Shown here: positions 1 through 64,000 of the stretch, piece after piece | Layout: the number at the start of each line of letters is the position of its first letter | Numbering within the stretch: the stretch's first letter is position 1 | From: Bacteroidales bacterium | GTDB taxonomy: Bacteria > Bacteroidota > Bacteroidia > Bacteroidales > UBA1715 | Assembly (NCBI GenBank): GCA_031286165.1 | Contig: JAITUU010000019.1 | Span: forward strand, 6,730-70,729 | Direction of reading: 5' to 3' | Length of the DNA: 64,000 nucleotides | Made by a program: the position numbers and the translations under genes | Notes under the pieces: generated by a model | Told to the model about the DNA's origin: nothing | Databases searched by the model: none | Seen by the model: the letters and a program-made list of their open reading frames with translations, nothing else

Positions 1-2
1 AA

Positions 3-260
3 TTGCTCATAGAAGGATTTTTGCTCACTATGTACGATTTGCGCCTGCGCCTTGCCAATCAAGTGGTGGACGATGTAAAATCGCATTTCGAGAATTTGGT
101 GTTCGATACCCTCATTCAGCGCAATGTGAAACTAAGCGAATCGCCCGGATTCGGAAAACCGGCAATTCTATATGATGCCAACTCCACCGGTGCTATCAAT
201 TATTTGAATTTTGCAAAAGAACTTCTGTTGAAAAACAATTTGCCCGAAGTAAAAAAATAG
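3..260 (+). CDS. parA: ParA/Soj chromosome partitioning ATPase, C-terminal part (5' end outside window)
   Basis: C-terminal ParA motifs LLTMYD-R, FDTLIQRNVKLSESPGFGKP; directly upstream of parB. Confidence 0.9.
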   Translation: MLIEGFLLTMYDLRLRLANQVVDDVKSHFENLVFDTLIQRNVKLSESPGFGKPAILYDANSTGAINYLNFAKELLLKNNLPEVKK

Positions 261-317
261 ATTTCAGAAACAAGACTTATAAACTGATAACTAAAAACTG
301 ACAACTAATTTAAAACT

Positions 318-1196
318 ATGTCGAAAAAAACAAATGTATTAGGCGGCGGATTGAGCGCAATTTTGAGCGATGCTCCCAAAATTGTGCAACCGGTACAGCA
401 ACGCCCACCCATAAAAACAGGTATTGATTTAGAAATCAGTAAAATAAAAGCGAACCCCAACCAACCACGCACCCGATTCGACGAAAATGCACTGCAAGAA
501 TTGGCAAATTCTATTCAGCAACTTGGTGTTATTCAGCCTATTACCGTGCGTCAAGTGGCTCCCGATGAATATCAAATTATTTCGGGAGAACGCCGTTTTC
601 GCGCCTCGCAATTAGCCGGTGTCGAAACCATTCCTGCCTACATTCGCGATGCCGATGATAATATAACCCTCACTATGGCTTTGGTAGAAAATGTGCAGCG
701 CGAAGATTTGGACGCCATAGAAATAGCCACAAGTTATCAGCGATTGATAGATGAATGTGAACTTACCCAAGAAGAATTGAGCAAACAGGTGGGAAAAACC
801 CGTTCGAGCATTACCAATTTTTTGCGCCTGCTCAAATTACCGCCCGAAATTCAATTTGGTATTATCAATAAAGATATTTCAATGGGGCACGCACGAGCAC
901 TTGTGAGTGTGGACGACTGCGACAAGCAAATGCAAATGTTCGCAAAAATTATAGAACAAGACCTTTCGGTGCGTCAAGTGGAAGATTTGCTGCGCGATTA
1001 CAATGCTGAGAAAAAACCAAAAACGCCTGCTATGCAGATTTCGGAAGCGAGTAAATCAATTCAGCACAATTTAGAACAAAAACTCGGAGCAAAAGTAACC
1101 CTCTGTGTTACCGCCAAAGGCAGCGGAAAACTCACCATTCCATTTACCGATGAAAGCGATTTTGCTCGCATAGCTGCATTACTCAACACTAATTAA
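318..1196 (+). CDS. parB: ParB/Spo0J partition protein
   Basis: NPNQPR, GVIQPITVR, ISGERRFRA box, ALVENVQREDL, HTH and MGHARAL. Confidence 0.95.
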   Translation: MSKKTNVLGGGLSAILSDAPKIVQPVQQRPPIKTGIDLEISKIKANPNQPRTRFDENALQELANSIQQLGVIQPITVRQVAPDEYQIISGERRFRASQLAGVETIPAYIRDADDNITLTMALVENVQREDLDAIEIATSYQRLIDECELTQEELSKQVGKTRSSITNFLRLLKLPPEIQFGIINKDISMGHARALVSVDDCDKQMQMFAKIIEQDLSVRQVEDLLRDYNAEKKPKTPAMQISEASKSIQHNLEQKLGAKVTLCVTAKGSGKLTIPFTDESDFARIAALLNTN

Positions 1197-1197
1197 C

Positions 1198-1740
1198 ATG
1201 AAACAAAGGCTTGCGTGTATTCTATTCTGTTGCTCGATATTCGGTGCCGGCAGTGCTCATGCTCATTCTGCATTGGGTATAGACAGCGCACGCCACTCTC
1301 CCACTCGCGCCATTGTGTATTCCGCCATTTTGCCCGGTTTGGGGCAGGCATATAATCGCGATTATTGGAAAATTCCCATTATTTACGCAGGATTTGGCGG
1401 TTTGGGCTACGGATTGTATTACTATCAAGGAAAATACACCACTTTCCGCGATGCCTACAATGCCAATCGCGACAATACCACCGGCACTATCAACATTGGC
1501 GGCATAGAATATTCGCTGAGCAATGTGCGGGCAGGGCGCGATTTTTACCGCCGCTACCGCGATATGTGCATTATTGGCACAAGCGCATGGTATTTACTCA
1601 ATATTTTAGAGGCATACGTATATGCCAATTTATTCGATTTCGATGTAAGCGATAATTTGAGCCTGCACATCAGTCCGGCACTTATGTCCACAGCACAGGC
1701 TCGCATACAGCCGGGATTGAATCTTTCATTTTCATTTTAA
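1198..1740 (+). CDS. DUF5683-family membrane protein
   Basis: SAILPGLGQAYNRDYWKIPIIY motif; usual Bacteroidota position after parB. Confidence 0.75.
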   Translation: MKQRLACILFCCSIFGAGSAHAHSALGIDSARHSPTRAIVYSAILPGLGQAYNRDYWKIPIIYAGFGGLGYGLYYYQGKYTTFRDAYNANRDNTTGTINIGGIEYSLSNVRAGRDFYRRYRDMCIIGTSAWYLLNILEAYVYANLFDFDVSDNLSLHISPALMSTAQARIQPGLNLSFSF

Positions 1741-1754
1741 CAGTTATAAACATC

Positions 1755-2378
1755 ATGCGCCGCTATTCACATATACTAATTCTTTGTTTTTCAGTACTTT
1801 TTATGCTGAATTTGCGAGCATATTCGCAAACAGACACCGTGCAACGCCCCAAGCAACACAGCCTTGAAGATATACTCACCGAAGAAATTACTACCGCCAT
1901 TAGCAATAGTAGTAACGTTGAAGAAACAGACGAAGATGCGAACATTACGCCGCTTTCTATAGCCGGATTGACAGTTTCGATTGACAGTTTGATAGCCTTC
2001 GGAAAAACATTTTTGGGTCGCCCCTACCACTCTCGCATAGAAAACGGAAATTTCTCATACATAATGGATTGCAGCGGCTATGTAGGAATGTTGTTTCAAA
2101 CCTTTGGCGTAAAATTGCCGCGTTCGAGTGCCGAAATTGCCACCGTTACCAAAAAAGTTCCCATAAAAAACGCACAACCCGGCGATTTAATATTTTTTAA
2201 AGGACACAATGCCAATCAAAGTCGCGTGGGGCATGTGGCTCTGGTAATAGAAAACAACGATGGCGTTATTCAAATGATACATTCTTCGTGTGGCAAAGGC
2301 ATCACAATAGATACCTACCCCGATACGTATTATTATACGCGGCGATTTGTAAAAGTAGGGCGACTTTCACAACAATAA
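1755..2378 (+). CDS. NlpC/P60 (C40) cell-wall peptidase
   Basis: Signal peptide; MDCSGYV catalytic Cys, PGDLIFF, GHVALV, MIHSS. Confidence 0.9.
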   Translation: MRRYSHILILCFSVLFMLNLRAYSQTDTVQRPKQHSLEDILTEEITTAISNSSNVEETDEDANITPLSIAGLTVSIDSLIAFGKTFLGRPYHSRIENGNFSYIMDCSGYVGMLFQTFGVKLPRSSAEIATVTKKVPIKNAQPGDLIFFKGHNANQSRVGHVALVIENNDGVIQMIHSSCGKGITIDTYPDTYYYTRRFVKVGRLSQQ

Positions 2379-2388
2379 AACTACAAGC

Positions 2389-2754
2389 ATGTTCAAAAAA
2401 ATTCTCTTTGGTATATTTGCCGCGGCACTCTGCATTTCGTGTTCGCAATCGAACAAACGCACCGTAGTATTTGAACTCATTCCCAAACAAACTATGGCAA
2501 AAATGCTTTTCGATGTGCATTTTTCCGATGCAGTAATCAATACCCACAATAATCAAGACCGCCCGAATCTTTCGCTTTCCACAGCACACTACGATTCTCT
2601 CTTTGCAAAATACGGATTTTCCGATACCGTGTTTCGCCTCAATGTGGAACACTACACCCTCACCGGTGATATTCAGGCAATTTACGAAATCGTGCTCGAT
2701 TCGCTCAACAATATGCAGGCGCGAATAGTAGAAGAACGAATACGCAACAAATAA
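2389..2754 (+). CDS. DUF4296-family lipoprotein
   Basis: Lipobox-like ISC; LIPKQTMAKMLFDVHFSDA pattern. Confidence 0.65.
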   Translation: MFKKILFGIFAAALCISCSQSNKRTVVFELIPKQTMAKMLFDVHFSDAVINTHNNQDRPNLSLSTAHYDSLFAKYGFSDTVFRLNVEHYTLTGDIQAIYEIVLDSLNNMQARIVEERIRNK

Positions 2755-2770
2755 AAAACGCCCTATTGCC

Positions 2771-3943
2771 ATGCGAAAACTCAAAGCACAATACATTTTC
2801 GATGGCGAAAATTTGCATAAATTGGCAACCTTAGTTGTAACCGAGCATGGCAGGGTAGAAACGATTTTGCACAACGAAACTACCGAAACCGCAGGCGAAG
2901 AATTTTATAACGGCATACTCTGTCCCGGATTTGTGAATGCACACTGCCATTTGGAACTTTCGCACTATCGGCATCAGATTCCGCCTCACGAAGGACTGCC
3001 AAAATTTATAGACAATGTGGTAGCATTACGTTCCACACTTTCGGGCGAATCGGAGGCTATGCTCGCCGCCGACCACGAAATGCAACGCAATGGTATAGTT
3101 GCCGTAGGCGATATTTCCAATACCGATGCGAGTTTTACGGTCAAAAAACAATCACCCATTCACTATCATACCTTTATAGAATTACTCGACCTTTTCAATG
3201 TACAATCGCAGGAATTTGAACGCGGAAAAAAACTGTTTTCGCAGTATGTTCATACTATGCCGCTTTCGCTCACGCCGCATTCGCCTTACACATGTTCGCG
3301 GCAGTTGATAGAACGCATAGCGGTACACGCCGCAGAATACGGCTATCCGCTGAGTATTCATAATCAAGAATGTGAAGCCGAAAACGAACTCTATCGCGAA
3401 AAATCGGGAAGTTTGTATAAACACATTTTTGCGCATCAAAGCGAAAAACGCCCCTTTCCTACCTACGGAAAATCGAGTTTACAAACCTACGCCGGCTGGT
3501 TGCCCACCAGCCTACCCATACTATTGGTGCACAACACCCACACCACGCAAGCCGATATTGATTTTTTGAAACACAACTGCCCTGATTTGCACTACTCATT
3601 TGTTCTCTGTCCGCAAAGCAACGCCTACATAGCGCAGGAAATTCCGCCGCTTGATTTATTTTTGAAAAACAACGTGAACATTGCGCTTGGCACCGATAGC
3701 GCGGCATCGAACACGCAACTCAATATGGTGAGAGAAATGCGTGCTCTGCAACAATCCTTTCCACATGCTTCACTTGCACAACTACTGCGCTGTGCAACTC
3801 TCGGCGGTGCACAAGCACTGCATATTCACAAGCAATTCGGCAGTTTTGAAACAGGAAAAACGCCCGGCGTAAATGTTTTGGAACACATAGATTTTATCAA
3901 CCTGAAATTACTCGAAAGCACCACCGTGCGGCGAATTGTGTGA
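2771..3943 (+). CDS. Metal-dependent amidohydrolase (deaminase-like, possibly aminodeoxyfutalosine deaminase)
   Basis: PGFVNAHCHLELS, PHSPYT, IHNQE, ALGTDS, GSFETGK motifs. Confidence 0.8.
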   Translation: MRKLKAQYIFDGENLHKLATLVVTEHGRVETILHNETTETAGEEFYNGILCPGFVNAHCHLELSHYRHQIPPHEGLPKFIDNVVALRSTLSGESEAMLAADHEMQRNGIVAVGDISNTDASFTVKKQSPIHYHTFIELLDLFNVQSQEFERGKKLFSQYVHTMPLSLTPHSPYTCSRQLIERIAVHAAEYGYPLSIHNQECEAENELYREKSGSLYKHIFAHQSEKRPFPTYGKSSLQTYAGWLPTSLPILLVHNTHTTQADIDFLKHNCPDLHYSFVLCPQSNAYIAQEIPPLDLFLKNNVNIALGTDSAASNTQLNMVREMRALQQSFPHASLAQLLRCATLGGAQALHIHKQFGSFETGKTPGVNVLEHIDFINLKLLESTTVRRIV

Positions 3944-3948
3944 GAATA

Positions 3949-4899
3949 TTATTCTTTCAATACTGCAATATACTGCCCCAGCAAGCGGCTGAACGAAAAT
4001 GGTAATTTTTCACTTTCTCTACGCCCTTCGAGCAGACATTTGTGCACTTCCTCTATTTCGTAATTATAGCCATTTCCGCAATATTCCGGCGTGATAGTTT
4101 CACGAGCACCGCTATTCTCATACGCATATATTTCGCAAGGGCAGTGCCACATTCGCCGCATTTCTATTCGTCCCTCACTGCCTTGTATGATGGCTGTGCA
4201 AGGTAATTTGCGCATAAACGAAACCGCCATGGTTGCCGCCGCACCCGAATTGTAATAAAACTGTATTTCATTATCTATATCAACTCCCTGCGAAGTTTTT
4301 TGAATCTGTTTTTCAATTTTTTGCGGTTCGCCCAGCAGGTGTAACACCAAAAACAACGGATAAATACCAATATCGAATAAGGCACCGCCGCCCAATTCCG
4401 GCAAAAATAAGCGCAGTGTTTCGGGCGATGCCTCAAATCCAAAATCTACCATAATGTTCTGAATTTTTCCAATTTTTCCCTGTTGTATGCAGTCGTCAAT
4501 TACTTGTATTGACGGCAGAAATCTCGTCCACAAAGCCTCCATCAAAAACACATTATATTTTTGTGAAAGAGCGTGCAATTCATCGTACTGCGCAAGCGTA
4601 AGACAAAGCGGTTTTTCGCACAAACAGGCTTTGCCGTGTTCCATACACAAGCGAGCAAGTTCAAAATGACTATTATTGGTAGTTGCCACATACACCACGT
4701 CAATAGCCGGGTCGCGCACTAATTCTTCGTATGAATCATACAGCGTTTCGGCATGATACGCAGCCGCAAATTCACGCGCTCGCTCGCGCGAAGTCGATGC
4801 CACGCCACACAAATGCGCACTCGGCACGGCTCGCAATCCCTCCGCAAACTTGTGTGCTATTTTTCCCGGACCTATTATTCCCCAATTATATTGTTTCAT
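3949..4899 (-). CDS. Gfo/Idh/MocA-family oxidoreductase
   Basis: WGIIGPGKIA Rossmann motif, LCEKP, GGGALFDIGIY. Confidence 0.9.
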   Translation of the reverse strand: MKQYNWGIIGPGKIAHKFAEGLRAVPSAHLCGVASTSRERAREFAAAYHAETLYDSYEELVRDPAIDVVYVATTNNSHFELARLCMEHGKACLCEKPLCLTLAQYDELHALSQKYNVFLMEALWTRFLPSIQVIDDCIQQGKIGKIQNIMVDFGFEASPETLRLFLPELGGGALFDIGIYPLFLVLHLLGEPQKIEKQIQKTSQGVDIDNEIQFYYNSGAAATMAVSFMRKLPCTAIIQGSEGRIEMRRMWHCPCEIYAYENSGARETITPEYCGNGYNYEIEEVHKCLLEGRRESEKLPFSFSRLLGQYIAVLKE

Positions 4900-4906
4900 T
4901 GTGTTG

Positions 4907-7861
4907 TCATTTTTTCTTCTTCCTCACTTTGTTCTCTTTTTCTTCGGTAAACAAATCCGCCGTGTATTTTTCGTAGAGCGCGAACAAAAATTCCATGCGG
5001 TTGCCACTGCCTACGAACGAGTATGCGGCATCTACGGCTTTGTCCAACTCGCGGTGTGCTTTGGTGAGTTCGGGCGGCATGGTGAGCGGATTGTAGAGGT
5101 GCGCAAGCGAACTTTCGGGAAACTGCGCACGCACATCGAGTACCTTTTGCGCCGCTTTTTCTACTGCCTTCACCTGCTTTTCCGTAGGATTTTCTGCCCA
5201 AGGAAAATTATTATACACTATATCTTTGGAATATCTGTACCGACTTTCCAACCTTCCGCACACCACACCTACCCACGCCATGTGCATTTTCGACATCAAC
5301 ACCCCAAAATGATAGAGCGTGGCATTGGGAATTGCCATACAAGTATCGCTCACTATTGAATTTTTGTCGAAAAATCCCATAGGAATATAGTCGCGCGTTT
5401 CGGAAGACACTCGCGGAATAACAATACATGTGTCCGGGCGATTTCGGTCGCGAAAGAGCGCGGGTGTGGCGGCGAATTTTTGCGTGGAAGGAGCCACACT
5501 GTCTAAGCGGAATTTTTTTACGGCGGCAATTCGTTTCAGCACGCGCGGCAGGCGGTTGAGTTCGGCAGGCGTGGCATCTTTGAGCCACAGACACCAGCGT
5601 TTTTCGCCGTTCAAAAATTCGTGCGCCGAAATCAGCGGCAGCATAAATTGTGCTGCATTGGGTTCCAATTCCAAAAAATCCTGTTTTTCGGCATCGGTAA
5701 AAAGCAAATTTCCTCCGTCAAGCGGCATATTGCCAAAATTCATTTCCGGCACCTTACAGAGCGGTTTTTGCCGTTTTTCTATAAAAATATCTTTGGCATC
5801 AACCAAATACGGATTGATGTTTTTTGCGGAAATTTCGTGCGCCTCGCCGCGTATGTCTTCGTAGTCGAAAAGGCGTTTTTCCGGCGTGTCGAAATTGGCA
5901 AAACCCACAATCACGCAATACACCGCCGCATTGCCTTTCGCTTCGTTGCTCCACTTAAAAGTGCGGTGCGCAAAGTGAATTTTGATGTGATAGCGATTTT
6001 TCAGCACGCCCCACAAAATGGCGGTTTGCTCGCCCTGCACTATGGAGTTGGTGCTCACAAAAGCAACTTTGGTTGTCAAGGGGGCATGCCCCCGTGTTAT
6101 ATACTGCGCCGCTTTCACATACCACGCCGTAACGTAATCGAGCACGCCGCAGCCGCTCGCGTTGCCAAACTGCTTCGCCACTTGGTCGCGCTGAAATTGC
6201 GTCATCACTTTGGAGCCAATAAAGGGCGGATTGCCCATAATATAGTCGAAAGGCTGCGAAACATAACCCACAGACGGCGTACTTTCAGTCTTGTGAATGG
6301 TGTAGGTGTCGGTTTCTATGCGCACGTTGCCGTACTGCATTTGCGGTTCGCGCACATAAATATCGGTATGCTCGGCGCGAATGTCGTAAGCGCGAATCGA
6401 AGTGGTAGCCAGCGAGTTCCAATCAATTTCGAGCGCATCGCCATGCACAATTTTCGCTGCTTTTTTGAGCGGCAGGCGCACAAAATATTGCCCAAATTCG
6501 GCACTCACCTTCATATTCATTTGGTGGTCGGTGAGCCATAGCGCAACTTCGGCTATCCGCGCCGGAAATTCTTCGTACTCTATGCCGTAAAATTGGTCCA
6601 CATCTATCCAAAGCATTTGGCTCACGTCCAAAAATCGCTCGCCGGTGCGGTAGAGCGCACGCAAAACCTCGATTTCGAGCAAGCGCAATTCGCGATAGGC
6701 AATCACCAAAAAATTACCGCAACCGCAGGCAGGGTCTAAAAATCGCAGCGAACCGAGTTTTTTGTGGAATGTTTGCAACAAGGAGGCATGCCCCCGTGCT
6801 TGTTTTATTTGTTCAAACTCGCGATAAAGTTCGTCTAAAAAGAGCGGTTTGATGAGTTTGAGTATATTTTTTTCGCTGGTGTAGTGCGCTCCCAGTGCGT
6901 GTCGTTCTTTGGGATTCATCACGCTTTGGAACATGGACCCGAAAATTGCCGGCGAAATTTCGCTCCAATCAAAATAGCAACAATTCAGCAACGCCTGCCG
7001 CATTTTGCTGTCGAAACTCGCCGTTGGCAACAGTTCTTCAAACAATTTTCCGTTCACGTAGGGGAAGGCGTTCATCTCTTCGTCCAAATTTCGGAGGCGT
7101 TTTTCGGACGGCGTGTTCAGTACCTGAAAAAGCGTGTGCAGTTTATCGGCAAGGTCGGAACCGTCTTCTGCCGTGCGGCGTTCTATAAAATCTTGAAATT
7201 GTTGTTTTTCAAAAATCGTGGTATCTTCGGCAAAAAGAATGAACAACACGCGCACCAAATACACCTCCAACGGATGTCCATCGTAGCCGATTTCCTTCAA
7301 GCGGTCGTGCAATTTTCCCATCAATTCTGCCGCTTTCGCATTTGCCGGATTTTCTTCTTTATACACTTTTTTCTCGTAGCCTATCATATAGCCGAAGTGC
7401 TGCACGTGGTGCACAAGGTCGGCTAAGCGAAATTCCGTGCACTCTAACAAGGGGGCATGCCCCCTTGCTGTTTCTTCCGACAAGGGATTGAAATCCCTTG
7501 CTTCCAAATCATACAATCGGAAAATCTCGAAGTCGCATACTAAGATAAATCGCGGAAGTTCGTGTGGTTTCAGTCCGTGCGTATATTCTATAGCCTGTTC
7601 AAAAGCACGGTCGAGGTTGCGTCCGCGACTTTTCATTTCCACCAAAATAGTACCCTTCCACAGCAAATCAATGTAGCCATCGGCATCGGAGAGTTTTTTC
7701 ACGCGGTGCTCAAAGGTGCCCACTTTGCGGCGCGAAATACCGAACACATCGAAAAATGCGTCCAAAAACGGCTTGGCATCGGCTTCTTCCTGCGCCGTAC
7801 CCGCCCATTCGCGCGAAAATTGTATCGCTCGCTCTTTTATTTCGTTCCAACTGAGAGGCAT
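4907..7861 (-). CDS. MmeI-family (Type IIL/IIG) fused restriction endonuclease-N6A methyltransferase
   Basis: N-terminal PD-ExK nuclease (IDLLWKGTILVEMK), GAHYTS, motif I DPACGCGNFL, motif IV GNPPF, AFVSTNSIVQGEQ, C-terminal target-recognition region. Confidence 0.9.
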   Translation of the reverse strand: MPLSWNEIKERAIQFSREWAGTAQEEADAKPFLDAFFDVFGISRRKVGTFEHRVKKLSDADGYIDLLWKGTILVEMKSRGRNLDRAFEQAIEYTHGLKPHELPRFILVCDFEIFRLYDLEARDFNPLSEETARGHAPLLECTEFRLADLVHHVQHFGYMIGYEKKVYKEENPANAKAAELMGKLHDRLKEIGYDGHPLEVYLVRVLFILFAEDTTIFEKQQFQDFIERRTAEDGSDLADKLHTLFQVLNTPSEKRLRNLDEEMNAFPYVNGKLFEELLPTASFDSKMRQALLNCCYFDWSEISPAIFGSMFQSVMNPKERHALGAHYTSEKNILKLIKPLFLDELYREFEQIKQARGHASLLQTFHKKLGSLRFLDPACGCGNFLVIAYRELRLLEIEVLRALYRTGERFLDVSQMLWIDVDQFYGIEYEEFPARIAEVALWLTDHQMNMKVSAEFGQYFVRLPLKKAAKIVHGDALEIDWNSLATTSIRAYDIRAEHTDIYVREPQMQYGNVRIETDTYTIHKTESTPSVGYVSQPFDYIMGNPPFIGSKVMTQFQRDQVAKQFGNASGCGVLDYVTAWYVKAAQYITRGHAPLTTKVAFVSTNSIVQGEQTAILWGVLKNRYHIKIHFAHRTFKWSNEAKGNAAVYCVIVGFANFDTPEKRLFDYEDIRGEAHEISAKNINPYLVDAKDIFIEKRQKPLCKVPEMNFGNMPLDGGNLLFTDAEKQDFLELEPNAAQFMLPLISAHEFLNGEKRWCLWLKDATPAELNRLPRVLKRIAAVKKFRLDSVAPSTQKFAATPALFRDRNRPDTCIVIPRVSSETRDYIPMGFFDKNSIVSDTCMAIPNATLYHFGVLMSKMHMAWVGVVCGRLESRYRYSKDIVYNNFPWAENPTEKQVKAVEKAAQKVLDVRAQFPESSLAHLYNPLTMPPELTKAHRELDKAVDAAYSFVGSGNRMEFLFALYEKYTADLFTEEKENKVRKKKK
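6077..7467. repeat. Three 20-bp REP-like palindromes inside the MmeI-type gene (6077-6096, 6779-6798, 7448-7467)
   Basis: CAAGGGGGCATGCCCCCGTG, CAAGGAGGCATGCCCCCGTG, CAAGGGGGCATGCCCCCTTG; each reads RGHA(P/S)L in frame. Confidence 0.8.
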
Positions 7862-7982
7862 GGTTCAATCTTGATTTTGCTATTGCAAAAATACGATTTT
7901 TTCCCTAAATCTATTGCTCATATTACTGAATATACTATCTTTGTGGTAATTAGTTAGTTGAAAATATCATAAAAACCGCACT

Positions 7983-8660
7983 ATGGCGAAGCAATCGAAA
8001 CATACAGACGATATTACATTTGAAATTACAAATGAAAGCAACGGACTTGAAATCAGCGAATTACGCACTGACGAACGTGAAGAACAATCTACAAAAACAC
8101 ATAAACCCATGAAAAAAATTATACTCATTGTAAGCATACTTGTTCTGCTCATTGGCGGTGCAATCGCGTATGTATTGCTATTTCAACCACAATTTGCAAG
8201 TCAAAATTTTGCATTTTTACAACACAAACAAAAAGCAATTATTCCTGCAACTTCGGTGCTTATCAATAATTACCAAGTAATTACCACTCAGCCGCTTATG
8301 ACCGAATCGCAATTGCTTGCTCAAATTAGTGCCGATTTGAATCCGCGCCCACAACCCGTTGTAATTCAACCTGTTCCACGCATAGTAACGCGCGGATTTA
8401 TACAAACGCCTACGTGGGTGATTGTAACCAACACCTTTACCAACGAAGCGCAGGCAATTCGCACGGTTGCGCTCAATTCCGAAAAAGGTGTGCGCCGCGG
8501 CGGATATTTTTGGGCACCCGACTATATTCCGGGTGCAGCGGGTAATTTTCGCACCTATATCGGATTTTTCGATTCATACGAAGATGCTCAGCAACGCATA
8601 GCCGGCGAACCTGCTATTGCCGACCTTTTCCCGAACTACACCATTCAAAAACTACAATAA
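7983..8660 (+). CDS. Single-pass membrane protein with C-terminal SPOR-like domain
   Basis: Acidic N-terminus, one TM, C-terminal beta-alpha domain with FWAPDY and FRTYIGFF; paralog of the next gene. Confidence 0.55.
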   Translation: MAKQSKHTDDITFEITNESNGLEISELRTDEREEQSTKTHKPMKKIILIVSILVLLIGGAIAYVLLFQPQFASQNFAFLQHKQKAIIPATSVLINNYQVITTQPLMTESQLLAQISADLNPRPQPVVIQPVPRIVTRGFIQTPTWVIVTNTFTNEAQAIRTVALNSEKGVRRGGYFWAPDYIPGAAGNFRTYIGFFDSYEDAQQRIAGEPAIADLFPNYTIQKLQ

Positions 8661-8675
8661 TTCGGCACGCACACT

Positions 8676-9473
8676 ATGGATACTCTCAATTCTTTCGATG
8701 ATTTGGTAATTGAACCAAATGACAATAATCACTTTGAAAGTGAAAATTTTGCACCAGCAGCTGCCGAAACTCCGGTAGAAACCCTCAAAATTCCCGAACA
8801 TACCGAAAATTCGGAAGCGGCAATATCTGAAAATCAAAACGAAGAAAACACAAAAGAAACACCGAAAACTACCGAGGAAAAACCGCAAAAAAGCAAAATC
8901 ATCAGTATTTTGATTTCTATCGCTATTCTGCTCATCATTGCCGGCGGCGCATTCTATATCTATGTTTTCTACCGCGATTTTGCAGCGCAGTATATTCCAT
9001 GTTTGCAAACGCAGGAATACGACACTCTCATAGTGCAACAAGAACAGCACAATGCTACGCACGAAAACGCAGAAAACGAATCGGAAAATACTGATAATCA
9101 AGAAGAAACAACAACAGCAAGCGATGAAGCGGTAGTAAATGCCATTACCCAAAGTATGCAAGCAGAAGCAAAACCTGCGGAAGAAAAAACACCGCAAACG
9201 CCCAATAACACCGACTTCAAAAAAACGCTTTCGCGCCCCACATGGGTAATTAGCGTGAGTAGCGTAGCAAAAGAATCGGAAGCACTAAAACGCACCAAAG
9301 AACTTCGCACCGCAGGAAAAACCGCCGACTACTATTGGATTCCCGACTATGTGCCGGGAGGAAACGCATATTTCAAAGTATTTGTGGGACCATTTGCCAC
9401 AAAAGCCGATGCGCAAAACTATTTACAAAACAACGATTTGGCAGCCGATGCCTACGTGGTGGAAGTAAAATAA
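8676..9473 (+). CDS. Single-pass membrane protein with C-terminal SPOR-like domain
   Basis: Acidic N-terminus, TM, linker, WVISVSS...YWIPDY...FKVFVGPFATKADA. Confidence 0.65.
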   Translation: MDTLNSFDDLVIEPNDNNHFESENFAPAAAETPVETLKIPEHTENSEAAISENQNEENTKETPKTTEEKPQKSKIISILISIAILLIIAGGAFYIYVFYRDFAAQYIPCLQTQEYDTLIVQQEQHNATHENAENESENTDNQEETTTASDEAVVNAITQSMQAEAKPAEEKTPQTPNNTDFKKTLSRPTWVISVSSVAKESEALKRTKELRTAGKTADYYWIPDYVPGGNAYFKVFVGPFATKADAQNYLQNNDLAADAYVVEVK

Positions 9474-9544
9474 CCGCAACGTTCAATTAACTTCGTTGAA
9501 CAAAATGTTTCTCAGTTTTCAACTCTCAACTTTCAACTAATTCT

Positions 9545-11410
9545 GTGGCTATTGTATATATAGAAAATTTGGTAAAATATTTTGGCGAAGTGCGCCTCTT
9601 CGATAATATGAGTTTTACCATCAACACCGGCGAAAAAGTAGGTTTGCTCGCCAAAAACGGCACAGGGAAAACCACCCTCATTTCCATTCTTTTGGGGAAA
9701 GAACCGTATGAATCGGGTGAACTATACATAGACCCAAATTGTACGGTGGGGTATGTACCGCAAAATCCCGATTTTACATCGAAAAATAGCATTTATCACG
9801 AAGTATATACTTCGTTTGAAGAAATTATTACAGCAAAAAACAACTACCAACGCGCACTCGAATCGCACAACGAAACATTGATAGCGCAAACAACTTCGGC
9901 AATGGACGCATTGCAAGCGTGGGATTATGAATCGCGGGTGGAATACATACTCTCGAAATTAGAATTTTTCGATACCACACAGGCAATTTCTACGCTTTCG
10001 GGTGGACAAAAAAAGCGCGTGGCTATGGCAAAACTCCTTTTGCGCGAACCCGATTTTTTGATTTTAGACGAACCAACCAATCACTTGGATTTGCAAATTA
10101 TTGAGTGGTTGGAAAATTTTTTAACGGCATCGAAAAGCACTCTGCTCATGGTTACGCACGACCGCTATTTTCTGGAGCGCGTGTGCACCACCATAATAGA
10201 AATTGACGAGGGAAAAGCCTTTAAATACGAAGGAAATTACGAAACATTTTTGCTCAAAAAAGAAGAACGCACGCAAATCTTGCATCAGGAAATTGCAAAA
10301 GCACGGAATTTAATGCGCACCGAATTGGACTGGATGCGCCGCCAACCGCAGGCTCGCGGCACCAAAGCAAAATACCGCATCAATGCCTTTTACGATTTAC
10401 AGGATAAAGCACAGCAACACATAAAAACCGACAATCTCAACATTACCGTGCAGGGCGCACGGCTGGGCAATAAAGTAATAGAACTCCGGCACGTGAGTTT
10501 TGCCTACGGCGAAAAAGTGCTGCTCCGCGATTTTTCCTATATTTTTCACCGCAACGAAAAAATAGGCATTATAGGAAACAACGGCTGCGGGAAAACTACA
10601 TTTTTAAACATTCTCACCGAGCAACTCGCCGCACAATCGGGTACCATAGATTATGGCGAAACCGTAGTGCTTGGCTACTATAAGCAAGACGGCTTGCTTT
10701 TCAACGAAAATCAAAAAGTGATAGAGGTAATTCAGGAAATTGCCGAGCACATAGAATTGGAAAAAGGAAAAGTAATTTCGGCAGCGCAATTTTTGGAGCA
10801 GTGGCTATTTCCGCGTTCTATGCACTATTTACACGTGTCGCGCCTGAGCGGTGGCGAAAAAAAACGCCTCTATTTGATGACAATTTTAATGCGCCAACCC
10901 AATTTTTTGATTCTCGATGAACCTACCAACGATTTGGATTTATACACACTGCGCATATTGGAAGATTATTTGCAACATTTCAACGGCTGCGTGGTAATAG
11001 TGTCGCACGATAGATTTTTTACCGACAAAGTGGTGGAACATTTATTGGTGTTCAAAGGTGAGGGCGTAATTCAGAATTTCGCAGGAAATTACTCGCGCTA
11101 TCGCGCCATAGAAGAGCAAAAAGCCGAAGAAGAAAAACTACGCACCACAGCGCAAACACCCAAAGAAGAAAAACAAGAAAAAGCAAAACCGGATAAAAAA
11201 CGCCTAAGTTTTAAAGAACAAAAAGAATTAGAAGGCGTGGAAAAAGAACTTGCGCAACTCGAACAAGAAAAACTCTCACTTACCGAAGAACTCAATTCCG
11301 GCACACTCTCCAACGATGACTTACGCCAAAAATCGGAACGTTTCGGTGCCGTAACAGCCAGAATGGACGAATGCGAAATGCGCTGGTTAGAACTTTCTAT
11401 GGCGGATTAA
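9545..11410 (+). CDS. ABC-F family ATPase (Uup-like)
   Basis: Two Walker A motifs (KNGTGKT, NNGCGKT), two LSGG signatures, LDEPTN twice, C-terminal coiled coil ([10 protein letters not shown]); no TM. Confidence 0.9.
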
Positions 11411-12396
11411 TGCAACAATTTCCAAATTGCATCTTTCAATTCCACTATATTTTTTCCGGTGATTGACGATATAAAAATCGACTGAATGCCTATGGGCAAA
11501 TCTGCCTGCAACATAGTTTCCAACTCTTCGTCTATGCAGTCGCTTTTGGTAATGGCGAGCAAGCGCGGTTTGTCGAGCAATTCGGGGTTGTACTGTCCCA
11601 CTTCGTTGAGCAAAATATCGTATTCCTGCGCTATATTTTTACTTTCGGCAGAAATCATAAAAAGTAACATGGAATTTCGTTCAATATGACGTAGAAACCT
11701 CAATCCCAAACCCTTTCCTTCACTTGCTCCTTCTATAATACCCGGAATATCTGCCATTACAAAGGAAGCATTGTTGCGATACGCCACAATTCCCAAATTG
11801 GGAACAAGCGTAGTAAACGGATAATCGGCAATTTTGGGTTTTGCAGCCGACACCACACTCAAAAGCGTTGATTTTCCGGCATTGGGAAATCCCACCAAAC
11901 CCACATCGGCAAGCACTTTGAGTTCCAGCGTAAACCACCCTTCTACACCAGCCTCGCCGGGTTGCGAGTAACGCGGAGTTTGATTGGTAGCCGATTTAAA
12001 ATGCCAATTTCCCAAACCGCCGCGTCCGCCGGAAATCACAATTTTTTCCTGTCCGTGTTCGGTAATTTCACACACAAATTCATCGGTTTCGGCATTTTTC
12101 ACTATCGTTCCCAGCGGCACGTCTATATACACATCATCGCCAAAAGCACCGGTACAACAAGCACCACTGCCATCGCCGCCATTGCCGGCAAATATATGTT
12201 TTTGGTAACGGAGCGCAAGCAGGGTCCACACATTTTCGTTGCCGCGCACTATAATATGTCCGCCACGTCCGCCATCGCCGCCATCGGGACCGCCTTTGGC
12301 AGTCAATTTATCACGGTGCAAATGCGTAGAACCATTGCCGCCCTTACCCGAACGGAAATATATTTTGATATAATCAACGAAACTTGATGATGCCAT
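11407..12396 (-). CDS. obgE: GTPase ObgE; start re-called at MASSSF
   Basis: Gly-rich Obg domain ([12 protein letters not shown]), [25 protein letters not shown]. Confidence 0.95.
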
Positions 12397-12504
12397 AGAA
12401 ATTGAAAGTTGAGAGTTAAAAATTGAAAGTGAAACATTGAAAATGCACTTCGTGCGACACAAGCGTATCGCCGAAGGCATATATCATTGTTTCAAAGTGC
12501 GTAT

Positions 12505-13080
12505 TTATAAACTTTTATCGCACTCTGTTGAAATTGCTTGGAAAATTTCTTGAATTGAACCAACTCCTTTGATTTCCTGCTGTTTACCTTGCGCTTTGTA
12601 GTATTCTTTTACCGGCAATGTTGAGGCATTATACACCGAAATTCGGTTCATAATCACGTCTTCGTTTTGGTCATCGGCACGTCCCGACACTTTTCCGCGT
12701 TCGAGCAAACGTTTCAAAAGTTCCGGTGTTTCCACTTCGAGTGAAAGCATAACCGACACGCTCATATTCAATTCTTTCAAAAGCACATCTAAGGCTTCGG
12801 CTTGCGCGGTAGTGCGCGGAAAACCATCGAAAATAAACCCTTTTGCGCCGGTATTGGCAGCAAGTTTATTTTTTATCATGCCTATCACTATGTCGTCCGA
12901 CACCAATTCGCCTTTCTCGATTTTCGCAGCGGCAACTTTGCCCAAATCGGTTTGTGCCTTCATTTCGGCACGCAGCAAATCGCCGGTAGAAATGTGAATT
13001 AAGCCGTATTTTTCTACTATCAAATCTGATTGAGTGCCTTTACCTGCTCCCGGAGGTCCGAATAATACTAAATTTATCAT
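12505..13080 (-). CDS. adk: Adenylate kinase (short LID)
   Basis: GPPGAGKGTQ, HISTGDLLR, DGFPRT, GRADD. Confidence 0.95.
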   Translation of the reverse strand: MINLVLFGPPGAGKGTQSDLIVEKYGLIHISTGDLLRAEMKAQTDLGKVAAAKIEKGELVSDDIVIGMIKNKLAANTGAKGFIFDGFPRTTAQAEALDVLLKELNMSVSVMLSLEVETPELLKRLLERGKVSGRADDQNEDVIMNRISVYNASTLPVKEYYKAQGKQQEIKGVGSIQEIFQAISTECDKSL

Positions 13081-13155
13081 TGTTTAAAGTTTATATGTTT
13101 GTAAGTTTGTATGTCTATAAGTCTAAATGTCTTGTGTCTAAAAATCTCGTAATTT

Positions 13156-13701
13156 TTAATTCGTAATTTTTAATTGATAAATGTCCGGCAGCGTTCGCCC
13201 TGCGTTATTGTAATCGAGTCCGTAGCCCACCACAAATTCGTTGGAAATTTCAAAGCCCACAAAATCTATGGGAATTTGTAGTGTATATGCCGCAGGTTTC
13301 AAAAGCAATGCCGCTATGCGAATACTTGCCGCTCCACGAAACAAGCAATACTCGTAAATTCTACGAATGGTTTCTCCCGAATCTACAATATCTTCAAACA
13401 CAATCACATCTTTGCCGCGAATGTCGATTTTCAACGCCACATCGAGCGTGGGTGCGGCTGTGGCGCACATACCGCTGTACGAAGAAATTTTCACAAAATG
13501 CAGTTCGGGTGCGTTGTGCAAATGCCTACACACATCGGCAGTAAACATAAACGCTCCGCTCAACACCGAAATAAGCACTGCATTTTCAAGATGCAATTCA
13601 TTGATTTCGTGAGCAATAGCAACACAACGCGCAGCGATTTCCTGCACCGAAATACATCGTTCAAAATCGCGGTCGTGTATATGTATTGTGTGTGAATTCA
13701 T
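13156..13701 (-). CDS. hpt: Hypoxanthine phosphoribosyltransferase
   Basis: VLSGAFMFTAD, VIVFEDIVDSGET PRPP loop, FVVGYGLDY. Confidence 0.9.
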   Translation of the reverse strand: MNSHTIHIHDRDFERCISVQEIAARCVAIAHEINELHLENAVLISVLSGAFMFTADVCRHLHNAPELHFVKISSYSGMCATAAPTLDVALKIDIRGKDVIVFEDIVDSGETIRRIYEYCLFRGAASIRIAALLLKPAAYTLQIPIDFVGFEISNEFVVGYGLDYNNAGRTLPDIYQLKITN

Positions 13702-13775
13702 GCTATGCAAAAATACGATTTAATTGTAAATGGTAAATGGCAAATGGTAAATTATTTTGGAAAAACAGGAGAAAG

Positions 13776-13806
13776 AAAAAGGCGGAACCTTACGTTTCGC
13801 CTTTTT
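13776..13806. terminator. Bidirectional intrinsic terminator-like hairpin
   Basis: AAAAAGGCGGAAC-CTTAC-GTTTCGCCTTTTT stem-loop flanked by A/T tracts, 3' of the 13825-14463 gene. Confidence 0.6.
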
Positions 13807-13824
13807 CTAATTGTCTATTTTGAA

Positions 13825-14463
13825 CTATTCCAATATTGCTTGTATTGATTTTTCAATCTCATGACCATCGGAAAATACAAATGTAAAGGTAAAATTGTAT
13901 GTTCCTGCTGTGAGGTTCGTTGCAGTGAGCAAACAATCAATCCAATAATTCGGAGTAGTACCGATATAAATAGGTGCAGAACGGCTGAAATAATCCTCAA
14001 ATGACGTTAAATATGGAAATTTTGTATTTCCATTCCATTCTCGTATTTGAAAAAAATCCGCTACATTGCTACCTGCCATGTGTGTGTCGTCAAAATCTTT
14101 ATCGGCAACTACTCGTATGGCAGTAACACTATCTTGCGGAAAGAATGAACCTATATTACAACTACACGCATGGGCAGATTGCACAAAAAATGATGATGAT
14201 TGTGCACATTCCGGAATAAGTATGGTAGTATTAAATTGTATTGTTACACCAAAATCTTTGCGAAACGTGAGCGGATTTGCATCTGCATTGTCCGTTCCAT
14301 TTCCCATCATTGCATTGATTGAAGTGTTATCCATAGCAAAGAGCGTAACGTTTTCTATTGAATATATATTATCTTTTGGCTTCGAACAATTACAACACGA
14401 CTCTATGATAATACCTATGAATGGCATTACCATTAATAAGATTATTATCTTATGTATTTTCAT
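13825..14463 (-). CDS. Exported Cys-rich-leader protein (DUF5034-like)
   Basis: Signal peptide followed by SCCNC; AHACSC; AT-rich codon usage. Confidence 0.5.
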   Translation of the reverse strand: MKIHKIIILLMVMPFIGIIIESCCNCSKPKDNIYSIENVTLFAMDNTSINAMMGNGTDNADANPLTFRKDFGVTIQFNTTILIPECAQSSSFFVQSAHACSCNIGSFFPQDSVTAIRVVADKDFDDTHMAGSNVADFFQIREWNGNTKFPYLTSFEDYFSRSAPIYIGTTPNYWIDCLLTATNLTAGTYNFTFTFVFSDGHEIEKSIQAILE

Positions 14464-14482
14464 AGTTATTAGTATTTTGAGA

Positions 14483-16042
14483 TTAATATAATCGCACTAA
14501 CTCATCAATATCGGCATCGGTTACTCCTGCTATTTTAGATGTTTTTAATTTTGCTTTCACATCAGATATTGATTTTGAACCAACAATAATATTGTTTTGG
14601 ATATATGAAAGAGAATATCCTTTTATTCTATCGTTTGGATATTTTGTGCTGTTGTATAATTCTCGCTGATTAGAATCATCCATCAAATCGACAAATAAAA
14701 GACTATATTCTTTTGGTAATATTGATTCATCAGGCCACAGTTGTGTTTTATCAGAATCATATTGTTTAGGGGTTCCTTTATATTTAATGCCAAGTTTTTT
14801 ATATTCATCTCCTGTAAGTGCAACTTGAATTGCTGTTGCCCAACTTTCATAAATAATTCTATCTGAAAATATAAAATTCCCTGCACCAACCAATTGCCAA
14901 TGCGATTGATGACCAAGTTCATGAATTGTTAATGCAAAAAGTTCATGAGTAGTTTTAAAATAACCATTTTTATCACGCCCACAAATATGAACATCAGGAA
15001 ATACTCCTGAAACTCCTACTGTTGGAAATGAAAACCCTTCATACAAGTTTTTATGTTTATCAAGATAGCAAATTTTAGTATTGTTCGCTTGTTGAGGACG
15101 TTTTATTCCGAGATTATCACCATAAAAACTTCTATTGGCAGCACGAAGTATGGTTGCGTACATAAGTGTTAATCCGCTTCGTATTGGTAAATTCCAATCT
15201 CCTTTTTGTTTTGGACCATCAAACCACGCTTGAAAAAGATTTCCATCTCGTATATCAAAATCAGAACGCTGCCATTTTATGCAATAATTAACTTCGTAGC
15301 GAAATTCAGGAAGTGTATAATAACCGTCTGCATTAGTAAGTGTTTTTTCTGTATGTACACTCCAGCGTCCGTGTACTTCGGCACCTTCCAAAGGTATCTC
15401 CATATTTAAAAGGTCGTCCCATACTGTAATCCGTCCTTGGGGTATCCATTTCGATGCTTTTAATTGCGCTCCTTCCGGCAAATTACCCGTCAAACGAAAC
15501 GCTTCCTCTTCCAATTTGTCGTAAAAATCCGTTTCCGAAGATTTCAATACACTTTGGTCTTCGTATTCGGGAATAAATACCTCGTACAAAATTTCGTGTT
15601 GAATATTTGGAATTTTATAATCCACCGGCACTACCACATATTGCCACGTAATGGCATCTTTGGGCAAACTTGGGTCGTGATAATAATTGCCGTGCACTGC
15701 AATTTCGTAATCGAGCGGAAAATCGTACAATAACAATGTTTTGTCGGATTTCAGCAAATCCCATTCTTCTTCATTTTTTGGCAAAAATCGCATATATATT
15801 CTATTCGGCGCAAGTTCCGATTTTAAACCGGCACCGGCAATATTTGCGTAGGCAGCACGCATATTGCTGATAGAGTATGGGTCATTAATTTTTTTGCCCA
15901 AAACTATTGCGCCATCGCTATGAGTTTGCGGCGGCGCACTTTGTGGCGCTTGGTTTTTTTCGCACGAAACGAATACAGTAAAAACTGCGAGGGTGCTAAG
16001 CATTCTTACCACGTTTCTCAAATTAACAGGAGGTTTTTTCAT
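14483..16042 (-). CDS. Lipoprotein with zincin-like metallopeptidase domain
   Basis: Lipobox FVSC; LGKKINDPYS leader; IHELGHQSH (HEXXH) followed by downstream YESW. Confidence 0.7.
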   Translation of the reverse strand: MKKPPVNLRNVVRMLSTLAVFTVFVSCEKNQAPQSAPPQTHSDGAIVLGKKINDPYSISNMRAAYANIAGAGLKSELAPNRIYMRFLPKNEEEWDLLKSDKTLLLYDFPLDYEIAVHGNYYHDPSLPKDAITWQYVVVPVDYKIPNIQHEILYEVFIPEYEDQSVLKSSETDFYDKLEEEAFRLTGNLPEGAQLKASKWIPQGRITVWDDLLNMEIPLEGAEVHGRWSVHTEKTLTNADGYYTLPEFRYEVNYCIKWQRSDFDIRDGNLFQAWFDGPKQKGDWNLPIRSGLTLMYATILRAANRSFYGDNLGIKRPQQANNTKICYLDKHKNLYEGFSFPTVGVSGVFPDVHICGRDKNGYFKTTHELFALTIHELGHQSHWQLVGAGNFIFSDRIIYESWATAIQVALTGDEYKKLGIKYKGTPKQYDSDKTQLWPDESILPKEYSLLFVDLMDDSNQRELYNSTKYPNDRIKGYSLSYIQNNIIVGSKSISDVKAKLKTSKIAGVTDADIDELVRLY

Positions 16043-16362
16043 GAAAATGTTTAATTAATAATATGTTTTACGTTGCAATAAAACATGGTAAAAATAACCA
16101 ATAAAACGGAAGATTTTAATGTTGTTTTTATGATTTTTCTCATGAAAATCATTGAATATAATCACAAGAACTCCCTATAATTACAGTGATATATACCAGA
16201 TATTCATAATCATCAAAAAAACGTATACTGTCCTTTATTTCCTTACTACGCAAAAACACCTATTTTGAAATTTTTTACAATAAAACTCTCATTCCACACG
16301 CGGTTTTTTCACAAAATTTATACCTTTGTGAACTCTAACAATAATAGTTGCTTACGTAATTC

Positions 16363-17178
16363 ATGTCCACTCAAAAATATATAGATTTAGACGAAGTTCT
16401 GCGCTCCAAAAATCCGCGATTGTACAAAATCCTGCCGCGATTTGTTATTTCGTTTCTCAAATGGATTATTTGCCAAAATCAAGTAAATGAATTACTTACA
16501 AAACTCGAAGGCGTAGATGGCATTGTAAAAATGCAGCGTTTTATGGAAATTCAGAATATTACCCTCGTGCTTCATGGCAAAGAAAATGTTCCCATCGAAG
16601 GACGATTTATTTTTACATCGAATCACCCCTTGGGTGGTGCCGATGGCATTACGTTTTCGGTAGCAGTGGCGCACTTTTTCGCAAATCTCAAATTTTTGGT
16701 AAACGATATTCTGCTGTTTTTGCCCGGCGTGCACAATATTTTTGTGCCGCTCAACAAACACGGTAAACAAAGTAAGTTGGCAGCCTCCACCATTATTGAA
16801 ACCTATAAATCCGATAATCAAGTACTCATTTTCCCCGCAGGATTGGTTTCACGCAAAATAAAAGGGCAAATTCGTGATTTACAGTGGAGTAAATCGTTTA
16901 TAAATGCCGCAAAAAAATACAAACGCGATATTATTCCTGTATATATTGACGGCAAAAATTCCAATTTCTTTTACAATGTGGCAAATGTGCGCAAATTTTT
17001 AGGCATCAAAACAAATATTGAGATGCTTTTTCTCGTTAAAGAAATGTTTCGTCAGAAAAATAGTACGGTGAATATTTATTTCGGAAAACCTATTGCTCAC
17101 CAAAGTTTAACAAACGAAAAAAGCCCCACCGCGTGGGCACAAATAATTAAAGAACAAGTATATTCATTGAAACAATAA
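16363..17178 (+). CDS. Glycerolipid/amino-lipid O-acyltransferase (PlsC-like)
   Basis: SNHPLGGADG (HX4D), LIFPAG, IIPVY. Confidence 0.85.
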   Translation: MSTQKYIDLDEVLRSKNPRLYKILPRFVISFLKWIICQNQVNELLTKLEGVDGIVKMQRFMEIQNITLVLHGKENVPIEGRFIFTSNHPLGGADGITFSVAVAHFFANLKFLVNDILLFLPGVHNIFVPLNKHGKQSKLAASTIIETYKSDNQVLIFPAGLVSRKIKGQIRDLQWSKSFINAAKKYKRDIIPVYIDGKNSNFFYNVANVRKFLGIKTNIEMLFLVKEMFRQKNSTVNIYFGKPIAHQSLTNEKSPTAWAQIIKEQVYSLKQ

Positions 17179-17180
17179 CT

Positions 17181-18131
17181 ATGGAAACAAATACTAATAT
17201 GGAAGAAATCATAGCACCTATTTCACGCGAAATTATAAAATCAGAACTCACTCACGAGCGATTTTTGCGCAACACAAGTTTTGGTTCGTGTGAAGTATAT
17301 TCGGTAAACAATTTCACTGCGCCCAATATTATACAAGAAATCGGTCGCTTACGCGAAATAGCCTTTCGGCAGGCAGGCGGCGGCACAGGAAAATCTGTGG
17401 ATTTAGATGAATTTGACACCGACCCTCGCTATCAATACGAGCAACTCATAGTATGGAATCCTGCCACCGAAACTATTTTGGGCGGGTATCGCTATGTATT
17501 GTGCCGCAATATGCGCGACAACAATGGCGAATATCACTTGGCAACGGACGAACTCTTCGATTTTTCGGAAAAATTCAAACAGGAGTATTTACCTCACGTT
17601 ATAGAATTGGGTCGTTCCTTTGTGCATCATGAATATCAAACCGGCAGCAATCAGCGCAAAGGAATTTTTGTGCTCGATAATTTATGGGAAGGTTTGGGGG
17701 CTGTGGTGGCGCAAAATCCCGATATTAAATATTTATTCGGAAAAGTTACCATGTATTTGCAATTCCCCAAATTGGGGCGCGATTACATTCTGTATTTTCT
17801 AAAAAAACACTTTGGCGACAAAGAAAACCTGCTCACACCCAAAGAACCCCTCCCCTTTCATAACCCCGAAGCGCAGTTGGCATCAGTATTCACCGGTGCC
17901 TCTATGGACGAAGATTACAAAATTCTTTTCCGCAAAGTGCGTGAGGAAAAACACAACATTCCACCGCTCATTTCTTCATACTTAGGGTTAAGTTCCACCA
18001 TAAAAAGTTTTGGCACTTCGCTCAATTCGCACTTTGGCGATGTGGAAGAAACCGGAATTTTAGTTACCATTGCCGAAATTGAACCCTCAAAACTCGAACG
18101 CTACGTATATTCATTTGTGAAAATAATGTAA
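17181..18131 (+). CDS. GNAT-family N-acyltransferase (OlsB/GlsB-like)
   Basis: EIGRLREIAFRQAGGG, LGGYRY, IELGRSFV, IPPLISSYL. Confidence 0.8.
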   Translation: METNTNMEEIIAPISREIIKSELTHERFLRNTSFGSCEVYSVNNFTAPNIIQEIGRLREIAFRQAGGGTGKSVDLDEFDTDPRYQYEQLIVWNPATETILGGYRYVLCRNMRDNNGEYHLATDELFDFSEKFKQEYLPHVIELGRSFVHHEYQTGSNQRKGIFVLDNLWEGLGAVVAQNPDIKYLFGKVTMYLQFPKLGRDYILYFLKKHFGDKENLLTPKEPLPFHNPEAQLASVFTGASMDEDYKILFRKVREEKHNIPPLISSYLGLSSTIKSFGTSLNSHFGDVEETGILVTIAEIEPSKLERYVYSFVKIM

Positions 18132-18245
18132 GATTTCGCACCACATACGGAATGACGAAAGAAATATGTGTAATTACAAATACTAAAAATGCCGAGAAAT
18201 GTAATAATTCTCGGCATTTTCCATGATTGGGAGTGTGTGTATTTA

Positions 18246-18740
18246 TTAATCGTCTTCGCGCCCTTTGAGTTCTTTATCGAGTATAAGTAGTGCCGCAGGA
18301 TTGCTTCCTATCATATTCAGCGTGTGCAATATTTGGCGCGGTGTTTCTTCTTCTTCTATTTGCTCGTTTATAAACCATTGGAGCATATTTTTTGTTTCGT
18401 AGTCTTTCAATTCGCAGGCTTTTTCCATTAAATTATGAATTAAACCGGTAACAATTTTTTCGTGCATAAGCGTATCTTCAAACGCATCTTTGGGCGAGTT
18501 CCACTCCTGACGAACTTCGGAAATTGGTTTTAAAAGCACTTTGGCATCGCGCGAAGTAATGTATTTTGCAATACGACTTGCGTGCTCAAATTCCTCGCGG
18601 GCTTGCACTGCAAACCAATGCGCAATTCCGGAAAAACCTTTGTTGTCCATATCGTAGGACATAGATAAATACAAATACCCAGACCATAATTCGGCATTCA
18701 CTTGTTCATTCAGTGCTGATACCATTAAAGAATTAATCAT
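18246..18740 (-). CDS. ftnA: Non-heme ferritin
   Basis: ELWSGYLY, EEFEHA, HEKIVT, LQWFINEQIEEE ferroxidase residues. Confidence 0.9.
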   Translation of the reverse strand: MINSLMVSALNEQVNAELWSGYLYLSMSYDMDNKGFSGIAHWFAVQAREEFEHASRIAKYITSRDAKVLLKPISEVRQEWNSPKDAFEDTLMHEKIVTGLIHNLMEKACELKDYETKNMLQWFINEQIEEEETPRQILHTLNMIGSNPAALLILDKELKGREDD

Positions 18741-18926
18741 AATAGTGTGTTTTAAGTGTTATTGTTGTTGTTGCTTTACAAGAACAAATATAGAAAACAC
18801 ATTCTTTTCTTCACTCAAAAACACTATGATACTCCGCAGTATTTCGTATGCGTTTCGTAGCACGCATTCCTCGCGTTCGGGCATAAAAAAAGAGTTTGCG
18901 TAGCATAGCAAACTCTTTTTTTTGTG

Positions 18927-18999
18927 TGGAAACGGGCGGGATCGAACCGCCGACACCAGGATTTTCAGTCCTGTGCTCTACCGACTGAGCTACATTTCC
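18927..18999 (-). tRNA. tRNA-Phe(GAA); CCA not encoded
   Basis: Minus strand GGAAATG-TAGCTCAGTCGGTAGAGC-A-CAGGA-CTGAAAA-TCCTG...GGTTCGATCC...CGTTTCC-A forms a cloverleaf. Confidence 0.95.
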
Positions 19000-19083
19000 T
19001 TTTGTAAAATGCAGTGCAAAAGTAGGTGTTTTTTTCTATTCTCAAAATTTTTCACGCACATTTTTCACTCTTTTTTGCATTTT

Positions 19084-19725
19084 TTATTGCACCAAATTCT
19101 GTATCAACACATTGCGAAGTTCATTATATAAATTTTCCAATGCCAGAGGAATATTCCATTTATCTTTATTGCGTTCGCCCACCATATTAGAAATTGCCCG
19201 CAGGTGCAAGCAGGGAAGATTTTGCCGCAAAGCCACATAGTGCACCGCCGCTCCTTCCATAGTTTCCACTGCGGGATTATAGGTTTTTCGCCATAGGTCG
19301 CGCATGGGTTCGCTTGCGGTAATAGTATTCACCGTAATACCCGAAACCTGCGGCAGCGAATGGCGCAGCGGCGCACACGTAATAGGCAAACGCCCATGCA
19401 CAAAAGGTGTTTGCTCCGCATGAGCCAACTTCATGTCGAAAATCGACTGAAACGTAGTTCCGGAAATCACACCCACATCGGCAAAGCAATCGCTTGTTAG
19501 CGCAACAATCTGCCCAATCTGATATTCTTGCGAAAACGCACCGGCAATACCGGCGCACACAATAATTTCGGGCGAGTGGTGCATGCAATAGTCGTGCAGC
19601 GCATACTGCATGGCGTAAGCCCCCACGCCACTTACGAGAAATTCCACCCGGTGCTCACACGCAGGTGGAATTTCAAATCCTTGTGCTTCTAAGTGCGAAG
19701 CGAATACTATAACGATACGAGCCAT
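19084..19725 (-). CDS. mqnB: Futalosine hydrolase
   Basis: PNP/MTAN fold: SGVG, GIAGAF, GITVNT, ETMEGAA, RAISNMVGERNKDKWNIPLAL. Confidence 0.8.
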   Translation of the reverse strand: MARIVIVFASHLEAQGFEIPPACEHRVEFLVSGVGAYAMQYALHDYCMHHSPEIIVCAGIAGAFSQEYQIGQIVALTSDCFADVGVISGTTFQSIFDMKLAHAEQTPFVHGRLPITCAPLRHSLPQVSGITVNTITASEPMRDLWRKTYNPAVETMEGAAVHYVALRQNLPCLHLRAISNMVGERNKDKWNIPLALENLYNELRNVLIQNLVQ

Positions 19726-19728
19726 AAA

Positions 19729-20589
19729 CTATGCACCGTAACCGTGTCCCAAAAATCCGCCTAATTTTGCTTCTTTGGGGAAAACGGTGATTACCGAAAT
19801 GAGTGCTTTATTGGCAATAATTTTTTGCTCTTCGGCACCAAACATATAGTCGGCAATGTCGAGCAATCGAGGCACGGTAATCAAAATAGCGTTTGCATTG
19901 AGTTTTTCAGAATAATCTATCACTTGGTCGGAAAAATCTTTGTTATCGGGTGCGGTAACTTCTTCGTATTCCACTTCGTTTTGGTCGAGAATTGATTTGG
20001 TATATACCAAATTGGAATATACTTGTTGTTTTAATTTCGGGTCGGTAGAATTTTGCACATACAAAAAGAATTTTGATTTGTACAATCGGTTCAAATACAA
20101 TGCCCACGAAACTTTTTGTTTTCCTTCTTTTTTGTAATCCACAGGGAACACTATGTTTTCGTACTGTTCTTCGCGCGGCGGACGTTGCACCACCACAAAG
20201 GGCATTTTTGCACCTTCTATTACTTTGAGTGCCCAACTTCCGGTAATTTTTTGCAATCCTTTCATGCCGTGAGTACCCATAAACACTAAGTGCGCGTCCA
20301 TTTCATTGGCAGTTTCGGCAATAGTGGTAAAAATACTTCCCACTTTCACCAAATACGTTGGTCGGTAGCCGTATTTATGTTCTACGTCTTCCACCACTAT
20401 ATTGAACTGTCGTTCTATATTGTCAATATCGCTTTCGGCATCTACAATATTTAAAAGCAATACATCGGTATTTGTTTTTTTTGCAAATCGAATGGCATGT
20501 TGCAATGCGTATTCTGCTACATTTGAGAAATCCCATGCAACCACAACTGTTCTTTTTTCTTCCATAAGTTCTTCCATAATCAACGGCAT
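19729..20589 (-). CDS. Universal stress protein (tandem USP domains); start may be 20565
   Basis: VVVAWDFS, LVFMGTHG, second domain IVFPVDY. Confidence 0.85.
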   Translation of the reverse strand: MPLIMEELMEEKRTVVVAWDFSNVAEYALQHAIRFAKKTNTDVLLLNIVDAESDIDNIERQFNIVVEDVEHKYGYRPTYLVKVGSIFTTIAETANEMDAHLVFMGTHGMKGLQKITGSWALKVIEGAKMPFVVVQRPPREEQYENIVFPVDYKKEGKQKVSWALYLNRLYKSKFFLYVQNSTDPKLKQQVYSNLVYTKSILDQNEVEYEEVTAPDNKDFSDQVIDYSEKLNANAILITVPRLLDIADYMFGAEEQKIIANKALISVITVFPKEAKLGGFLGHGYGA

Positions 20590-20662
20590 TTATTGTTTGT
20601 TATATTTTTTTTTATATCTTTGAAGTGTAGTTAATTTTTTGCTAAATTAAAATTTTTTTAGA

Positions 20663-23600
20663 TTGTTTTCAATTAAACGCACAGTTTTTTTCATTTTTCT
20701 TTTTGCAGAGGCAATTTACAGTGCGCAATCGCAGAGTATAGGCGTGCCTTTCAGCGAAATTTTTCCGGTGCAACGAAGTGGTTTCGAGGGTGCTATGCAC
20801 TGCATTAGTCAAAGTAACGAAGGATTTATGCTTTTTGGCAATGCGCACGGTATTCTTTCATTCAATGCCCTGCATTGGAATTCTCACGAATGGACGGGGC
20901 GTGCGTGTTTTGTGCGCACACACGATGGTCGAGTGTTTGCCGGAGGTTTCAATCGCCTTGCAGAAGTGGAGTTTGTGAATAATCAACTCACGCTGCGCAG
21001 TGTGATAGATAGTGCAAAATTCGGACAAATTACTCGTATCGTAGAGCATCAGCAACGCTTGTATTTTACCACTTCGCAGAACGCACTCTATTATGTGGCA
21101 GAAAACGAAGTGCACAAATTATTGCAAGACAGTGCAAAAATCGCGATTTTTTCAGTGCAGAATATGCTTTTTGTGAAAACGCCCACAAAACTCATGGAAA
21201 TTGAAGATATTCAAAATAGCGGTGCTTTTGTAGAAAAATTTTTCGCCGGCAAGCCTATACTCGATATGATTCCGTTTGGCAATCAATTTATAGTACGCAC
21301 AGGCACTGCATTTTACAAAGTAACTACCGCGCCGCTAAAAATAGAACTGTTCCGCACCGACATAGACCATCAGTTGGAACTTTTTGAATACAGTTGTGCG
21401 CTGGCACTTTCCAATGGCACGCTGTGTGTGGGCACGCGCAAAAACGGACTGTACATAATAGACAAACACGGAATGTTGCTGCACAATTTGACTATGCGTA
21501 CCGGTTCGCTCAATAATAATATGGTACTCGCGCTATTTACCGACCGCGCGAATAATTTGTGGGTGGGACAGCACAATGGTGTGAGCCGCGTGGAATATCC
21601 ATCGGCATTTTCATATTTTTACAAAAATAGCGGTGTGCGCGGCGGAGTCAATTCGGTGTTACGATTTGCCGGTGCACTCTATGTGGCTACGGAATTTGGC
21701 GTATTGCAAATAACCGATACGCACATTCGGTCTATTTTTCCTACCTTTAAATTGTGTAATGTGCTCTACACTGCTCGCAATCAACTTCTTGCAGGCACAG
21801 AAAACGGACTGTTTCTTTTGAACGATTATCGCAATCCAAAAAAACTGATAGACGATAACATAGTAGCAATAACCTACGACCCACGCACGGAACTGTTTTT
21901 TGCGGCATCGCCCAATACCATATATATGTATAGCCATGCGCAGGTTGCAGGATTCCGAAATATTGGGAATTTCGATGTGGAATTTAACACGGTGGCAATA
22001 GACAGCGTGAGCAATGTGTGGGTGGGAAGCAACACGGGCGGTGTGTTTCGCTTGCGCCCAAACGATAATTTTCAAAATTTGGAAACCTACATAAAAGCAC
22101 CGGGTTTGGAAAAAGAATATCCGTGGATACAGGTGTATAATACGCACTTAGGGGTGCTTTTTAGTTGTCCGGGAGGTTTGTATCGCTACAATGCAAAAAC
22201 CGACACATTTTATAAAGATACGCTCATTCCCATTCCTGCGGAATTACAGAATTACCTGATTTCGCCCATAGTGGAAGATGCCCAAAAAAACCTGTGGCTT
22301 TCATTCAAATCCTCGAAATCGCTTCGCAATCACTTGGCGTTGGCACGTTGGACAAACAATTCCTACACGGTGAATAGCACCTATTTCAATAAAATAGACG
22401 CATTTTGGAGCAATACCATGTATCCCGACCTCAATTCGGTACTGTGGTTTGGCGGCAGCGAAGGTTTGTTGCGCATGGATTTTAACCAACTCGCCATGCA
22501 CCCCAACGTTAAACGTCCGCTCTTTTTTCAAATCACACTCAATAGCGACAGTGTGGTGCCGCCCACCTATTTCAGTGGTGCAGAAAAATTGCGCATAGAC
22601 TATGTATATAACACGGTACAGTTCGATTTTGCGGCACCGATTTTTGAAAACCGCGATAAAGTGCGCTACGTGTATTTTTTAGATGGGTATTCCAAATCGT
22701 GGTCGGAACCGGCAGCGCAAACGAGCAAAACATTTTATAATTTACCGGCAGGGAATTACACCTTCCGTGTGAAATCCATAGATGTGTATGGCAGCGAATC
22801 GCCCGAAAGTGCGTTTTTATTTACCATACATAGCCCGCACTTGCTGCAATGGTGGACTTTCGTAATTTACGCCATACTACTTTTACCCGTGTATTTTGTG
22901 CTTTCACGCCTTGTGCGCTGGCTCAAAAAAATTATTACCCGCCGCCTAAAAGAACAAAACGAACGATTGCAACAAAATTACTCGCGCATTACCAAAATTA
23001 TAGAAAACATGCTGCCCAAGCAGGCAATAGAAGAATTGAGTACAAAGGGAAATGTATCGCCACGCACCTATACTATGGTATCTATTCTGTTTTGCGACAT
23101 TGCCAATTTCACACAAATAAGCGAACACATAGACAGCGAGGGTGCGCTGATAGATAAACTCAATTCTTTTTTCACCACCTTCGATGCGATTATAGAAAAA
23201 TACCGTGTGGAAAAAATAAAAACCATAGGCGATGCGTATATGTGTGCCGGAGGTGTGCCGCAAGAAAATAGTACAAACGCCATAGAAACGGTACTTGCTG
23301 CACTCGAAATGCAAGCCGCCATACCTGCCATACAATCGAGCGGAGGGAGCACGTGGCAAGTGCGCATAGGCATTCACACCGGACAGGTAATAGCCGGCGT
23401 AATTGGCAGTAAGAAATATTTTTACGATATTTGGGGCGATAGTGTGAATACCGCAAGCCGAATGGAATCTTCGGGGAAAATCGGCGAAATCAATATTTCC
23501 TACGACAGTTACCTTCTCATTCGCGATTATTTTGACTGCCACTATCGCGGAAGAATTATGGCAAAAAATAAAGGACTGCTGAAAATGTATTTTGTGAAAG

Positions 23601-24319
23601 GAATAAAAGCGCACCTGAGCGATGACCCACTGCGCATACAACCGAACGAAACATTCAAAGCAATGCTGGAAACCATGCGCTACGAAGACCTTAAAGAACG
23701 AATTTTTTCCATTTACAGCACCTACAATCCCGAAAAGGAAAATCAACGCCTTTTTGCCGATATTCAAGTGAGTAACAAACAGTTTGCCTACTACACCTAT
23801 CACAATTTGGTGCACGTGCGCGATGTAGTGGAGCAAGCAGAAACAATAGGGCGCAACGAAGGTGTGAGCGAAGACGACCTGTTGATATTGAAACTTGCGG
23901 CACTTTTTCACGATATTGGGCTGGTGCATACCTACAAAAATCACGAAGCACACAGTGTATCCATTGCTCGCTCGGTGCTTGCCGATGCTCGCTACACGCA
24001 GCAACAAATAGAAAAAATTTGCACCCTCATAGATGCTACCCGTATGCCGCAAAATCCACACGGATTGTTGCAAAAAATTATGTGCGATGCCGATTTGGAT
24101 TATCTCGGAAGAGAGGACTATTTCTCGCGCTCTCGCGATTTGTACGATGAATTTGTAGCATACGCCAACGTGGAACGCAACGAAGAAGATTGGCTGAAAT
24201 TGCAAATTAAATTCTTGCAAAATCACACATTTTTCACCAAAAGCGAACAAGAAAACCGCGAACCGGTGAAACAACAACACATTGTGATTTTACAACGACT
24301 GCTGGAAGAATTGGGGTAA
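20663..24319 (+). CDS. Membrane-anchored class III adenylate cyclase with periplasmic beta-propeller/Y_Y_Y sensor and C-terminal HD domain
   Basis: Propeller repeats (DRANNLWVG, DAQKNLW), LPAGNYTFRVK Y_Y_Y, TM, ILFCDIANFT, EKIKTIGDAYM, YDIWGDSVNTASRMES, then YHN...HDIG...DADL. Confidence 0.85.
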   Translation: MFSIKRTVFFIFLFAEAIYSAQSQSIGVPFSEIFPVQRSGFEGAMHCISQSNEGFMLFGNAHGILSFNALHWNSHEWTGRACFVRTHDGRVFAGGFNRLAEVEFVNNQLTLRSVIDSAKFGQITRIVEHQQRLYFTTSQNALYYVAENEVHKLLQDSAKIAIFSVQNMLFVKTPTKLMEIEDIQNSGAFVEKFFAGKPILDMIPFGNQFIVRTGTAFYKVTTAPLKIELFRTDIDHQLELFEYSCALALSNGTLCVGTRKNGLYIIDKHGMLLHNLTMRTGSLNNNMVLALFTDRANNLWVGQHNGVSRVEYPSAFSYFYKNSGVRGGVNSVLRFAGALYVATEFGVLQITDTHIRSIFPTFKLCNVLYTARNQLLAGTENGLFLLNDYRNPKKLIDDNIVAITYDPRTELFFAASPNTIYMYSHAQVAGFRNIGNFDVEFNTVAIDSVSNVWVGSNTGGVFRLRPNDNFQNLETYIKAPGLEKEYPWIQVYNTHLGVLFSCPGGLYRYNAKTDTFYKDTLIPIPAELQNYLISPIVEDAQKNLWLSFKSSKSLRNHLALARWTNNSYTVNSTYFNKIDAFWSNTMYPDLNSVLWFGGSEGLLRMDFNQLAMHPNVKRPLFFQITLNSDSVVPPTYFSGAEKLRIDYVYNTVQFDFAAPIFENRDKVRYVYFLDGYSKSWSEPAAQTSKTFYNLPAGNYTFRVKSIDVYGSESPESAFLFTIHSPHLLQWWTFVIYAILLLPVYFVLSRLVRWLKKIITRRLKEQNERLQQNYSRITKIIENMLPKQAIEELSTKGNVSPRTYTMVSILFCDIANFTQISEHIDSEGALIDKLNSFFTTFDAIIEKYRVEKIKTIGDAYMCAGGVPQENSTNAIETVLAALEMQAAIPAIQSSGGSTWQVRIGIHTGQVIAGVIGSKKYFYDIWGDSVNTASRMESSGKIGEINISYDSYLLIRDYFDCHYRGRIMAKNKGLLKMYFVKGIKAHLSDDPLRIQPNETFKAMLETMRYEDLKERIFSIYSTYNPEKENQRLFADIQVSNKQFAYYTYHNLVHVRDVVEQAETIGRNEGVSEDDLLILKLAALFHDIGLVHTYKNHEAHSVSIARSVLADARYTQQQIEKICTLIDATRMPQNPHGLLQKIMCDADLDYLGREDYFSRSRDLYDEFVAYANVERNEEDWLKLQIKFLQNHTFFTKSEQENREPVKQQHIVILQRLLEELG

Positions 24320-24397
24320 TACAATTACAAGTTACGAGGGTTGGAATAGCGAAGATGAGAGAACAACATTTACTCCTGATAATGCTTGCTTGCCCTA

Positions 24398-25444
24398 TCA
24401 ATCATTTTTCGCCAACAATCGCTTGCAAATAGCGGCAATAAGCGGCGGACCTTCGTAAATAAATCCGCTGTATAGTTGCACAAGCGCGGCTCCCGCTTCC
24501 AATTTTTCTACGGCATCTTCAGGGGTCATAATGCCGCCCACACCTATTATGGGAAATGAGCCGTTTGATTTTGTGTGTAAATAGCGAATTACTTCGGTAC
24601 TCATGGCAGTTTCTGGTGCACCGCTCAATCCGCCCGCACCTATATTTTCTATATATTCAGGTGCATAAGTCAAATTATTGCGCGTAATGGTAGTATTGGT
24701 AGCCACCACACCGGCAATGGCGGTAGTGCGCACTATTTCTATAATATCGTCTAACTGTTCGTGGGTCAAATCGGGTGCAATTTTCAGTAAAATCGGTTTT
24801 TGCGCCGGGCGTTTTGCGTTTTCCTGCATCAACGTTTGCAGCAAGTGCGTAAGTGGTTCCTTATCTTGCAAAGCACGCAAATTGGGTGTATTGGGCGAAC
24901 TCACATTTACCACAAAATAATCCACATGGTTGAAAAGTTCGTTAAAACACTGCACGTAATCGTTCACCGCATCTTCGTTTGGAGTAATTTTATTTTTACC
25001 GATATTTCCACCAATAATAACCTTAGAATTTCGCTTGCGCAACTGTTTTGCCATATATGCCACGCCATGATTATTGAACCCCATGCGATTGATGAGTGCT
25101 TTATCATTCGGCAGACGAAACAATCGGGGTAAATCATTACCCGGTTGTGCTTTGGGCGTTACCGTACCCACTTCTACAAAGGAAAAACCCATTGCGCCAA
25201 ACATGTTGTAGGCGCGGGCATTTTTGTCAAGTCCTGCCGCCAAGCCTACCGGATGCGGAAATTGTATGCCAAACACTTCTTTTTGCAGCGGCGTGCAGTT
25301 GGGCAAGGGATAGGCACAGCGCACAATGCTGCGAGCAAAGGGGAATTTGCCCAACAGTGCTAAATAATTAATGGTAAAATTGTGTATTCGCTCCGGGTCG
25401 AAGGAAAATAAGAGCGGACGAATAATAGATGTATATACCGACAT
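24398..25444 (-). CDS. pyrD: Quinone-dependent dihydroorotate dehydrogenase (class 2)
   Basis: [42 protein letters not shown]. Confidence 0.95.
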
Positions 25445-25473
25445 AGTGGAATGCTGCCCGATTTTCGGTCAAA

Positions 25474-25806
25474 TTACTCTTGCGATTGTTGTTGTAATCC
25501 TTCGGCAGTTGGTACGTTTTGCGGCATTTCCACTTGTGGTGCATTGCTTTCAAAATATGATTGCTCTTGCTCCACTACTCTGTTGCGTGGCAATACGGTA
25601 GTACCCACTATACAAAATACTACAAGCGCAATAGCAAGCCCCCATGTGGCTTTTTCCAAAAAATCGGTAGTTTTGCGCACGCCCATCATTTGATTGGTTG
25701 CAGCAAAATCGGAAACCAAACCACCGCCTTTTGAGTTTTGTACCAATACTATAAGTACCAAAAGTATGCTTGTAATAATTATCAATGTTAGAATTAAACC
25801 TGTCAT
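25474..25806 (-). CDS. secG: Preprotein translocase subunit SecG
   Basis: Two TMs, VLVQNSKGGGL, DFLEKATWGL. Confidence 0.9.
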   Translation of the reverse strand: MTGLILTLIIITSILLVLIVLVQNSKGGGLVSDFAATNQMMGVRKTTDFLEKATWGLAIALVVFCIVGTTVLPRNRVVEQEQSYFESNAPQVEMPQNVPTAEGLQQQSQE

Positions 25807-25827
25807 GTCTTTCTGTTTTTTATGTTG

Positions 25828-26772
25828 TTATTGTAATTCCGAAATTTTTTGCGCAAAGTAAACACTTTTTTGTGGAAATTGCAAGGCTAATTGCTCATAG
25901 ATTTTAATTGCTTTGCGAAAATTTTTCTGTTGCACATAAATTTTTGCCATCGTTTCGCTCACATATTCCCCTTCGCGCACACTCCGCTCCGATTTATCAT
26001 ACTGAGTATCAGCCATATTTTCCACTGTAACCTGCGGCGTAACTTCGTGCGACAAAAATTTATCTATAATACTTAGTTGTTCGTCTTTGGGTAGAATTTT
26101 TGCGTTTGTTTCGACTTGCGTCTCTGTTTCAAGCATTTCGGCAGCGGTTTTTGCTTTTGTGTCGGCAAACGATTGTGCTTCGTTTTCTTTCATTTGCTGC
26201 ACGCGCAGCAAAATAGTTTCGGCGAGTGAAAGTGGTTTTGCCGATTCTGTCGGCATTGGTTCTTGCGCCGATTGCGATTGTACTTGCGCTGGAATTTCTT
26301 CGTGTTTGGTTTCTTCGTCTTCTATTTCAAACGAAATTACTTCGTCAAAATTCTGTGTTTCATATTGCATATCGAGAGCCGCCACTTCCTCTGCCACCAC
26401 TGCAACTTCTTCGTGCAGTTCAAAGGTCATACTTTCGCGCTCCGGTTCATCGTCCGCATCACTCAGCACCATAGTAATTTCCGGTGCCGGTTGTACTTCT
26501 TCGGGAGTAGAAATTTCTGTTTTTGGTATTTCCGCAACACATTCTTTATTCAAAAAATCTGCAAACACCTGTTTATTTCCCAGAAAAATACTGTGCAGTA
26601 CAACTATTTCATCGAAATTTTCAGAATCTATCTGTTTCAATCCTTTCAAATAGAGCGAGTGCGCCGCCTGAAAATACGGATACTGCGCCGCAATTGCACG
26701 CAATTCGCCACAGGCATCGCCGGTAAGAAGCGAAGGATTGCGCACAAACATAGTAAATTGTTCTCCGTTCAT
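25828..26772 (-). CDS. Conserved Bacteroidota TPR-like protein with acidic linker
   Basis: YPYFQAAH N-terminus; C-terminal SETMAKIYVQQ...KAIKIYEQLALQFPQKSVYFA. Confidence 0.7.
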   Translation of the reverse strand: MNGEQFTMFVRNPSLLTGDACGELRAIAAQYPYFQAAHSLYLKGLKQIDSENFDEIVVLHSIFLGNKQVFADFLNKECVAEIPKTEISTPEEVQPAPEITMVLSDADDEPERESMTFELHEEVAVVAEEVAALDMQYETQNFDEVISFEIEDEETKHEEIPAQVQSQSAQEPMPTESAKPLSLAETILLRVQQMKENEAQSFADTKAKTAAEMLETETQVETNAKILPKDEQLSIIDKFLSHEVTPQVTVENMADTQYDKSERSVREGEYVSETMAKIYVQQKNFRKAIKIYEQLALQFPQKSVYFAQKISELQ

Positions 26773-26892
26773 AGTTGTAGGTATTATATCAAAATTTTCT
26801 GTTTTCAAAAAAAGCCGCTGTCGTTTTCCCAAAAAACAGCGGCGTCCGTAACGTTTAAATTACTTTTTATTACATGACAATTTTAAAAAAAC

Positions 26893-27612
26893 TTATTTTT
26901 TAACGCAGCGCACGCTTAGTCCCACTGAGCGCACTATGTGGCTATGATTCACGTTTGTATTGTTGTCCATAGAGTAATACATACCGTTGTGCGTATCCTC
27001 AAGATTGTTCTTTTTATCCATACGTACCGTAGTACTCCACCACAGCGCATTTTCACCCATTATAAAAAATCTGCCATCGCGTTCGCGGAAACCCGAAGGA
27101 AGTGCCGAAAAGCCGCTTTCATTTGTTGCCGTTCCTTCTTTCCACAGTGCTTTTGATTTCAGCGTAGTTGCGGCAATTTCTTGTCCGCCCGCTTGTATTA
27201 TCAATTTGTCCCAATCTTCATCACTTGGCACCTTCCACCCTTCGGGGCACAAATTTTCGCTTTCTAAGGCTTTGTAATTGTAGAGCAATCCATGAGCCGA
27301 TACCGGTTTTTCGTTGTTATACGCCGCGTATGCTGCTTCTTGGGTACTTGCCCATGCTGCATTGTCGGCAACTTCGGCTATCGGTGTTCCATCGTTCAAT
27401 TTTTCGCTACGCAAATTTTCTGCAAACCACGTTTGCGTGCCTATGGTAATGGTTTTATATTCATTGCTATCCACATCGTAGGCTTTGCCGTAGGTCAGTT
27501 GCGGATTGATTGCATCTTTAATGTCCACCGATTTCACGGCGGTTTCTTTTGAAGTCGATGAGCAGGCTGCCAAAAAAGCCGCTGCACCGAGTATAATAAG
27601 AGTTTTTTTCAT
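26893..27612 (-). CDS. FISUMP-domain lipoprotein (Fibrobacter succinogenes major paralogous domain)
   Basis: Lipobox LAAC; YKTITIGTQTWFAENL, GLLYNY, LCPEGWKVPS, GFSALPSG, SVRCVK. Confidence 0.9.
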   Translation of the reverse strand: MKKTLIILGAAAFLAACSSTSKETAVKSVDIKDAINPQLTYGKAYDVDSNEYKTITIGTQTWFAENLRSEKLNDGTPIAEVADNAAWASTQEAAYAAYNNEKPVSAHGLLYNYKALESENLCPEGWKVPSDEDWDKLIIQAGGQEIAATTLKSKALWKEGTATNESGFSALPSGFRERDGRFFIMGENALWWSTTVRMDKKNNLEDTHNGMYYSMDNNTNVNHSHIVRSVGLSVRCVKK

Positions 27613-27667
27613 TGTCTGTAAGTTTATATGTCTATAAGTCTAAATGTCTTGTATCTTGTGTCTAAAA

Positions 27668-29206
27668 TTACGCTTGCGCAGCACGTTTGTACGCTAATTG
27701 TTGTTGAATTTCATATACTTTTGCTTTGGTAAGCGGATATTTCCAAATAAAGAAAATGGTTCCAAGCATGGCAATGGTAGGAATAATTACAAAGAACACG
27801 CGCACGGTGAACATTTTTTCAACGGTAATTACCGGATTGGAACCGTCCACACCAATTTGTACGAGCATCCACGCGGCGGCTATCATTACAATTGCTTGCG
27901 CAAGTTTTATCAAAAATCCGCATACAGCCGAATACATACCCTCGCGGCGAGTGCCGGTGCGCAATTCATCGTAATCGCAAATATCGGCGGTAAATGCCCC
28001 AATCATAGGCCAGCAAGCGGCTAAACCTATATTTACAATTACCGGCGGAAGTACTGCCAAAAATGGATAGGTTTGTGAGAAGAATATCCAACTCGAAAGA
28101 TAGCCAATAATAGTGATGCACGATGCGGCTATAATTACAGTACGTTTATCGAAATATTTCGCCACGCGATTGAGTATAATTACCGTAATAATTTGTGTGG
28201 TTGGTTGCAAAAATGCAGTATAAACGCCCAAATAACCCGCAAGTTCTTTATGTGTTACAAAGGTTTCTTCCACAGCAAAGTGGAAGGGTTGTCGCCAACT
28301 CCAATTGAGCACCGTGTGCATACCATCGGAACCCACATGATACATGTGAATATAGCCCAAAAGCGGCAACATGAAGAACAACGCCATGAATACAAAGAAG
28401 AAAGATATAATAAAAAGTATAAATGGTTTTGATTTAAAGGTTTCTTTTACCGATGTAAAGAAGGGTACTTTTTCTTGTTTTTCGGTGCGAATAGCCGAAC
28501 GTTCTCTACAAAAAAGAGCAGGAATAATACCGAAAAATACAATGGCAATACCAATAATGACCGCCAAATTCTGTGCTCCGGCAACTTCGCCGCCGGCTTT
28601 TTCTTTACCCAGCACTACCGCAATTAAATAGAGCGAACCAATTAACACCCCAATTAGGTATGAAAATATTTGTTTGTACGTTTGCAGTTTGGTACGCTCG
28701 GTGTAGTCGTCTTCCATTTCCAAACCAAGAGCCGCAAAAGGCATTTGCCACACCGCCACCACTATAAAAAAGAGCGAAACGGCTATAATAAAATACATAT
28801 CTTGCGCTCTCAGAGCAGTGTCGCCCAAGTGCCCTACCACACTTTTGGGGTCAAAGCCCAAAAACGTAACTATTTCTTGCGGAAACCACATTGCCACAAA
28901 GAAAATGGCGAGCAAAAACGCTCCCACAAATATCCACGGACGGCGGCGACCGAAACGTGAGCGAGTATTATCACTCAAACTACCAAAAAAAGTGTCGGAA
29001 AAACCTTCAATAAATTTCGAGGCACTCATGGCAAAACCAATCACCACCGGACTGATACCCATACCTATATTAAAAATATTGTACGATAACGTAGGCAGGG
29101 TATTCATCGAAAGATTTTCGGCAATACCACCGCTCGCCCAAGCCAACTTCTCGCCGCCTGTCGATTTTGATTTTGATTCTGTAACTATTGGTGTAGAATT
29201 TTCCAT
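27668..29206 (-). CDS. MFS/GPH-family glycoside-cation symporter
   Basis: Multiple TMs, SDNTRSRFGRRRPW, DICDYDELRTGTRREGMY. Confidence 0.9.
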   Translation of the reverse strand: MENSTPIVTESKSKSTGGEKLAWASGGIAENLSMNTLPTLSYNIFNIGMGISPVVIGFAMSASKFIEGFSDTFFGSLSDNTRSRFGRRRPWIFVGAFLLAIFFVAMWFPQEIVTFLGFDPKSVVGHLGDTALRAQDMYFIIAVSLFFIVVAVWQMPFAALGLEMEDDYTERTKLQTYKQIFSYLIGVLIGSLYLIAVVLGKEKAGGEVAGAQNLAVIIGIAIVFFGIIPALFCRERSAIRTEKQEKVPFFTSVKETFKSKPFILFIISFFFVFMALFFMLPLLGYIHMYHVGSDGMHTVLNWSWRQPFHFAVEETFVTHKELAGYLGVYTAFLQPTTQIITVIILNRVAKYFDKRTVIIAASCITIIGYLSSWIFFSQTYPFLAVLPPVIVNIGLAACWPMIGAFTADICDYDELRTGTRREGMYSAVCGFLIKLAQAIVMIAAAWMLVQIGVDGSNPVITVEKMFTVRVFFVIIPTIAMLGTIFFIWKYPLTKAKVYEIQQQLAYKRAAQA

Positions 29207-29427
29207 CGTAAAAAATAGATTTAAACATTAATTCGACAAACATAACAAAAAACTTTCACACCAAAACACACTTCGCGTGTTTTTTTATGAACAAAAAATC
29301 AGCGAAAAAGTTATGAGCCGCATAGTGTTGAAAAATATTTTTTACGAATTTTATTCCGTATCTGTTATTTTCTGTATGTTTGTACACCGTTTTGTAATAG
29401 TATATACGCACTTAAAAATTCAAATTT

Positions 29428-30369
29428 ATGTCTGTAAATCAACAAATTAAGATTTTTACCGGCGATGCTACTCGCTATCTTACCGAAGAAATTGTAAAAA
29501 ACTATGGTACGCACATGGGCGAATCGTCAGTGGCGCGTTTCAGCGATGGTGAATTTGAACCTCGTTTCGATGAATCGGTGCGTGGTGTAGATGTGTATAT
29601 TGTACAATCCACCTTCACTCCTTCCGACAATGTAATGGAACTCCTTCTTTTAATTGATGCAGCAAAACGCGCTTCGGCACGGCAAGTTACCGCCGTGATT
29701 CCCTATTTCGGCTTTGCTCGCCAAGACCGCAAAGAAAAATCGCGCGTGTCGATAGGTGCAAAATTAATGGCAAATCTACTCACCACCGCCGGCGTAGATA
29801 GGGTAATTACCATGGATTTGCACGCAAGTCAAATTCAGGGATTTTTCGATGTGCCGGTGGACCACCTCTACGCATCGGGAATTTTCATACCATATTTATT
29901 GCAACAAAATATTCCCGACCTTTTGATAGCCGCACCCGATATGGGTGGCGCAAAACGCGCAAAAGCATACGCAAAAATGCTCAACGCCGAACTTGCAATT
30001 TGCCACAAAACCCGCACCAAAGCCAATGTGGTGGATTCTATGGAAATTATAGGTAACGTGGAAGGCAAAAATGTGATTATAGTAGATGACATGATAGACA
30101 CCGCCGGCACCATTACTATGGCAGCCGATTTGGTGATGGCAAATGGCGCAAAAAGCGTGCGGGCACTTGCCACTCACGCCGTGTGTTCGGGTCCGGCATG
30201 GGAACGCATCGACAAAAGTTCCATTTCGGAACTCCTTGTTACCAATACCATTCCCCACAAGGTGTGTTCTCCCAAAACCACCTTCCTTTCCTGCGCACCG
30301 TTTTTTGCCGATGCTATTGCAAAAATCTTCAACAACGAATCAGTAAGCACCTCATTTATAGCAATATAA
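29428..30369 (+). CDS. prs: Ribose-phosphate pyrophosphokinase
   Basis: FSDGE, PYFGFARQDRK, MDLHASQIQGFF, IVDDMIDTAGT. Confidence 0.95.
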   Translation: MSVNQQIKIFTGDATRYLTEEIVKNYGTHMGESSVARFSDGEFEPRFDESVRGVDVYIVQSTFTPSDNVMELLLLIDAAKRASARQVTAVIPYFGFARQDRKEKSRVSIGAKLMANLLTTAGVDRVITMDLHASQIQGFFDVPVDHLYASGIFIPYLLQQNIPDLLIAAPDMGGAKRAKAYAKMLNAELAICHKTRTKANVVDSMEIIGNVEGKNVIIVDDMIDTAGTITMAADLVMANGAKSVRALATHAVCSGPAWERIDKSSISELLVTNTIPHKVCSPKTTFLSCAPFFADAIAKIFNNESVSTSFIAI

Positions 30370-30504
30370 TAGTAGATACAAGACCTGAGATAATATGACA
30401 ATATGATAATGTGTCAATATGCCAATGATACAATGAATATCTATAAATCTCTCAATATCAATACCTATCATTTTTTCAGTTATTCAATTACTCATTATTA
30501 AGAC

Positions 30505-31062
30505 ATGAACGCACACATATTTTTAGCACCCGGTTTCGAGGAAATCGAGGCAATTACCGTGATAGACGTGCTCCGCAGAGCAGAATTTGAAGTTGTAACG
30601 GTATCAATTCCCAATGATGATGATGATGAGTTTTGGGTAGAAGGAGCGCACGGCGTTTCGGTGTTCAGCGACATTGATTTTGAATATGCCGATTTTTCGG
30701 AAACCGATATTTTGATTTTACCCGGCGGACAGCCCGGTACCACAAATTTGAGCGCACACAAAGGATTGCAGCAATTACTGCTCGATTTTGCAACACAAAA
30801 AAAACATATTGCCGCCATTTGCGCCGCTCCCATGATACTCGGCGATTTGGGATTGCTCAAAGGAAAAAAAGCAACCTGCTATCCGGGTTGCGAGAGCCGT
30901 CTTACGGGAGCCACCGTTACCGGCAACGCCGTAGAAGTAGCCGACACCATTATTACCGGCAACGGACCGGGTGCGGCTATGGCATTTGCCCTCGCCATAG
31001 TGGAAACACTCAAAGGCAGCGAAATTGCGCAAACGGTGAAAAAACAACTGATGATGCAATAA
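30505..31062 (+). CDS. DJ-1/ThiJ/PfpI family protein (YajL-like)
   Basis: GFEEIEA, ILPGG, AAICAAP, ATCYPG, ITGNGPG. Confidence 0.9.
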   Translation: MNAHIFLAPGFEEIEAITVIDVLRRAEFEVVTVSIPNDDDDEFWVEGAHGVSVFSDIDFEYADFSETDILILPGGQPGTTNLSAHKGLQQLLLDFATQKKHIAAICAAPMILGDLGLLKGKKATCYPGCESRLTGATVTGNAVEVADTIITGNGPGAAMAFALAIVETLKGSEIAQTVKKQLMMQ

Positions 31063-31081
31063 AGAAGCACCTTACTTTTTC

Positions 31082-31105
31082 GTCATTGCAAACGCAGCGA
31101 AGCAC
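31082..31105. repeat. Dispersed REP-like repeat; second copy at ~55902-55926
   Basis: GTCATTGCAAACGCAGCGAAGCA vs GTCATTGCGAACGCAGTGAAGCA; the second copy has an inverted partner half at ~55844-55865. Confidence 0.55.
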
Positions 31106-31185
31106 TCTATAATTATTTTCTAAACAATTTTTGCAGCAATTCTCAAAATAATACCTATATTTGCCCCACGAAAATAATACAACTT

Positions 31186-31579
31186 GGGGGTGACTGGAAT
31201 TGACGGGGAGTTGATTATTGATGTAAGCATGTCGGGCAATCAAGATTTTGACCCGTAAAAACATATCTTGAAACAATAACTGGCGAAAATACTTACGCTC
31301 TTGCTGCCTAATCGAATCATAGTAGATTAACGCTTTACGCTGTTCAAGGAACAGTGGCAGGACATTCCGCAAATGGCAAGTCCTTAGTCGTTTGAATCCG
31401 GAGTGCTGTAATTAAGGAATAGCGCACAATGTGTTTGGAGTTGTGCGTAAAATTTACAAACTAAGGAAAAAGTAGAGTGCCTGTTTTCGGCTTTTTCCCT
31501 ACAATCAACAACACGGCTACACATGTAGAAAGCATTGGTAATGCTTGTTCGGACCGGGGTTCGATTCCCCGCACCTCCA
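31186..31579 (+). ncRNA. ssrA: tmRNA; tag peptide GENTYALAA* at 31282-31311
   Basis: 5' GGGGGTG pairs with 3' CACCTCC-A; T-arm GGGGTTCGATTCCCC; tag ORF GGC GAA AAT ACT TAC GCT CTT GCT GCC TAA. Confidence 0.95.
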
Positions 31580-31580
31580 C
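31556..31580 (+). repeat. attL core (3' end of tmRNA)
   Basis: GGGGTTCGATTCCCCGCACCTCCAC, identical to 52651-52675. Confidence 0.92.
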
Positions 31581-31687
31581 AAACCGTACCCACAAAGGGT
31601 TTGCCGACTTTTTGTGGGAAATACGGGAACTGAATCGGAACTATTTTATTTTTTTTTCGCGCTGATGTTCATCAACGTAAAAAAAAA

Positions 31688-32878
31688 ATGCCCACACCTC
31701 AAAAAAATCAAGAGCGCGGCGCAATAGTGAGTGATTTGTACGGCTACACTCCTGCCGTACTCAAAGAATATGCCGACTATTGGTGCATAGAATACTATGT
31801 GAAGCATCCGGTAACGCACAAACTTACGCGCCGGAGAGAAAAAGTAAGCGCTTATAGAACGCGCTACGGCGTGCGCGAGGCACGGAATTTACTGCGAGTG
31901 GCAGTTAGCCGCTTGAATTTAAAATTGTCGCAAGGCTGGAATCCGTATTTTGTGCATGAAGACGGTCGCCTACTTGAACCGCTGCACATGGTTATACATA
32001 AATTTTTGGCGGAAAAAGAACGCGATTTACGCCCGAATACACTGCGTTCATACAAAAGCATGGTAGGCAAAGAACTGCGCGAATGGGCGCAAAAGAATTA
32101 TCCCACAATTACCGCTTCCACATTTACACGAAATATTGCCGTGCGCTATATGGATTTTATTCTGGCAAAAGGAGTGAGTAATACTTCATACAACAATACA
32201 AAAAAAATGATGAGTGCCTTTTTTAGTTGGTGCGTGGAAAAATGCTACGCAAAAGAAAATCCGTTTGCGCACATAAAACCAAAGAGAAAAGAACAAAAAC
32301 GCCGCATATTGGTTCCTGCCGAAGTACGAGAGCAAATTACCACTTATTTACAAGAAAACAAAAATATTGGTATGCAAATAGCCGTAAATTTGGTGTATCA
32401 AAGTCTTTTGCGCCCCAAAGAAATAAATGAAATTCAACTCAAACACATTCATTTGAGCGACAAATATATACTTGTGCCGGCTACGGTGGCAAAAAATCAC
32501 AACGAACGAAAAGCAACACTGAGCGATGCCACAATAGAACTACTGCAAAGATTGAAGATTGAAACATTACCGAAGGAATATTACTTACTCGGCGGCAATT
32601 CCAACCAACAAAGTTTACTGCCCCACGCTATACAATCGAATACGCAACGAATTTCTAAAAATTGGGATAGCATGCGAAAAAAACTAAATTTTCCCAAAGA
32701 AATGCAACTATACAGTTTGCGCGATACCGGCATAACCGATTTGCTCAAAAAAGGAATAGACCCACTTACGGTAATGCAGCACGCCGACCACCATTCGCTG
32801 GAAATGACCACAAAATACGCAAAACATATTGATACGGGATTGGTGCAGAAGATGAATAAAGTACTGCCGGATTTCTAA
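31688..32878 (+). CDS. Tyrosine recombinase/integrase
   Basis: Catalytic R (LLRPKEI), K (AKNH), YSLRDTG, ADHHS, TTKY; lies ~110 bp from attL. Confidence 0.92.
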   Translation: MPTPQKNQERGAIVSDLYGYTPAVLKEYADYWCIEYYVKHPVTHKLTRRREKVSAYRTRYGVREARNLLRVAVSRLNLKLSQGWNPYFVHEDGRLLEPLHMVIHKFLAEKERDLRPNTLRSYKSMVGKELREWAQKNYPTITASTFTRNIAVRYMDFILAKGVSNTSYNNTKKMMSAFFSWCVEKCYAKENPFAHIKPKRKEQKRRILVPAEVREQITTYLQENKNIGMQIAVNLVYQSLLRPKEINEIQLKHIHLSDKYILVPATVAKNHNERKATLSDATIELLQRLKIETLPKEYYLLGGNSNQQSLLPHAIQSNTQRISKNWDSMRKKLNFPKEMQLYSLRDTGITDLLKKGIDPLTVMQHADHHSLEMTTKYAKHIDTGLVQKMNKVLPDF

Positions 32879-32927
32879 AAAAAAACGGAATAGTTCTCGA
32901 AAAACTATTCCGGGTATTCATACTCTT

Positions 32928-33467
32928 TTACCATATTCTTATACTAACTCCGGCTCCTATAATAGATGTTGATGCAATACAAAAAAACATATATCGCTGA
33001 TTTTCAGCACTTGCAAAAACTGCGGGAGCGAACACACTCTGCGAGTATAATCCACCAGCACCAAATCCATATCGCCACCTGTGCAGCGGTTGTATTTCTT
33101 TGGTAATTATGGTAGTGCGCTTATAACTTTCGCCGTGCCACGAGCGCGAAATAATTTGATTGGCAAGCACGCTATCGGTAAGAAACACCACAAAACAACT
33201 ATCACGCAGCGTGTCGGCATACACGCGCAGTTGCTTGTATGTGGCTATTATTCGCTCCGTGTCGGTTGCGGTAGCAAGTGCAATGGTATCTACCATGCGC
33301 AGGGTTCTATACGCAGGTACATAACACGTATCGCGCACCGTAATAGTATCTATACGAGTTACTGTGCGTGTTTCTATGGTGTTTTTTGGTGTACACACAT
33401 GAAACACACATAACATACTCGCCACGCCAATAGCAAAAGCCCCAATGATTTTCAAAAATGTTTCCAT
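32928..33467 (-). CDS. Membrane-anchored beta-rich protein, possibly spanin-like lysis accessory protein
   Basis: N-terminal TM, TRIDTITVRDT-type repeats, C-terminal beta strands with GFGAGG; last gene of the late operon. Confidence 0.4.
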   Translation of the reverse strand: METFLKIIGAFAIGVASMLCVFHVCTPKNTIETRTVTRIDTITVRDTCYVPAYRTLRMVDTIALATATDTERIIATYKQLRVYADTLRDSCFVVFLTDSVLANQIISRSWHGESYKRTTIITKEIQPLHRWRYGFGAGGLYSQSVFAPAVFASAENQRYMFFCIASTSIIGAGVSIRIW

Positions 33468-33487
33468 CGTTTTTCGTTTTAGTGCAT

Positions 33488-33523
33488 AAAAAAACCGGTA
33501 CAGTTCGTATTGAATTATACCGG
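33488..33523 (-). terminator. Intrinsic terminator of cassette A (homolog at 50110-50144; inverted homolog at 52503-52537)
   Basis: Minus strand CCGGTATAATTC-AATAC-GAACTGTACCGG followed by T7. Confidence 0.75.
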
Positions 33524-33551
33524 TTCTGTGGGTGAGTGGAGAGAAAAAAAC

Positions 33552-33950
33552 TTATTCTTTGTAGTGTTTTGCAGCCCAATCAATAATCATTTTTCCTTGT
33601 TCTAAACTTGCTCTCACAATTTTATAATTGGGATTACCATCGTACCCCAACGCTTTGTGCAAACTTTCGTATGCTCCCAACAATGGAAAATTCATTTTAC
33701 GGTCTTTTTTTGCAACCGCATTTTGATAATCTTTAAAATCAGGTCTTTGCCCTTTTTTGAGATTTTTACGTACATCGGTGGCAGCATCAAGAGCCACAAG
33801 AACTCCGTTCCATGCTGTATTTCCTGCCATTTTCACATACTTAGGGTCGGTGTAATAATCACCGTCTTTTTCTGCTTTTTCGGAAAGTATCTGCTTTGCA
33901 TTTTCCAAATAGCGTTCCGCTTCTTTAATCGGGTGCTTTTGTATTGCCAT
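33552..33950 (-). CDS. DUF5618-family small helical protein (cargo gene with own promoter and terminator)
   Basis: AERYLENAKQIL...YYTDPKYVKMAGNTAWNGVLVALD...LHKALGYDG. Confidence 0.7.
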   Translation of the reverse strand: MAIQKHPIKEAERYLENAKQILSEKAEKDGDYYTDPKYVKMAGNTAWNGVLVALDAATDVRKNLKKGQRPDFKDYQNAVAKKDRKMNFPLLGAYESLHKALGYDGNPNYKIVRASLEQGKMIIDWAAKHYKE

Positions 33951-33975
33951 AGTCGTATGATTTTAAATTCCTTTG

Positions 33976-34045
33976 TGCAAATATACAACGAAAAACGTAA
34001 AAACAATATTTCTTTTTCGGTACAATTCAATATGTCAACGAACTC
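33976..34045 (-). promoter_or_regulatory. Cassette A promoter block, homologous to 50759-50829
   Basis: Minus strand TATATTTG (Bacteroidota -7 TAnnTTTG) at 33978-33985; ~70 bp near-identical to the cassette C flank. Confidence 0.7.
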
Positions 34046-34108
34046 TTTTTTTTGTAAACAACCTATTTTACTTCCGGAAACCACAGCGTATAATCGTGGG
34101 CGTGTCCA

Positions 34109-34450
34109 TTATTTTTTGAATTTTTTATACGCCACTACTCCGCCACCAACGATTGCAACTATTACAAGTACAATCCACCATGGAAAACAAAATTTCACAT
34201 TTTCGGCAGGAATTTCAAGTAAACTCGTAACCGGTTCGTTTTTCACACTATCGGTAATTTTTATAGATTGCTTTGTGGGGTCTATAATCAATACTTGTTT
34301 GTCGCCTTTGGTTTTCATATCGCCCACAATTTTTTCCCCTTCGGGAATACTTGCGGTAATTTCCTTACTCACGTATGCGCTTGCTTTGTACGTATCGAAC
34401 GCTACCGATGTGGCTTTGGTTACTTTATACGTTTTAAAAAGATTTTTCAT
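34109..34450 (-). CDS. Tail-anchored membrane protein, putative virion protein
   Basis: C-terminal TM PWWIVLVIVAIVGGGVVAY + KKFKK. Confidence 0.65.
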   Translation of the reverse strand: MKNLFKTYKVTKATSVAFDTYKASAYVSKEITASIPEGEKIVGDMKTKGDKQVLIIDPTKQSIKITDSVKNEPVTSLLEIPAENVKFCFPWWIVLVIVAIVGGGVVAYKKFKK

Positions 34451-34465
34451 AATTGATTGTTGTTT

Positions 34466-35191
34466 TTATTTATTGTAATACATTGATTTTTTGAATGTTT
34501 CATAATACAGTTTCGATATATATTTATCGTACTGTGCTCTTTTATTTGCTCCCTGCCAATGCAAAAAACTCGCAGGCTTCAATTCCGTAACTTCCAAACC
34601 ATAGAACTGTACAATTTGGCTCAAATTAAATTCCTCAACTCCCACCAAATAACCCATAGTTTCAGTGTTTCGCGGTGCTTTTTGGCAGTATGTGCGTGCA
34701 AAATCAAAAACTTCCTTCCATACAAAATAAGCACCTGTGCTGCCAAGTAAGCCGCTGCATATCAATTTTGCCGGAATGGTATCGGTTTTGGGTAATATGG
34801 CGCAGTCTTTAAACGCTTGCACGTAGGTATAATCGCGCTCCTGTTCGGTTATAATATGTCCGCTTTCGGGTATCCGGAACTCGGTGTGAAAATAGGTGTC
34901 GAAATCCACGTGTAAAAACGCTTCGCTTTGCAAACTATATACATAGAGTTTTCCAAAATTCCAATATGCCATATTGTGCGGAAACTGCATAAAATCCACC
35001 ACGTGTACCACATCGAAAGACACGCAGAAATTACTGCCACGAAATACATCGGCACAGTACGTATCGGTGTAGAGTTCTACCCGGTATCCGCAGTTTTTCA
35101 TACTTTGTACACTCAGTTCCGCCATGCGCAGCCACCATGCACAGGGTATGTTTTTTCCACCGTAGGAATTAAAGGAGTATATTACTTTCAT
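34466..35191 (-). CDS. DUF6734-like / GT-A-type glycosyltransferase-like protein
   Basis: WNFGKLYVYSLQSEAFLHVDFD (DxD), EEFNL, FLHWQG. Confidence 0.5.
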   Translation of the reverse strand: MKVIYSFNSYGGKNIPCAWWLRMAELSVQSMKNCGYRVELYTDTYCADVFRGSNFCVSFDVVHVVDFMQFPHNMAYWNFGKLYVYSLQSEAFLHVDFDTYFHTEFRIPESGHIITEQERDYTYVQAFKDCAILPKTDTIPAKLICSGLLGSTGAYFVWKEVFDFARTYCQKAPRNTETMGYLVGVEEFNLSQIVQFYGLEVTELKPASFLHWQGANKRAQYDKYISKLYYETFKKSMYYNK

Positions 35192-35206
35192 GCTTTACTT
35201 ATTTTA

Positions 35207-35503
35207 TTATTTGTATTTTATGCGGTGTTCGCAATTCATATTTTTGCAGGCTTTGCCTTTGAAAAATTGCACTTCTTTTTCAATCTCTTCTATGCGTATT
35301 TCCCACTTTTTGTCGCGTGCTATCATTTCGTTGCGCAGGCTTTCGAGGGCGTATTGATAGGTTTCGGCAATGGTTTTGTAGGTTTCGTTTATGGCACGCT
35401 CGGTTTCGGCTTTTTGCTTGCGCATACCAAAAAAGTAACTTACCACTCCGCTCGCCGCTGCCGTTGCGCCCAAAACTCCTATATGTACTTCTTCAAAAGT
35501 CAT
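35207..35503 (-). CDS. Holin-like protein (N-terminal TM + coiled coil)
   Basis: TM IGVLGATAAASGVVSYFF, coiled coil, C-terminal CxxxxC; late-operon position. Confidence 0.45.
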   Translation of the reverse strand: MTFEEVHIGVLGATAAASGVVSYFFGMRKQKAETERAINETYKTIAETYQYALESLRNEMIARDKKWEIRIEEIEKEVQFFKGKACKNMNCEHRIKYK

Positions 35504-35514
35504 AGTTTGATTTT

Positions 35515-36651
35515 TTAGAAAATTCGTATGTACGGCACGTCAAATTGTTGCACAGTGCCGGGAAATGATTGGGCGATATATGATTGTAAGTTCATTGTAC
35601 CGCCGCCGTATGCCGTTGGTGGTGCAATTTCACTACCGGCAATAACGGTTTGCAGTACATTCGTGGAATTGGGAATTTCGCTTTTTATGCGTTTTGCAGC
35701 CAAGTATCGTGCGCTTGTGTGGTCTATAAACAGTACGGCATAGTATTTTTGCTCGGCATACAATAAAACTTCGTCTTCAAAATCGGCAGTAATAGCGCAC
35801 GGTTCGCTACGAGAAAGATAACCAATAAGCGTTTTGCGAACAAAAGTCATGTTCCAATCGTAAATCGCCACACGAAAGTTACCGCCGGTGTGATTTGTTT
35901 GTACGCAAATTTGCGCTTGTTTCACGGTAGTATCTACGGCAGGAATTACCATAACACCCACAAAACCGGGATTAAAATTTTGTGCACCCTCGCACAGTGC
36001 AAAGGGAAAACTTTCGATAGGTGCGGAACTGCCATTGCTTATGCAAGTTTGCTCACCACCAAGCGAAATAGTTTTTATTTTGTTCCATGTACGCACTTTG
36101 ATTTTTGGCGTTTCACCGTCCATAAAGAGCGACATTGTTTCTTCCATGAGATTATCATCGTCCGTTTCTTTCGCACTGTGAATAAAAGATTGCCCGGTAA
36201 GAAAATAATGATTGTCTGCATTAATTCTCAAATTAATAGCATTGGCGGAACCCTGCTCAGAAAATGTTCCGTTGTAATTTTTATACAAACAATTTCGGTC
36301 GGTAAGGCGGAAAAATTGAAAAGGATACCCGTATGTTCTTTGTTCGTGATTATATACAATCAATTCGTTATTTCTCACTTGCAGTATATCAAAACCGTTT
36401 TCCCGCTTCAAATGCAATCCGTTGCGCGAAATAGAAAGCCATTTTTTATACTCATTTCCCCATTCGTTTGCCTCATATTTCGCAAATTCTTCGGGATTTT
36501 CGCGTTTCAATTCCCCCAATTCTACAATCACATGTCCACTGCCTTCTATGGCAAGCGGTGGTGTGCTATTGTTTTGCGCTGCGGTATCGCCGCCAACAAT
36601 ATCAAGCAAACCGGTTTGCGGATTAATCGTTGTTTCGTAATCAAAACTCAT
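35515..36651 (-). CDS. Putative spike/receptor-binding protein
   Basis: N-terminal INPQTGLLDIVG anchor-like motif, beta-rich body, C-terminal sandwich-like domain (NFRVAIYD, QKYYAVLF). Confidence 0.5.
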   Translation of the reverse strand: MSFDYETTINPQTGLLDIVGGDTAAQNNSTPPLAIEGSGHVIVELGELKRENPEEFAKYEANEWGNEYKKWLSISRNGLHLKRENGFDILQVRNNELIVYNHEQRTYGYPFQFFRLTDRNCLYKNYNGTFSEQGSANAINLRINADNHYFLTGQSFIHSAKETDDDNLMEETMSLFMDGETPKIKVRTWNKIKTISLGGEQTCISNGSSAPIESFPFALCEGAQNFNPGFVGVMVIPAVDTTVKQAQICVQTNHTGGNFRVAIYDWNMTFVRKTLIGYLSRSEPCAITADFEDEVLLYAEQKYYAVLFIDHTSARYLAAKRIKSEIPNSTNVLQTVIAGSEIAPPTAYGGGTMNLQSYIAQSFPGTVQQFDVPYIRIF

Positions 36652-36653
36652 GG

Positions 36654-36923
36654 CTATACGGTTTTTAGTGCATATTCATACTGTTCGCGTTGCGCCCAAT
36701 CGAAATCAAACATACCGAAGCCGACCCATTCAGTACGATATGTTACGCTGCGCGTATTGGAAAACACTATTTTTTTTACGCGCTCAATGCGGCACTTCGT
36801 AGCATCGGTATTTTTTGGAAATCCGAAATACCACGTAGTTCCACCTTCATTCACATTCACCACTTCATGTACCAATGGTGCTTTCATGCAATTTGTTATT
36901 AGTTCCGAAGAATATTCATTCAT
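36654..36923 (-). CDS. Small virion protein, putative spike adaptor
   Basis: WYFG...CRIERV...FDFDWAQREQYEY pattern, immediately upstream of the spike gene. Confidence 0.4.
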   Translation of the reverse strand: MNEYSSELITNCMKAPLVHEVVNVNEGGTTWYFGFPKNTDATKCRIERVKKIVFSNTRSVTYRTEWVGFGMFDFDWAQREQYEYALKTV

Positions 36924-36940
36924 AGTATGCAGGCTTTAAA

Positions 36941-37549
36941 TTATGCAAGTGTGTAGCCTTTTTGTGCTACCCATTTGGTAATATAGTTTTTAAAAGAACC
37001 TACGGTAATAGCACCGGTAGCATCTTGGAATATTGCATTTTGCTGTGCTACTTTACTGCCGGGCGCAGCTATTATGTAACTTTCGGCTTTGCCCATTGCT
37101 GCAGGGTAGAATACTGCCAAATACACATCGGTAAAGCAATTCATTTTACCTTTATAGGTATTCAGGTATTTATACACGTAATCCAACTGTTGCACATTGG
37201 TCATGGCGCATAGTGCATCGCAGGTGGTGCCAAGTGCATTTGCTGTTTTGGGCATAAATTGAATCAATCCGGTGGCTCCACCTGTGGGATTCACAGCGCG
37301 GTGGTTCAATCGGCTTTCCATAGCCATTACCGCCATAAGCCAATCACCTTTAATGCCCAAAGAACCACAAATAGAGTGCACTTTTTGCAAAAAAGCCTCT
37401 TTGTTTTCGGTAACGTAGTTTTCAAAAATCATGACTGTATGTTTTATTGTTTTGCGAAATACACACACGAGCAAAACCAATAACGCTGCGCATAGAGCAA
37501 CGGCGGTTATAAGCAGTTTCTTTTCGCCTATCGGTATTTTTAGGTTCAT
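36941..37549 (-). CDS. Lytic transglycosylase (SLT/lysozyme-like) with N-terminal TM
   Basis: WLMAVMAMES (catalytic Glu), GATGLIQFMPKTA, QLDYVYKY, YLAVFYP. Confidence 0.85.
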   Translation of the reverse strand: MNLKIPIGEKKLLITAVALCAALLVLLVCVFRKTIKHTVMIFENYVTENKEAFLQKVHSICGSLGIKGDWLMAVMAMESRLNHRAVNPTGGATGLIQFMPKTANALGTTCDALCAMTNVQQLDYVYKYLNTYKGKMNCFTDVYLAVFYPAAMGKAESYIIAAPGSKVAQQNAIFQDATGAITVGSFKNYITKWVAQKGYTLA

Positions 37550-37707
37550 TACTGTATCATTTTATTGCCCACAATGAGAATAACACCCACCAAAAGCAAG
37601 GCACCGGCAAGCATACAAATACTTGTTGTTTCTATTGCTACCGGTACTTCGGGCAGCCGACCGTCTTTGATGTCGGCTACTAATTTTGAGTTTAAAAGGT
37701 CATTCAT
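37549..37707 (-). CDS. 52-aa membrane protein missed by the ORF track
   Basis: MNDLLNSKLVADIKDGRLPEVPVAIETTSICMLAGALLLVGVILIVGNKMIQ*; fills the gap exactly, with TAATG coupling to the transglycosylase. Confidence 0.7.
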   Translation of the reverse strand: MNDLLNSKLVADIKDGRLPEVPVAIETTSICMLAGALLLVGVILIVGNKMIQ

Positions 37708-37708
37708 G

Positions 37709-38032
37709 TTATTTTACGTATTGGTCAAATTGTGCTTTGGTAAATTCTTTGGTATTGTAATATTTCACAAGTGCCGCTTCGGTAAGTGGTCCAAAATCAC
37801 CATCAACAACCAAACTCGCTCCTTTACTATTCAAGTGCGTTTGCAATTTTGACACGTTGTCGCTATTCATTACTCCGTTTTTAAGCGGAAAATCGTTGGC
37901 GGTGGAAGAAGAAGTTCCTATACCGGGCACTCTGCTTTGCCCTTGTGATTTTTTACCTTGCACTATAATAATTGCCGCTACTATGGCTGCAATTACTACT
38001 GCTATCAAAATATATTTCGTTGTTTTTGTCAT
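37709..38032 (-). CDS. Membrane-anchored peptidoglycan-binding domain protein
   Basis: N-terminal TM; VSKLQTHLN...LVVDGDFGPLTEAAL (PG_binding_1 motif). Confidence 0.8.
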   Translation of the reverse strand: MTKTTKYILIAVVIAAIVAAIIIVQGKKSQGQSRVPGIGTSSSTANDFPLKNGVMNSDNVSKLQTHLNSKGASLVVDGDFGPLTEAALVKYYNTKEFTKAQFDQYVK

Positions 38033-38044
38033 AATTGAAAGTTT

Positions 38045-38494
38045 TTAAAGTGATACGTTTATTGATTTTAAAATAAAATTGAGTTCTTGCATTTCGCCGC
38101 TACTGAGTTCGGTGGGGAGTAGTTCCGGTAGGTTGCCTTTGTAATTACCCACAAAGAATAAACCTGAATTGACTTCTTTAATGCCAAACACATCTACCAA
38201 GCGCAGCCAATCCGATTTTGTTTTCATTTTTCGGGCTACATTGTAAATTGCCTCTACATTAGTACCTATGCCGTCCATAGCGTTAAATATGGTGGCTGCC
38301 ATATCGCGGTATTCAACATCGGAATAACTGAGGTCATTTTTATTAATTTCGCTTTTGCGCTCGCTCTCACGATTTTTTGAGAGAAACCATTCCTGAATTT
38401 TTGGTTTCAGAAACGTATATCCTACGTATGCCACTATTACTACAATAGTTACGAGAATGATTTTTTGCAATCGAGGGTCTAAATTTTTTAACAT
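38045..38494 (-). CDS. Membrane-anchored protein with a single annexin-like repeat
   Basis: N-terminal TM; MAATIFNAMDGIGTNVEAIYNV...LPELLPTELSSGE resembles annexin AxxLxxAMKGxGTDE...LxSELSG. Confidence 0.55.
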   Translation of the reverse strand: MLKNLDPRLQKIILVTIVVIVAYVGYTFLKPKIQEWFLSKNRESERKSEINKNDLSYSDVEYRDMAATIFNAMDGIGTNVEAIYNVARKMKTKSDWLRLVDVFGIKEVNSGLFFVGNYKGNLPELLPTELSSGEMQELNFILKSINVSL

Positions 38495-38500
38495 AGTTTT

Positions 38501-38803
38501 TTATTTTTTCATTTTCATAAACACAACACCTCCGCCGATTGCGAGCACTACCACCGCAATAATTATTACAATCATGATAGAATTACTTCCTTCGCTCTTG
38601 TTGTCATTATTATTTCCTCCGGCTCCGGCTTTTGCAAGTAATGCCATTTGCTGTATTTGCATTTCGGCTATTCTTTCATTTGACGCTGCTACCGCTGCAT
38701 TTCCAGCTGCGGTTGTTTTTGCAGCCTTATTATTTGCTATGCCAGCCACTACTGTACTTCCTAAGTCGCCTACACATGATATTATTGGTCCTAAATCAAA
38801 CAT
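38501..38803 (-). CDS. Tail-anchored membrane protein, putative virion protein
   Basis: Amphipathic N-terminus, Ala-rich helix, C-terminal TM VVVLAIGGGVVF + MKMKK. Confidence 0.65.
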   Translation of the reverse strand: MFDLGPIISCVGDLGSTVVAGIANNKAAKTTAAGNAAVAASNERIAEMQIQQMALLAKAGAGGNNNDNKSEGSNSIMIVIIIAVVVLAIGGGVVFMKMKK

Positions 38804-38808
38804 AATTC

Positions 38809-39540
38809 TTAATTTTTAAATTTGTTGTACATATACACTCCTCCAATTCCTATTGCAATAACCGCAACTACTATCACTATCGGCAGCATACTGCTTTGTT
38901 GTTGCGTTTTGCTATTGGCTGCAGCATCTCTTAGTGCTGCTTCCTCTTCCAATTTTTTGATATATTGTAGTTCGGCTTTGGTTTGAAGCACACTACTTTC
39001 TACCTCACGTTCGCTTTGTTTCGCCGCTTCTTTTTCTGCGGAGGCAAGTGCTTTGGCTGTTTTGTTTTGCTTTATGCCTTTTACAAGACTGCCGGTAATA
39101 GAAACCGCCGCAGAAACGCCTGCTGTTATCAGTCCTATAAATTCGTGAATATTCGCATTATTCGGAATTTTCGTATCAAACACCTGACGCAGCACCGATG
39201 TATTATCGTTATCGGTAGAAAGTGCCGTTTGTAGCAATTCTTCGCCGCGTGCTATTTGTTGTTTGGTAGTAAATGGCAGACTTTTATAATATGCTTTCAA
39301 AATATCTACCGTATCATCGCCAAGTTCTAAACATCGCCAAAACGCCCATCTATCCGCAAGCATTTCGTTATCTTCGGCAGCGTTCAAATGTCCCAATTCA
39401 TGAGCAATAACAAATTTTTTGCCCATTTCACTGAGTTTATTCCACGCCGCCGGATTTATGTACAGTACGGCAGTATTCAAATCAACCGCTGCCGGTCCGT
39501 TAATCCACGAAACTTCTTGTGTGGAAGAAAATAATTTCAT
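38809..39540 (-). CDS. Zincin-like (HEXXH) metallopeptidase fused to coiled coil and C-terminal TM; start re-called at MKLFSS
   Basis: LYIN...FVIAHELGH...EMLADRWA; C-terminal TM IAIGIGGVYMY + NKFKN. Confidence 0.7.
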   Translation of the reverse strand: MKLFSSTQEVSWINGPAAVDLNTAVLYINPAAWNKLSEMGKKFVIAHELGHLNAAEDNEMLADRWAFWRCLELGDDTVDILKAYYKSLPFTTKQQIARGEELLQTALSTDNDNTSVLRQVFDTKIPNNANIHEFIGLITAGVSAAVSITGSLVKGIKQNKTAKALASAEKEAAKQSEREVESSVLQTKAELQYIKKLEEEAALRDAAANSKTQQQSSMLPIVIVVAVIAIGIGGVYMYNKFKN

Positions 39541-39545
39541 AGTGG

Positions 39546-39716
39546 TTATGATTGTTTCATTACTTGTGATGCTTTTTTCAAGCATATACTCATCTGCACT
39601 TTATGTACTTTTTTTGCCGGAATGGTTTTGTAACCAGCTTTGTTTTGAATGTCCTGAGCAAGTTTCATGAGGCGTTTTGCTCTATTTTGCGCCGCTTTTT
39701 GTTTTAAAGATGCCAT
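39546..39716 (-). CDS. 56-aa basic protein missed by the ORF track, putative DNA-binding core protein
   Basis: MASLKQKAAQNRAKRLMKLAQDIQNKAGYKTIPAKKVHKVQMSICLKKASQVMKQS*; fits the operon spacing. Confidence 0.65.
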   Translation of the reverse strand: MASLKQKAAQNRAKRLMKLAQDIQNKAGYKTIPAKKVHKVQMSICLKKASQVMKQS

Positions 39717-39739
39717 AGTTATACCTTTTTATATTTCAG

Positions 39740-39952
39740 TTAAAACGTTTCGGAAACCCACCAATCGGCACAAACTTGTGTGAGCCATGTGAATTTTCTA
39801 ACTTTTTTGAGTGTTTTTTTCGATTGCAATGCTGCTAATTTTGCAAACAGTTGTTTTTCAGAGTAAGGACCAAATTTGAGATTATTTGCCTCCCCTATTT
39901 CTTTGAGTACAGCCAAAAACTCTTTTTTTCTAATTGATTTCGTTGTTGCCAT
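39740..39952 (-). CDS. 70-aa Lys-rich hypothetical protein
   Basis: ORF in operon orientation; strongly basic. Confidence 0.55.
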   Translation of the reverse strand: MATTKSIRKKEFLAVLKEIGEANNLKFGPYSEKQLFAKLAALQSKKTLKKVRKFTWLTQVCADWWVSETF

Positions 39953-39965
39953 AATTCATGTTATA

Positions 39966-40430
39966 TTATTTTCTCTTTACCGAAGAACTTTTCAGTATCG
40001 TTGGTGCTGCGGTTAGGGCAGCATGATACACACCGTTTTCTTTATTATCCCATAGAAAGTTAGAGTAATTTTTATCTACTGTGAAGGCATATACCGAAGA
40101 ACCGTTTATATAAGAAAGGTGTGTTTGATATATCGCAGTTAATACAGCATCTTCATAACTTGTGTAGCCCCAATTATACCACGGACCGTCCGGATTGAGA
40201 TAGGATATTCGTTTCTTTACTTCTCTCAAACACGATTCGCGCTGTGCCAGCGTCCACAAGCCGTTTGTTAAATCCCACTTACTTGCTACCGAAGCGGTTG
40301 CGGAATTAGAACCCGTACCTGTGGAGTCTTTATTTTCACTTGTTTCGGCAGCATTGCTTTTACCGGCAAATACAAACACCAGCACTATTACCAGCACTAC
40401 TGCAATTCCTATTATTATTTTTTTACTCAT
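39966..40430 (-). CDS. Signal-anchored membrane protein, putative virion protein; start re-called at MSKKIII
   Basis: N-terminal TM IIIGIAVVLVIVLVFVF, Ser/Thr linker, aromatic domain. Confidence 0.65.
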   Translation of the reverse strand: MSKKIIIGIAVVLVIVLVFVFAGKSNAAETSENKDSTGTGSNSATASVASKWDLTNGLWTLAQRESCLREVKKRISYLNPDGPWYNWGYTSYEDAVLTAIYQTHLSYINGSSVYAFTVDKNYSNFLWDNKENGVYHAALTAAPTILKSSSVKRK

Positions 40431-40434
40431 AATT

Positions 40435-40875
40435 TTACTTTTTACAAATTCGTATAATAGCAAACGTTGTGATAGAAACTATGACAATGGCTACAAAACC
40501 CAAAATGATAGTTTTCTTCTGTTTTGCCTCTTTTTCATCAGCCTCGGCGGCTGCTTGGCGTGCTTTTTCCTCCACTTCTTTTTTTGCTTCGGGAGTTATG
40601 CCGTTTTCTATGCCAAACAAATCGAAGGCAGTATCTACGATTGAACGCAAATCTTCTCCACTAAACGCAGCAATCTTTGGTGCCGACTGTATCAACATTC
40701 TGTTCAATTCGTTGCTGAACTGTTTGCCGTGTTTCACGTATGCGCGGCGCAATTCGTTTTCAAGGTTCACATCATTGGGGCGCAACCCATAGCGATTGAA
40801 AAAGAAAAGCCAACTCTTCGGGTCGGCTTTTCTCATTTCGTCAATCAACACATCTATTGATGCCGTTTTTTTCAT
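40435..40875 (-). CDS. Tail-anchored membrane protein, putative virion protein
   Basis: Helical N-domain, AAFSG, C-terminal TM IILGFVAIVIVSITTFAII + RICKK. Confidence 0.65.
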   Translation of the reverse strand: MKKTASIDVLIDEMRKADPKSWLFFFNRYGLRPNDVNLENELRRAYVKHGKQFSNELNRMLIQSAPKIAAFSGEDLRSIVDTAFDLFGIENGITPEAKKEVEEKARQAAAEADEKEAKQKKTIILGFVAIVIVSITTFAIIRICKK

Positions 40876-40881
40876 AGTTAC

Positions 40882-41550
40882 TTAAATTAAGCCGGTTGCT
40901 ATTGCATTTTCCAACTGTGTTACTTGGCTCATGCGGTCATCGAAGTAAAATACCAAACTCACTTTTGCGCCCGCTTGCACTTTGTACAAAAACACACGGT
41001 CTTTGCCCAATACAAGGGTATCGTTTGAAAAATCTACCGATACACGAGTTTGATCGTTTTCCGTTTCCGATTTTGATGCGCTTGGTGTGCGTGTAATAAT
41101 TTGTTTTGGGCGGTGTGGACCAAGTTCGTACACTTGAAGAGCCTCATCGAGTTGGTCGGTTTTTTTACACATCACTCGCACACCTTTAATACGGCATGGA
41201 GTTTCGATAAAGGTTTTGCGAATATCAATCACATTGGCACCTTGTCCGCTTGCTGTTACGGCAGTAGAAGTAGAGGTTGCTGAAATAAATATACCATCGT
41301 CCACAATGCCGGTAACTTTTTCGGAAAAGTCCTTCATTTGCGATGCTTTTTCGTAGTATCCTTCACTGATTGCCACGAATTGGTCCACCGGTGCTTTTCC
41401 ATCGGATGCCGGAGCGGCATTATCTATTACTAAGGTTACGCTTTCTCCCGAAAAAGGATTTACATAACCATTTTGATTGCCGGCATAACCCTTAATTCCA
41501 AGTTGTCGGCGTGCTCGTTGTTGCGGAGTTTCATTTTCTAAAAATTCCAT
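40882..41550 (-). CDS. Candidate major capsid protein (beta-sandwich/jelly-roll type)
   Basis: Only sizeable soluble all-beta-looking protein at the head of the structural operon (SVTLVIDN, RIKGVRV, LQVYEL, VSVDF, VFLYKV, VSLVFYF); no HK97 motifs. Confidence 0.55.
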   Translation of the reverse strand: MEFLENETPQQRARRQLGIKGYAGNQNGYVNPFSGESVTLVIDNAAPASDGKAPVDQFVAISEGYYEKASQMKDFSEKVTGIVDDGIFISATSTSTAVTASGQGANVIDIRKTFIETPCRIKGVRVMCKKTDQLDEALQVYELGPHRPKQIITRTPSASKSETENDQTRVSVDFSNDTLVLGKDRVFLYKVQAGAKVSLVFYFDDRMSQVTQLENAIATGLI

Positions 41551-41582
41551 TACTATATATTTTTTTTTAAGTTATTACTTGA

Positions 41583-41765
41583 TTATTTTCCGGATAGTTT
41601 GTTGGCAAGCGTAAAAGGATTACCGGTAAAATTCGCTACGGTGCCGTTATTTTCGGCTGTTTTTTTCGCTACGGCATTCACCAATGCCATATTCCACACT
41701 GCGGAACCTACAATAAATACCACTAAAATAATAAGTAGTATGTTTGCTGTTTTGATAGAATTCAT
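41583..41765 (-). CDS. 60-aa signal-anchored membrane protein, first gene of the structural operon
   Basis: TM ILLIILVVFIVGSAVW; contains ANFTG. Confidence 0.65.
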   Translation of the reverse strand: MNSIKTANILLIILVVFIVGSAVWNMALVNAVAKKTAENNGTVANFTGNPFTLANKLSGK

Positions 41766-41827
41766 GTTTATTTGTTTTAACTGTTTACATTATTGAGTGC
41801 AAATATTATAACAAGTGATTGTGCCGA

Positions 41828-41888
41828 TACGGACTTTATCGGACTTTATCGGACTTTCAAGCACTTTATCGTGCTTTATCGGACTTTT
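41828..41888. repeat. 10-bp-period direct repeats (GGACTTTATC) upstream of the structural operon
   Basis: ggactttatc ggactttatc ggactttcaa gcactttatc gtgctttatc ggacttttt. Confidence 0.8.
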
Positions 41889-41951
41889 TGTGCATAAAAA
41901 AAGCCACCGTATGGGTGGCTCTTACTGCAAACTAAAAAACGGAACAAAGAT

Positions 41952-42233
41952 TTATTTTTTGAATAAGTCGGAATGAGTTCCGGTATGTGTAAGAACAATG
42001 TTTATTCGATTTTTTCCTGCGTTCCACACAAGCAACCAATCGGGTTGTAAATGTGCTTCCCACAAACCATTGTATTTTCCTTTCAATACGTGTGTTTTAT
42101 ATCTATCTACCGGCAGCGTGCCTGTGGCTTCCAATATTTTAACAGCAACATTTAACAATTCCATATTAAGACCTCGTTTTTGGGCTAATTTGGCTTGTTT
42201 TTTAAATTCGTGGGTGTAAGATATTGTGTACAT
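41952..42233 (-). CDS. yafQ: YafQ-family (RelE fold) mRNA interferase toxin
   Basis: FKKQAKL...HVLKGKYNGLWEAHLQPDWLLVW...TGTHSDLF. Confidence 0.9.
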   Translation of the reverse strand: MYTISYTHEFKKQAKLAQKRGLNMELLNVAVKILEATGTLPVDRYKTHVLKGKYNGLWEAHLQPDWLLVWNAGKNRINIVLTHTGTHSDLFKK

Positions 42234-42237
42234 ATAA

Positions 42238-42453
42238 CTAACTTAAAATTTCCTCTATCGGATTCTTTGTGTTTTTGAGAATATGTATTTTCCCTTCTCG
42301 TAAATCCTGCATTGATTTTTCAAAAGTAGCAGTTGTTTTCGCCGTTCTTTTGGGTAATGTTACACTCCATTTGAATTTTTTTGCCAATTCCGTAAGCAAA
42401 TCAAATTCATTCATGGGAATAGTAATAGTTACTTGTTGTACTGTTGTTGCCAT
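42238..42453 (-). CDS. Cognate antitoxin 1 (71 aa; start MATTVQQ)
   Basis: Directly upstream of the toxin; own TATATTTG -7 box; C-terminal FEKSMQDLREGKI. Confidence 0.8.
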   Translation of the reverse strand: MATTVQQVTITIPMNEFDLLTELAKKFKWSVTLPKRTAKTTATFEKSMQDLREGKIHILKNTKNPIEEILS

Positions 42454-42593
42454 AGCCGTAATAATTAGTTTCTTGTGCAAATATAGAAAATTATTTTTCA
42501 AAATCATTCTCTGTAATGCCATTCGGACTTTTTGTGCATAAAAAAAGCCACCGTATGGGTGGCTCTTACTGCAAACTAAAAAACGGAACACAG

Positions 42594-42872
42594 TTATTTA
42601 TCTAAATAATGTCCTTTCACGCTCAGAATATCAACTGTAATAGCATTATTGTTGATTGAATATACCATACGATTTTTACTATCTATTCTGCGCGACCAAT
42701 ATCCGGAAAGTTCGTGTTTTAATCTTTCCGGGTTCCCCGAACCTGTTTCGGGGTGTTCTTCGAGTTCATCAAGCAATTTTTTGATTTTTTTCAATCGTGG
42801 TTTATCTCCACTTTTCACAAGAAAATCTAATTGTTCTTCAGCCTTTTCCGATAAAAATATGGTGTATTTCAT
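42594..42872 (-). CDS. yoeB: Txe/YoeB-family toxin
   Basis: KIKKLLDELEEHPETGSGNPERLKHELSGYWSRRIDSKNRMVY...VKGHY. Confidence 0.92.
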   Translation of the reverse strand: MKYTIFLSEKAEEQLDFLVKSGDKPRLKKIKKLLDELEEHPETGSGNPERLKHELSGYWSRRIDSKNRMVYSINNNAITVDILSVKGHYLDK

Positions 42873-43093
42873 AATTCTCCGAAGTATTTATTTTTTACAG
42901 ACGAAGTTAATTGACGTTTGGGAGATTTTTCGGCATCTTGAATCATTTTCACAAATGACGCACTGTATTTTGTCGTTTGCGTTGTGCTTTTGGGTAATGT
43001 TACACTCCATTTGAATTTTTTTGCCAATTCCGTAAGCAAATCAAATTCATTCATGGGAATAGTAAGGGTTACTTGTTGTACTGTTGTTGCCAT
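42869..43093 (-). CDS. Cognate antitoxin 2 (74 aa; start MATTVQQ)
   Basis: First 35 aa match antitoxin 1 at 34 positions; different C-terminus (YSASFVKMIQDAEK); overlaps toxin start by 4 nt. Confidence 0.8.
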   Translation of the reverse strand: MATTVQQVTLTIPMNEFDLLTELAKKFKWSVTLPKSTTQTTKYSASFVKMIQDAEKSPKRQLTSSVKNKYFGEL

Positions 43094-43130
43094 AGCCGTA
43101 ATAATTAGTTTCTTGTGCAAATATAGAAAA

Positions 43131-43331
43131 TTATTTTTCAAAATCAGCCTCTGTAATGCCATAATGTGCGCACACGTGTTCGAGTGCTGCACCGTATAAG
43201 CGTTTGTGTGTCATACGATAGCCAAATTCCTGCACGCGGGTAAAGAGCGGCGGCGTGTGCAGTTCCTTTGTAAATACTTCGGTGCTTATGCCTATGGCGT
43301 AGGCAATTTCGTTTTTGTAGCGTGTTTTCAT
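43131..43331 (-). CDS. Small HTH-like protein (DUF4248-like), candidate regulator
   Basis: KNEIAYAIGISTEVF...GYRMTHKRL...VCAHYG pattern. Confidence 0.5.
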   Translation of the reverse strand: MKTRYKNEIAYAIGISTEVFTKELHTPPLFTRVQEFGYRMTHKRLYGAALEHVCAHYGITEADFEK

Positions 43332-43332
43332 G

Positions 43333-43890
43333 TTATTCTGTTGTAATGTGGATTTTTGCGTAGGGATTTTTGAGTGCTTGTGTGCGCACTGTATTCACTG
43401 CGGTTTCTAATTTTTGAAGTATGTGTGGCGGTATCCATGCTTTGCGCAGGCGCGGTTCGTCCATAGTATTGAACAATACATAATCGGTAATGTAAGTAAA
43501 TAATGCCGGTGGAATATCGCGGAAGCCATGAGCAACAAACACAATATCGAGCATCATCTTTCGGCTCACTATAATAATTTTTTTCAATGCCGAATGGTCG
43601 AAATTGCTACCAATGTAAGCGCGTGGGTCGTCGAGAACCAACACGGCATCGTGCAGGTGTTTATAAATTGCCACAAAATCGGTTTCATTTTCATATACCC
43701 GGCAGCGCACGCCGGTATAATCAAAATCTTTTCGCGCCCGGCACTTACATTCGGGAAGTTTATCCGCCCAATCGTCCCACGTGGGCACAACAAAAAGTGC
43801 ACGTTTGCCTATACAAGCAACTGCTTCGGCAAAGGTAGATTTTCCGCAACCACGCACGCCCAGCAATAGCATAATTTTAGTTTTTCGCAT
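43333..43890 (-). CDS. FtsK/HerA-superfamily (A32/P9-like) ATPase, putative genome packaging motor; start re-called at MRKTKI
   Basis: Walker A GVRGCGKST, Walker B VLVLDD, Arg-finger region SRKMMLDIVFVAH; 185 aa with no nuclease domain. Confidence 0.75.
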   Translation of the reverse strand: MRKTKIMLLLGVRGCGKSTFAEAVACIGKRALFVVPTWDDWADKLPECKCRARKDFDYTGVRCRVYENETDFVAIYKHLHDAVLVLDDPRAYIGSNFDHSALKKIIIVSRKMMLDIVFVAHGFRDIPPALFTYITDYVLFNTMDEPRLRKAWIPPHILQKLETAVNTVRTQALKNPYAKIHITTE

Positions 43891-44440
43891 TGGTTTCTTT
43901 CTCTTGTAATTGTTTTCGCAACGCATCTATTTCCATATCTTTTTGCATACCGCGCATTTGTTCTTCTTCCAATTTTCGTTGTGTTGCGCGGTATTTCACG
44001 GCAGTACTGATTTTTAAACCATAAATAAACACCGTAGAAATAGTGGCATTGACCCACGGCGGTACCGGTTTGTTTTCGGGCAACACTTGCGCCCATGCGT
44101 TGGTAAGTTCTTCGAGTTCTTCGGCATCGGCAGCCTCGTAGCCTTCGCGTATAATCATACCCATAATAAAGGTCATGAGCCGGTCGCCGTTTTTTACGAG
44201 TATTTGCGCGGTGGTTTTGTTTACCGCCGCATTAATTTTTTGGCGCACGGCAGTAGGCACATCGCTCAGTTCCTCGCCGCTGTCTTCGGGTTGGTTATAC
44301 ACTTGCTTTTCCTCTTGCAGGTCTTGCAGCAAAGTATCGGCTTCGGTGTAGTCGCTCACTGTGCCGGTTTCAAATGTGTATTCGGATTCCGCCGCCGGTG
44401 TATCTAATACTTCGGCTGGTACAAATTCTTCAAAATTCAT
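43877..44440 (-). CDS. Hypothetical protein with acidic N-terminus, hydrophobic segment and coiled coil (possible packaging accessory)
   Basis: PVPPWVNATISTVFIYGL hydrophobic helix; overlaps the ATPase start. Confidence 0.6.
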   Translation of the reverse strand: MNFEEFVPAEVLDTPAAESEYTFETGTVSDYTEADTLLQDLQEEKQVYNQPEDSGEELSDVPTAVRQKINAAVNKTTAQILVKNGDRLMTFIMGMIIREGYEAADAEELEELTNAWAQVLPENKPVPPWVNATISTVFIYGLKISTAVKYRATQRKLEEEQMRGMQKDMEIDALRKQLQEKETNAKN

Positions 44441-44442
44441 GA

Positions 44443-44736
44443 TTACAAAATAGATAGTAAGAATTGTTTAACAATATCGGCTGCTGGTTGCACATTTTCC
44501 ATGCGCAATATGGTTTTGTTTTCATCTAAAAACACCGTGCCTACATACATGGTATCTTTTACCGGAAACGCCATAAACGATACTGTATTTTTGCTTTCGG
44601 CTTGCATGGTTTTTATGCGTTCCAGCGCAAATGCTTCGAGAGAAGGTAGAAATTGCGGAAGAATTTCGCTTTCCAATAATTTTTTAATTTGCTTTTTTCC
44701 TGCACTTGATTTCAGGAGTGTTTCTAATCCAAACAT
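44443..44736 (-). CDS. Hypothetical protein
   Basis: Tightly spaced ORF in operon orientation. Confidence 0.65.
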   Translation of the reverse strand: MFGLETLLKSSAGKKQIKKLLESEILPQFLPSLEAFALERIKTMQAESKNTVSFMAFPVKDTMYVGTVFLDENKTILRMENVQPAADIVKQFLLSIL

Positions 44737-44737
44737 A

Positions 44738-45433
44738 TTACTCGTATTTTTTCATGATTATTTTGATTTCTTCATTTGTTACCATAGTAGGAAAACTACC
44801 GAAATGGTTACGTGTTTTGGTGTATTTTACAAACAAATCGGTAAGAAGCACGCTTGCGCTAAGGTCGGGTTTATTCAATTTTTCGCGCAGTCGAGCAATG
44901 GTTAAATCCATAATTTCGCGAGCCACATCGCCAAATTCCACCAAATATTTACCGCGTTCGGGCTGTGCACAGGCGAGTGTCATTTTGGTAAGTTTCTGCG
45001 CATTGGCATTTGCCATTTCCTGCACTTTTGCATTTTCTTCCATAAGTGCTGCTATTCGCACTATATCGGCACCGGCTTTTGCTTCGAGTTCTGACACCTG
45101 TGCACGCAAACTTTGTATTTCGGCATCGGCATTGTCGGCACCGCTTGCCGCTGCATCGACAAGGTTGGCATTTTCTACTTGCAGTTCTTGTACTTGATTT
45201 TCAAGCGATTGCAGTTTTTCGCACAATTCGCTCTCGGTACGCTGCGCTTGTTGCAATTCAAAATTCAAATTTATGTTTTCTTTGGCATTGCGCTGGTAGA
45301 AATCGCACAACAGTTCCACAATTTCTTTGGTGGTAAAGTCCGGATTGTCTTCGGCAATTTCATTGAAAGTTGTTTTTATTTCGGGAGTGAATCTACCGGA
45401 GTATTGGGTTTTGTCTTTAAATTTTTCGTCCAT
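44738..45433 (-). CDS. Coiled-coil hypothetical protein (possible RHH-like ends)
   Basis: Central heptad-rich segment; operon head. Confidence 0.65.
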   Translation of the reverse strand: MDEKFKDKTQYSGRFTPEIKTTFNEIAEDNPDFTTKEIVELLCDFYQRNAKENINLNFELQQAQRTESELCEKLQSLENQVQELQVENANLVDAAASGADNADAEIQSLRAQVSELEAKAGADIVRIAALMEENAKVQEMANANAQKLTKMTLACAQPERGKYLVEFGDVAREIMDLTIARLREKLNKPDLSASVLLTDLFVKYTKTRNHFGSFPTMVTNEEIKIIMKKYE

Positions 45434-45455
45434 AGTATTATTTTTTGAGTATTAT

Positions 45456-45486
45456 TTTGATTTACATACGTTTTGATATATATTTG
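45456..45486 (+). promoter_or_regulatory. Consensus Bacteroidota sigma-A promoter facing the 3' end of the BECR-like gene
   Basis: TTTG (45456-59), 19-nt spacer, TATATTTG (45479-86). Confidence 0.55.
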
Positions 45487-45576
45487 CCGTTATAAAATTG
45501 TTGGTCATACGCGCTCTCTTACAAAAGCCTTTTCAATATTATGTAAGCAGGTTAATTGAGGTTAGGGAAAAGGATA

Positions 45577-46020
45577 CTAACTGCCAACCTTGCACAAGTT
45601 GGACGATAACAATTTCTTTCTATACAGTCGCTTCGTTTCTATTGGAGTGGCTGTTTTTATTTGATATTTGTTCTTCTTGTCAAATGCAGTCAGTTGTATA
45701 GCGGCTTGTTTCGATTTTTTATCTTCCATAACAACCAATAAATATGAATTATCGGAACCTTGATATATCGCATTAAAATTATCAACAATGAATTTCACAA
45801 AATCAAAAGCACTTAACCCAAGTTGCGTAAGTTCCGTAGTGTGGTCATTATATATATGCACCAATTCGCGTTCTGAAACTACAATATCGCAGGCTTTGAG
45901 CACAGGTGTTGCCCACGAATTGTATTGTATGCGCCCAACTTTTAAAAATTTGTTATCGTTGTGAGCCTTTGCGCCGGAACCGGCATTGCTCTTTTGTGAT
46001 TGTTTGGTTTGTTGCAGCAT
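45577..46020 (-). CDS. Stand-alone BECR-fold (phage Barnase-EndoU-ColicinE5/D-RelE-like) nuclease candidate
   Basis: IVVSERELVHIYNDH (HIxxxH), IYQG, LLVV, YQIKTA pattern; own TATATTTG box at 46058-46065. Confidence 0.5.
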   Translation of the reverse strand: MLQQTKQSQKSNAGSGAKAHNDNKFLKVGRIQYNSWATPVLKACDIVVSERELVHIYNDHTTELTQLGLSAFDFVKFIVDNFNAIYQGSDNSYLLVVMEDKKSKQAAIQLTAFDKKNKYQIKTATPIETKRLYRKKLLSSNLCKVGS

Positions 46021-46140
46021 GACTAAAAACTATAGTGTATATATTTTTAGCCGTTCACAAATATAGAAATTTTTATTGAAAAACAAACGCTTGTTATAAA
46101 AAATATGCGTTTACAATGCTAACAACTGTAAATCAAATTG

Positions 46141-46518
46141 TTTACAACTTTGAAACCACTTGAAACCACTTTGTATTCAACCGATTTCACTTTGTATTCG
46201 CTTGAAACCGTTTTGTAAGCAGTTGTTTTTACACTGAAATCGGCGTGAAAACAGAAATAGTTTGACGGAATGTACGGACTTCTGTAATATGGTATTATTC
46301 AATATATTACATAAATTCTCGTTTTGACGGAGCAATATGATAATACCACATTCAATACACTGATTATAAAGAAATTACATTCCGTCAAAACAATTTTTTT
46401 GAGTTTTGACGGAAAAACCGTGTCCGTCAAAAACCGTCAAATAAAACTCAAAATTTTGACGGCTTGCAAATGATTGAAAATCATTGTTTTATATACTTAT
46501 TTTTTTCTCTCCGTCAAA
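46141..46518. repeat. Putative replication origin: eight TTTGACGG/CCGTCAAA octamers plus TGAAACC/TTGTATTC repeats
   Basis: Forward copies at 46261, 46323, 46405, 46455; reverse copies at 46382, 46424, 46434, 46511; AT-rich, gene-free. Confidence 0.7.
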
Positions 46519-46590
46519 ACCGTACAAAAGAATATATTATTTAAGAGTATATCATTTGAATTAAGCTGCGCGAGTGGTACAAAAAAGGTA

Positions 46591-46648
46591 AAAAAAAGCC
46601 CCCCGAAGGCAGTGTTTTGTGCAACTGTTTCGGAGGGCTTTTTTTTGA
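46591..46648. terminator. Bidirectional terminator-like hairpin 3' of the replication operon
   Basis: AAAAAAAGCCCCCCGAAGGCAG...CTGTTTCGGAGGGCTTTTTTT. Confidence 0.65.
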
Positions 46649-46664
46649 GTATTATAACAGACCG

Positions 46665-46916
46665 TTAGAGATTATTACAATGCTGCCGATACGTTTTGTA
46701 TTGGGCAAGGTAATCGTTCCACGAAAGCGTGGTGATGCGGCGCAAATTACCATGATGTATTTCAAATTGCCAGCCAAATTCCGCATGATTTTCGCGCAGA
46801 ATTGCAATAACAGTAGATTCAAATTGCACACTATCTTTTGCAATGCTGCCGATGCCGACACTCTGCCCGCTACTCATGTTACGCAAATATGCTTCAACTT
46901 TTCTTTTATACTCCAT
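46665..46916 (-). CDS. Small hypothetical protein coupled to the primase gene
   Basis: TAATG overlap with the primase stop. Confidence 0.6.
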   Translation of the reverse strand: MEYKRKVEAYLRNMSSGQSVGIGSIAKDSVQFESTVIAILRENHAEFGWQFEIHHGNLRRITTLSWNDYLAQYKTYRQHCNNL

Positions 46917-49699
46917 TAAAACGGTTTTTCTTCGATTGCTTCTATGTGAAAATAATAAACATCGCGCCCATTCTCATAGCCGCGAATCACATTGCGTGAT
47001 TTTTCGGTTTCGGTAAGGAGCAAGTGCGGAGGATTGAAAAGCCATCTTTTGAAACGGCAGAATGTAATGAGTTTTTCTTTCATTTTGCTCATTTTGGCGT
47101 GTTTTGCATATTGTTCCGGCATGGAGTTTTTATATGCGTTGAATATTTCAGCACTATCAATATTACAATTAAGTTTATCGGGCTGAAAAAAATCCTCAGC
47201 CCAGAATATAAATTCTTCGGTGAGTTCCCTGCGTAGTATTCGTTGTTCTATCATATCCATTGGTGGATTTACTTTTTCGCGGAATTTCAAATAAGTATGC
47301 AGGCATTGAGCCATGAAATTATAAAACTCATTCATTTCATTTTCGGTGTAATCGATTGGAATATTTTTACCAAATTCGGTGTATGGCGAAAATTCTTTTA
47401 TTCCTTGTACCGGGTCGTCTCCATGATAATAATCGCAAAAGCCGGTAAACCAAAAACGGCGTTTGAGCGGTCCATCAAAATTTTTCGGTGCATGGTTACT
47501 CGACGCACAGAGTTTTGGTGATTGAGAAAACAGCAATGTAACTTCGTTTTTGTAGAGTGCTCGCACGTCCATACTCTGAGTAATGGGGGGCAGCAGAGCG
47601 TGCAAATCAACCACACTATCAAGGTCATCAAAGTAAAATACTTTGGTTTTGTTTAATTCTACTTTCGACCACAATTTTTCGTCTTTCAAATCAATGCCTT
47701 GCCCACCTTTTCGCTCAAAGGGGCGCACATAACTAAGACTTTCAAAAAATATTGATTTACCGGTACCGCCTTTTTTATCGCCTTTGCTGTCAAGTTCAGT
47801 TTCTATGGCATATACAAGCCACGCCTTTGCCATTTCTTTGTACCGAAACATCATGTAGCCAAGCGCAAGAACTTTACTGATAAAAAACAAGTCCTCCTCG
47901 CGTTTTTCATCAATCGTAAGCGTTTTGCCTTCCTTTTCTTTGCGCCAATAGAACTTTCCTGTATTATACAAAAACTTCAAAAATGAAAAATCTTTGTTGT
48001 TAATCGTTAGGTCAAATCGCTCACTATTAGGCATCGTATTGAGTTGCTGTGCCTTTTCCTTATATTCGTAACTCGTAGGGTTGAGTTCCGAGAGTTCCTT
48101 TCGTAAGCGCACATACGCTTTGCTATAATCTACCCGAAAGGGTTCTTGTTCTTTACGAAAAGTATGGTCTATGATTTCGTATTCGTGTATGAATTTATTT
48201 TTTTCGTTGAATTGCTTTACTTCTAAGCCTTCGGCAGTGATTCGCACGGCTGTATTTTTGAAAAAAAGATAATCGTGCTCTTTGCTCCATGTTTGAAAAT
48301 CAAGGTGTATGCGCGGTATTTTCTTTAAACTCGAAAATTTTACTTGATTACTGCGGTGTATAGTGTTAATAAGTGATTTATTGTAGTATTCCAAGTTTGT
48401 TTTCACAAAATTGATTAATTGTGTGTTTGCGTGGCTATCTACATTGTCTTCGGTAATTTCGTAAGTTATATTATTGTCTATTTGTATGAAATCAAATTTT
48501 GATTTGTTTTGCGGATTGTCAAAAGTCCACAAGCCCAATGCAGAAAGAAAACGATATAAATTATCGTTATCCAAATCGTATTTTATATTTACAATCGTTC
48601 CATCTTTATCTTTTTGCTCTACTTCACTCCAAAATTGCAGGGTATTTGCACTACGCACCAACTGTTTGAATAAGTATTCGTTTCTGGGATATTTTTTATT
48701 TCTGTAATGTACAAAAAAATCTTTTACGTCTTTACAAGGATTGCCTTTGCGGTCGCGAAAATTTTTTAAATCTTCGGGAAGATTGATAATGTGAAAATCC
48801 AAAAATTCCAAAGCGTATTTTTGCGCTTGGCGAATACCGGTAGTGTCGGTATCGTAGCACAAATAGAGTGTTTTAGCAATTCTGCGCAGTGTTTTGTGTG
48901 TGAAATTTGAAATTTCGGCACTTTCGGAATTGAAAAACAGTACATTAAATGATGTATTTGCAAAAATATTGAGCGCATCGCTGCCTCCGGAACAAAGTAT
49001 TACCTCTTCCAATGTATTGTCTTCATCGGGAGCCTTTCCCTCTATAGCTTGATTATATAGCCGCATAGTTTTTGCATTGCCCGAAATGCTGTTTTGTGGT
49101 TTTTCGCCGTAATACGAAAAACGATTGTCTTTCGAGTGGGGCTGATACAAACGACCGTAGATACCATAATCGTACAAAAAAATAGGAAATTCGGTCGTGC
49201 TGCTTATTTCCCAACATTCGGCACCGGTCTTTCCGGGTCGTATAAAACTTTCAACAGAATAGAGGTTAAATTCTCGCTCGCATATTTCGGCTGTTATGTT
49301 TTTGCCAAGTAATGAGAGTTCCGCTTCCGTAAATTGTTTGCGTTTATACGAAAACGTATCTTGATACGCAACCTTTTTGAAACCGGGTTTTGCTTCCGGA
49401 GCCGCTTTGCCATCAATTGGTATATGATAGCGTTCCGCAAGGCGGCGAATAGCATCGCCTTTACTCATGTTTTCTATTTTTGCCACAAAATCTATCACGT
49501 CCATTGTGGAATCCATACACGAAAAACACTTACAGTATTGCTTTGCCGGATTCACACTAAATGCCGGTGTTTTTGTATTGTCGTGGAATGGGCAAAATCC
49601 TGACCAACTACCCCCATTGCGTGTTAAATTTACATAGTCGCCTACCACATCTACTATGTCGGTGGCGTTTTTAATGCGGTTTATTATTGAATTATCCAC
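46916..49699 (-). CDS. Primase-helicase: CHC2 zinc finger + Toprim-like + C-terminal P-loop NTPase
   Basis: CPFHDNTKTPAFSV...CKCFSC; ILCSGGSDAL and CYDTDTTG; GGTGKS, FYFDDL, CASSN. Confidence 0.85.
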   Translation of the reverse strand: MDNSIINRIKNATDIVDVVGDYVNLTRNGGSWSGFCPFHDNTKTPAFSVNPAKQYCKCFSCMDSTMDVIDFVAKIENMSKGDAIRRLAERYHIPIDGKAAPEAKPGFKKVAYQDTFSYKRKQFTEAELSLLGKNITAEICEREFNLYSVESFIRPGKTGAECWEISSTTEFPIFLYDYGIYGRLYQPHSKDNRFSYYGEKPQNSISGNAKTMRLYNQAIEGKAPDEDNTLEEVILCSGGSDALNIFANTSFNVLFFNSESAEISNFTHKTLRRIAKTLYLCYDTDTTGIRQAQKYALEFLDFHIINLPEDLKNFRDRKGNPCKDVKDFFVHYRNKKYPRNEYLFKQLVRSANTLQFWSEVEQKDKDGTIVNIKYDLDNDNLYRFLSALGLWTFDNPQNKSKFDFIQIDNNITYEITEDNVDSHANTQLINFVKTNLEYYNKSLINTIHRSNQVKFSSLKKIPRIHLDFQTWSKEHDYLFFKNTAVRITAEGLEVKQFNEKNKFIHEYEIIDHTFRKEQEPFRVDYSKAYVRLRKELSELNPTSYEYKEKAQQLNTMPNSERFDLTINNKDFSFLKFLYNTGKFYWRKEKEGKTLTIDEKREEDLFFISKVLALGYMMFRYKEMAKAWLVYAIETELDSKGDKKGGTGKSIFFESLSYVRPFERKGGQGIDLKDEKLWSKVELNKTKVFYFDDLDSVVDLHALLPPITQSMDVRALYKNEVTLLFSQSPKLCASSNHAPKNFDGPLKRRFWFTGFCDYYHGDDPVQGIKEFSPYTEFGKNIPIDYTENEMNEFYNFMAQCLHTYLKFREKVNPPMDMIEQRILRRELTEEFIFWAEDFFQPDKLNCNIDSAEIFNAYKNSMPEQYAKHAKMSKMKEKLITFCRFKRWLFNPPHLLLTETEKSRNVIRGYENGRDVYYFHIEAIEEKPF

Positions 49700-49701
49700 A
49701 C

Positions 49702-50061
49702 CTATAAACCTTTAAAAAATTTATTTTTCATAGCCGCGCATAGTTCTTCGTAGGTAGCCATGTAGTTTAAGCCTACGGCATCGCAAATTGCCTCGTAACC
49801 CTTTGGAGTATGTTGTTCCACAAGTCCTTCAATAAAGGATTGTGAAAAACCAATTTCATAGAATAAATCGCTTTCGTCAATATTTAGATGGTAGCGCAAG
49901 TGGTACACTATATCTTCCCTATCGAAGTCGAAAAGTGTTTTTTGTTGAAAGTATTCATCTGCATACGCATTAATTATATCCTGCGGAATTTGTCGAATAA
50001 AATCGTATATTTCAAAGGATGAAATACACGTTACTGTGTTGTCGTTTATTGTTAGTTTCAT
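49702..50061 (-). CDS. Acidic hypothetical protein
   Basis: Tightly coupled upstream of the primase. Confidence 0.65.
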   Translation of the reverse strand: MKLTINDNTVTCISSFEIYDFIRQIPQDIINAYADEYFQQKTLFDFDREDIVYHLRYHLNIDESDLFYEIGFSQSFIEGLVEQHTPKGYEAICDAVGLNYMATYEELCAAMKNKFFKGL

Positions 50062-50109
50062 GTTGTTTTAGTTATTAGTGGTTAGTTATTAATTTTCGTT
50101 TTTGTACAT

Positions 50110-50144
50110 AAAAAACCGGTACAGTTCGTATTGAATTGTACCGG
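50110..50144 (-). terminator. Intrinsic terminator of cassette C
   Basis: Minus strand CCGGTACAATTC-AATAC-GAACTGTACCGG-T6. Confidence 0.75.
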
Positions 50145-50176
50145 GTAGAAGGCTGAGGAAATAAAAAAGTAAGTTA

Positions 50177-50551
50177 TTATTTCTTAAATAAGTCGGAGTG
50201 GGTTCCTAATTGAAACAAGATAAGAGTTAGTTCTTCATTATTCACTTGCCACACCAAAAGCCAATCGGGTTTTACGTGGCATTCCCATGTTTCAGCACCA
50301 TAGCCATGTAATTGGTGGGGAACATATTTAGAATCTAATCGAGCACCTTTGGCAATAGTATGAATTACTCTTTCAAGTAATCGTAAATCCAAATTGCGCT
50401 TGTATGATAATGATAATTGTTTCTTAAACTCATTGGTTGCCAATATTTGGAATATTGCATCGGAATAATCGGCAATCGTATCAAAAAACCCTCTTACCGT
50501 CATTCTTTTTTCTGATATAGTGCCGTGCTGCAACTTTCTCATTTTCTCCAA
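50177..50551 (-). CDS. yafQ: YafQ-family toxin with N-terminal extension (start uncertain)
   Basis: FKKQL...HQLHG...WECHVKPDWLLVW...LGTHSDLF. Confidence 0.85.
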   Translation of the reverse strand: MEKMRKLQHGTISEKRMTVRGFFDTIADYSDAIFQILATNEFKKQLSLSYKRNLDLRLLERVIHTIAKGARLDSKYVPHQLHGYGAETWECHVKPDWLLVWQVNNEELTLILFQLGTHSDLFKK

Positions 50552-50733
50552 TTTTTTGGCGTATGAAGCACTGAAACACGACCATATTTTACATCGTCAA
50601 ACGCTTTTTCCATGCCTGTTTTTACAGGGGTGTTTATTGTCCACTTTAATTTTTTTGCTAATTCCGAAATCAGATTAAAATCTTTCATGGGAATATTAAC
50701 GGTAACGTAAGGTTGTTCGATTGTTGTTGCCAT
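50539..50733 (-). CDS. Cognate antitoxin 3 (64 aa; start MATTIEQ)
   Basis: VTVNIPMKDFNLISELAKKLKW is homologous to antitoxins 1 and 2; MEKAFDDVKYGRV tail. Confidence 0.8.
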   Translation of the reverse strand: MATTIEQPYVTVNIPMKDFNLISELAKKLKWTINTPVKTGMEKAFDDVKYGRVSVLHTPKNWRK

Positions 50734-50758
50734 AGCCGTAAATTTTAAAATTTCTTTC

Positions 50759-50829
50759 TGCAAATATACAACGAAAACAGAAAAAACAATATTTCCTTTT
50801 TCGGTACAATTCAATATGTCAATGAACTC
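50759..50829 (-). promoter_or_regulatory. Cassette C promoter block, homologous to 33976-34045
   Basis: TATATTTG -7 box (50761-68) plus CGGTACAATTCAATA (50802-16). Confidence 0.7.
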
Positions 50830-50878
50830 GATTCCGGTGGGGTACGCACTCTTGCGCACTGATTGTAATGTTCAATTC

Positions 50879-51229
50879 TCAACTTTCAATGTTCAACTGT
50901 TCGGAGAATTGATAGATGCTGCGCACGCGCTTTACTTCCGAAGTCCACACTGTGTGGTCGAAGCCTAATTGCCTACCCGGAATATAACATCTCCAACTTA
51001 CATGGCGGGAATTATGCTCGTATTCCGAAAACATGAGTGCTTTGGTGCGTGGATACGTTTCGTTGAGTTCCAGCATTTTGAGTTGAATTTCTGCTTTCAG
51101 AGCATCGAGGCTCAGGCGCGAGGAAATTAATACATTTTCATACTGTCGGGCAATTTCGCCCATTGCAGCACATTTAGCGTTTTTCTCCGCATACACGCTC
51201 AGCGTGTGGGTAACATACAGTTCTGTCAT
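50879..51229 (-). CDS. Early hypothetical protein; start re-called at MTELYV
   Basis: Same TACGGCT-ATG leader as the antitoxins; first gene after the leftward promoter. Confidence 0.6.
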   Translation of the reverse strand: MTELYVTHTLSVYAEKNAKCAAMGEIARQYENVLISSRLSLDALKAEIQLKMLELNETYPRTKALMFSEYEHNSRHVSWRCYIPGRQLGFDHTVWTSEVKRVRSIYQFSEQLNIES

Positions 51230-51373
51230 AGCCGTAGTGGTTTTAAAACAAAAATGCCGTTTAATTTCTGCACGGCTAAGGACAGTCATTAAACAGCACT
51301 CTTGTTGTACTTTCTTTTCTGTTTACGTTTTTTTAGCCGTTACCAAGCAAACTTTTGTTTGCTTCGCAAAATT

Positions 51374-51438
51374 AGAATTAAATTCCGCAAATAACCACAT
51401 TTTTGAGAATTAAATTCATTAAAAATAGAATTAAATTC
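51374..51438. promoter_or_regulatory. Three identical 12-bp operator-like sites between divergent promoters
   Basis: AGAATTAAATTC at 51374, 51406, 51427; leftward TAATTTTG -7 box abutting the first site. Confidence 0.7.
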
Positions 51439-51473
51439 TTAAAATATTAGAAATCAATTAATTAAATTTAGAT

Positions 51474-51770
51474 ATGAAGTCAATCACAGAAATTTTAAAA
51501 GAGTTACGCGAAAAAAAAGGTAAAACTCAACAGGATTTAGCCAATGTGCTTAATTTGGAGGTTAGTAGTTATGGAAAGAAAGAACTTGGAAAAGCCGATA
51601 TAACCCTAACGCAATTAGAACGTATTTCTAATTTTTATAACATTTCAGTATTGGAACTTTTAGCATACCCCAATACTGTTTCTATTAATGAAAAACAGAA
51701 TATTAAAGGAACATTGAGTATTGAAATAAACGGAGAAAAACAAGATTTTGAGATTAATTTAAAGCAATAG
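51474..51770 (+). CDS. XRE-family HTH repressor
   Basis: LKELREKKGKTQQDLANVL...SYGKKELGKADITLTQLERIS; divergent from the lytic genes. Confidence 0.9.
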   Translation: MKSITEILKELREKKGKTQQDLANVLNLEVSSYGKKELGKADITLTQLERISNFYNISVLELLAYPNTVSINEKQNIKGTLSIEINGEKQDFEINLKQ

Positions 51771-51771
51771 T

Positions 51772-52122
51772 ATGAATTTAAAAATAAAGTGGTGGCACAT
51801 TTGCATTGTAACAATAGGACTGATGGGATTTACTTTTGCGCTTGGTTGTTTTATAGATAGCAAAGTAATATTACTCGAACAAAATTTAATATTAGGATTT
51901 GTTGGTGGTTTGGCAGCATTTATCGTTGTGGGAAATTTTGCACAGGTTTTACATATAAAACAAGATTTAGACGAAAGAATATGCAAAATTGAAAAATTAG
52001 AGGGACGAATTGAAATATTAGAACAAGTCTTTGAAAATTTAGCAAAAGAGAATAGCAATATTGGTGAACTAATAACAAAACTTGCAAAACAAATACTTCC
52101 GGAAGAAAAAACTAATGAATAG
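51772..52122 (+). CDS. Two-TM membrane protein with coiled coil (immunity operon)
   Basis: Two hydrophobic segments followed by heptads; coupled to the repressor. Confidence 0.6.
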   Translation: MNLKIKWWHICIVTIGLMGFTFALGCFIDSKVILLEQNLILGFVGGLAAFIVVGNFAQVLHIKQDLDERICKIEKLEGRIEILEQVFENLAKENSNIGELITKLAKQILPEEKTNE

Positions 52123-52357
52123 AATTATGGACTACTCTCGTTTAAAAGATTTAGATGAAAAAGTACGCAATAAAACAGCGAGCGAACAGGAGAAATTGGA
52201 ATATCTTGAAATGTTGCAAAAAAACGAATCGATTACAAAAAAACAATTGGATAATTACAGAAATGGAAAACTTAAAGATGACTTAATTACTGCTGGCTTA
52301 GCAATTGGCGGTATGTTACTTCTTGCTTGGTTGATAAATAAATTAATAAAAGATTAA
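52115..52357 (+). CDS. Tail-anchored small protein (immunity operon)
   Basis: Charged helical domain + TM LITAGLAIGGMLLLAWLI. Confidence 0.65.
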   Translation: MNRIMDYSRLKDLDEKVRNKTASEQEKLEYLEMLQKNESITKKQLDNYRNGKLKDDLITAGLAIGGMLLLAWLINKLIKD

Positions 52358-52502
52358 CATGACGTTATTTATCGCGATTATCGCAATGATTGCAACATGG
52401 GTAGGAGCATATTGGACATACCAAGCAGCCAATACTGTTCACATAATAAGTAAGAATATTGAAGTAAATGAACAAACAAGGCAAATCATACCACCTTCTA
52501 CC

Positions 52503-52537
52503 CGGTACAATTCAATACAAACTGTACCGTTTTTTTT
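52503..52537 (+). terminator. Terminator of the repressor operon, third copy of the cassette terminator
   Basis: CGGTACAATTCAATACAAACTGTACCG-T8. Confidence 0.7.
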
Positions 52538-52650
52538 GTGCTTTGCAGTAACCATATAGGAACGCACCGGCAATAAAATAAAATAGAAAAAATATATAAA
52601 CAACTGAAAATAAGCGTGAGATACAAAATAGAATAGTTTATTTTTCGACT

Positions 52651-52675
52651 GGGGTTCGATTCCCCGCACCTCCAC
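52651..52675 (+). repeat. attR core (duplicated tmRNA 3' end)
   Basis: Identical to 31556-31580. Confidence 0.92.
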
Positions 52676-52768
52676 TTTCGTTTTGCAAACGACACTGATT
52701 TTCAGTGCATTTACAAAACAAACAACAAAAACACGCGCACTTTGAAAGATTTTTCGTAATTTTGCCTC

Positions 52769-53320
52769 ATGAATACAATGAATTTCTTTCAAGAACACAT
52801 TGGTCGTTATTTGTTGAAATTGCGCTCAAAACACACGCAACGGAAACTTCATGTCAATAATTTTGAAACGGCTCACAGCATTGCCATTATGTACCACGAA
52901 ACGAGCAAGACACAGGCGCAGAAGGTAATGCAATTTGCGCAGTACATTGCGCATACCTATGCCGAAACCAGCATTTCCATAATGGCATTTCGTGCACTCA
53001 ACAAAGGCAAACAAGTGTATAAAACCGAAGATTTCAGCAAAACAATTATTACCCAAAATGATTTTTCGTGGTACGGCACAGCCAAAAGCGCAACTCTCGA
53101 AAAATTCATACAAACCCCTTTCGATATTCTTATAGATTTGAGCATGGAAGAAATTTTTCCACTCCAATACATACTGCAACTCTCTCATGCTTCGTTTAAA
53201 ATAGGAAAATTGAACAGCACCTTACACTATGATTTTATGATAGACGTGAAAAACGAAAAAAATATTGATTTCTTAATCCAACAAATTAGTGTATATTTGC
53301 CCTCTCTTAAACAAAAATAA
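52769..53320 (+). CDS. Conserved Bacteroidota protein (DUF6913-like)
   Basis: FIQTPFDILIDL...SHASFKIG...YDFMIDV; usual neighbour of dapA. Confidence 0.65.
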   Translation: MNTMNFFQEHIGRYLLKLRSKHTQRKLHVNNFETAHSIAIMYHETSKTQAQKVMQFAQYIAHTYAETSISIMAFRALNKGKQVYKTEDFSKTIITQNDFSWYGTAKSATLEKFIQTPFDILIDLSMEEIFPLQYILQLSHASFKIGKLNSTLHYDFMIDVKNEKNIDFLIQQISVYLPSLKQK

Positions 53321-53321
53321 T

Positions 53322-54209
53322 ATGTCGTTGAAAAAATTCTCTGGTACAGGGGTAGCACTGATTACACCTTTCACAAACGAAAATACGGTTGATTTTGCAG
53401 CACTTGACAATCTCATAGAATACGTAATAGAAGGCGGAGTGGACTTTCTTGTGATATTTGGCACCACCGGCGAGCCGGTTACGCTCACCGAAAGCGAAAA
53501 ATCCGAAATTTTAGAATTTATTTATCAACACGTAAACGGCAGAAAACCAATAGTGGTAGGCTGCGGAGGCAATAATACCGCCGAAACGGTAAAAGCAATT
53601 TCGGCGATAGACGACACAAAATTCGATGCAGTGCTTTCGGTGTCGCCCTACTACAATAAACCGGGTCAGCGCGGAATTTTAGAACACTACAAACACGTAG
53701 CCGCAGCCTCGAAACTTCCCGTAATTGCCTACAACGTACCTTCGCGCACCGGTTGCAATATTGAAGTAGATACTGCCATAAAAATTGCCAACGAAATTCC
53801 CAACATTGTGGGACTAAAAGAAGCATCGCCTTCGGTGGAGCAATTTACCTACATTAAACGCGCCGTACCCAAAGATTTTTTACTCATCAGCGGCGATGAT
53901 TCCATAGTGGTACCACACATGGTGCTGGGAGCCTGCGGCGCAATTTCGGTTACGGCAAATGCCGCGCCGCACTTGTATTCCTCTATGATACGCCTGTGTT
54001 TGGAGCAAAATTATACCGAAGCACTCGAAATTCACCTCAAACTCATTGAATTTACCGACAGCCTTTTTACCGAAGGTAGCCCTGCCGGAGTAAAAGCAGC
54101 ACTTGCCCACAAAGGATTGGTAAAAAACAATCTCCGCTTGCCGCTTGTGCCGGTAACTGCCGCTCACGAGCAATATATACAATCACTTTTGAAACAACTT
54201 GCACTATAA
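53322..54209 (+). CDS. dapA: 4-hydroxy-tetrahydrodipicolinate synthase
   Basis: ALITPF, GTTGE, VSPYYNKP, YNVPSRTG, GLKEAS, SGDD. Confidence 0.95.
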   Translation: MSLKKFSGTGVALITPFTNENTVDFAALDNLIEYVIEGGVDFLVIFGTTGEPVTLTESEKSEILEFIYQHVNGRKPIVVGCGGNNTAETVKAISAIDDTKFDAVLSVSPYYNKPGQRGILEHYKHVAAASKLPVIAYNVPSRTGCNIEVDTAIKIANEIPNIVGLKEASPSVEQFTYIKRAVPKDFLLISGDDSIVVPHMVLGACGAISVTANAAPHLYSSMIRLCLEQNYTEALEIHLKLIEFTDSLFTEGSPAGVKAALAHKGLVKNNLRLPLVPVTAAHEQYIQSLLKQLAL

Positions 54210-54241
54210 CAGGCTGTTTTTTTTCATTTTTATAATTTACT

Positions 54242-55837
54242 ATGACCGAATTTAAACCACGTGGTGAAAAACCGTATGAAAAACGAAATTCTGCGAACAC
54301 CCGATTTCAACGCAATGAGTCGAGAGATTCTTACAACACAAAGCGTTCCGAAACACCGAACTACGAGCGAAAACCGCGTTTTTCAAACGAAGAACGCCCC
54401 TACTCGCCCCGCAAATCATATAACGACCGCGAAGCGCGTGGCGAAGGCGCGTTTCCGAAGAAATCGTGGAACAACGATTCTTACGACCGTAAACCTTACG
54501 AGAAAAAATCATGGAACGATAATAATTCCGACCGTAAACCCTACGACCGCTCGGAACGCAAACCGTTTGAACGCAAACCGTTTGAAAATAGAGATTTTGA
54601 CCGCAAACCTTACGACCGTAAGCCATTTGAGAAAAAATCCTTTGAGCGCAAACCTTTCGAGAAAAAATCATGGAACAATGATAATTCCGACCGAAAACCC
54701 TACGACCGCTCGGAGCACAAACCCTTTGAACGCAAACCGTTTGAAAACAGAGATTTTGACCGAAAACCTTACGACCGTAAGCCGTTTGAGAAAAAATCAT
54801 GGGGCGGAGATTCTTCGTTTGAACGCAAACCTTACGAAGGAAAATCATTCGACAAAACTTTCAAAAAATTTGAACGTCCCGATAATTTAGCAGGAAAACG
54901 TCCGGCGTGGTACGAAGGTAAAACCGGTATTTCTCGCCGCAATGAAAGCAGTGCCGACCGGGAAAATTCACGCGAAAATTATCGTCCACGCAGAGAATTT
55001 TCGGAGCAAAAACACCATGCGCCCAAATTGCGTATGCTCGATGTATTTGAAAATAAACTTGACGACCAAGAATTTGCACACGCGCCCGAATTGCGCAAAA
55101 AGGAACAAGAATCAGAAAAAGACGAAGTGCGCTTGAATAAATTTATTGCAAATGCAGGAGTTTGTTCACGCCGCGAGGCTGACGACTTAATTCTTTCGGG
55201 AAAAATTACCATAAACGGTGAAGTAAAAAACACACTCGGCACGCGCATTAATCCAAAAACCGACACGGTGCTTTTCGATGGACAACCCTTGCAATCGCAA
55301 AAGAAAGTGTATATTTTACTCAATAAACCCAAAGATACCATTTCCACCAAAAACGACCCCGAAAACCGCAAAACGGTATATGATATTATTGCCGGTGCGT
55401 GCAGCGAAAACGTGGAGACTGTTGGGCGATTAGACAGAAACACCACCGGCGTATTCTTATTTACCAACGATGGCGATTTGGCGCAAAAAATTCTCCACCC
55501 CAAATTCAATAAAATGAAGATTTATCACGTTCATTTAGATAAAAACCTGAAAGCCGATGATTTTGAAGCAATCGCCGGCGGCGTGGAATTGGATGATGGT
55601 TTGGTGGAAGTAGATGACTTACAATTCGTTGGCAGTGAAAAAAATCAAGTAGGAATACAAATTCACAGTGGAAAAAATCACGTAGTAAAACGAATTTTTG
55701 AGCATTTTGGCTACACGGTTGAAAAATTAGACCGCGTGTATTTTGCCGGATTGACCAAGAAAAATCTTCCTCGCGGGAAATGGCGTTTTTTGAGCCGTAA
55801 AGAAGTGGAAGTTCTCAAACAAGGGTCGTATGAATAA
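54242..55837 (+). CDS. 23S rRNA pseudouridine synthase (RluB/RluF type) with long charged repeat N-terminus
   Basis: S4 domain RLNKFIANAGVCSRREAD, LLNKPKD, VGRLDRNTTG, GKNHVVKRIF. Confidence 0.9.
   Translation: MTEFKPRGEKPYEKRNSANTRFQRNESRDSYNTKRSETPNYERKPRFSNEERPYSPRKSYNDREARGEGAFPKKSWNNDSYDRKPYEKKSWNDNNSDRKPYDRSERKPFERKPFENRDFDRKPYDRKPFEKKSFERKPFEKKSWNNDNSDRKPYDRSEHKPFERKPFENRDFDRKPYDRKPFEKKSWGGDSSFERKPYEGKSFDKTFKKFERPDNLAGKRPAWYEGKTGISRRNESSADRENSRENYRPRREFSEQKHHAPKLRMLDVFENKLDDQEFAHAPELRKKEQESEKDEVRLNKFIANAGVCSRREADDLILSGKITINGEVKNTLGTRINPKTDTVLFDGQPLQSQKKVYILLNKPKDTISTKNDPENRKTVYDIIAGACSENVETVGRLDRNTTGVFLFTNDGDLAQKILHPKFNKMKIYHVHLDKNLKADDFEAIAGGVELDDGLVEVDDLQFVGSEKNQVGIQIHSGKNHVVKRIFEHFGYTVEKLDRVYFAGLTKKNLPRGKWRFLSRKEVEVLKQGSYE
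54500..54800 (+). repeat. Intragenic tandem repeat, 159-bp (53-aa) period, built of RKP(F/Y)(E/D) pentapeptides
   Basis: EKKSWN..NSDRKPYDRSE.KPFERKPFENRDFDRKPYDRKPFEKKS twice (54500 and 54659). Confidence 0.85.
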
Positions 55838-55964
55838 TAATAGATTGCTTCGTTTTTCGCAACGGCATAGCCCTCACCGAAACTAATGACGCTTTTTTAC
55901 ACGTCATTGCGAACGCAGTGAAGCAATCTCGAATGAATAAGGAAGTGGCAAAAAAATAAAAAGT

Positions 55965-56375
55965 ATGAATCGTCTATCGAAATTTTTGTGTGTTCTTTTC
56001 GTATGTACAGCACATTCCGTATATGCGCAAAAAAAAGTGAGTACCGGCGTGTTACATTGTCCAAACACTCATTTTTCCTTCGATACGTTGGGATTTGCAG
56101 CACCGGTTGTACACGAATTTATGTGCATTAACACCGGAGCGCAACCGCTCAAAATTGTGAATATTCGCCCAAGTTGCAGTTGTTCAGTTACACAGTGGGA
56201 CAGACAGCCCATTGCTCCGGGCGATACTACCTACATTTGGGTAAAATACGACAGCCGCCGCAGTGGTGAATTTTTCAAAGATATTACGGTGTATCCCAAT
56301 ACCAAGCAAAAAGAACTGCAACTCAGTATTTCGGGTGTGGTGCGCGACAATCTGCACAAGTTTATTATTGAATAA
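55965..56375 (+). CDS. DUF1573 (Ig-like) exported protein
   Basis: NTGAQPLKIVNIRPSCSCS, PIAPGDT. Confidence 0.85.
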   Translation: MNRLSKFLCVLFVCTAHSVYAQKKVSTGVLHCPNTHFSFDTLGFAAPVVHEFMCINTGAQPLKIVNIRPSCSCSVTQWDRQPIAPGDTTYIWVKYDSRRSGEFFKDITVYPNTKQKELQLSISGVVRDNLHKFIIE

Positions 56376-56382
56376 CAGCGAC

Positions 56383-57225
56383 TTATCGACTTACTGTCCA
56401 CACACTGAAATCAACCTGTGATTTGACGTGTTTTGGCAGTGTGGGGAAAAATGTAATACCTGTTTTTTCCTCTAATTCACGCACTGAAATTGCATAGGTT
56501 GAGAGCGGACGCTTTCCACTTACATTATCGAACACAAAGGCTATGCTATGCCATTCGGCATCGGATTTTCGCAATAGTGCTTTAAAAAATCCCTGAGGCA
56601 CCGCCACATTATGTGCGCCGATTGTTTCATAATTTTCGTTCACCAATGGTCCGCACACTACGAAAATACTGCCATTTTGCGCAGCGAGCGCACGCACTTG
56701 TTTTTCTAAATTTTCCCACACACCGGCATTCAAATTGTGATTTTGCGGACAAATATTGGAAAAATAAAACGATTCGTCCATTGCTTGTTTGCTCCACTTC
56801 ATATCGGCAGCCGGAGCCATGTGCCCCCTATCAAAACCCGATTTTTTGTAATCGGCATCAGTGGCAGTATGCTCCGAAGCAAGCAGAGGGTCGGGCACAA
56901 AATGATTGCTCCGCGATATATCGCCGCCCACTTCGGCACTTGTGAGTTCGTATGCCACCCAATTCGGAATTTTCCAATCGGGATTGTAACTCACCGTGTA
57001 ACCCGTGTGTGTTAAGCAAATTTCACTCCGATTGGGAATTTGCGCAGGAATTTCAACACCCGAAATAGGAATTTGTGAGTCTGTTTCAGTCGTGTGCGTA
57101 GTTACAATCGCGTTTTTTTCGGATTTACTGCTCGTAAATTGATTACTCAAAAACACCACCCCCACCGCAATAAGGGATATGATAAGAAAAATCGGACTTT
57201 TTTGTTTTGACTTATGCGCTTTCAC
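56383..57225 (-). CDS. DNA/RNA non-specific endonuclease (NucA/EndG type)
   Basis: YTVSYN...PNWVAY, DRGHMAP, FYFSNICPQ, LNAGVWENLE. Confidence 0.92.
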   Translation of the reverse strand: MKAHKSKQKSPIFLIISLIAVGVVFLSNQFTSSKSEKNAIVTTHTTETDSQIPISGVEIPAQIPNRSEICLTHTGYTVSYNPDWKIPNWVAYELTSAEVGGDISRSNHFVPDPLLASEHTATDADYKKSGFDRGHMAPAADMKWSKQAMDESFYFSNICPQNHNLNAGVWENLEKQVRALAAQNGSIFVVCGPLVNENYETIGAHNVAVPQGFFKALLRKSDAEWHSIAFVFDNVSGKRPLSTYAISVRELEEKTGITFFPTLPKHVKSQVDFSVWTVSR

Positions 57226-57296
57226 AATAACTGAATAACTGAATAACTGAATAATTAGAAACTAAAAACTGAAACTATGTTACTAACTCCTAAAAA

Positions 57297-58046
57297 TTAA
57301 TCCTTAATTTCCGCACCGCCGAAAGCAACGGAACCTATGATTATGAGTTTTTTAGAGTCGGAAACAGTACCCGAAACTGTGCGAGTATCTTCAATGTTGC
57401 CAAAATTTTGTTCCACATTTCGTTCCACCACCCAATCGCTTGGCACACGAATTTCTATTGCACCAAATTCCACTTTTATGGCAAGCGTTACAGGAGTTTC
57501 GGGCAAACGAGTTTTTCGTAAATCGAGCACAATGCTGCCAAATGAACATTGGAGCGAACCGCCGGTAAATTCTCGTGCCGTAATTTTGTATTTATTGCTG
57601 GCAAAACTGCATTTTTTTTGAATAAATCCTTCTTCCACCTGCACTTTTTCGTGCGCAAAAATTGCTCCTCGCTTGCAACTACACACCGGCACCTGTGGAT
57701 TGCGATATTTTTTTATGGCAATAGCCACACCCGCTATTATGAGCAATATTGCCCAATATTTTGAAGTAAAATCGCTGAAATACACAGGATTGACGTTCGG
57801 AAAAATTTTGGGCAACAATGCCGGCGCAAGAAAAAATAATCCCACCGCCATCACTACGCCGCCGCTCAATCGGCAGCCTTTGGCAAATATGAGCACACCA
57901 CCCACAAACACCAACATTCGCCACGAAAATACTATATATTTCCACTGCGAAGAAATTAAATCTAATTGCAAAACCAAAAGAAATGCACCTATAAAAATGA
58001 GAAGTGCCGCAAACCCAAATTTGTGTAGAAAACTGCTGTTTTTCAT
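57297..58046 (-). CDS. LiaF/DUF2154-like membrane protein
   Basis: Four TMs then FGSIVLDLR...FGAIEIRVPSDW...FGGAEI. Confidence 0.8.
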   Translation of the reverse strand: MKNSSFLHKFGFAALLIFIGAFLLVLQLDLISSQWKYIVFSWRMLVFVGGVLIFAKGCRLSGGVVMAVGLFFLAPALLPKIFPNVNPVYFSDFTSKYWAILLIIAGVAIAIKKYRNPQVPVCSCKRGAIFAHEKVQVEEGFIQKKCSFASNKYKITAREFTGGSLQCSFGSIVLDLRKTRLPETPVTLAIKVEFGAIEIRVPSDWVVERNVEQNFGNIEDTRTVSGTVSDSKKLIIIGSVAFGGAEIKD

Positions 58047-58137
58047 AATTGAACGTTTTTTTATTGTTTGAACCACAAAAATATAATTTATTTTTTACTT
58101 TTGCCGAATTATTGACAATAATACATATAATATAGGT

Positions 58138-60624
58138 ATGGCAAAAAATTTAGTAATTGTGGAATCTCCGGCGAAAGCAAAAACAATAGAACGCTTTTTG
58201 GGAAACGATTATGTGGTGAAATCGAGTTTCGGACACATTCGCGATTTGGCGAAAAAAGGACTTGGCATTAATTTAGCAAATAACTCATACACACCCGATT
58301 ACGAAATTTCTGCCGACAAAAAGAAATTGGTGAGCGAACTCAAAAAAGATGTAAAAAATGCTGAAACAGTATGGCTTGCTTCCGATGAGGACCGCGAAGG
58401 AGAGGCTATTGCGTGGCATTTGTTTGAAACGCTGAATTTAAAAAATACCAATACCAAACGCATTGTATTTCACGAAATTACCAAAGATGCCATTGTTCAT
58501 GCCATACAAAATCCGCGTTCCATAGATTACCAACTTGTAGATGCGCAGCAGGCTCGCCGCGTGCTCGACCGTTTGGTGGGTTTTGAACTTTCTCCTGTGT
58601 TATGGAAAAAAGTAAAACCTGCACTTTCCGCAGGGCGTGTGCAATCGGTTACAGTGCGCATAGTGGTAGATAGAGAGCGCGAAATTATTGGCTTTGAGAG
58701 TACTTCGGCATTCAAAGTTACGGCGATTTTCAATGTTACGCAATCCGAAAAAACATACAGTTTTTCGGCAGAATTGAATAAAAAATTCGATACAGCAGAC
58801 GAGGCAACAGCATTTTTGCAATCGTCCATCGGCGTAAATTTTGTAGTATCGGCGTGCGAACAAAAACCTGCCGCAAAATCGCCGGCACCACCATTCACCA
58901 CATCTACATTGCAGCAAGAAGCAAGCCGAAAACTCGGTTTCCCTGTGGCAAAAACCATGCAAGTAGCGCAACGCCTCTACGAATCAGGGCACATAACCTA
59001 TATGCGTACCGATTCTACCAATCTTTCGGGATTGGCTATCAATACCATAAAAAATCATATTATAACCACTTTTGGCGAACAATACAGTAAAGTACGTCAA
59101 TTTGCTACAAAATCAAAAGGTGCGCAAGAGGCTCACGAGGCTATTCGCCCTACATACGTGGACAACGAACACGTGTCGGCATCGGCAGACGAGCAGCGAT
59201 TGTACGATTTGATTCGCAAACGTACCATAGCATCGCAAATGGCAGATGCCCGATTTGAACGCACTACAATTATTATAGATTGTCCGCAAGCAAAAAACAC
59301 CAACTTTGCTGCAAAAGGCGAAGTAATATTGTTCGATGGATTTTTGAAAGTATATATGGAATCTTCGGACGATGAGAAAGAGGACGAAAATGTGATTTTG
59401 CCTCCGCTCAAAGTTGCCGCGCCGCTTAGTTTACACACTATGCAAGCCGTAGAGCGATTTACTCAGCACCCACCGCGCTACACCGAGGCTACGCTCGTGC
59501 GCAAATTGGAAGAATTGGGAATTGGGCGACCATCGACTTACGCGCCCACTATTTCTACCATTCAAAAACGCGGCTACATAGTAAAAGAAGACCGACCCGG
59601 CAAAGAACGAAGATACAAAACCGTAACACTTGCCAATTCTCGCATACAAACTGCCGAAAAAACCGAAATGTTTGGTGCCGAAAAAGCAAAACTCTTCCCT
59701 ACCGATATGGGAATTGTGGTAAACGACTTTTTATTGAAACACTTTCCTGCCATTTTAGATTTTAATTTCACAGCACACGTAGAAAAAGAATTTGACGACA
59801 TAGCCGAAGGAAAATTGCAGTGGCAAACCATGATAGACCAATTTTACAAACCCTTCCACGCAAGCGTAGATACCACTATGGAAACTTCGGAGCGCGGCAA
59901 TGGCGGACGAGAATTGGGCATAGACCCCGAAAGCGGAAAACCGGTATTGGTGCGCATGGGGCGATTTGGCGCAATGGTACAATTGGGCGAAGCAACCGAA
60001 ACCGAAAAACCGACTTTTGTGAGTTTACCCAAAGGACAACTTATAGAAACCATTACTTTACAAGAAGCACTGAATTTGCTCTATCAACACGATGACAAAC
60101 CGCTGGGTACCGACCCGAAAACCGGCAAAAACGTGTATATCAAAATCGGACGCTTCGGACCCTTTGTGCAACTCGGCGAAACTTCCGATGCCGACAAACG
60201 CTATGTGGGTCTTATGAAAGGGCAATCGCCAGAAACCATTACGCTGCCCGAAGCACTCAAATTGGTTACGTTGCCCAGAGAATTGGGCGAATTTGAAGGC
60301 AAAAAGGTGGAGGTGAACACCGGACGCTTTGGTCCTTTTATTTCTCACAACAAAACCTTTACCTCCATTGGAAAAAATCAACCCGATATTTTTACCATCA
60401 CGCTGGAACAGGCTGTGGAACTGATTAAGCAAAAACGAGAAAAAGACGAAAAACGCCATATCAAATCCTTCCCCGAAGATGCAAAAATCAGCGTAATGCT
60501 CGACCGCTGGGGAAAACCAAGCGTGTATTACAATAAAAAATATTTCAGAATTACCTCTAAGCAAAAGCCCGAAGATGTAACTCTGCAAGATTGCTACGCC
60601 ATTGCCGGAGTGAAAAAGAAATAA
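58138..60624 (+). CDS. topA: DNA topoisomerase I
   Basis: LVIVESPAKAKTI, ASDEDREGE, ITYMRTDS (catalytic Tyr), AHEAIRPT, C-terminal repeats. Confidence 0.97.
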   Translation: MAKNLVIVESPAKAKTIERFLGNDYVVKSSFGHIRDLAKKGLGINLANNSYTPDYEISADKKKLVSELKKDVKNAETVWLASDEDREGEAIAWHLFETLNLKNTNTKRIVFHEITKDAIVHAIQNPRSIDYQLVDAQQARRVLDRLVGFELSPVLWKKVKPALSAGRVQSVTVRIVVDREREIIGFESTSAFKVTAIFNVTQSEKTYSFSAELNKKFDTADEATAFLQSSIGVNFVVSACEQKPAAKSPAPPFTTSTLQQEASRKLGFPVAKTMQVAQRLYESGHITYMRTDSTNLSGLAINTIKNHIITTFGEQYSKVRQFATKSKGAQEAHEAIRPTYVDNEHVSASADEQRLYDLIRKRTIASQMADARFERTTIIIDCPQAKNTNFAAKGEVILFDGFLKVYMESSDDEKEDENVILPPLKVAAPLSLHTMQAVERFTQHPPRYTEATLVRKLEELGIGRPSTYAPTISTIQKRGYIVKEDRPGKERRYKTVTLANSRIQTAEKTEMFGAEKAKLFPTDMGIVVNDFLLKHFPAILDFNFTAHVEKEFDDIAEGKLQWQTMIDQFYKPFHASVDTTMETSERGNGGRELGIDPESGKPVLVRMGRFGAMVQLGEATETEKPTFVSLPKGQLIETITLQEALNLLYQHDDKPLGTDPKTGKNVYIKIGRFGPFVQLGETSDADKRYVGLMKGQSPETITLPEALKLVTLPRELGEFEGKKVEVNTGRFGPFISHNKTFTSIGKNQPDIFTITLEQAVELIKQKREKDEKRHIKSFPEDAKISVMLDRWGKPSVYYNKKYFRITSKQKPEDVTLQDCYAIAGVKKK

Positions 60625-60635
60625 TATATAAGTCA

Positions 60636-61766
60636 ATGAATTTTTCCGACCTACTCACACCCACCACCATATCCACGCAGTTCAATAAACTGCCGGTGGA
60701 TATTCTGCTTTCGTATGAAGATTGCAATTTCTCCGATTATGATGTGTTTATAGTGGGATACGCGGAAGATAGAAATTCCGAAAATGCAGGTGCCGGCACA
60801 GCCGCCGATAGTATTCGCACACAACTATATTCCCTCTTTACTCACAGTAAATCACTAAAAATCTGCGATTTGGGAAATTGCAAATTGGGGAAAACCGTAA
60901 AAGATTCCTATATGATTGTAAAAGAACTCTGCTCGCTGCTCCATTCATATAAAAAACCGCTCATACTCATAGGCGGCACGCAAGAAATTACCTGCACACT
61001 TGCACAAGAGCGGTTAAAAGACGAAGAATTTCCCACCCTTACCTGCATAGATGCAAAAATTGACCTGCACGCCAATGGCGAAGATTTTCACCATACCAAT
61101 TATATAGCACAACTTACGAATACCTATGTTACCATAAAAGTAAACCATATAGCAGTTCAGGAATATTTGTCGCACCCCAATTCATTCGAGTTTTTGACTG
61201 CGCATAATTTTCCGTACATTCGCTTGGGCAATGTGCTGCACAATACCAAACACACCGAACCTATGCTGCGCGAAGCGCAACTTGTGAGTTTCGATACCAC
61301 CGCCCTGCGCGTTTCGGAATTTGATGCCAATCGCGACACGCTACCTGCCGGAGTATATGTAGAAGATGCTTGTCAAATGGCATGGTACGCAGGATTTTCG
61401 CAAGAAATGAATACCTTTGTACTTTCAGAATACAATCCTACCCGTGCAGTGAACTCTTCCTCTTCGGCTGCAATCTGCGCACTCATACTATGGTATGTAC
61501 TCGATGGAATTTCGCAACGAAACCCAATTCCGAACAATCGTTACGAAGATGTGTGTACCATACATTATGTAAAAAACAACGTAATGGAGCACGATGTGCG
61601 ATTTTTTGAACACACGGTGAGTAAACAAATGTGGGTGGAATTACCCCTGCCCGATTACAATACCAAACGAATTTTACCTTGTAGTTTCAGTGATTATCAA
61701 TTATTTTCACACGGAGAAATACCCGAAAATTGGATTATGGAACTGCGCCGCGCAAATAAAAGATAA
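60636..61766 (+). CDS. Arginase/formimidoylglutamase-family protein (metal ligands partly degenerate)
   Basis: DLGN, IGGTQE, IDAKID, G...EDACQMAWYAG. Confidence 0.75.
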   Translation: MNFSDLLTPTTISTQFNKLPVDILLSYEDCNFSDYDVFIVGYAEDRNSENAGAGTAADSIRTQLYSLFTHSKSLKICDLGNCKLGKTVKDSYMIVKELCSLLHSYKKPLILIGGTQEITCTLAQERLKDEEFPTLTCIDAKIDLHANGEDFHHTNYIAQLTNTYVTIKVNHIAVQEYLSHPNSFEFLTAHNFPYIRLGNVLHNTKHTEPMLREAQLVSFDTTALRVSEFDANRDTLPAGVYVEDACQMAWYAGFSQEMNTFVLSEYNPTRAVNSSSSAAICALILWYVLDGISQRNPIPNNRYEDVCTIHYVKNNVMEHDVRFFEHTVSKQMWVELPLPDYNTKRILPCSFSDYQLFSHGEIPENWIMELRRANKR

Positions 61767-61854
61767 AAATTTCGCAGAATTTTCATGAAACTCTTGCATT
61801 GTGATTTTTTTTTCATTTCCTTTACCTGCTAAAAATTCAACACTTCATACCGAT

Positions 61855-62817
61855 ATGAATTTCCAAACAATAGTGCTCATTTGTATTAGTTTGCTGTTTT
61901 CCACAAGCATTGCTTTTGGGCAGCAAATTCCGCGTAGCACTTTGTATAAATACCAACAAGTATCTTTCAACCCTGCCATTGCCGGAATTGGCAATTTGGG
62001 AAATGCGCAAATAGTAAATCGCAATCAATTCATGGGCTTACCCGAAGGCAGCGGACCGCGTGCCACATGGCTCAATGTAGATATGCCCATAAAACAAATC
62101 AACAGCGGCGTAGGAGTAAGCGTTAATCAACTTGGTCAAGGATTTGAAAATCGCCTGATTTTAAAAGCAAACTACGCATATTTCCTTGATTTAGGCGGCA
62201 ATCAATTAGGCTTCGGGCTGAGTGCCGGCATCAATTCCATAGGCTGGGACGTAAAAAATCCGGTGTATCCCGGCGGCGGTACCAACGATAATTTTATAGA
62301 CCAAATCACCGCACAGAAAAATTACATCAATCCGATTTTCGGATTTGGAACTTGTTACAGAACACCGCAGTTTTACACATCGTTTGCAATTTCGGAACTC
62401 AATAATCCCAAATTGAAGCTACAAAACAAAAGAATAGACTACTTCAATCGTACCTATTGGCTGGCTGTGGGCTACGATTATAAACCTACAAATCCGGAGT
62501 GGACAATTAAAACTGCCGCCCTTGTAAAAAGCACTTTTGTTGCAACTCAACTCAGTTTTGACCTGATTACAGAATATAAAAGTTTTTTAATGGGTGGAAT
62601 TACGTACACAAGTTCTAATGATTTGTCGCCAATTTTTGGAGTACAATTCAATAATGGGGGTAAATTAGATGGTCTTATGGCATTAATTTCGTATGATATT
62701 ATGATGTCGAAAATGAATACGCAAAGTTCTGGTAATCTTGAATTTATGCTAAGTTACAGTTTCACAATCGGCATTGAAAAAGAAAATAAAACGTATAAAA
62801 GTGTAAGATTTTTATAG
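61855..62817 (+). CDS. porP: Type IX secretion PorP/SprF-family membrane protein
   Basis: FNPAIAG...RNQFMG...GVG; beta-barrel pattern; precedes gldK/porK. Confidence 0.85.
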   Translation: MNFQTIVLICISLLFSTSIAFGQQIPRSTLYKYQQVSFNPAIAGIGNLGNAQIVNRNQFMGLPEGSGPRATWLNVDMPIKQINSGVGVSVNQLGQGFENRLILKANYAYFLDLGGNQLGFGLSAGINSIGWDVKNPVYPGGGTNDNFIDQITAQKNYINPIFGFGTCYRTPQFYTSFAISELNNPKLKLQNKRIDYFNRTYWLAVGYDYKPTNPEWTIKTAALVKSTFVATQLSFDLITEYKSFLMGGITYTSSNDLSPIFGVQFNNGGKLDGLMALISYDIMMSKMNTQSSGNLEFMLSYSFTIGIEKENKTYKSVRFL

Positions 62818-62877
62818 GAAACAATAGGAAAATAAAAAATAGTTATTAAATTGCAAATTATTTTAAAAAGAGTGCAT

Positions 62878-64000
62878 ATGAAAAAAGTATTGTTCTTTAG
62901 TTCGATTATTCTTTTACTGGGTAGTTGTTCACAGTATCAATCAGGCGAAGTTCTTGGAGCCTCAAACCGTCCGGTTTGGTCCAATGAAGTTCCATTTGGA
63001 ATGTTGTATATTCCTATGGGGAGTTTAACCGTTGGTCCAAGCGACCAAGACGTACCATGGGCGCATACAGCACAAAACCGTTCAATTTCATTACAATCGT
63101 ATTGGATGGACGAAACAGAAATTACCAACAATGAGTACCGTCAATTCGTGGAATGGGTGCGCGACTCGTTGGCATACGTAAAATTGCGTGATGACGGTGG
63201 TAGAGAAGAATTTTTTATAACCACAAACAGATTCGGAGAGGATTTGGAGGAAGAAGACCAACCCATTAATTGGTCAATGCCGATAGATTGGAACGAAGCG
63301 GAAACGCGCGAAGTGTTAGCCGATATGTTTTTGCAAGGCGAAGAGCGTTTCTATAAAAGGTCAGAACTTGATGCTCGACAGTTGAACTATGTGTTCTATT
63401 GGATGGATTTGAAACAAGCCGCACAAAAACATAATATGAACGGAAAATCTACCCGTGCGTTCAATTTTAAAACAAAAAAATATGAAGGCGAAGTGCTTCG
63501 TGCCGATGGTACAACAGTTGCCATCAAAGACCGTTCCTCATATATTATACGTGAAGAAGTAAACGTATATCCCGACACACTTTGCTGGGTACACGATTTT
63601 ACCTATTCATACAACGACCCTATGACCTCAATGTATTTCTGGCATCCGGCATACGACAACTATCCCGTGGTAGGTGTTTCTTGGGTGCAATCCACAGCAT
63701 TTAACGTATGGAGAACACAATTGCGCAATGGATATTTGCGCAGTGTAGGAAAAGTTATAGTGAACGATTACCGACTTCCTACCGAAGCAGAGTGGGAATA
63801 TGCGGCGCGTTGCGGATTAGCATCTTCTCCATATCCATGGGGTGGTAACTACACACGTAACTATTTAGGTTGTTTTATAGCCAACTTTAAACCTATGCGT
63901 GGTAACTACACCGATGACGGAGGTATTCACACCGTAATAGTGGCGCACTACGAACCAAACGAATGGGGATTGTATGATATGGCAGGAAACGTTGCGGAAT
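62878..64000 (+). CDS. gldK: T9SS/gliding lipoprotein GldK/PorK (3' end outside window; missed by the ORF track)
   Basis: Lipobox LGSC; FGMLYIPMG...WMDETEITNNEYRQFV...YPVVGVSW...RLPTEAEWEYAAR...GLYDMAGNVAE. Confidence 0.92.
   Translation, partial: MKKVLFFSSIILLLGSCSQYQSGEVLGASNRPVWSNEVPFGMLYIPMGSLTVGPSDQDVPWAHTAQNRSISLQSYWMDETEITNNEYRQFVEWVRDSLAYVKLRDDGGREEFFITTNRFGEDLEEEDQPINWSMPIDWNEAETREVLADMFLQGEERFYKRSELDARQLNYVFYWMDLKQAAQKHNMNGKSTRAFNFKTKKYEGEVLRADGTTVAIKDRSSYIIREEVNVYPDTLCWVHDFTYSYNDPMTSMYFWHPAYDNYPVVGVSWVQSTAFNVWRTQLRNGYLRSVGKVIVNDYRLPTEAEWEYAARCGLASSPYPWGGNYTRNYLGCFIANFKPMRGNYTDDGGIHTVIVAHYEPNEWGLYDMAGNVAE

Follow-up and report, generated by a model that had tools for sequence, protein, structure and literature searches.

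The 64,000-nt stretch of Bacteroidales bacterium DNA analysed here (hereafter, the window; GCA_031286165.1, contig JAITUU010000019.1, positions 6,730-70,729, forward strand) encodes a minimal, tail-anchored zinc metalloprotease whose gene belongs to the core of a mobile element's structural module and lies next to those for other structural and membrane proteins, including a capsid candidate. The gene is at home in Bacteroidota, in a group of integrated elements of ~18 kb that resemble tailless viruses. We propose, with a probability of roughly one in three, that the enzyme is an assembly or maturation protease that would act at the membrane surface and cut structural proteins of the element, the capsid candidate's N-terminal arm being the leading candidate substrate.

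A family of tailless-virus-like elements

The ~18-kb elements form a coherent family, apparently without an earlier description, that is found in about 4% of the genomes sampled from one Bacteroidota order. The gene set is in keeping with a tailless virus that contains a membrane; it includes an integrase, a primase-helicase, a small ATPase, a jelly-roll protein, a hypervariable large protein, a lytic transglycosylase and many transmembrane (TM) proteins. The following features of the window delimit the element at one end and bear on its viral nature:

31186-31580, + strand: tmRNA gene (ARAGORN), which together with the integrase marks one end of the integrated element
31688-32878, + strand: tyrosine integrase, from the list of open reading frames (Phage_integrase in the syntenic locus L001)
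43333..43926, - strand: 197-aa P-loop ATPase, a putative packaging ATPase with a weak Pox_A32 match, kept in related loci

The evidence for viral identity that comes from the capsid fold and the ATPase is weak. The ATPase, compared with the A32-like FtsK/HerA packaging ATPases of PRD1/PM2-type viruses, matches Pox_A32 at 16.8 bits (E=0.0048; curated cut-off, 22.8), and its profile search of the PDB yielded generic P-loop matches only. No match to the element was obtained in 50,697 phage records; two related contigs (L048 and L049), one of them of 19,148 bp, are classed as viral in IMG/VR.

The element resembles the membrane-containing tailless phages (PRD1, PM2, NO16, Jorvik, FLiP/PhiCjT23 and Helvetiavirae) in its small genome, many small membrane proteins, lytic transglycosylase, small P-loop ATPase and integrase-mediated temperate lifestyle, whereas its proteins show neither sequence similarity nor a confident fold match to the capsid proteins and ATPases of these phages.

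A tail-anchored gluzincin

The original prediction was that the late operon encodes a zincin with a C-terminal TM segment, and both the gene and the segment are present in the translation. The start of the 258-aa reading frame assigned to it was wrong, Met16 being the true start of a 243-aa protein (38809-39540).

38809..39540, - strand: tail-anchored minimal gluzincin, 243 aa (start from the alignment of homologues and the called protein P0001)
39388..39402, - strand: HELGH zinc-binding and catalytic motif (H47, E48 and H51), from the translation; invariant in 18 homologues
39352..39366, - strand: E59-M-L-A-D63, the E-x-x-A-D 'glutamate helix' motif (codons of the invariant E59 and D63 at 39364-39366 and 39352-39354, respectively; A62 at least 90% conserved)
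38830..38886, - strand: C-terminal transmembrane anchor, LPIVIVVAVIAIGIGGVYM, from the translation

The protein consists of a catalytic domain (approximately residues 1-110), a helical linker and the C-terminal TM segment, which most homologues share; that of L048 is a bare, soluble catalytic domain of 118 aa. The AlphaFold model has a pLDDT of at least 88 over residues 1-100 and contains strands at residues 6-9, 17-20 and 25-28 and helices at residues 38-53 and 59-72. Six residues (H47, E48, H51, E59, D63 and R98) are invariant among 18 protease sequences that share 17-48% identity, which supports the prediction of a metallopeptidase with an intact active site and with E59 as the presumed third zinc ligand. 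The gap between the HEXXH and ExxxD motifs is seven residues only, and there is no re-entrant helix. The HEXXH motif with its catalytic Glu, the E-x-x-x-D helix and the zincin fold make this protein a gluzincin (clan MA(E)).

In the Pfam search, the best match was to M78, at 21.9 bits against a curated cut-off of 22.0 and with positions 27-62 of 123 aligned; the matches to M56 and M48 were weaker and both far under their cut-offs. The best match in the PDB profile search was selecase MJ1213 (E=4.8e-5), proabylysin also being matched, and the top Foldseek matches of the model were minigluzincins, BlaR1 and IrrE, at E-values of only 0.017-0.05, minigluzincins accounting for most of ranks 1-10 (probability about 1, target TM about 0.5). 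What is shared with the minigluzincins (proabylysin, 4JIU; projannalysin, 4JIX; selecase MJ1213, 4QHF) is the minimal zincin fold of ~100-110 residues, with a three-stranded sheet, the HEXXH helix and the helix that follows it. Unlike these archaeal proteins, which have no link to mobile elements, the window protease is element-borne and carries a membrane anchor and, before it, a helical linker of ~100 residues, and its third-ligand motif is E-x-x-A-D, whereas a His is reported as the third zinc ligand of minigluzincins (PMC6925264). Given the linker, the TM segment and the conserved Glu rather than His at the third-ligand position, we do not classify it as a minigluzincin proper. The E-x-x-A-D motif has the same form as the second half of the MecR1 motif pair, HELSH...EKVCD (PMC6925264). 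With BlaR1/MecR1 (M56) and Ste24/HtpX (M48), the window protease shares the HEXXH and E-x-x-x-D metal-binding motifs and membrane association, but it has a single C-terminal anchor and neither a polytopic nor a sensor domain.

The window protease also matches the ImmA/IrrE (M78) signature, HEXXH...E-x-x-A-[N/D]-x-[F/W/Y]-A, and, like the members of that family, is carried on a mobile element. ImmA, IrrE and BlaR1 cut repressors. Conceivably, the protease could be regulatory in the same manner, a membrane-tethered enzyme that cuts a repressor or signalling protein controlling induction or late expression; M78 and M56 are its nearest sequence families, IrrE and BlaR1 are among its Foldseek matches, and the homologue P0002 carries the NCBI name 'ImmA/IrrE family metallo-endopeptidase'. 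Nevertheless, we consider such a role highly improbable, given that Pfam finds no HTH/XRE repressor among the small proteins of the element and no XRE/ImmR-type neighbour is present, that the gene belongs to a structural operon, and that the tail anchor, which M78 members lack, and paralogous tail-anchored reading frames point to the particle membrane. Membership in Pfam Peptidase_M78 was rejected on the score, which is under the curated cut-off, and the lack of a cognate HTH repressor gene. No preference for Gly at P1 is known for ImmA, IrrE or BlaR1, which counts against maturation at Gly-containing sites.

Linkage of the protease to the capsid-type gene

The protease gene lies inside a tightly packed structural operon, with a 5-nt gap to each flanking gene. 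The genes around it are as follows:

38045..38494, - strand: 149-aa protein with an N-terminal TM segment, a core gene downstream of the protease (HMM matches)
38501..38803, - strand: 100-aa tail-anchored protein, a paralogue of the C-terminal module of the protease (reciprocal HMM cross-matches between the protease and p100 models)
39546..39716, - strand: 56-aa Lys-rich protein, a conserved partner gene 5 nt upstream of the protease start
40435..40875, - strand: 146-aa protein with a helical domain at the N-terminus and a tail anchor (FSG at 40657-40665)
40882..41550, - strand: 222-aa jelly-roll-like beta-sandwich protein, the capsid candidate (AlphaFold pLDDT 91.7)
41583..41765, - strand: 60-aa protein with an N-terminal TM segment (FTG at 41622-41630, 12 residues from the C-terminus)

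Several of these neighbours recur with the protease. The 149-aa protein has HMM matches in 11 further loci as well as in L046 and L049, homologues of the 56-aa protein, 41-68 aa long, are encoded ahead of the protease in L001, L005, L007, L029, L031, L033, L034, L038 and L039, and positional analogues of the 146-aa protein come after the capsid gene in most loci.

An order-wide scan of 401 genomes from the order of the host detected the catalytic domain of the protease in 15 genomes, and in all 15, the protease sits 0.1-2.5 kb from the jelly-roll "capsid" gene (the genome scan found the capsid gene in 14 of them, and inspection in the 15th). Among 18 loci ascertained by the capsid gene, 14 contain a strong protease match and 2 more a divergent HEXXH neighbour. 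Downstream of the capsid gene, a reading frame in each of 12 further loci is matched by the protease HMM, and the same architecture is repeated in another order (L047) and in the two IMG/VR contigs. The position of the protease is always beside the capsid gene rather than beside integrase or replication genes.

The capsid candidate and its N-terminal arm

The family of the capsid candidate comprises 32 representative clusters among 1.84 billion proteins, and fold searches returned weak matches only, mostly to jelly-roll proteins. The comparison with PRD1 and PM2 that framed the original prediction is not established, and the candidate is no double jelly roll: its 222 aa form about 11 strands in one beta sandwich in the AlphaFold model, and no double jelly-roll match was found in the PDB, in BFVD or by PDB sequence profile. 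Two relatives carry two tandem jelly-roll genes, as do the two-MCP Helvetiavirae.

41446..41550, - strand: residues 1-35 of the capsid candidate, which form its N-terminal arm and include an aromatic-x-Gly motif at 41479-41487 (YAG) and a second at 41446-41454 (FSG)

The N-[F/Y]-x-G array of this arm is the sole robust motif signal across homologues. The [FYW]xG pattern occurs 97 times in 52 capsid N-arms against 28.5 ± 4.8 in shuffles, a 3.4-fold excess that, as with all such shuffle statistics for motifs, is inflated by homologous inheritance; it is present in 45 of the 52 arms, with at least two copies in 29. The copy number ranges from 0 to 5, often as tandem N-[F/Y]-x-G, and the arm in L047 contains a perfect tandem duplication, GGPDLEY-GGPDLEY. 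In the near subfamily (28-54% identity), F33 is invariant and G35 is found in 10 of 11 sequences. The motif that the original prediction singled out in the capsid candidate is conserved, but as part of this larger array, for which F-(S/T/I)-G is too narrow a description.

The arm is wholly absent from the capsid proteins of L041 and L049 and, accordingly, is dispensable for the capsid fold. An anchored protease and the arm motif tend to co-occur (14:2 versus 1:3; Fisher P=0.03, uncorrected for phylogeny); L040 and L041 keep the protease with an armless capsid protein, and in L043 the arm motif is present and no protease was detected within the 4.4 kb available downstream. Four capsid homologues possess an N-terminal hydrophobic helix that precedes the motif array. 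The arm is acidic, and many proteins of the module have very basic coils adjoining the TM segment. In the AlphaFold model of the window protein, strand B, the first beta strand, begins at residue 36, directly after the FSG of NPFSG|E (residues 33-35), and the pLDDT of this region is high (92 for block 31-40). Because FSG abuts strand B at high pLDDT, it fits a structural role and would offer poor access to a protease.

These features bring up a different reading, possible and only slightly less probable than the one that we prefer, in which the N-[F/Y]-x-G arrays are docking or tether motifs that are never cut, and the protease works on something else: a membrane or scaffold-like protein, for example, or the small basic protein whose gene lies immediately upstream. 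The aromatic 'stickers' would bind Lys/Arg-rich juxtamembrane regions of tail-anchored proteins or neighbouring capsomers. The packing of FSG against the fold, the acidic arm set against the basic coils, the variable copy number, the hydrophobic helix of the four homologues, which would tether without cutting, and the retention of the protease without the arm in L040 and L041 all speak for docking. On the other side of the ledger are the predicted intact protease beside the capsid gene in nearly all elements, the loss of the arm in some lineages, which argues that it is not part of an essential lattice, and the lack of a binding partner that could be named.

The F-(S/T/I)-G motif beyond the capsid arm

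The original prediction held that a similar motif recurs at domain junctions in four proteins of the operon: NPFSG|E in the capsid candidate, AAFSG|E in the 146-aa protein, ANFTG|N in the 60-aa protein and HEFIG|L in the protease itself. Translation places all four instances where they were said to be; as a site shared by four proteins, however, they are within chance in the window. Of 19 late proteins, 4 contain F[STI]G (1.43 in shuffled sequences, P=0.043) and 3 contain F[ST]G (0.95 in shuffled sequences, P=0.059), and 4,065 equally simple patterns of the form a[bc]d are found in at least three late proteins.

Conservation of the motif among homologues is likewise uneven, strong in the capsid arm and weak at the other three sites. 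The site in the 146-aa protein (FSG, residues 71-73) reads FSG or FTG in close relatives and ITG in L005, and motif enrichment was not significant among distant analogues; that in the 60-aa protein (FTG, residues 46-48) reads FTG in three close relatives only and N-V-[T/I]-G in two distant ones and is absent elsewhere. Support for either proposed site ends with near relatives.

39133..39141, - strand: FIG of 'HEFIG|L' in the protease, residues 134-136 of 243 aa (translation)

In the AlphaFold model, this site follows the catalytic domain, which is modelled with confidence, and precedes a helix of low confidence. It opens an uncharged, Gly/Ala/Ser-rich helix (residues 134-153) and is gone in the nearest relatives, which have RGWIP and RGFVL. 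A related motif, [D/E/N]-F-[L/I]-G-[L/I], recurs in distant protease tails (those of L029, L034 and L046), and the reading frame after the protease contains it in L033, L048 and L049; [FYW][LIFM]G[LIFM] occurs in the protease tail or the next reading frame of 6 of 17 elements against 0.63 expected, the pattern having been chosen post hoc. Outside the capsid arm, [FYW]xG is not enriched in protease linkers (10 versus 7.2), post-capsid tail-anchored proteins (11 versus 8.0) or other small TM proteins (76 versus 72.6). For [DE]F.G, there is a two-fold but weak excess (12 versus 6.0, P=0.017), again for a post hoc pattern.

The window statistics and the lack of enrichment outside the capsid arm would suit a more radical view, namely, that the four-protein motif is a coincidence and that the element perhaps is no virus, its 'capsid' being a membrane-associated jelly-roll protein of another mobile element; the missing match among phage records, the lack of a confident structural neighbour and the generic ATPase matches point the same way. 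The very strong enrichment in the N-arms, the viral listing of the related contigs in IMG/VR and a gene set fitting a membrane-containing tailless virus make us regard this view as very unlikely.

Proposed maturation at the membrane

Of the metalloprotease-based maturation pathway as initially conceived, the predicted intact protease, its place in the operon and its linkage to the capsid gene stand, the common four-protein site does not stand out from chance, and the pathway itself is something that we infer. In the reading that we prefer, the tail-anchored gluzincin would act at the surface of the element's membrane. The best candidate for the substrate is the disordered, acidic N-arm of the capsid candidate, in which 1-5 copies of the conserved N-[F/Y]-x-G-[E/G] motif precede the first strand. 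Trimming of the arm would free the protein of an inbuilt tether or scaffold, in the way that the delta domain is removed by the HK97 protease. Another candidate event is self-processing or self-inhibition of the protease at [D/E/N]-F-[L/I]-G-[L/I], 20-40 residues past the catalytic domain.

In a fuller scenario, which we regard as doubtful, the elements would be a new family of tailless, membrane-containing viruses of bacteria that mature by means of a metalloprotease. Here, the tandem N-[F/Y]-x-G 'stickers' and, in some lineages, the capsid protein's own TM helix would bring the capsid protein to the viral membrane, where the minigluzincin would trim the arm and cut itself at the related F-[L/I]-G-[L/I] site, releasing the mature shell. 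Such a process would parallel, at a membrane surface, the action of adenovirus AVP or the removal of the HK97 delta domain.

The membrane anchor, neighbours that include a lytic transglycosylase and peptidoglycan-binding proteins, and the weak M48 similarity would also be compatible with host or envelope proteins as targets, the protease either travelling in the particle and clearing host envelope proteins at entry or exit or performing HtpX/Ste24-like quality control of small viral membrane proteins. This appears quite improbable: the catalytic domain has no signal peptide and so should stay cytoplasmic, no wall hydrolases are known among gluzincins of this type, and the data single out no host target.

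Proteolytic capsid maturation is known in tailed phages, herpesviruses, adenoviruses and giant viruses, and relies on Ser or Cys proteases: adenovirus AVP cuts at (M/I/L)XGX-G sites, the virophage/Polinton proteases are cysteine proteases, and HK97 gp4 removes the delta domain. No protease of the gluzincin type is known to mature a phage capsid. The arrangement described here resembles these systems in that a virus group retains a protease gene within its structural module, that the candidate sites, like those of AVP, have a hydrophobic residue two positions before Gly, and that the N-terminal capsid extension, like the HK97 delta domain, is dispensable for the fold. It differs in that the enzyme is a membrane-anchored metalloprotease rather than a Cys or Ser protease, that cleavage is a proposal, that the host is bacterial and that the capsid protein is apparently a single jelly roll. 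The premise that PRD1 and PM2 are not known to mature by proteolysis agrees with the 2019 review of membrane-containing tailless phages, in which the words protease, proteolysis and cleavage are absent, and with the NO16 and Jorvik papers, which report no viral maturation protease.

Should the protease and the arm prove to be enzyme and substrate, they would represent a new catalytic solution to virion maturation and a compact, membrane-tethered protease/site pair, with simple peptide substrates, that would be easily testable in E. coli. Should they not, the motif array would be an unexplained assembly signal of structural interest. The analysis defines a family of elements, a minimal zinc protease genetically locked to a capsid-type gene, and a strongly conserved, repeat-prone arm motif.

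An integrated element and its relatives

The protease and the capsid candidate lie in the first part of a minus-strand operon, at 32928-41765, within an integrated element, which contains a long run of closely packed genes, the majority of them encoding small single-pass membrane proteins. The element also encodes a fusion protein of a DnaG-type primase and a helicase-like region, a small P-loop ATPase whose profile matched only generic P-loop proteins in the PDB, a lytic transglycosylase, a peptidoglycan-binding protein and toxin-antitoxin cassettes.

Features of the element (loci named L are fetched related elements)
31186-31580: tmRNA gene, at one end of the element, which extends to about 50061
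31688-32878: tyrosine integrase, near the tmRNA end
35515-36651 (-): large variable protein, 378 aa; in L001, 11366-12964 (532-aa LRR protein); in L005, 4412-8395 (1,327 aa)
38045-38494 (-): 149-aa protein with an N-terminal TM
38501-38803 (-): 100-aa tail-anchored protein, after the protease; homologues in L001, L005 and L007
38809-39540 (-): tail-anchored HEXXH protease, 243 aa (corrected start)
39546-39716 (-): small Lys-rich protein; also L029 6348-6479, L031 11206-11349, L034 13091-13240 and L039 10787-10930
40435-40875 (-): 146-aa tail-anchored protein
40882-41550 (-): capsid candidate, 222 aa
41583-41765 (-): 60-aa protein with an N-terminal TM

The large protein encoded after a conserved 87-89-aa gene is unrelated even among close relatives (the window, L001 and L005) and is probably the host-recognition protein. 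Few core genes of the family are conserved as well as that of the 149-aa protein, which was found in 13 further loci. A conserved Lys-rich protein of 41-68 aa, approximating MAK..K..L...GK.I...AK.IRK..P..KW..C.KEAGK in distant relatives, lies directly upstream of the protease in most elements and may be a DNA-condensing core protein, or else assist the protease as a cofactor or be cut by it.

Carriers of the element family cluster in the host's order and are nearly absent from the rest of the phylum: the capsid-candidate gene is present in 16-17 of 401 genomes of that order, belonging to 13 genera, and in 1 of 400 genomes outside it. Two of the carrier genomes, G438 and G296, each consist of one contig and may derive from isolates. 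A word-based search of 5.8 billion proteins returned only eight homologues of the protease, all on contigs with the same gene order as the window, and the capsid-candidate family comprises 32 representative clusters (1.84 billion proteins). The same module is found on two contigs in IMG/VR, of which one is 19,148 bp long. A single-protein genome scan for relatives found nothing, as did a three-sequence alignment search of IMG/VR; the three-sequence alignment search for related loci had a termite-gut MAG as its sole match. The closest relatives of the element come from termite-gut metagenomes (L045).

Protease and capsid candidate are tightly linked. In an HMM search of the fetched loci, 14 of the 18 informative ones had the protease 0.1-2.5 kb downstream of the 222-aa gene; a divergent HEXXH protein adjoins that gene in L042 and L044, and L036 and L043 have neither. 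Genome-wide, catalytic-domain matches to the protease profile occurred in 15 of 401 genomes, invariably with the 222-aa gene alongside (15/15, counting one genome, G201, in which that gene was missed by the genome scan yet seen in the locus itself; other weak profile matches align chiefly to the low-complexity tail). We consider it improbable that the protease is a host-directed or quality-control enzyme.

The HEXXH protein resembles minigluzincins

The HEXXH gene of the original prediction exists, although its start has to be placed at Met16 of the ORF first proposed, as shown by the homologue alignment and by the called protein P0001; as corrected, its neighbours are 5 nt off on either side. 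In Pfam, the protein scores 21.9 bits against a threshold of 22.0 for M78 (ImmA/IrrE), with weaker matches to M56 and M48. A profile of 18 homologues has PDB matches to two minigluzincins, selecase MJ1213 (E=4.8e-5) and proabylysin. In the AlphaFold model, residues 1-110 form, at high confidence, a three-stranded sheet together with helices. In Foldseek, minigluzincins rank at the top, followed by BlaR1 and IrrE. Residues H47, E48, H51, E59, D63 and R98 are invariant among the 18 homologues (17-48% identity), and HELGH-x7-E-x-x-A-D has the form of the metal site HEXXH...ExxxD that PMC6925264 describes in MecR1. On these grounds, the protease is, as judged from sequence and model, a minimal gluzincin with intact catalytic residues. 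The catalytic domain is followed by a Lys/Glu-rich helical linker and, at the C-terminus, an anchor. The protein lacks defining features of M78, having no repressor partner and a score just under the cut-off, and differs from minigluzincins proper in that it is not a stand-alone domain and its third ligand is Glu, not His. It extends the gluzincins by one new member.

The relatives known for this enzyme cut repressors, which counts against a role in assembly or maturation. A regulatory function is very unlikely, and an ImmA-like anti-repressor was rejected as the primary explanation on account of the gene context.

Variants of the protease region in related loci
L048 (IMGVR_UViG_2911828611_000001) 9944-10300: bare 118-aa catalytic domain
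L048 10312-11460: next ORF, 382 aa
L036 7544-8443 and L041 11781-12746: second zincin, 299-321 aa, motif S-F-[AS]-HEYGH-x-LD

In L048, the linker-plus-anchor module, with EYSDFLGINFKK, sits in the 382-aa ORF after the catalytic domain, so that the protease appears to be naturally divided into its two halves. The 100-aa tail-anchored protein is a paralogue of the C-terminal module of the protease, as shown by reciprocal HMM matches, and L001 carries two consecutive copies of it. The HEYGH zincin of L036 and L041 is unrelated to the tail-anchored protease, which L036 does not have.

An aromatic-x-Gly array in the arm of the capsid candidate

The AlphaFold model of the capsid candidate is a confident beta sandwich (pLDDT 91.7) with an N-terminal helix at residues 9-17, a floppy loop at 21-30 and strand B from residue 36, directly preceded by F33-S34-G35. 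Fold searches yielded weak matches, chiefly to jelly-roll proteins (for instance, domains of the nucleoplasmin-like kind and coat proteins of small plant and insect viruses), and neither a confident neighbour nor a double jelly roll; a sequence profile found no match in the PDB. The PRD1/PM2 frame is not established. That the 222-aa protein is a capsid protein is a reasonable inference rather than a demonstration. Tandem paralogues in two relatives recall viruses with two single jelly-roll capsid proteins. None of the capsid candidate, the ATPase and the protease has a match among deposited phage genomes and phage records. The combined reading that the element is not a virus and the four-protein motif a coincidence seems to us very unlikely.

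Variants of the capsid candidate in related loci
L037 2346-3074 and 3117-4103; L044 444-1310 and 1396-2139: tandem jelly-roll paralogues
L029 6553-7410; L030 10000-11106; L031 9611-10768; L039 9869-10705: homologues beginning with MKK and a hydrophobic helix
L047 9200-9919: tandem duplication in the arm, a perfect GGPDLEY-GGPDLEY

The motif of the capsid candidate is conserved relative to its flanks: within a subfamily of 28-54% identity, F33 is among 12 invariant columns and G35 is kept in 10 of 11 sequences, the arm (N-terminal residues 1-35) being otherwise variable. In the wider family, the arm follows a common order, namely, a helix ending in L-[S/T], an array of one to five N-[F/Y]-x-G-[E/G] units, [L/I]-x-F-x-G, [S/N]-F-x-[D/N]-E and, finally, strand B. 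The window protein has two copies, Y22-A-G and F33-S-G, and that of L037 five copies of Y-x-G-E; the lineages L041 and L049 lack the arm entirely. Across 52 arms, [FYW]xG occurs 97 times versus 28.5 ± 4.8 expected from composition-preserving shuffles, with 45 arms containing it (21.7 expected) and 29 having at least two copies, figures that are inflated by shared ancestry; in the remainder of the same 52 proteins, the count is 56 versus 39.7. The duplication in L047, an element from another order, is evidence that copy number has probably changed through recent slippage or duplication. Because copy number varies and one duplication is fresh, the sequences argue for a selected short linear motif, despite shared ancestry. 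In four homologues, an MKK and a hydrophobic helix (TM or signal-like) precede the array. A shell protein would not be expected to begin in this way, unless the helix serves as an anchor or is cut off.

The motif in the other proteins

The four F-(S/T/I)-G instances of the original prediction are located where they were described, at apparent domain junctions, but within the window their recurrence does not exceed chance. There, F[STI]G is found in 4 of 19 late proteins versus 1.43 in shuffles (P=0.043) and F[ST]G in 3 versus 0.95 (P=0.059); as many as 4,065 equally complex patterns occur in at least three late proteins, and the four-protein motif is non-significant once this freedom of choice is counted. 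The candidate site peptides are QLGIKGYAGNQN, GYVNPFSGESVT, PKIAAFSGEDLR, TVANFTGNPFTL and NIHEFIGLITAG, with DYSDFLGLGKAA and LSNYEGGEQNDY as the distant consensus.

Outside the capsid candidate, the proposed sites are weakly conserved. That of the 146-aa protein is seen in near relatives only (FSG, FTG, FTG, ITG), and since a word-based search yielded just one new homologue, its conservation can be judged in close relatives alone. Distant positional analogues often have an aromatic residue a few residues past the N-terminal helical domain (AFLGFG, AFSNAT, IFGD, DFVG, DFTG, KFSGMDG); [FYW]xG is present in 9 of 12 versus 5.9 expected, with a total of 11 versus 8.0 (P=0.18). Three close relatives of the 60-aa protein retain FTG and two distant ones read N-V-[T/I]-G; the others have no similar motif. 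Where the protease has HEFIG, its nearest relatives read RGWIP and RGFVL. HEFIG may simply belong to a membrane-associated segment, because it opens an uncharged Gly/Ala/Ser-rich helix. In the full AlphaFold model, the region of this linker motif (residues 120-160) is poorly placed (pLDDT 42-60), with no sign of docking in the active site.

A related element, [D/E/N]-F-[L/I]-G-[L/I], lies 20-40 residues past the catalytic domain in L029, L034 and L046; in L033, L048 and L049 the post-protease ORF contains it, close to the start in L033 and L049. It is found in 6 of 17 elements versus 0.63 expected, for a pattern chosen post hoc and at positions that are probably homologous. The downstream ORFs that contain it are paralogues of the tail-anchor module of the protease, so that part of the apparent recurrence is paralogy. 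The broad [FYW]xG is not enriched in protease linkers, post-capsid tail-anchored proteins or other small TM proteins (76 versus 72.6 in the last). A stricter [FY][LIFMV]G[LIFMV] gave 16 versus 10.1 across the whole module (P=0.06) and was not retained; it is clear only in the protease tail and the next ORF, where the pattern is post hoc. The likewise post hoc [DE]F.G is two-fold enriched in non-capsid module proteins (12 versus 6.0, P=0.017) and shows no excess in control ORFs (20 versus 19.1).

Discussion

The safest statement is that, in a new family of virus-like elements, the core genes of the structural module include one for a tail-anchored minimal gluzincin with intact catalytic residues, and that a neighbouring jelly-roll protein carries a conserved aromatic-x-Gly array in a disordered acidic arm. 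The arm motif is present in 14 and absent from 2 elements with a TM-anchored protease, compared with 1 and 3, respectively, of those without it (Fisher P=0.03; phylogeny was left uncorrected, and one contig is incomplete). Furthermore, three elements have similar motif flanks in two different proteins, namely, L043 (QNFSGMTG, SKFSGMDG), L049 (ISGFSGGI, VSGFSGTI) and the window (PFSGE, AFSGE). Co-occurrence and similar flanks are suggestive only.

We tentatively propose, at a probability of roughly 35%, that the protease functions in assembly or maturation by acting on the element's own proteins. The capsid arm would be its prime candidate substrate, and self-processing at the linker element a second candidate event. 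Several considerations weigh against such a role: cleavage is so far predicted from sequence, the motif beside strand B seems to be structurally engaged (pLDDT 92), and one lineage retains the protease without the arm. The main alternative is that the array serves, uncut, for tethering or docking, while the protease acts on something else; we hold it to be only slightly less probable.

The terms protease, proteolysis and cleavage do not occur in a 2019 review of membrane-containing phages, and no maturation protease of viral origin is reported in the papers on NO16 and Jorvik. In the literature searched, no paper describes this element family or a metalloprotease of membrane-containing phages. 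If the protease indeed matures the particles of these elements, they would add a new variant to the known forms of virion maturation.

Follow-up and report, generated by a model that had tools for sequence, protein, structure and literature searches.

Phages that contain a membrane and lack a tail are difficult to detect, and what can be said about deep virus evolution rests mainly on their coat proteins. Members of the Halopanivirales (P23-77, IN93, SH1, SNJ1) possess an internal membrane, a small packaging ATPase encoded just upstream of the coat genes, and vertical single jelly-roll coat proteins of 170-290 aa. According to the Simuloviridae profile (PMC12642351), these viruses encode two paralogous coat proteins of the single-roll type side by side. 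Among double jelly-roll capsid proteins, P5 of phage phiCjT23 with 239 aa is the smallest known, followed by P2 of PM2 with 269 aa (PMC9719478). FLiP has a ssDNA genome and no ATPase (PMC5894146). A census of gut Vinavirales assigns the prophages mostly to Alphaproteobacteria and Verrucomicrobia, and its text contains no term beginning with Bacteroid (bioRxiv 10.1101/2022.07.18.500477); neither this census nor a survey of prokaryotic double-roll viruses (PMC5894146) describes a Bacteroidota group with an ATPase of the kind reported here.

The window (the whole stretch of DNA analysed, 64,000 nucleotides from a Bacteroidales bacterium) contains an ATG-initiated ORF of 222 codons on the minus strand. 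Because of its combined position, conservation, solubility and fold class, the best reading of its product is a major capsid protein: the gene fairly probably encodes the coat of a temperate, tailless dsDNA virus with internal membrane, whose predicted provirus of approximately 21.1 kb is integrated in a Bacteroidales-type tmRNA gene (Table 1). The start positions of the two 29-bp repeats, which correspond to the tmRNA 3' end, differ by 21,095 bp, and the attachment repeats, an integrase and a primase are features of a complete provirus. Some observations speak against a capsid role: the protein is less conserved among close relatives than the ATPase or the lysin (identities with locus L012 of 44%, 80% and 72%, respectively), the scores behind the ATPase assignment are moderate, and no Foldseek match is significant.

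Table 1. Features of the integrated element, with positions in the window.
Feature	Position	Strand	Basis
Left attachment repeat, tmRNA 3' end (tmRNA gene 31186-31580)	31552..31580	+	tmRNA call, direct repeat D11
Tyrosine integrase	31688..32878	+	Pfam Phage_integrase 8e-18
p378, 378-aa variable protein, candidate spike / receptor-binding protein	35515..36651	-	variability
p89, 89-aa conserved protein upstream of candidate spike	36654..36923	-	conserved in L012, L004
Membrane-anchored lytic transglycosylase (SLT), 202 aa	36941..37549	-	Pfam SLT 1.2e-8
258-aa HEXXH protein, C-terminal membrane anchor	38809..39585	-	weak Peptidase_M78 match, just under Pfam cut-off
p146, 146-aa tail-anchored membrane protein, candidate capsid-to-membrane linker	40435..40875	-	directly downstream of 222-aa gene
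Candidate major capsid protein, 222 aa, predicted jelly-roll-class sandwich	40882..41550	-	family, AF2, Foldseek, ATPase neighbourhood
p60, 60-aa single-pass membrane protein, putative first late-operon gene, PM2 P7 position	41583..41765	-	
Five 10-bp tandem repeats, GTCCGATAAA-like, putative late-promoter control region	41823..41887	-	repeat family D3; function inferred
Two toxin-antitoxin cassettes between ATPase and putative late operon	41952..43192	-	191-nt repeat D1
197-aa P-loop ATPase, probable genome-packaging, A32/FtsK-HerA type	43333..43926	-	hhalign, PDB profile matches
p187, 187 aa with hydrophobic helix	43877..44440	-	PM2 gp-h position; conserved in L002, L012, L008, L010
927-aa primase-helicase-type replication protein	46916..49699	-	Zn_ribbon_DnaG 3e-26; weak DUF5906 match
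Right attachment repeat, 28/29 bases identical	52647..52675	+	direct repeat

The minus-strand gene array comprises, in order, a coiled-coil protein, a 97-aa protein, p187, the ATPase and the two toxin-antitoxin cassettes, followed by p60, the 222-aa gene, p146, more single-pass membrane proteins including the HEXXH protein, the SLT transglycosylase, p89 and p378. The stop of p187 overlaps the start of the ATPase gene. Upstream of p60, a terminator of the preceding toxin-antitoxin cassette is followed by the five 10-bp repeats and then by a TATTTG box. An earlier reading of this DNA, made from the sequence alone, had placed the 222-aa gene second in a structural operon; the gene does come second, after that of the small membrane protein p60, in a putative late operon that would start at p60. 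The 10-bp repeats look like putative binding sites for a late-gene regulator. An exact 15-mer of these repeats is found in no locus from another genome, and its sole match (L013) is the window's own stretch. The relatives L002 and L012 lack matching toxin-antitoxin ORFs and have only approximately 0.55-0.8 kb of small ORFs at this place; the cassettes are therefore an insertion. As a guess, p89 may be a vertex or penton component. Near the end of the operon, a 241-aa protein (34466-35191) is a member of DUF6734 (E 1.4e-10). Two distant relatives, L003 and L009, carry this domain at the corresponding site, and hence the protein belongs to the conserved set.

A short motif F-(S/T)-G-(E/N) occurs in three consecutive proteins, namely p60 (ANFTGNPF, 41618-41641), the 222-aa protein (NPFSGESV, 41437-41460, residues 31-38) and p146 (AAFSGEDL, 40648-40671). 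Distant relatives have it in their tail-anchored neighbour proteins as well (NFTGN in L003, NFTGT in L004); the main clade of the capsid-like family has SF-DE in its place. The motif could be a processing site. The gene for the membrane-anchored HEXXH protein lies 1.3 kb downstream.

The ORF is a real, conserved gene, given that it has homologues of up to 54% identity as well as further relatives detected by HMMER. The closest homologue (217 aa, 54% identity, E 1e-68) was found with a word-indexed search; an exhaustive HMMER search of 1.84 billion representatives adds 32 further 50%-identity cluster representatives of 199-269 aa. After two profile searches the family consists of approximately 140 cluster representatives, none with an informative name or a Pfam domain. 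Lengths in the family alignment of 132 sequences range from 199 to 269 aa (median 236), and 112 members have fewer than 239 aa, i.e., most of the family is shorter than the current double jelly-roll record holder. Neither the 222-aa protein alone nor all 85 members of a smaller family alignment gave a significant match to Pfam, PHROG or PDB sequences. Matches to FimA-like_C and PilP (3 members each, E ~2e-3) in the 85-member scan were taken as noise. No match was obtained with tblastn of the protein against 50,697 phage records, and scans of viral contigs for which the ATPase, phiCjT23 P5 or the alignment of the main clade served as query, including pattern scans of IMG/VR contigs, returned no relatives. 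The family is uncatalogued, being absent from Pfam, PHROGs, PDB sequences and the phage collection. It is also rare: in a sample of 400 other Bacteroidota genomes, one harbors a member, compared to three of 400 for phiCjT23-type capsid proteins. Contigs C19 and C46, which belong to another tailless element of the same genome, contain no homologue. The protein itself is acidic (24.3 kDa, pI 5.3). Its maximal mean Kyte-Doolittle hydropathy over 19 residues is only 0.94, and hence it has no membrane segment and is soluble, in agreement with the sequence-only reading.

Contigs that harbor homologues of the 222-aa protein keep the same gene arrangement. The loci originate from metagenome-assembled genomes of Bacteroidales or Bacteroidetes (L002, L012) and from metagenomes (L001, L003, L004, L008, L009, L010); a distant relative is located in the complete genome G039, which belongs to the same class (loci L015/L016, contig 1, about 2,759,000-2,777,000). 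The latter has the same core, with ParB-like and SSB-like genes upstream and, judged by eye, a lysozyme-type lysin replacing the SLT enzyme. The ATPase and the 222-aa family occur together and equally spaced in all loci of sufficient length (L002, L004, L008, L010, L012, G039). In L001, L002 and L012, the gene immediately preceding the capsid-like gene encodes a p60 homologue; in L003, L004, L008, L009, L010, L012 and L016, the gene immediately 3' of the capsid-like gene encodes a helical tail-anchored protein. Since every relative has this tail-anchored downstream neighbour, a second jelly-roll gene next to the first, as in Halopanivirales, is absent. The HEXXH protein is conserved in L003, L004, L008, L009, L012 and L016. 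Apart from the ATPase, BLAST reveals no soluble protein other than the 222-aa family that is conserved across the group. The contigs of the relatives have no terminal repeats, and thus no complete free genome was recovered.

Several neighbours of the gene relate the element to known tailless phages. A profile of six ATPase sequences matches P9 of PM2 (hhalign probability 69.5%, E 4e-5, 117 columns). Among the PDB matches listed, the longest alignment is an end-to-end match to the packaging NTPase B204 of STIV (E 0.02); B204 is the only viral genome-packaging NTPase among the matched PDB chains, most others covering little beyond the P-loop. The Pox_A32 match is below threshold in three of the six profile members. 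The 197-aa protein is probably a genome-packaging ATPase of the A32/FtsK-HerA type, on scores that are moderate. An ATPase of this type, which is linked to the coat gene in dsDNA members of the Bamfordvirae, adjoins the 222-aa family in all loci reaching it, the scores again being moderate. Likewise, comparison of the window's ORFs with the PM2 map shows the gene order of the Vinavirales-type module, with homology supported only for the ATPase and faintly for gp-h, to which p187 gives a weak match (hhalign probability 19%, E 1e-3). The SLT transglycosylase and the "putative lytic enzyme" of the FLiP virion share 40% identity (E 2e-25). No other strong (BLAST-level) sequence similarity connects the element to a cultured tailless phage.

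p378 has no detectable similarity to its 532-aa counterpart in L012, the closest relative. On contig C19, a 900-aa ORF has a C-terminus with 88% identity to the last 171 aa of p378 (35515-36030); for an ORF on C46 the identity is 55%. A 98-aa neighbour of p378 is 75% identical to a C19 protein. Because p378 is variable with respect to L012 and has a C-terminal domain common to other contigs of the genome, it fits a receptor-binding spike; on these sequence identities, it looks as if receptor-binding modules were exchanged between co-resident elements.

The same genes bear on whether the element is viral at all. It might be, e.g., an integrative element with a membrane-associated transfer or vesicle system, in which the 222-aa sandwich has an unrelated function. 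Such an element would account for the fact that no hallmark reaches a curated threshold (Pox_A32 remains below its cut-off), and that neither the pattern scans of IMG/VR contigs nor the phage collection yield a relative. It would leave unexplained that the gene order matches that of PM2, that the best ATPase matches are viral packaging ATPases, that a lysin like that of the FLiP virion is present, and that the C-terminal domain of the variable p378 recurs in a 900-aa ORF on another contig of the genome. Moreover, none of 19 element proteins compared to Pfam matches a relaxase or a type IV secretion component. We regard a non-viral element as very improbable.

The fold of the 222-aa protein was predicted with AlphaFold2. 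From the single sequence the model has a pLDDT of 40; with the 85-sequence alignment the prediction is confident (pLDDT 92, pTM 0.87, all five models at least 89.7). According to DSSP, the model consists of 14 strand segments (residues 19-20, 36-43, 57-62, 81-82, 86-89, 98-103, 119-128, 138-142, 149-154, 169-173, 179-181, 185-191, 196-204 and 206-207) and five helices (9-17 at the N-terminus, 107-116, 131-135, 156-159, and 209-218 at the C-terminus). Six of the strand segments precede residue 104 and eight follow residue 118. In total, 75 of the 222 residues are in strands and 41 in helices, which bears out the alternating beta-strand patterns noted from the sequence. The prediction thus supports a compact jelly-roll-class beta-sandwich with short N- and C-terminal helices. 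A model other than a beta-sandwich had been named as the outcome that would speak against a capsid protein, and the confident model is a sandwich of the jelly-roll class.

Structural neighbours are weak throughout. Foldseek against PDB gives no match below E 1e-3 (best E 3e-3, TM at most 0.43). The ten best PDB matches, all of them weak, are 8-stranded nucleoplasmin-type jelly rolls aligned over approximately 90 columns with TM ~0.4 on the target. Lower matches include the capsid jelly rolls of STMV, CCMV, birnavirus VP2, picornavirus and dicistrovirus as well as the TNF-like OX40L; phage tail proteins and a small number of unrelated proteins are interspersed. The BFVD matches are weak as well and include capsid proteins of cucumovirus and comovirus; the best whole-length match is an unnamed 213-aa viral protein (TM 0.37). 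The sequence-only reading had proposed comparison with PM2 P2, the FLiP capsid protein, "phiCjT23 VP5" (a wrong label, as the protein is P5/gp5 with 239 aa) and SH1 VP4/VP7; none of these is among the best 50 Foldseek matches. The same holds for the double jelly-roll capsid proteins in general (PM2 P2, FLiP, phiCjT23, PRD1 P3, STIV), for the Halopanivirales capsids among the best 50 PDB matches (P23-77 VP16/VP17, SH1 VP4/VP7), and, indeed, for known vertical capsid proteins of either kind, single or double.

Many penton proteins belong to the fold class of the pentameric nucleoplasmin-type jelly rolls that head the PDB matches. This is also what would be expected if the 222-aa protein were a virion component that does not form the shell, such as a penton, a vertex protein or a scaffold close to the membrane, with the coat encoded by another, unrecognised gene. 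Its modest conservation among close relatives points in the same direction. However, BLAST detects no other conserved soluble protein that might serve as the coat; p378 and its counterparts differ from one another in both length and sequence. A length of 222 aa is also large for a separate penton base: the equivalent in phiCjT23 is a 91-residue spike domain, and the penton domain of PM2 is likewise part of the spike. Furthermore, a position after the ATPase and a small membrane protein is that of the PM2 capsid protein. We consider a role outside the shell improbable, and retain the major capsid protein as the preferred reading.

A second question is whether such a coat would contain one jelly roll or two. 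The protein had been described as short for a canonical double jelly roll, which is correct: its 222 aa fall below the 239 aa of phiCjT23 P5, and family members are as short as 199 aa. The range of roughly 270-400 aa quoted for canonical capsid proteins is approximately right (PM2 P2 has 269 aa and FLiP 311 aa). The proposed alternative of either a compact two-sandwich protein or a single jelly roll holds in so far as the model is a jelly-roll-class sandwich; for the choice between the two there are weak Foldseek matches and no profile match to the capsid proteins of phiCjT23, FLiP or PM2. We lean towards a single jelly roll over residues 36-204 with a hairpin-plus-helix insertion at approximately 64-117, as opposed to a canonical double roll of 16 strands. 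The reasons are that the model has 14 rather than 16 strands, that members of 199 aa exist, that an internal repeat is lacking, and that a single roll gives the best coevolution threading. Provided the protein is a coat protein, our leaning is such that a single roll with insert has an even chance, a compact two-sandwich protein a distinctly lower one, and some other sandwich the lowest of the three.

Mean-field coevolution was calculated on 85 and on 132 sequences, corresponding to 62-77 effective sequences; the analysis is underpowered, and its signals are weak and partly driven by indels. The map contains two tight hairpins (86-89/97-103 and 169-173/179-181, weak signal) as well as couplings, also weak, that link strands 36-43 and 57-62 to 185-194, and 119-128 to 196-204. 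Eight strands can be chosen in order in 3003 ways, and each choice was scored for the jelly-roll pairing rule on this map. The top threading of the 3003 uses strands 36-43, 57-62, 119-128, 138-142, 149-154, 169-173, 185-191 and 196-204, and corresponds to one roll along the chain, into which residues 64-117 would be inserted as a hairpin and a helix. A separate roll made of the last eight strands ranks 122 of 3003 (label-shuffle p ~0.04), one made of the first eight ranks 2812.

The two-sandwich reading is kept alive by this above-chance score of the last eight strands together with the Foldseek matches of approximately 90 columns to complete 8-strand rolls. In its specific form, the 222-aa protein would be a major capsid protein whose double jelly roll is compact and upright, as in phiCjT23 and PM2, and which forms pseudo-hexameric trimers, with a first domain V1 at residues ~1-117 and a second, V2, at ~118-222. 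The resulting split of 117 + 105 residues is near the 126 + 113 of phiCjT23, residues 119-207 contain exactly eight strand segments, the two tight hairpins are separate, and a PM2-like gene order with a single coat gene suits a double-roll virus. The N-terminal half, however, has only six strand segments, of which two are just 2 residues long, and in the shortest members (199-200 aa) approximately 165 residues are left for a beta core of 16 strands. Internal duplication is likewise absent, as hhalign finds no similarity between the N- and C-terminal halves; the hhalign probability is below 1% against the capsid proteins of phiCjT23 (gp05 alone and as a 4-sequence profile), FLiP and PM2; and the couplings of 36-43/57-62 with 185-194 suggest one shared sandwich. 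Together with the lack of double-roll capsid proteins among the best Foldseek matches, these points make a double roll of the phiCjT23/PM2 kind unlikely.

For the preferred reading as major capsid protein, the assembly might proceed as follows. The 222-aa protein would be made from the late operon immediately after p60, and its capsomers would coat a lipid vesicle holding the many small membrane proteins of the element, with the tail-anchored p146 possibly joining coat and membrane. The A32/B204-type ATPase would then package the DNA, and p378 would form the vertex spikes. We tentatively suggest, as a possibility rather than an expectation, that one single-jelly-roll coat protein of 200-240 aa builds homo-oligomeric capsomers of a membrane-lined icosahedral shell, which an ATPase of this type would fill; alternatively, if the protein consists of two sandwiches, the family would represent the smallest double jelly-roll capsid proteins known (199 aa versus 239 aa in phiCjT23). 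The 222-aa protein is smaller than any published coat protein of the tailless membrane-virus type. We know of no published virus that combines one single-jelly-roll coat gene with an internal membrane. If true, a single roll would correspond to the one-gene state that has been postulated as ancestor of both the two-gene Halopanivirales capsids and the fused double-roll capsids of Bamfordvirae. A structure of a family member would define either a lower size limit of the double roll or a membrane virus built from one single-roll protein, and either outcome bears on the origin of the double roll. The family also marks a whole group of Bacteroidota proviruses that are probably missed by standard virus finders.

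Compared to known systems, the element resembles the Flavobacterium ssDNA phage phiCjT23 (P5, PDB 7ZZZ) in its Bacteroidota host and its apparently temperate, tailless lifestyle with internal membrane, as well as in a very small beta-sandwich protein of similar length as coat (in the element, candidate coat), encoded between small ORFs. It differs in that P5 has no sequence or profile similarity to the 222-aa protein and is a proven upright double roll of 2 x 8 strands, whereas the latter is only predicted to be of jelly-roll class. The 7.6-kb ssDNA genome of phiCjT23 encodes a Rep protein and no ATPase and integrates at dif sites; the element, in contrast, comprises approximately 21 kb with integrase, primase-helicase and packaging-type ATPase. 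With FLiP (Finnlakeviridae) the element has in common a Bacteroidota host, a small structural protein gene before the capsid gene and the related lytic enzyme, although the FLiP capsid protein (311 aa) has no detectable similarity to the 222-aa protein. The Salisaeta phage SSIP-1 gave no match, neither in HMM searches with the capsid-like and ATPase families nor in BLAST of 26 element ORFs. The Halopanivirales are alike in small upstream ATPase and, as predicted for the element, internal membrane, and a single-roll 222-aa protein would work in a similar way; unlike their paired coat genes, the 222-aa gene is flanked by p60 and the helical tail-anchored p146, with no paralogous coat gene. In PM2 (Corticoviridae / Vinavirales), the order gp-h, P9, P7, P2, P3/P4/P8, P1 matches that of the element, the ATPases are related at profile level, and both encode many small membrane proteins; P2, in contrast, is longer and unrelated in sequence, and the element has a genome twice as large with another replication module. 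By analogy, the best reading is that the 222-aa protein works like the coat protein of a membrane virus of the PM2/FLiP type, as a candidate for the double-roll or the two-gene single-roll families.

Follow-up and report, generated by a model that had tools for sequence, protein, structure and literature searches.

Tandem toxin-antitoxin cassettes with a common antitoxin N-domain in a cargo slot of a tmRNA-integrated Bacteroidales element

Anatomy of the array and its cargo slot

The window, a 64,000-nt stretch of a contig from a Bacteroidales bacterium, contains an element integrated at tmRNA and, within it, a tandem array of antitoxin and toxin genes that all lie on the minus strand (Table 1). 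Along the plus strand the order is A', the YafQ toxin, antitoxin 1, B', A, the YoeB toxin, antitoxin 2 and B. This is the layout that a first reading of the DNA (hereafter the sequence-only reading) had proposed, with a period of about 640 bp; the repeats lie where it placed them, and the start-to-start distances are 640 and 644 bp. In full extent the copies of block B run for 191 nt at 95% identity; their core (42347-42522 versus 42987-43162), comprising the 3' end of gene66, the promoter and antitoxin codons 1-35, is identical at 172 of 176 positions, with about 50% identity beyond, and two of its four mismatches fall within the gene66 remnant. The copies of block A, which carries the terminator, agree at 70 of 71 positions, and the block terminates within the first unit of the 10-bp repeat array. 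No comparable repeat matches were obtained from shuffled sequence. The identity breakpoints are sharp, at the toxin stop codon and, as anticipated from the same reading (codon ~35), inside both antitoxins directly after codon 35 (..WSVTLPK); the segments between the blocks encode antitoxin tails that are unrelated to each other and two distinct toxins of the RelE superfamily. Every ORF of the array is intact, which rules out a pseudogenised array.

Table 1. Positions of the element, the array and neighbouring features in the window.
Feature	Position	Strand	Description
Integrated element, ~21 kb	31552..52675	.	29-nt direct repeat of tmRNA 3' end (31552-31580 / 52647-52675)
Tyrosine integrase of element	31688-32878		Beside tmRNA att site
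10-bp repeat array (CGGACTTTAT x5.8)	41830..41887	.	Separates cargo slot from next operon
Block A', distal copy	41879..41949	-	Same terminator as internal A; runs on into 10-bp repeat array
Toxin 1, YafQ family, RelE superfamily, 93 aa	41952..42233	-	Pfam PF15738 3e-26; RelE_StbE TIGR02385
Antitoxin 1, 71 aa	42238..42453	-	N-domain of antitoxin 2 (I10 instead of L10) plus tail RTAKTTATFEKSMQDLREGKIHILKNTKNPIEEILS
Block B', duplicate	42332..42522	-	32-nt gene66 remnant (GITENDFEK*), same promoter/leader as B (42447-42485), antitoxin codons 1-35
Block A, internal copy	42523..42593	-	Intrinsic terminator (AAGAGCCACC-CAUAC-GGUGGCUU + U7) plus ATGCACAAAAAGTCCGA; novel junction with B' (42522/42523)
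Toxin 2, Txe/YoeB family, RelE superfamily, 92 aa	42594..42872	-	Pfam PF06769 3e-19; NCBIfam TIGR02116
Antitoxin 2, 74 aa, chimera	42869..43093	-	N-domain MATTVQQVTLTIPMNEFDLLTELAKKFKWSVTLPK plus YoeB-type tail ..YSASFVKMIQDAEKSPKRQLTSSVKNKYFGEL; stop codon overlaps toxin ATG (ATGA)
Block B, native copy	42972..43162	-	gene66 3' end, Bacteroidetes-type -7 box TATATTTG (within 43087-43125), leader ..TACGGCT, antitoxin codons 1-35
gene66, 66-aa gene	43131..43331	-	ORF directly upstream of array; conserved in related elements; last 32 nt are the start of block B
Primase of element	46916-49699		
Third cassette	50177..50733	-	Antitoxin 3 (50539-50733, 64 aa); YafQ-like toxin 3 (50177-50542); ATGA overlap

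In all three cassettes of the element a small antitoxin gene lies directly upstream of a toxin gene, as in a TA operon, with a 4-nt spacer in unit 1 and ATGA overlaps in units 2 and 3, and with a predicted promoter in front and a predicted terminator behind. Toxin 1 belongs to the YafQ/RelE group by PF15738 (92 bits; cut-off 30) and TIGR02385 (54.8 bits; cut-off 27.9), as does toxin 3 (87.9 and 60 bits), which is 42% identical to toxin 1; the narrower YafQ model TIGR00053 stays under its cut-off (62 against 87). Toxin 2 is a Txe/YoeB protein by PF06769 (69.2 bits; cut-off 27) and TIGR02116 (69.4 bits; cut-off 51.8), and its closest homologues elsewhere are 79-86% identical.

With a variable-gap pattern, the -7 box and leader (..ACGGCTATGGCAA) were found at exactly four cargo units of the element (a fixed-spacing pattern gave zero sites in the element), and the post-terminator motif TTTTTTATGYACWAAAA likewise occurs four times. 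The block A hairpins were missed by a consensus terminator scan and revealed by folding (z about -3), and the sole palindromic feature near the -7 box is an inverted repeat of 7 nt, AATAATT-N22-AATTATT, whose arms consist of A and T alone. Because a non-TA cargo gene (DUF5618; promoter at 33944-34045) is preceded by the same architecture, the promoter/leader looks generic for cargo rather than a TA-specific operator.

The neighbour of the array, gene66, has homologues immediately after the ATPase gene in related elements (L125, L129, L130 and L128). The claim that block B duplicates the 3' end of this gene holds, the 32-nt copy reading GITENDFEK* where the intact gene reads GITEADFEK*, but the label "DUF4248-like" given to it is unsupported, as gene66 has no Pfam match even at E<=10. 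The gene66 remnant in B' shows that this block was copied from the left edge of the slot. In L125 the slot is empty, gene66 being followed directly by its terminator and repeat array; L129 has an unrelated ORF in this place, L130 has a further TA-like cassette whose -7 box is the same, and arrays of the 10-bp type occupy the equivalent place in L125 and L129. This variability shows that the array occupies a cargo hot spot of the tmRNA-integrated element, and its predicted promoter-ORF-terminator units separate, in the manner of morons, genes that directly adjoin each other in a related element. The sequence-only reading had missed this context. Phage collections yielded no match that would prove the element to be a phage: a blastn search at distant settings with 41800-43400 and a tblastn search with the 222-aa structural candidate found nothing in a phage collection, the ATPase matched no viral contig, and the three antitoxins gave only two spurious matches to viral contigs, both to an unrelated 142-aa protein.

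The antitoxin head and its partners

Antitoxins 1 and 2 share about 98% DNA identity over the promoter and the first 35 codons. The closest YoeB modules (L003, L005, L131 and L133; other Bacteroidota) have the tail type of antitoxin 2 (..SFVKMIxDAEKxPKRxLTxxxKxKYFGxL) on a different N-terminus, and hhalign profile comparison detected no relation between that N-terminus and the one in antitoxin 2. Because these modules keep the same tail with an undetectably related N-terminus, antitoxin 2 is a chimera of the shared head and a YoeB-type tail. The tail type of antitoxin 1 is also found with YafQ elsewhere (P0046/L007), and in antitoxin 3 both the N-domain and the tail are homologous.

The sequence-only reading had called for a search for homologues of the head and a list of the toxins downstream of them. 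We surveyed for the N-domain with a degenerate DNA pattern drawn up by hand, which favours the LAKKxxW subset of the family; the domain turned up at 112 loci of Bacteroidales, upstream of toxins of six families (YafQ, YoeB, ParE, PIN_3, PIN/VapC and PemK/MazF), and across these loci the type of tail tracks the type of toxin. The N-domain is thus promiscuous, one head being combined with six toxin families, and the co-variation of tail and toxin lends support to the idea that the antitoxins would neutralise growth-inhibitory toxins by direct binding. Taken with the chimeric structure of antitoxin 2, this agrees with the central proposal of the earlier reading, a modular diversification of TA systems in which one head is re-paired.

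The head follows a pattern of about 30 residues, strand-helix-strand (..VTxTIPxxDFxLLxxLAKKF/MxW..), and its proteins are labelled "hypothetical protein" by annotation pipelines. Nothing in Pfam, NCBIfam or the PDB matches the N-domain, which shows no detectable kinship to known DNA-binding folds, and antitoxins 1-3 and typical members of the family gave no Pfam/NCBIfam match even at E<=1. Two AF2 monomer models reached a pLDDT of ~69 overall, and Foldseek found no match in the PDB; the AF2 monomer shows one confident helix only and is moderately confident over residues 1-30 (pLDDT 76-87). A word-indexed protein search with antitoxin 2 returned the window's own proteins only, and an exact 50-mer of block B was absent from the genome contig collection searched.

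By analogy, the N-domain probably dimerises and binds the shared promoter; its N-terminal place, its size, the strand-helix-strand order and the conserved basic residues (AKKxxW) resemble the classical dimeric DNA-binding heads. These resemblances argue against a different reading, which we regard as possible but doubtful, that the N-domain is a handle for stability, degradation or sensing, as proposed for Panacea, and that the promoter is constitutive and there is no cross-regulation. Such a role would fit with the lack of similarity to RHH, AbrB, Phd, HTH or any other family, with the DUF5618 gene preceded by the same promoter/leader, and with the argument of the NetFlax authors that promiscuity of an antitoxin domain does not have to make it the regulator (PMC10440598). 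A wider proposal, which we put forward only tentatively, is that the N-domain is an undescribed, Bacteroidales-wide promiscuous antitoxin head with a fold other than RHH, AbrB, Phd or HTH, and that this family of elements uses a standardised promoter/leader-terminator "socket" into which payloads of tail plus toxin, or other cargo, are swapped by recombination. If this were true, the tandem pair would form heterodimeric antitoxins coupling the regulation of two different toxins.

Origin of the tandem pair

We think it likely that the array consists of two autonomous type II TA units ("morons") in tandem in the cargo hot spot, derived by duplication or joining of the slot and a swap of antitoxin tail and toxin. 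Each unit would have its own promoter, antitoxin, toxin and terminator, and the array would lie between the conserved gene66 and the ancestral terminator and repeat array of gene66. One could envision that the slot unit, which begins 32 nt ahead of the gene66 stop and reaches the first 10-bp repeat, was duplicated or else contributed by a sister element, through an illegitimate junction of A and B', and that recombination swapped only the antitoxin tail and the toxin, before or after the duplication. The outcome would be a single head, promoter and terminator used twice, with a YafQ tail and YafQ in one unit and a YoeB tail and YoeB in the other. By analogy with modular type II antitoxins, each disordered C-tail may wrap and neutralise only its own RelE-superfamily mRNA interferase, and, if the shared head binds the shared promoter, heterodimers of the two antitoxins could form and regulate both units jointly. 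Homologous recombination across the 176-nt or the 71-nt repeats would delete one cassette; because such a deletion would deprive the cell of one antitoxin but leave it with the matching toxin, addiction should guard the array from collapse.

Alternatively, the cassettes could have been acquired independently, with diverged homologous heads, and gene conversion could have homogenised promoter, N-domain and terminator, so that the identity boundary would mark the end of a conversion tract rather than the birth of a chimera. Tandem repeats of such length do undergo gene conversion, the mismatches in B are few and clustered, and the N-domain family accompanies YoeB toxins elsewhere (L073 and L115). 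However, those YoeB partners have tails that differ from that of antitoxin 2, the closest YoeB modules all have a different and undetectably related N-terminus, and a truncated copy of gene66 would not be created in B' by conversion alone, and we therefore regard homogenisation as an unlikely origin. A far more remote concern, which the sequence-only reading had raised, is that assembly stitched two strain variants, with the YafQ or the YoeB cassette in the same slot, into a false tandem. A strain bubble of the form B-(X or Y)-A cannot yield the junction of A and B' (..AAAGTCCGA / ATGGCATTACAGAGAAT..), the four differences between the B copies, two of them in the gene66 remnant, speak against it, and block A, at 71 nt, is shorter than ordinary reads; these points weigh against the facts that the source contig looks metagenome-derived and that L128, a separate contig carrying the identical element, breaks off precisely where block B starts, as would be expected at a repeat or graph branch.

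Relation to known systems

As in DinJ-YafQ and RelBE, a YafQ/RelE-family mRNA interferase (PF15738, TIGR02385) is preceded by a small and tightly coupled antitoxin gene, but the array antitoxin has a strand-helix-strand N-domain and neither a DinJ/RelB (ribbon-helix-helix) signature nor a library family. Toxin 2 resembles the toxins of YefM-YoeB and Axe-Txe in agreeing with the Txe/YoeB equivalog model, and its ATGA overlap is the usual coupling; antitoxin 2, however, is not Phd/YefM, its tail recurs only within a small clade of YoeB partners from Bacteroidota, and it has borrowed its head from a YafQ-type antitoxin. Searches for membership of the DinJ/RelB (RHH) or Phd/YefM antitoxins gave no Pfam/NCBIfam match and no PDB sequence or fold match.

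Chromosomal superintegrons also hold arrays of small TA cassettes, which are believed to keep such arrays from being deleted. In contrast to these, the present locus has no attC-like site and no integron integrase, the only integrase being the tyrosine integrase of the element, and each cassette has its own promoter with a -7 box; integron gene cassettes were accordingly rejected. Morons are independent transcription units in prophages (PMC3594210), and the array resembles them in its independent promoter-gene-terminator units between conserved genes, absent in L125 and replaced by other cargo elsewhere, but differs in that the four cargo units have a near-standard promoter/leader and post-terminator sequence and reside in an element not proven to be a phage.

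The locus is a fresh natural example of known mix-and-match TA evolution, on a head that is unnamed in protein libraries. To our knowledge, swaps between DNA-binding heads and neutralising tails of antitoxins have until now been deduced mostly from deep phylogenies. Here both products of the swap stand side by side: at the DNA level their heads, promoters and terminators are about 98% identical, a domain boundary and the toxin stop delimit the variable segment, and the mix-and-match model thus becomes directly testable. The locus also brings to notice a common Bacteroidales antitoxin head, and an HMM built on this head would put a name to many orphan YafQ, PIN, YoeB and MazF partners in genomes from the gut and the termite gut. 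It further describes a slot of variable cargo in tmRNA-integrated elements of a family about which little is known. That antitoxins carry linear neutralising elements which can be exchanged is an established model (PMC10440598), and the array is like Panacea/PanA and the NetFlax network (PMC8832971, PMC10440598) in combining one domain and exchangeable neutralising elements with several unrelated toxin families. A relation to Panacea itself is ruled out by the lack of a DUF4065 match and by a length of 64-74 aa, which is too short; the head here is about 30 aa long, N-terminal and, in our survey, confined to Bacteroidales. In contrast to Panacea and NetFlax, the swap is visible within one locus at about 98% DNA identity.

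Layout of the tandem array

Every gene of the array region is carried on the minus strand; in transcription order, gene66 (66 aa) is followed by a YoeB unit (antitoxin 2, 74 aa, and toxin 2) and then by a YafQ unit (antitoxin 1, 71 aa, and toxin 1), interspersed with repeated blocks. Blocks B and B' (191 nt each) share 95% identity and blocks A and A' (71 nt each) are identical at 70 of 71 positions, and the motifs of both blocks are confined to these sites in the window and absent from shuffled sequence. By these repeat alignments and the motif scan, the coordinates, ~640-bp period and layout proposed in the sequence-only reading were correct. When the units were aligned column by column, the B core (42347-42522 and 42987-43162) was identical at 172 of 176 positions, beyond which identity fell to ~50%, returning to 100% just after both toxin stop codons. 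Because identity thus ends after antitoxin codon 35 and resumes past the toxin stops, we could also confirm the claimed exchange of toxin and tail (the C-terminal neutralising part of the antitoxin) behind a constant promoter and head (its N-terminal domain).

Block B consists of the final 32 nt of gene66, a Bacteroidetes-type -7 box (TATATTTG), a leader terminating in ..TACGGCT, and antitoxin codons 1-35, encoding MATTVQQVT(I/L)TIPMNEFDLLTELAKKFKWSVTLPK. Its reported duplication of the last codons of the upstream gene was evident from the truncated gene66 remnant in B' (GITENDFEK-stop, as against GITEADFEK-stop in the intact gene); the label "DUF4248-like" for gene66 found no support in Pfam. 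Block A is an intrinsic terminator (10-bp stem, 5-nt loop, U7; folding z-score ~-3), followed by ATGCACAAAAAGTCCGA, the first unit of an array of 10-bp repeats lying beyond block A' and before the next operon; the end of block A falls within this first unit. Such ~10-bp repeats (AAAGTCCGAT and variants) also separate the cargo slot from the next operon in two related elements, L125 (5625-5700) and L129 (7010-7049), and could be an iteron-like or a regulator-binding site.

Toxin 1 belongs to the YafQ/RelE family (PF15738, 92 bits; TIGR02385, 55 bits) and is separated from antitoxin 1 by a 4-nt gap; toxin 2 satisfies the Txe/YoeB equivalog TIGR02116 (69 bits, cut-off 52; PF06769, 69 bits) and is coupled to antitoxin 2 by an ATGA overlap. 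A separate third cassette contains antitoxin 3, homologous to antitoxin 1 in both head and tail (45% identity), and a YafQ-like toxin 42% identical to toxin 1. Toxins of the YafQ/YoeB type are in general ribosome-dependent mRNA interferases, and the tails of such antitoxins are intrinsically disordered and fold upon the cognate toxin. Each unit would be transcribed from its own -7 box to its own terminator.

Coordinates of features in the window
Feature	Position	Strand
tmRNA gene	31186-31582	
29-nt direct repeats	31552-31580; 52647-52675	
Post-terminator motif	33477-33493; 41885-41901; 42529-42545; 50099-50115	
DUF5618 cargo gene	33552-33950	
Promoter/leader	33944-33985; 42447-42485; 43087-43125; 50727-50768	
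TATTGAATTGTACCG	34018-34032; 50802-50816	
Structural candidate	40882-41550	
10-bp repeat array	41830-41887	
Block A'	41879-41949	-
Toxin 1	41952-42233	-
Antitoxin 1	42238-42453	-
Block B'	42332-42522	-
Block A	42523-42593	-
Toxin 2 (Txe/YoeB)	42594-42872	-
Antitoxin 2	42869-43093	-
Block B	42972-43162	-
gene66	43131-43331	-
ATPase	43333-43926	
147-aa gene	45577-46020	
Toxin 3	50177-50542	
Antitoxin 3	50539-50733	

Chimeric antitoxin 2 and a proposed origin of the array

Homologues of toxin 2 (79-86% identity) are found in other metagenomic Bacteroidota, and in all four loci examined (L003, L005, L131 and L133) the antitoxin upstream of the toxin has the tail type of antitoxin 2, the common form being Y(S/N)xxF(V/I)xMIx(D/E)AxKAPKRxLTxxLKxKYFGxL. 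The N-terminus differs from that of antitoxin 2 in all four (MATI(T/A/S)F(E/Q)YDA..AGAKI), and profile-profile comparison did not relate one kind to the other. In DNA alignments, the antitoxin 2 tail matches these loci well (~75-80% identity to L005, judged by eye) and its head aligns to antitoxin 1 only. The antitoxin 1 tail (..TTATFEKSMQDLREGKIHILKNTKNPIEEILS) is seen again (..TTATFNKSLQELKSKQFIQLKNIQNPIAEILQ) in the homologous antitoxin P0046, whose head belongs to the same family, though diverged, and which precedes a YafQ toxin. Because its head matches antitoxin 1 only while its tail and toxin match YoeB modules, antitoxin 2 is, judged from sequence, a chimera of an antitoxin 1-lineage head and a YoeB-module tail and toxin.

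The closest YoeB module (L133) occupies an 825-bp termite-gut metagenome contig with a promoter/leader (TGTATATTTGCG..ATTACGGTTATGGCAACAA) similar to block B. Its 127-nt terminal direct repeat (1-127 and 699-825) equals the assembler's k, so the 698-bp TA unit on this contig is either closed into a circular path or tandemly arrayed.

At the junction of A and B' (..AAAGTCCGA joined to ATGGCATTACAGAG..), the first 10-bp repeat meets gene66 at a position 32 nt ahead of its stop codon. No microhomology was found at this join, suggesting that the entire slot unit was copied in tandem by an illegitimate event, whether inside a single element or involving two sister elements. The units differ only in the tail and toxin ORF, and either order of events would be compatible with this: the payload of one unit may have been replaced, or the chimera may have formed earlier. 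One could alternatively envision gene conversion between older, diverged copies, which we disfavour because the nearest YoeB modules have an unrelated head and because B' retains the gene66 remnant. It is also unlikely that two strain variants were assembled into a false tandem, since a strain bubble would have no junction of A with B' and four positions distinguish the two copies of B. Recombination between the repeats would be predicted to remove one cassette, leaving its toxin unrestrained, and the array should therefore stabilise itself; for plasmids, protection by TA systems against deletions has been reported (PMC6354349).

The head family and its promoter

No Pfam or NCBIfam match was found for the window antitoxins or typical members of the head family, nor any PDB sequence match for its antitoxins; one in Parabacteroides distasonis (NZ_OY725768.1; L135, 1501-1974), directly upstream of a gene annotated "type II toxin-antitoxin system YafQ family toxin", is labelled "hypothetical protein" in RefSeq. 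With the three window antitoxins as queries, exhaustive HMMER searching gave 33 representative clusters, nearly all of 60-95 aa. We also searched species-representative genomes with a degenerate DNA pattern for P-x2-[DE]-h-x-h-h-x2-h-A-K-K-h-x-W, a design that skews the census to the LAKKxxW subset; it matched 114 loci, nearly all in Bacteroidales (such as Prevotella/Segatella, Bacteroides, Parabacteroides, Paludibacter), two of them by chance. This homologue search, suggested by the sequence-only reading, thus yielded 112 loci with a short ORF bearing the head, and where a downstream gene was present the toxin was YafQ-like (~60 loci), PIN_3 (~9), PIN/VapC (~2-4), YoeB (~2), PemK/MazF (~2) or ParE (~1).

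Tail type goes with toxin type across the census: PIN_3 partners have ..YIxSRPxxVxLSxEEI..VRYxK, VapC partners WVDxFAGKW.., and the partners of two YafQ clades SGIExALxDVKxGRV.. and RLYDPETG..LNDxTMKxIED. Together with the chimeric antitoxin 2, this co-variation upholds the modular re-pairing of the head with other tails and toxins that had been inferred, and it suggests that the tail may decide toxin specificity. Such a pattern would be expected of a constant head with exchangeable linear neutralising elements, an already-published model of type II antitoxins (PMC10440598; PMC8832971). The 106-aa antitoxin of L115 has the usual YafQ-type tail (SGIDKALEDVKEGRVYKAKDADDLINQI), then a second C-terminal extension, with a YoeB toxin downstream, and looks like two tails in series.

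AF2 modelling (46-sequence alignment; pLDDT 76-87 over residues 1-30) gave one helix, residues 14-26, between extended segments, and a low-confidence tail; Foldseek found no PDB fold match for the model. A dimeric DNA-binding head would fit this strand-helix-strand pattern and a conserved basic patch. Caution is warranted because the promoter/leader TATATTTGCA-N-ACGRCTATGGCAA, present in exactly four copies in the 64-kb window and in none of the shuffles, precedes the DUF5618 cargo gene as well as the three TA cassettes, and because the sole palindrome around the block B -7 box is a 7-nt AT-only inverted repeat. The heads of antitoxins 1 and 2 differ by one residue and their promoters match at every position over 60 nt; should the head be a dimeric DNA-binding domain, one would expect heterodimers and joint regulation of both units.

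The integrated element and its variable cargo slot

The cassettes belong to a ~21-kb element inserted at the tmRNA 3' end, and 29 nt of that end recur, with one mismatch, as a direct repeat bounding the element. Its genes include a tyrosine integrase, located beside the tmRNA gene, a primase, and an ATPase with a weak Pox_A32 match. Neither the ATPase nor a structural candidate had a match in the phage and IMG/VR collections searched. Through ATPase homologues (58-100% identity) we located related elements. In L125, from a termite-gut MAG (ATPase 80%), the slot is empty: gene66 is followed directly by a terminator (CCACTGTAACAGGTGG and T7), then by AAAGNCCGA repeats and the same 60-aa gene. 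In L129 (78%) the slot holds a 74-aa ORF that is unrelated and has terminators of its own, and in L130 (83%) it holds a further TA-like cassette, which shares the -7 box and the ATGGCAACA start but encodes a different, 96-aa antitoxin. The contig of an identical element from another run (L128; 100%) breaks off just as block B begins. These differing contents identify the site after gene66 as a hot spot for promoter-gene-terminator units, which PMC3594210 would class as morons.

All four cargo units share a post-terminator motif, TTTTTTATGYACWAAAA, of which the 64-kb window has exactly four copies and shuffled sequence none. Upstream of the third TA and DUF5618 cassettes, TATTGAATTGTACCG complements the 5' arm and loop (CGGTACAATTCAATA) of the same cassette's terminator (~50120-50150 and ~33500-33530); tandem cassettes 1 and 2 have no such complementarity. 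At the position equivalent to the window's 147-aa gene, which has no Pfam match, the copies in L125 (1841-2332) and L129 (3650-4114) have PBECR3/PBECR1 Pfam matches (barnase/EndoU/colicin-like RNase families).

The toxins themselves are ordinary, and modular partner swapping is a well-known principle. What is new is an unusually recent swap seen within one locus, its variable segment ending at a domain boundary on one side and at the toxin stop codon on the other; an antitoxin head that is widespread in Bacteroidales yet missing from family libraries; and, in integrated elements of a little-known family, a cargo slot whose contents vary between quasi-standard flanks.

Follow-up and report, generated by a model that had tools for sequence, protein, structure and literature searches.

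In T4-type phages, the conserved promoter and terminator stem-loop motifs known as promoter-early stem-loops (PeSLs) flank small, variable, non-essential genes, and exchange of these genes by recombination at the motifs has been proposed (Arbiol et al. 2010, PMC2839356; Comeau et al. 2014, PMC4122927). We describe here a group of cassettes from a termite-gut Bacteroidales genome that, like PeSLs, hold unrelated cargo between the same motifs. Each consists of a 28-nt left-end element, P (GAGTTCATTGACATATTGAATTGTACCG), located just upstream of a Bacteroidetes sigma-A-type promoter, one or two small genes, mostly toxin–antitoxin pairs, and an intrinsic terminator, T, which forms the conserved right end. 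These P...T cassettes differ from PeSLs in their Bacteroidales host, in a temperate carrier residing in the tmRNA gene, in their mostly toxin–antitoxin cargo, and in a left motif, upstream of the promoter, that appears to include an inverted and decayed copy of the terminator. PeSLs of T4-type phages and classical morons are the closest parallels of the cassettes.

Like phage morons, which were reportedly described by Juhala et al. and by Hendrix et al. in 2000, the P...T cassettes are autonomous promoter–gene–terminator units lying between the genes of a phage operon, with expression expected in the prophage. Phage antitermination proteins are believed to override the terminators of classical morons, and we know of no end sequences shared between such morons; the P...T cassettes, in contrast, have common ends, and no antitermination protein was identified for them.

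Boundaries of similar length occur in the dif modules of Acinetobacter plasmids, which are small, often carry toxin–antitoxin genes, are delimited by inversely oriented ~28-bp sites and occur in many contexts; these pdif sites resemble chromosomal dif, with XerC and XerD halves (PMC6449649, PMC13141974). The P...T cassettes share with dif modules the inverted ~28-bp boundaries and the toxin–antitoxin cargo, but their sites are not dif-like, and T is a predicted terminator hairpin. An Xer/dif origin of P and T was rejected, as neither resembles the candidate chromosomal dif TTTTATAATTAATATTATGTTAAAT (C35:53045-53069), which was itself assigned by consensus search only.

Two RNA systems are also relevant. 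In terminator/antiterminator attenuators, complementary RNA segments decide whether a terminator acts, and the arms are local (tens of nucleotides) and covary; the complementary segments of P and T are 485–842 nt apart and show no covariation. In the CI RNA immunity system of phage P4, termination is governed by complementary sequences placed at intervals along an operon; there pairing causes termination, whereas an antiterminator role of P would mean read-through.

Integron cassettes and mobile insertion cassettes or MITEs carry passenger genes without a transposase, and their sites follow a core/inverse-core logic. In integron cassettes, as in P...T cassettes, a short start sequence is repeated, both inverted and direct, in a palindromic end site. 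The P...T cassettes differ in having their own promoters and in lacking an IntI-type integrase and an attI site: the only nearby integrase is that of the tmRNA site, and no attI-like array head was found. What is new relative to known systems is the apparent relic of an inverted terminator upstream of the promoter, the Bacteroidales host and the carriage by an element in the tmRNA gene.

Two cassettes within phage-type operons

The window, that is, the whole stretch of 64,000 nucleotides analysed (GenBank assembly GCA_031286165.1, contig JAITUU010000019.1, positions 6,730 to 70,729), contains an integrated element of ~21 kb (31556..52677). Its attL is the 3' end of the tmRNA (ssrA) gene (31186-31582), its attR is a tmRNA 3' fragment (52616-52677), a 25-nt repeat, GGGGTTCGATTCCCCGCACCTCCAC, lies at both ends, and a tyrosine integrase gene occupies positions 31688-32878. 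Two P...T cassettes and one further copy of the terminator are located in this element.

50802..50829, minus strand: P element of cassette 1, GAGTTCATTGACATATTGAATTGTACCG; the 15-mer discussed below is its 3' half (50802-50816)
50761..50768, minus strand: -7 box TATATTTG of the cassette 1 promoter, with TTG at the -33 position
50539..50733, minus strand: putative antitoxin gene of cassette 1, 64 aa, without a Pfam match
50177..50542, minus strand: YafQ-family toxin gene of cassette 1, 121 aa (PF15738, E = 5e-25)
50110..50144, minus strand: terminator T1, hairpin CCGGTACAATTCAATACGAACTGTACCGG (50144-50116) followed by U6 (50115-50110)
34018..34045, minus strand: P element of cassette 2, with one A>G change
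33978..33985, minus strand: -7 box TATATTTG of the cassette 2 promoter
33552..33950, minus strand: DUF5618 gene, the cargo of cassette 2, 132 aa (PF18498, E = 4e-34)
33488..33523, minus strand: terminator T2, hairpin with a C>U change in the 5' arm, followed by U7; -12.1 kcal/mol
52502..52538, plus strand: terminator T3 at the end of the plus-strand repressor operon; -9.2 kcal/mol, without a P partner

The preliminary description of this region had drawn attention to a 15-mer, TATTGAATTGTACCG, which lies upstream of the -7 box of each cassette and can pair with the cassette's own terminator, and our analysis confirmed its coordinates and pairing in every detail. On the minus strand the 15-mer is found at 50816-50802 and 34032-34018, with the Bacteroidetes-type -7 box TATATTTG ~33 nt downstream (boxes at 50768 and 33985). 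Its perfect reverse complement forms the 5' arm and loop of the cassette 1 terminator (50129-50143), and the corresponding part of the cassette 2 terminator (33508-33522) matches save for one C>T change, which results in a G-U pair. The observation that the third terminator copy has no such partner also held, since the 15-mer does not occur in the operon that T3 closes (52502-52538). In the window, the 15-mer has 6 matches at no more than two mismatches against 0.33 expected from shuffled sequences (0/100 shuffles reached 6).

T1 and T2 have the features of intrinsic (Rho-independent) terminators: a predicted GC-containing hairpin and a U-tract located 30–50 nt past the stop codon of the cargo. 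The T1 hairpin, CCGGTACAATTCAATACGAACTGTACCGG, comprises 8+3 bp with about -14 to -15 kcal/mol (z = -3.85). With 12 nt of left flank each, T1 and T3 form a 43-nt inverted repeat of 95% identity (50110-50152 and 52494-52536), which encloses the immunity region, namely cassette 1, an early gene, divergent promoters and the repressor operon; both terminators face outward.

Upstream of cassette 1 is an early gene with a promoter at 51374, and downstream are a 119-aa gene and a 927-aa primase-helicase gene; cassette 2 precedes the last gene of the late operon. A search for a -7 box between each window terminator (T1, T2) and the next gene found none, indicating that both cassettes interrupt operons. 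In the more distant primase relatives L031, L033 and L035, the early operon runs uninterrupted into the primase gene, and on both grounds we regard the window cassettes as insertions into operons. The earlier placement of both cassettes within operons is thus borne out, and separate promoters directly 3' of T1 and T2, which would have spoken against the function proposed there, were not found. The organisation is that of a phage moron, with its own promoter, gene and terminator between phage-operon genes and missing from L031, L033 and L035.

In the N-terminal coding part, the DNA of the cassette 1 antitoxin is 82% like that of the antitoxins of a toxin–antitoxin array at 42366-43072. This array belongs to two tandem toxin–antitoxin cassettes with a period of 640 bp (41880-43192), situated between operons rather than inside one; they have in common a promoter, the antitoxin N-terminal coding part and the terminator GCCACCCATACGGTGGC followed by U7, and they are without P.

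A family of cassettes with common ends

In the whole genome, 13 copies of the 15-mer were found at no more than one mismatch, compared to 0 for a reversed control. P and T bracket at least 8 cassettes with unrelated cargo (YafQ, DUF5618, Fic, HicA, GNAT, PIN), which are located in three contigs of this genome (C19, C43, C46), one related MAG and one metagenome:

C43 (the window contig): antitoxin and YafQ; DUF5618
C19, in tandem: Fic; 71-aa protein and HicA
C46: small protein and GNAT acetyltransferase
L015 (MAG contig of the same genus): DUF5618
L016 (metagenome contig): DUF5618; small protein and PIN

Each end also occurs singly. P without T was found in at least 4 cassettes: in L016a and the C46 higBA cassette it precedes higBA-type cassettes, as it does in L017, with the same operator-like palindrome, and in L023 it is present as a divergent variant. 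T without P is represented by T3 in the window and by L016:1433. In C19, a second T (C19:11258-11300, loci L018–L020) has A7 on its left and T7 on its right and therefore looks like a bidirectional terminator.

The distribution of the family is narrow. Neither P nor T occurred in 400 other Bacteroidales genomes sampled; at the level of the family, P turned up in a single further genome, which belongs to the same genus, pattern scans of IMG/VR found neither element, and scans of genome contigs and metagenomes added only L015, L016 and L017. Eight DUF5618 homologues at 13 loci were free of P and T, except for a P-like variant without T in L023/L025, as were five loci of primase relatives (L031–L035), and an Rfam search with P and T gave no match. 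It should be noted that all collections searched yielded only about 12 copies of P and 11 of T, so that arguments from rates of change rest on few changes.

P is conserved over all 28 nt, with 11 changes in 336 sites, and the identical 28-mer is found in 5 of the 12 copies (C19, C43, L015, L017). This includes ATTGACA, the seven bases without a partner in T, which are as conserved as the 15-mer. The whole element is far better conserved than the adjacent promoter spacer. The three DUF5618 cassettes (window, L015, L016) illustrate this: the first base of P and the U-tract of T mark the limits of their alignment, P is identical at 25–27 of 28 positions and the T stems are kept, while the gene, the spacer from P to the -7 box (with indels) and the T loop have drifted (77–85% identity), the loop about as fast as the cargo. 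Compared to the window copy, the DUF5618 gene of L015 (4722-5054) lacks 1 nt close to its 3' end, resulting in a truncated ORF, with P and T intact.

Origin of the complementarity and proposed exchange of cassettes

The reverse complement of T reads CCGGTACAGTTCGTATTGAATTGTACCGG, and P can be written as GAGTTC-ATTGACA-TATTGAATTGTACCG. The two have AGTTC and the 15-mer in common; P has 7–8 nt inserted in the loop and has lost the outer arm. The alignment of P to the reverse complement of T scores above 2000 of 2000 shuffles. An intermediate form is found in the vapBC cassette of contig C46 (C46:50988), where a complete inverted T with an A-run stands in the usual place of P and is followed by the same promoter sequence as follows P elsewhere (~90% identity). 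This form argues that the complementarity of P and T is inherited. Judged from these alignments, P is probably a diverged inverted copy of T, which explains the complementarity more simply than selected pairing does. One hairpin module would then stand, as an imperfect inverted repeat, at both ends of each cassette, and the RNA complementarity of 15 nt, or 15+5 nt in full, would be inherited from this inverted-repeat architecture of the DNA.

We consider it about as probable as not (roughly 0.5) that the P...T cassettes form a family of modular, PeSL-like morons with inverted-repeat ends, and this is our best reading of the data. Conserved ends on units with unrelated cargo usually reflect a requirement in cis for movement, and for this reason we prefer an explanation by movement. 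As in PeSLs, genes unrelated to each other lie between the same short promoter and terminator motifs, and it is at these that homology stops. P and T would act as cis-acting joints for the exchange of cassettes between co-resident integrative elements, either by recombination of the PeSL kind between the short conserved ends or by the action of a recombinase. T would serve as an ordinary terminator of the cassette's own transcript, and the downstream phage genes would be reached by leaky or factor-dependent read-through.

Several observations bear on exchange at P and T. The DUF5618 cassette lies in the late operon in the window; in L015, a related element with a primase of 70% identity, it is located downstream of the primase gene. 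At C46:10946-10973 (locus L013), the core of P is fused directly to the U-run and ATGCAG tail of T, without promoter or cargo. The direct 11-mer GAAYTGTACCG closes P and recurs in the 3' arm of T, and the hybrid is the expected product of cassette gain or loss between these repeats. In the C46 higBA cassette, an exact 26-bp direct repeat of the 3' half of P is present on both sides, and P and T are points at which the assembly graph of the source run is interrupted. The hybrid at C46:10946-10973 sits downstream of a primase-like gene of another island.

Among products of PeSL-type recombination, this cargo-less hybrid (C46:10946) is the one that was found; a circular T/P junction was sought in the genome and the loci and was not seen. 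The Logan contigs of the source run contain only assembly breaks at repeats, with no empty sites and no inversions, and no recombinase for the cassettes was found. RNA runs containing this sequence were also sought, with none found. In the comparison of C19 with the window the shared blocks are rearranged, and occupation of the same site by different cargo is not claimed.

The P/T inverted repeat is strongest in its inner parts, unlike classical transposon inverted repeats, which are most alike at the outer tips. The flanks of the 8 cassettes contain no target-site duplication, a feature that, if present in homologues, the preliminary description had taken to indicate transposon ends instead. 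With a mainly inner repeat and no such duplication, the cassettes do not conform to MITEs or mobile insertion cassettes.

If P and T are joints of exchange, small defence and addiction genes (toxin–antitoxin pairs, Fic, DUF5618) would be packaged in this family as plug-in units that are shuffled between the integrative elements of gut Bacteroidales. To our knowledge, no such cassette system has been described in gut Bacteroidales.

RNA pairing and protein binding as other possible functions of P

A role of P in the DNA leaves room for a role in the RNA, and the three main explanations, namely cassette exchange, RNA pairing and protein binding, are not mutually exclusive. The preliminary description proposed that RNA started upstream contains the 15-mer and thereby escapes termination. 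In this model, P takes up the 5' arm and loop of T, together with some of the 3' arm, and blocks the hairpin. With the cassette promoter downstream of the 15-mer, only transcripts reading in from outside would include it: those begun at the promoter of the cassette would lack P and terminate, and lytic read-through RNA would contain P and pass. We consider this antiterminator function unlikely, although its anatomy and energetics are in order. The upstream RNA segment is complementary to the 5' arm of the terminator, as in an attenuator, and the two folds (15+5 bp) are mutually exclusive; the duplex of the 15-mer with its target in T is calculated at -19.6 kcal/mol, compared to -14.0 kcal/mol for the terminator hairpin.

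The suggested folding with and without the 15-mer was carried out as equilibrium partition-function folding, and it gave the predicted effect. The terminator stem forms with a probability of 0.99 in RNA begun at the cassette promoter, and likewise in read-through RNA with a scrambled 15-mer; in unaltered read-through RNA the probability falls to 0.21 and 0.40 for the two window cassettes and to 0.60, 0.01, 0.68 and 0.02 for four others. Competition of P with T is thus predicted in 6 of 8 cassettes, whereas in L016b and L016c the effect is lost (0.99 and 0.93). These folds are equilibrium models of long mRNAs and carry little weight either way.

The genomic positions are also those expected of an antiterminator. 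Both window cassettes, and most of the others, directly precede a gene without its own promoter; the two toxin–antitoxin cassettes between operons (41880-43192) have another terminator and no P; and T3, which should always terminate, has no partner. In addition, the core of P has no stable fold of its own, so that its conservation needs another reason.

The comparative data, however, give a different picture. The covariation that was to be sought in homologous cassettes did not materialise: in the 20-pair helix of P with T, no change was compensatory and one was wobble-compatible, and 8 cells, spread over 5 of the 20 pairs, were broken, while the local hairpins of P and of T lose only 2 cells and have 2 wobble-compatible changes. 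The set comprises 8 P...T cassettes with 6 distinct P and T pairs, and since this sample is small, the result is an absence of support for selected pairing and not its disproof. Changes in the T loop, from ATTCAATA to ATCCAATA or ATTCACTA, and the change of GAACT to GAAAT are never answered in P, and ATTGACA, which does not pair, is no less conserved than the pairing bases. P is found without T (L016a, L017, the C46 higBA cassette and the L023 variant), as T is without P.

The geometry is also unfavourable. The distance of the anti-arm from T, 485–842 nt across translated ORFs, is far from the proximity typical of attenuators (under ~150 nt), and opening the 15-mer in the nascent RNA before T appears has a predicted cost of 4–6 kcal/mol. 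In L015, a different strong terminator (-22 kcal/mol) is separated from the primase start by 45 nt that contain no promoter, and the 450 nt available contain no anti-arm for it, which suggests that this element family copes with terminators by another route.

Thus, the anatomy underlying the proposed antiterminator, with the 15-mer ahead of the promoter and the cassettes inside operons, and the predicted competition are supported, and there is no sign that the pairing has been selected. That P was co-opted as a cassette-borne long-range anti-arm, so that transcripts from outside read through T and the cassette's own transcript stops, is accordingly a doubtful proposition. If it were true, these morons would insulate themselves in the lysogen and yet be transparent to transcription of the interrupted phage operon, with no need of a protein factor. 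Such pairing would amount to a rare form of antitermination that depends on the position of the transcript start, and to a portable design rule by which an anti-arm placed upstream of a promoter permits insertion into an operon without polarity.

A protein site is a slightly weaker candidate still. Here P would be a protein-binding site in the DNA, or a nut-like protein-bound site in the RNA, acting on the cassette promoter or on the polymerase, and its likeness to T would be a relic without a role. Conservation of the whole 28-mer well beyond that of the promoter spacer would fit such a site, as would the tandem ATTGA(C/A)AT repeats within P and its position upstream of different promoters, including higBA promoters with operator palindromes of their own. 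In the weak hairpin of P, both bases of one pair have changed together (G.U to U-A, at C46:10946) and there are compatible single changes, but at -2.9 kcal/mol the hairpin is no more stable than shuffled sequence, and a stable RNA hairpin was rejected as the function of P on this basis. A protein site is not favoured by the spacing of P and the -7 box, which varies (28, 32–33 or 36 nt) and shows no helical phasing; the variable spacing also led us to reject P as an element of promoter geometry. Pfam and PHROGs searches with the flanking early proteins gave no match and so no candidate for either a P-binding protein or an antiterminator.

Chance complementarity, or a generic property of the terminators of this organism, to which one could point because the tail TTTTTTTATGCAC also follows several unrelated chromosomal terminators in this genome, is refuted by the excess over shuffles in the window, the empty reversed control and the absence of P and T from the 400 other genomes.

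Repeats of another kind are present elsewhere in the element. At 41823-41887 of the window, a candidate activator-binding array of five or six 10-bp repeats (GTCCGATAAA-like) immediately precedes the probable late promoter. A AAAGTCAAG repeat, similar to the GTCCGATAAA-like ones, follows a DUF5618 cassette in the related contig L040.
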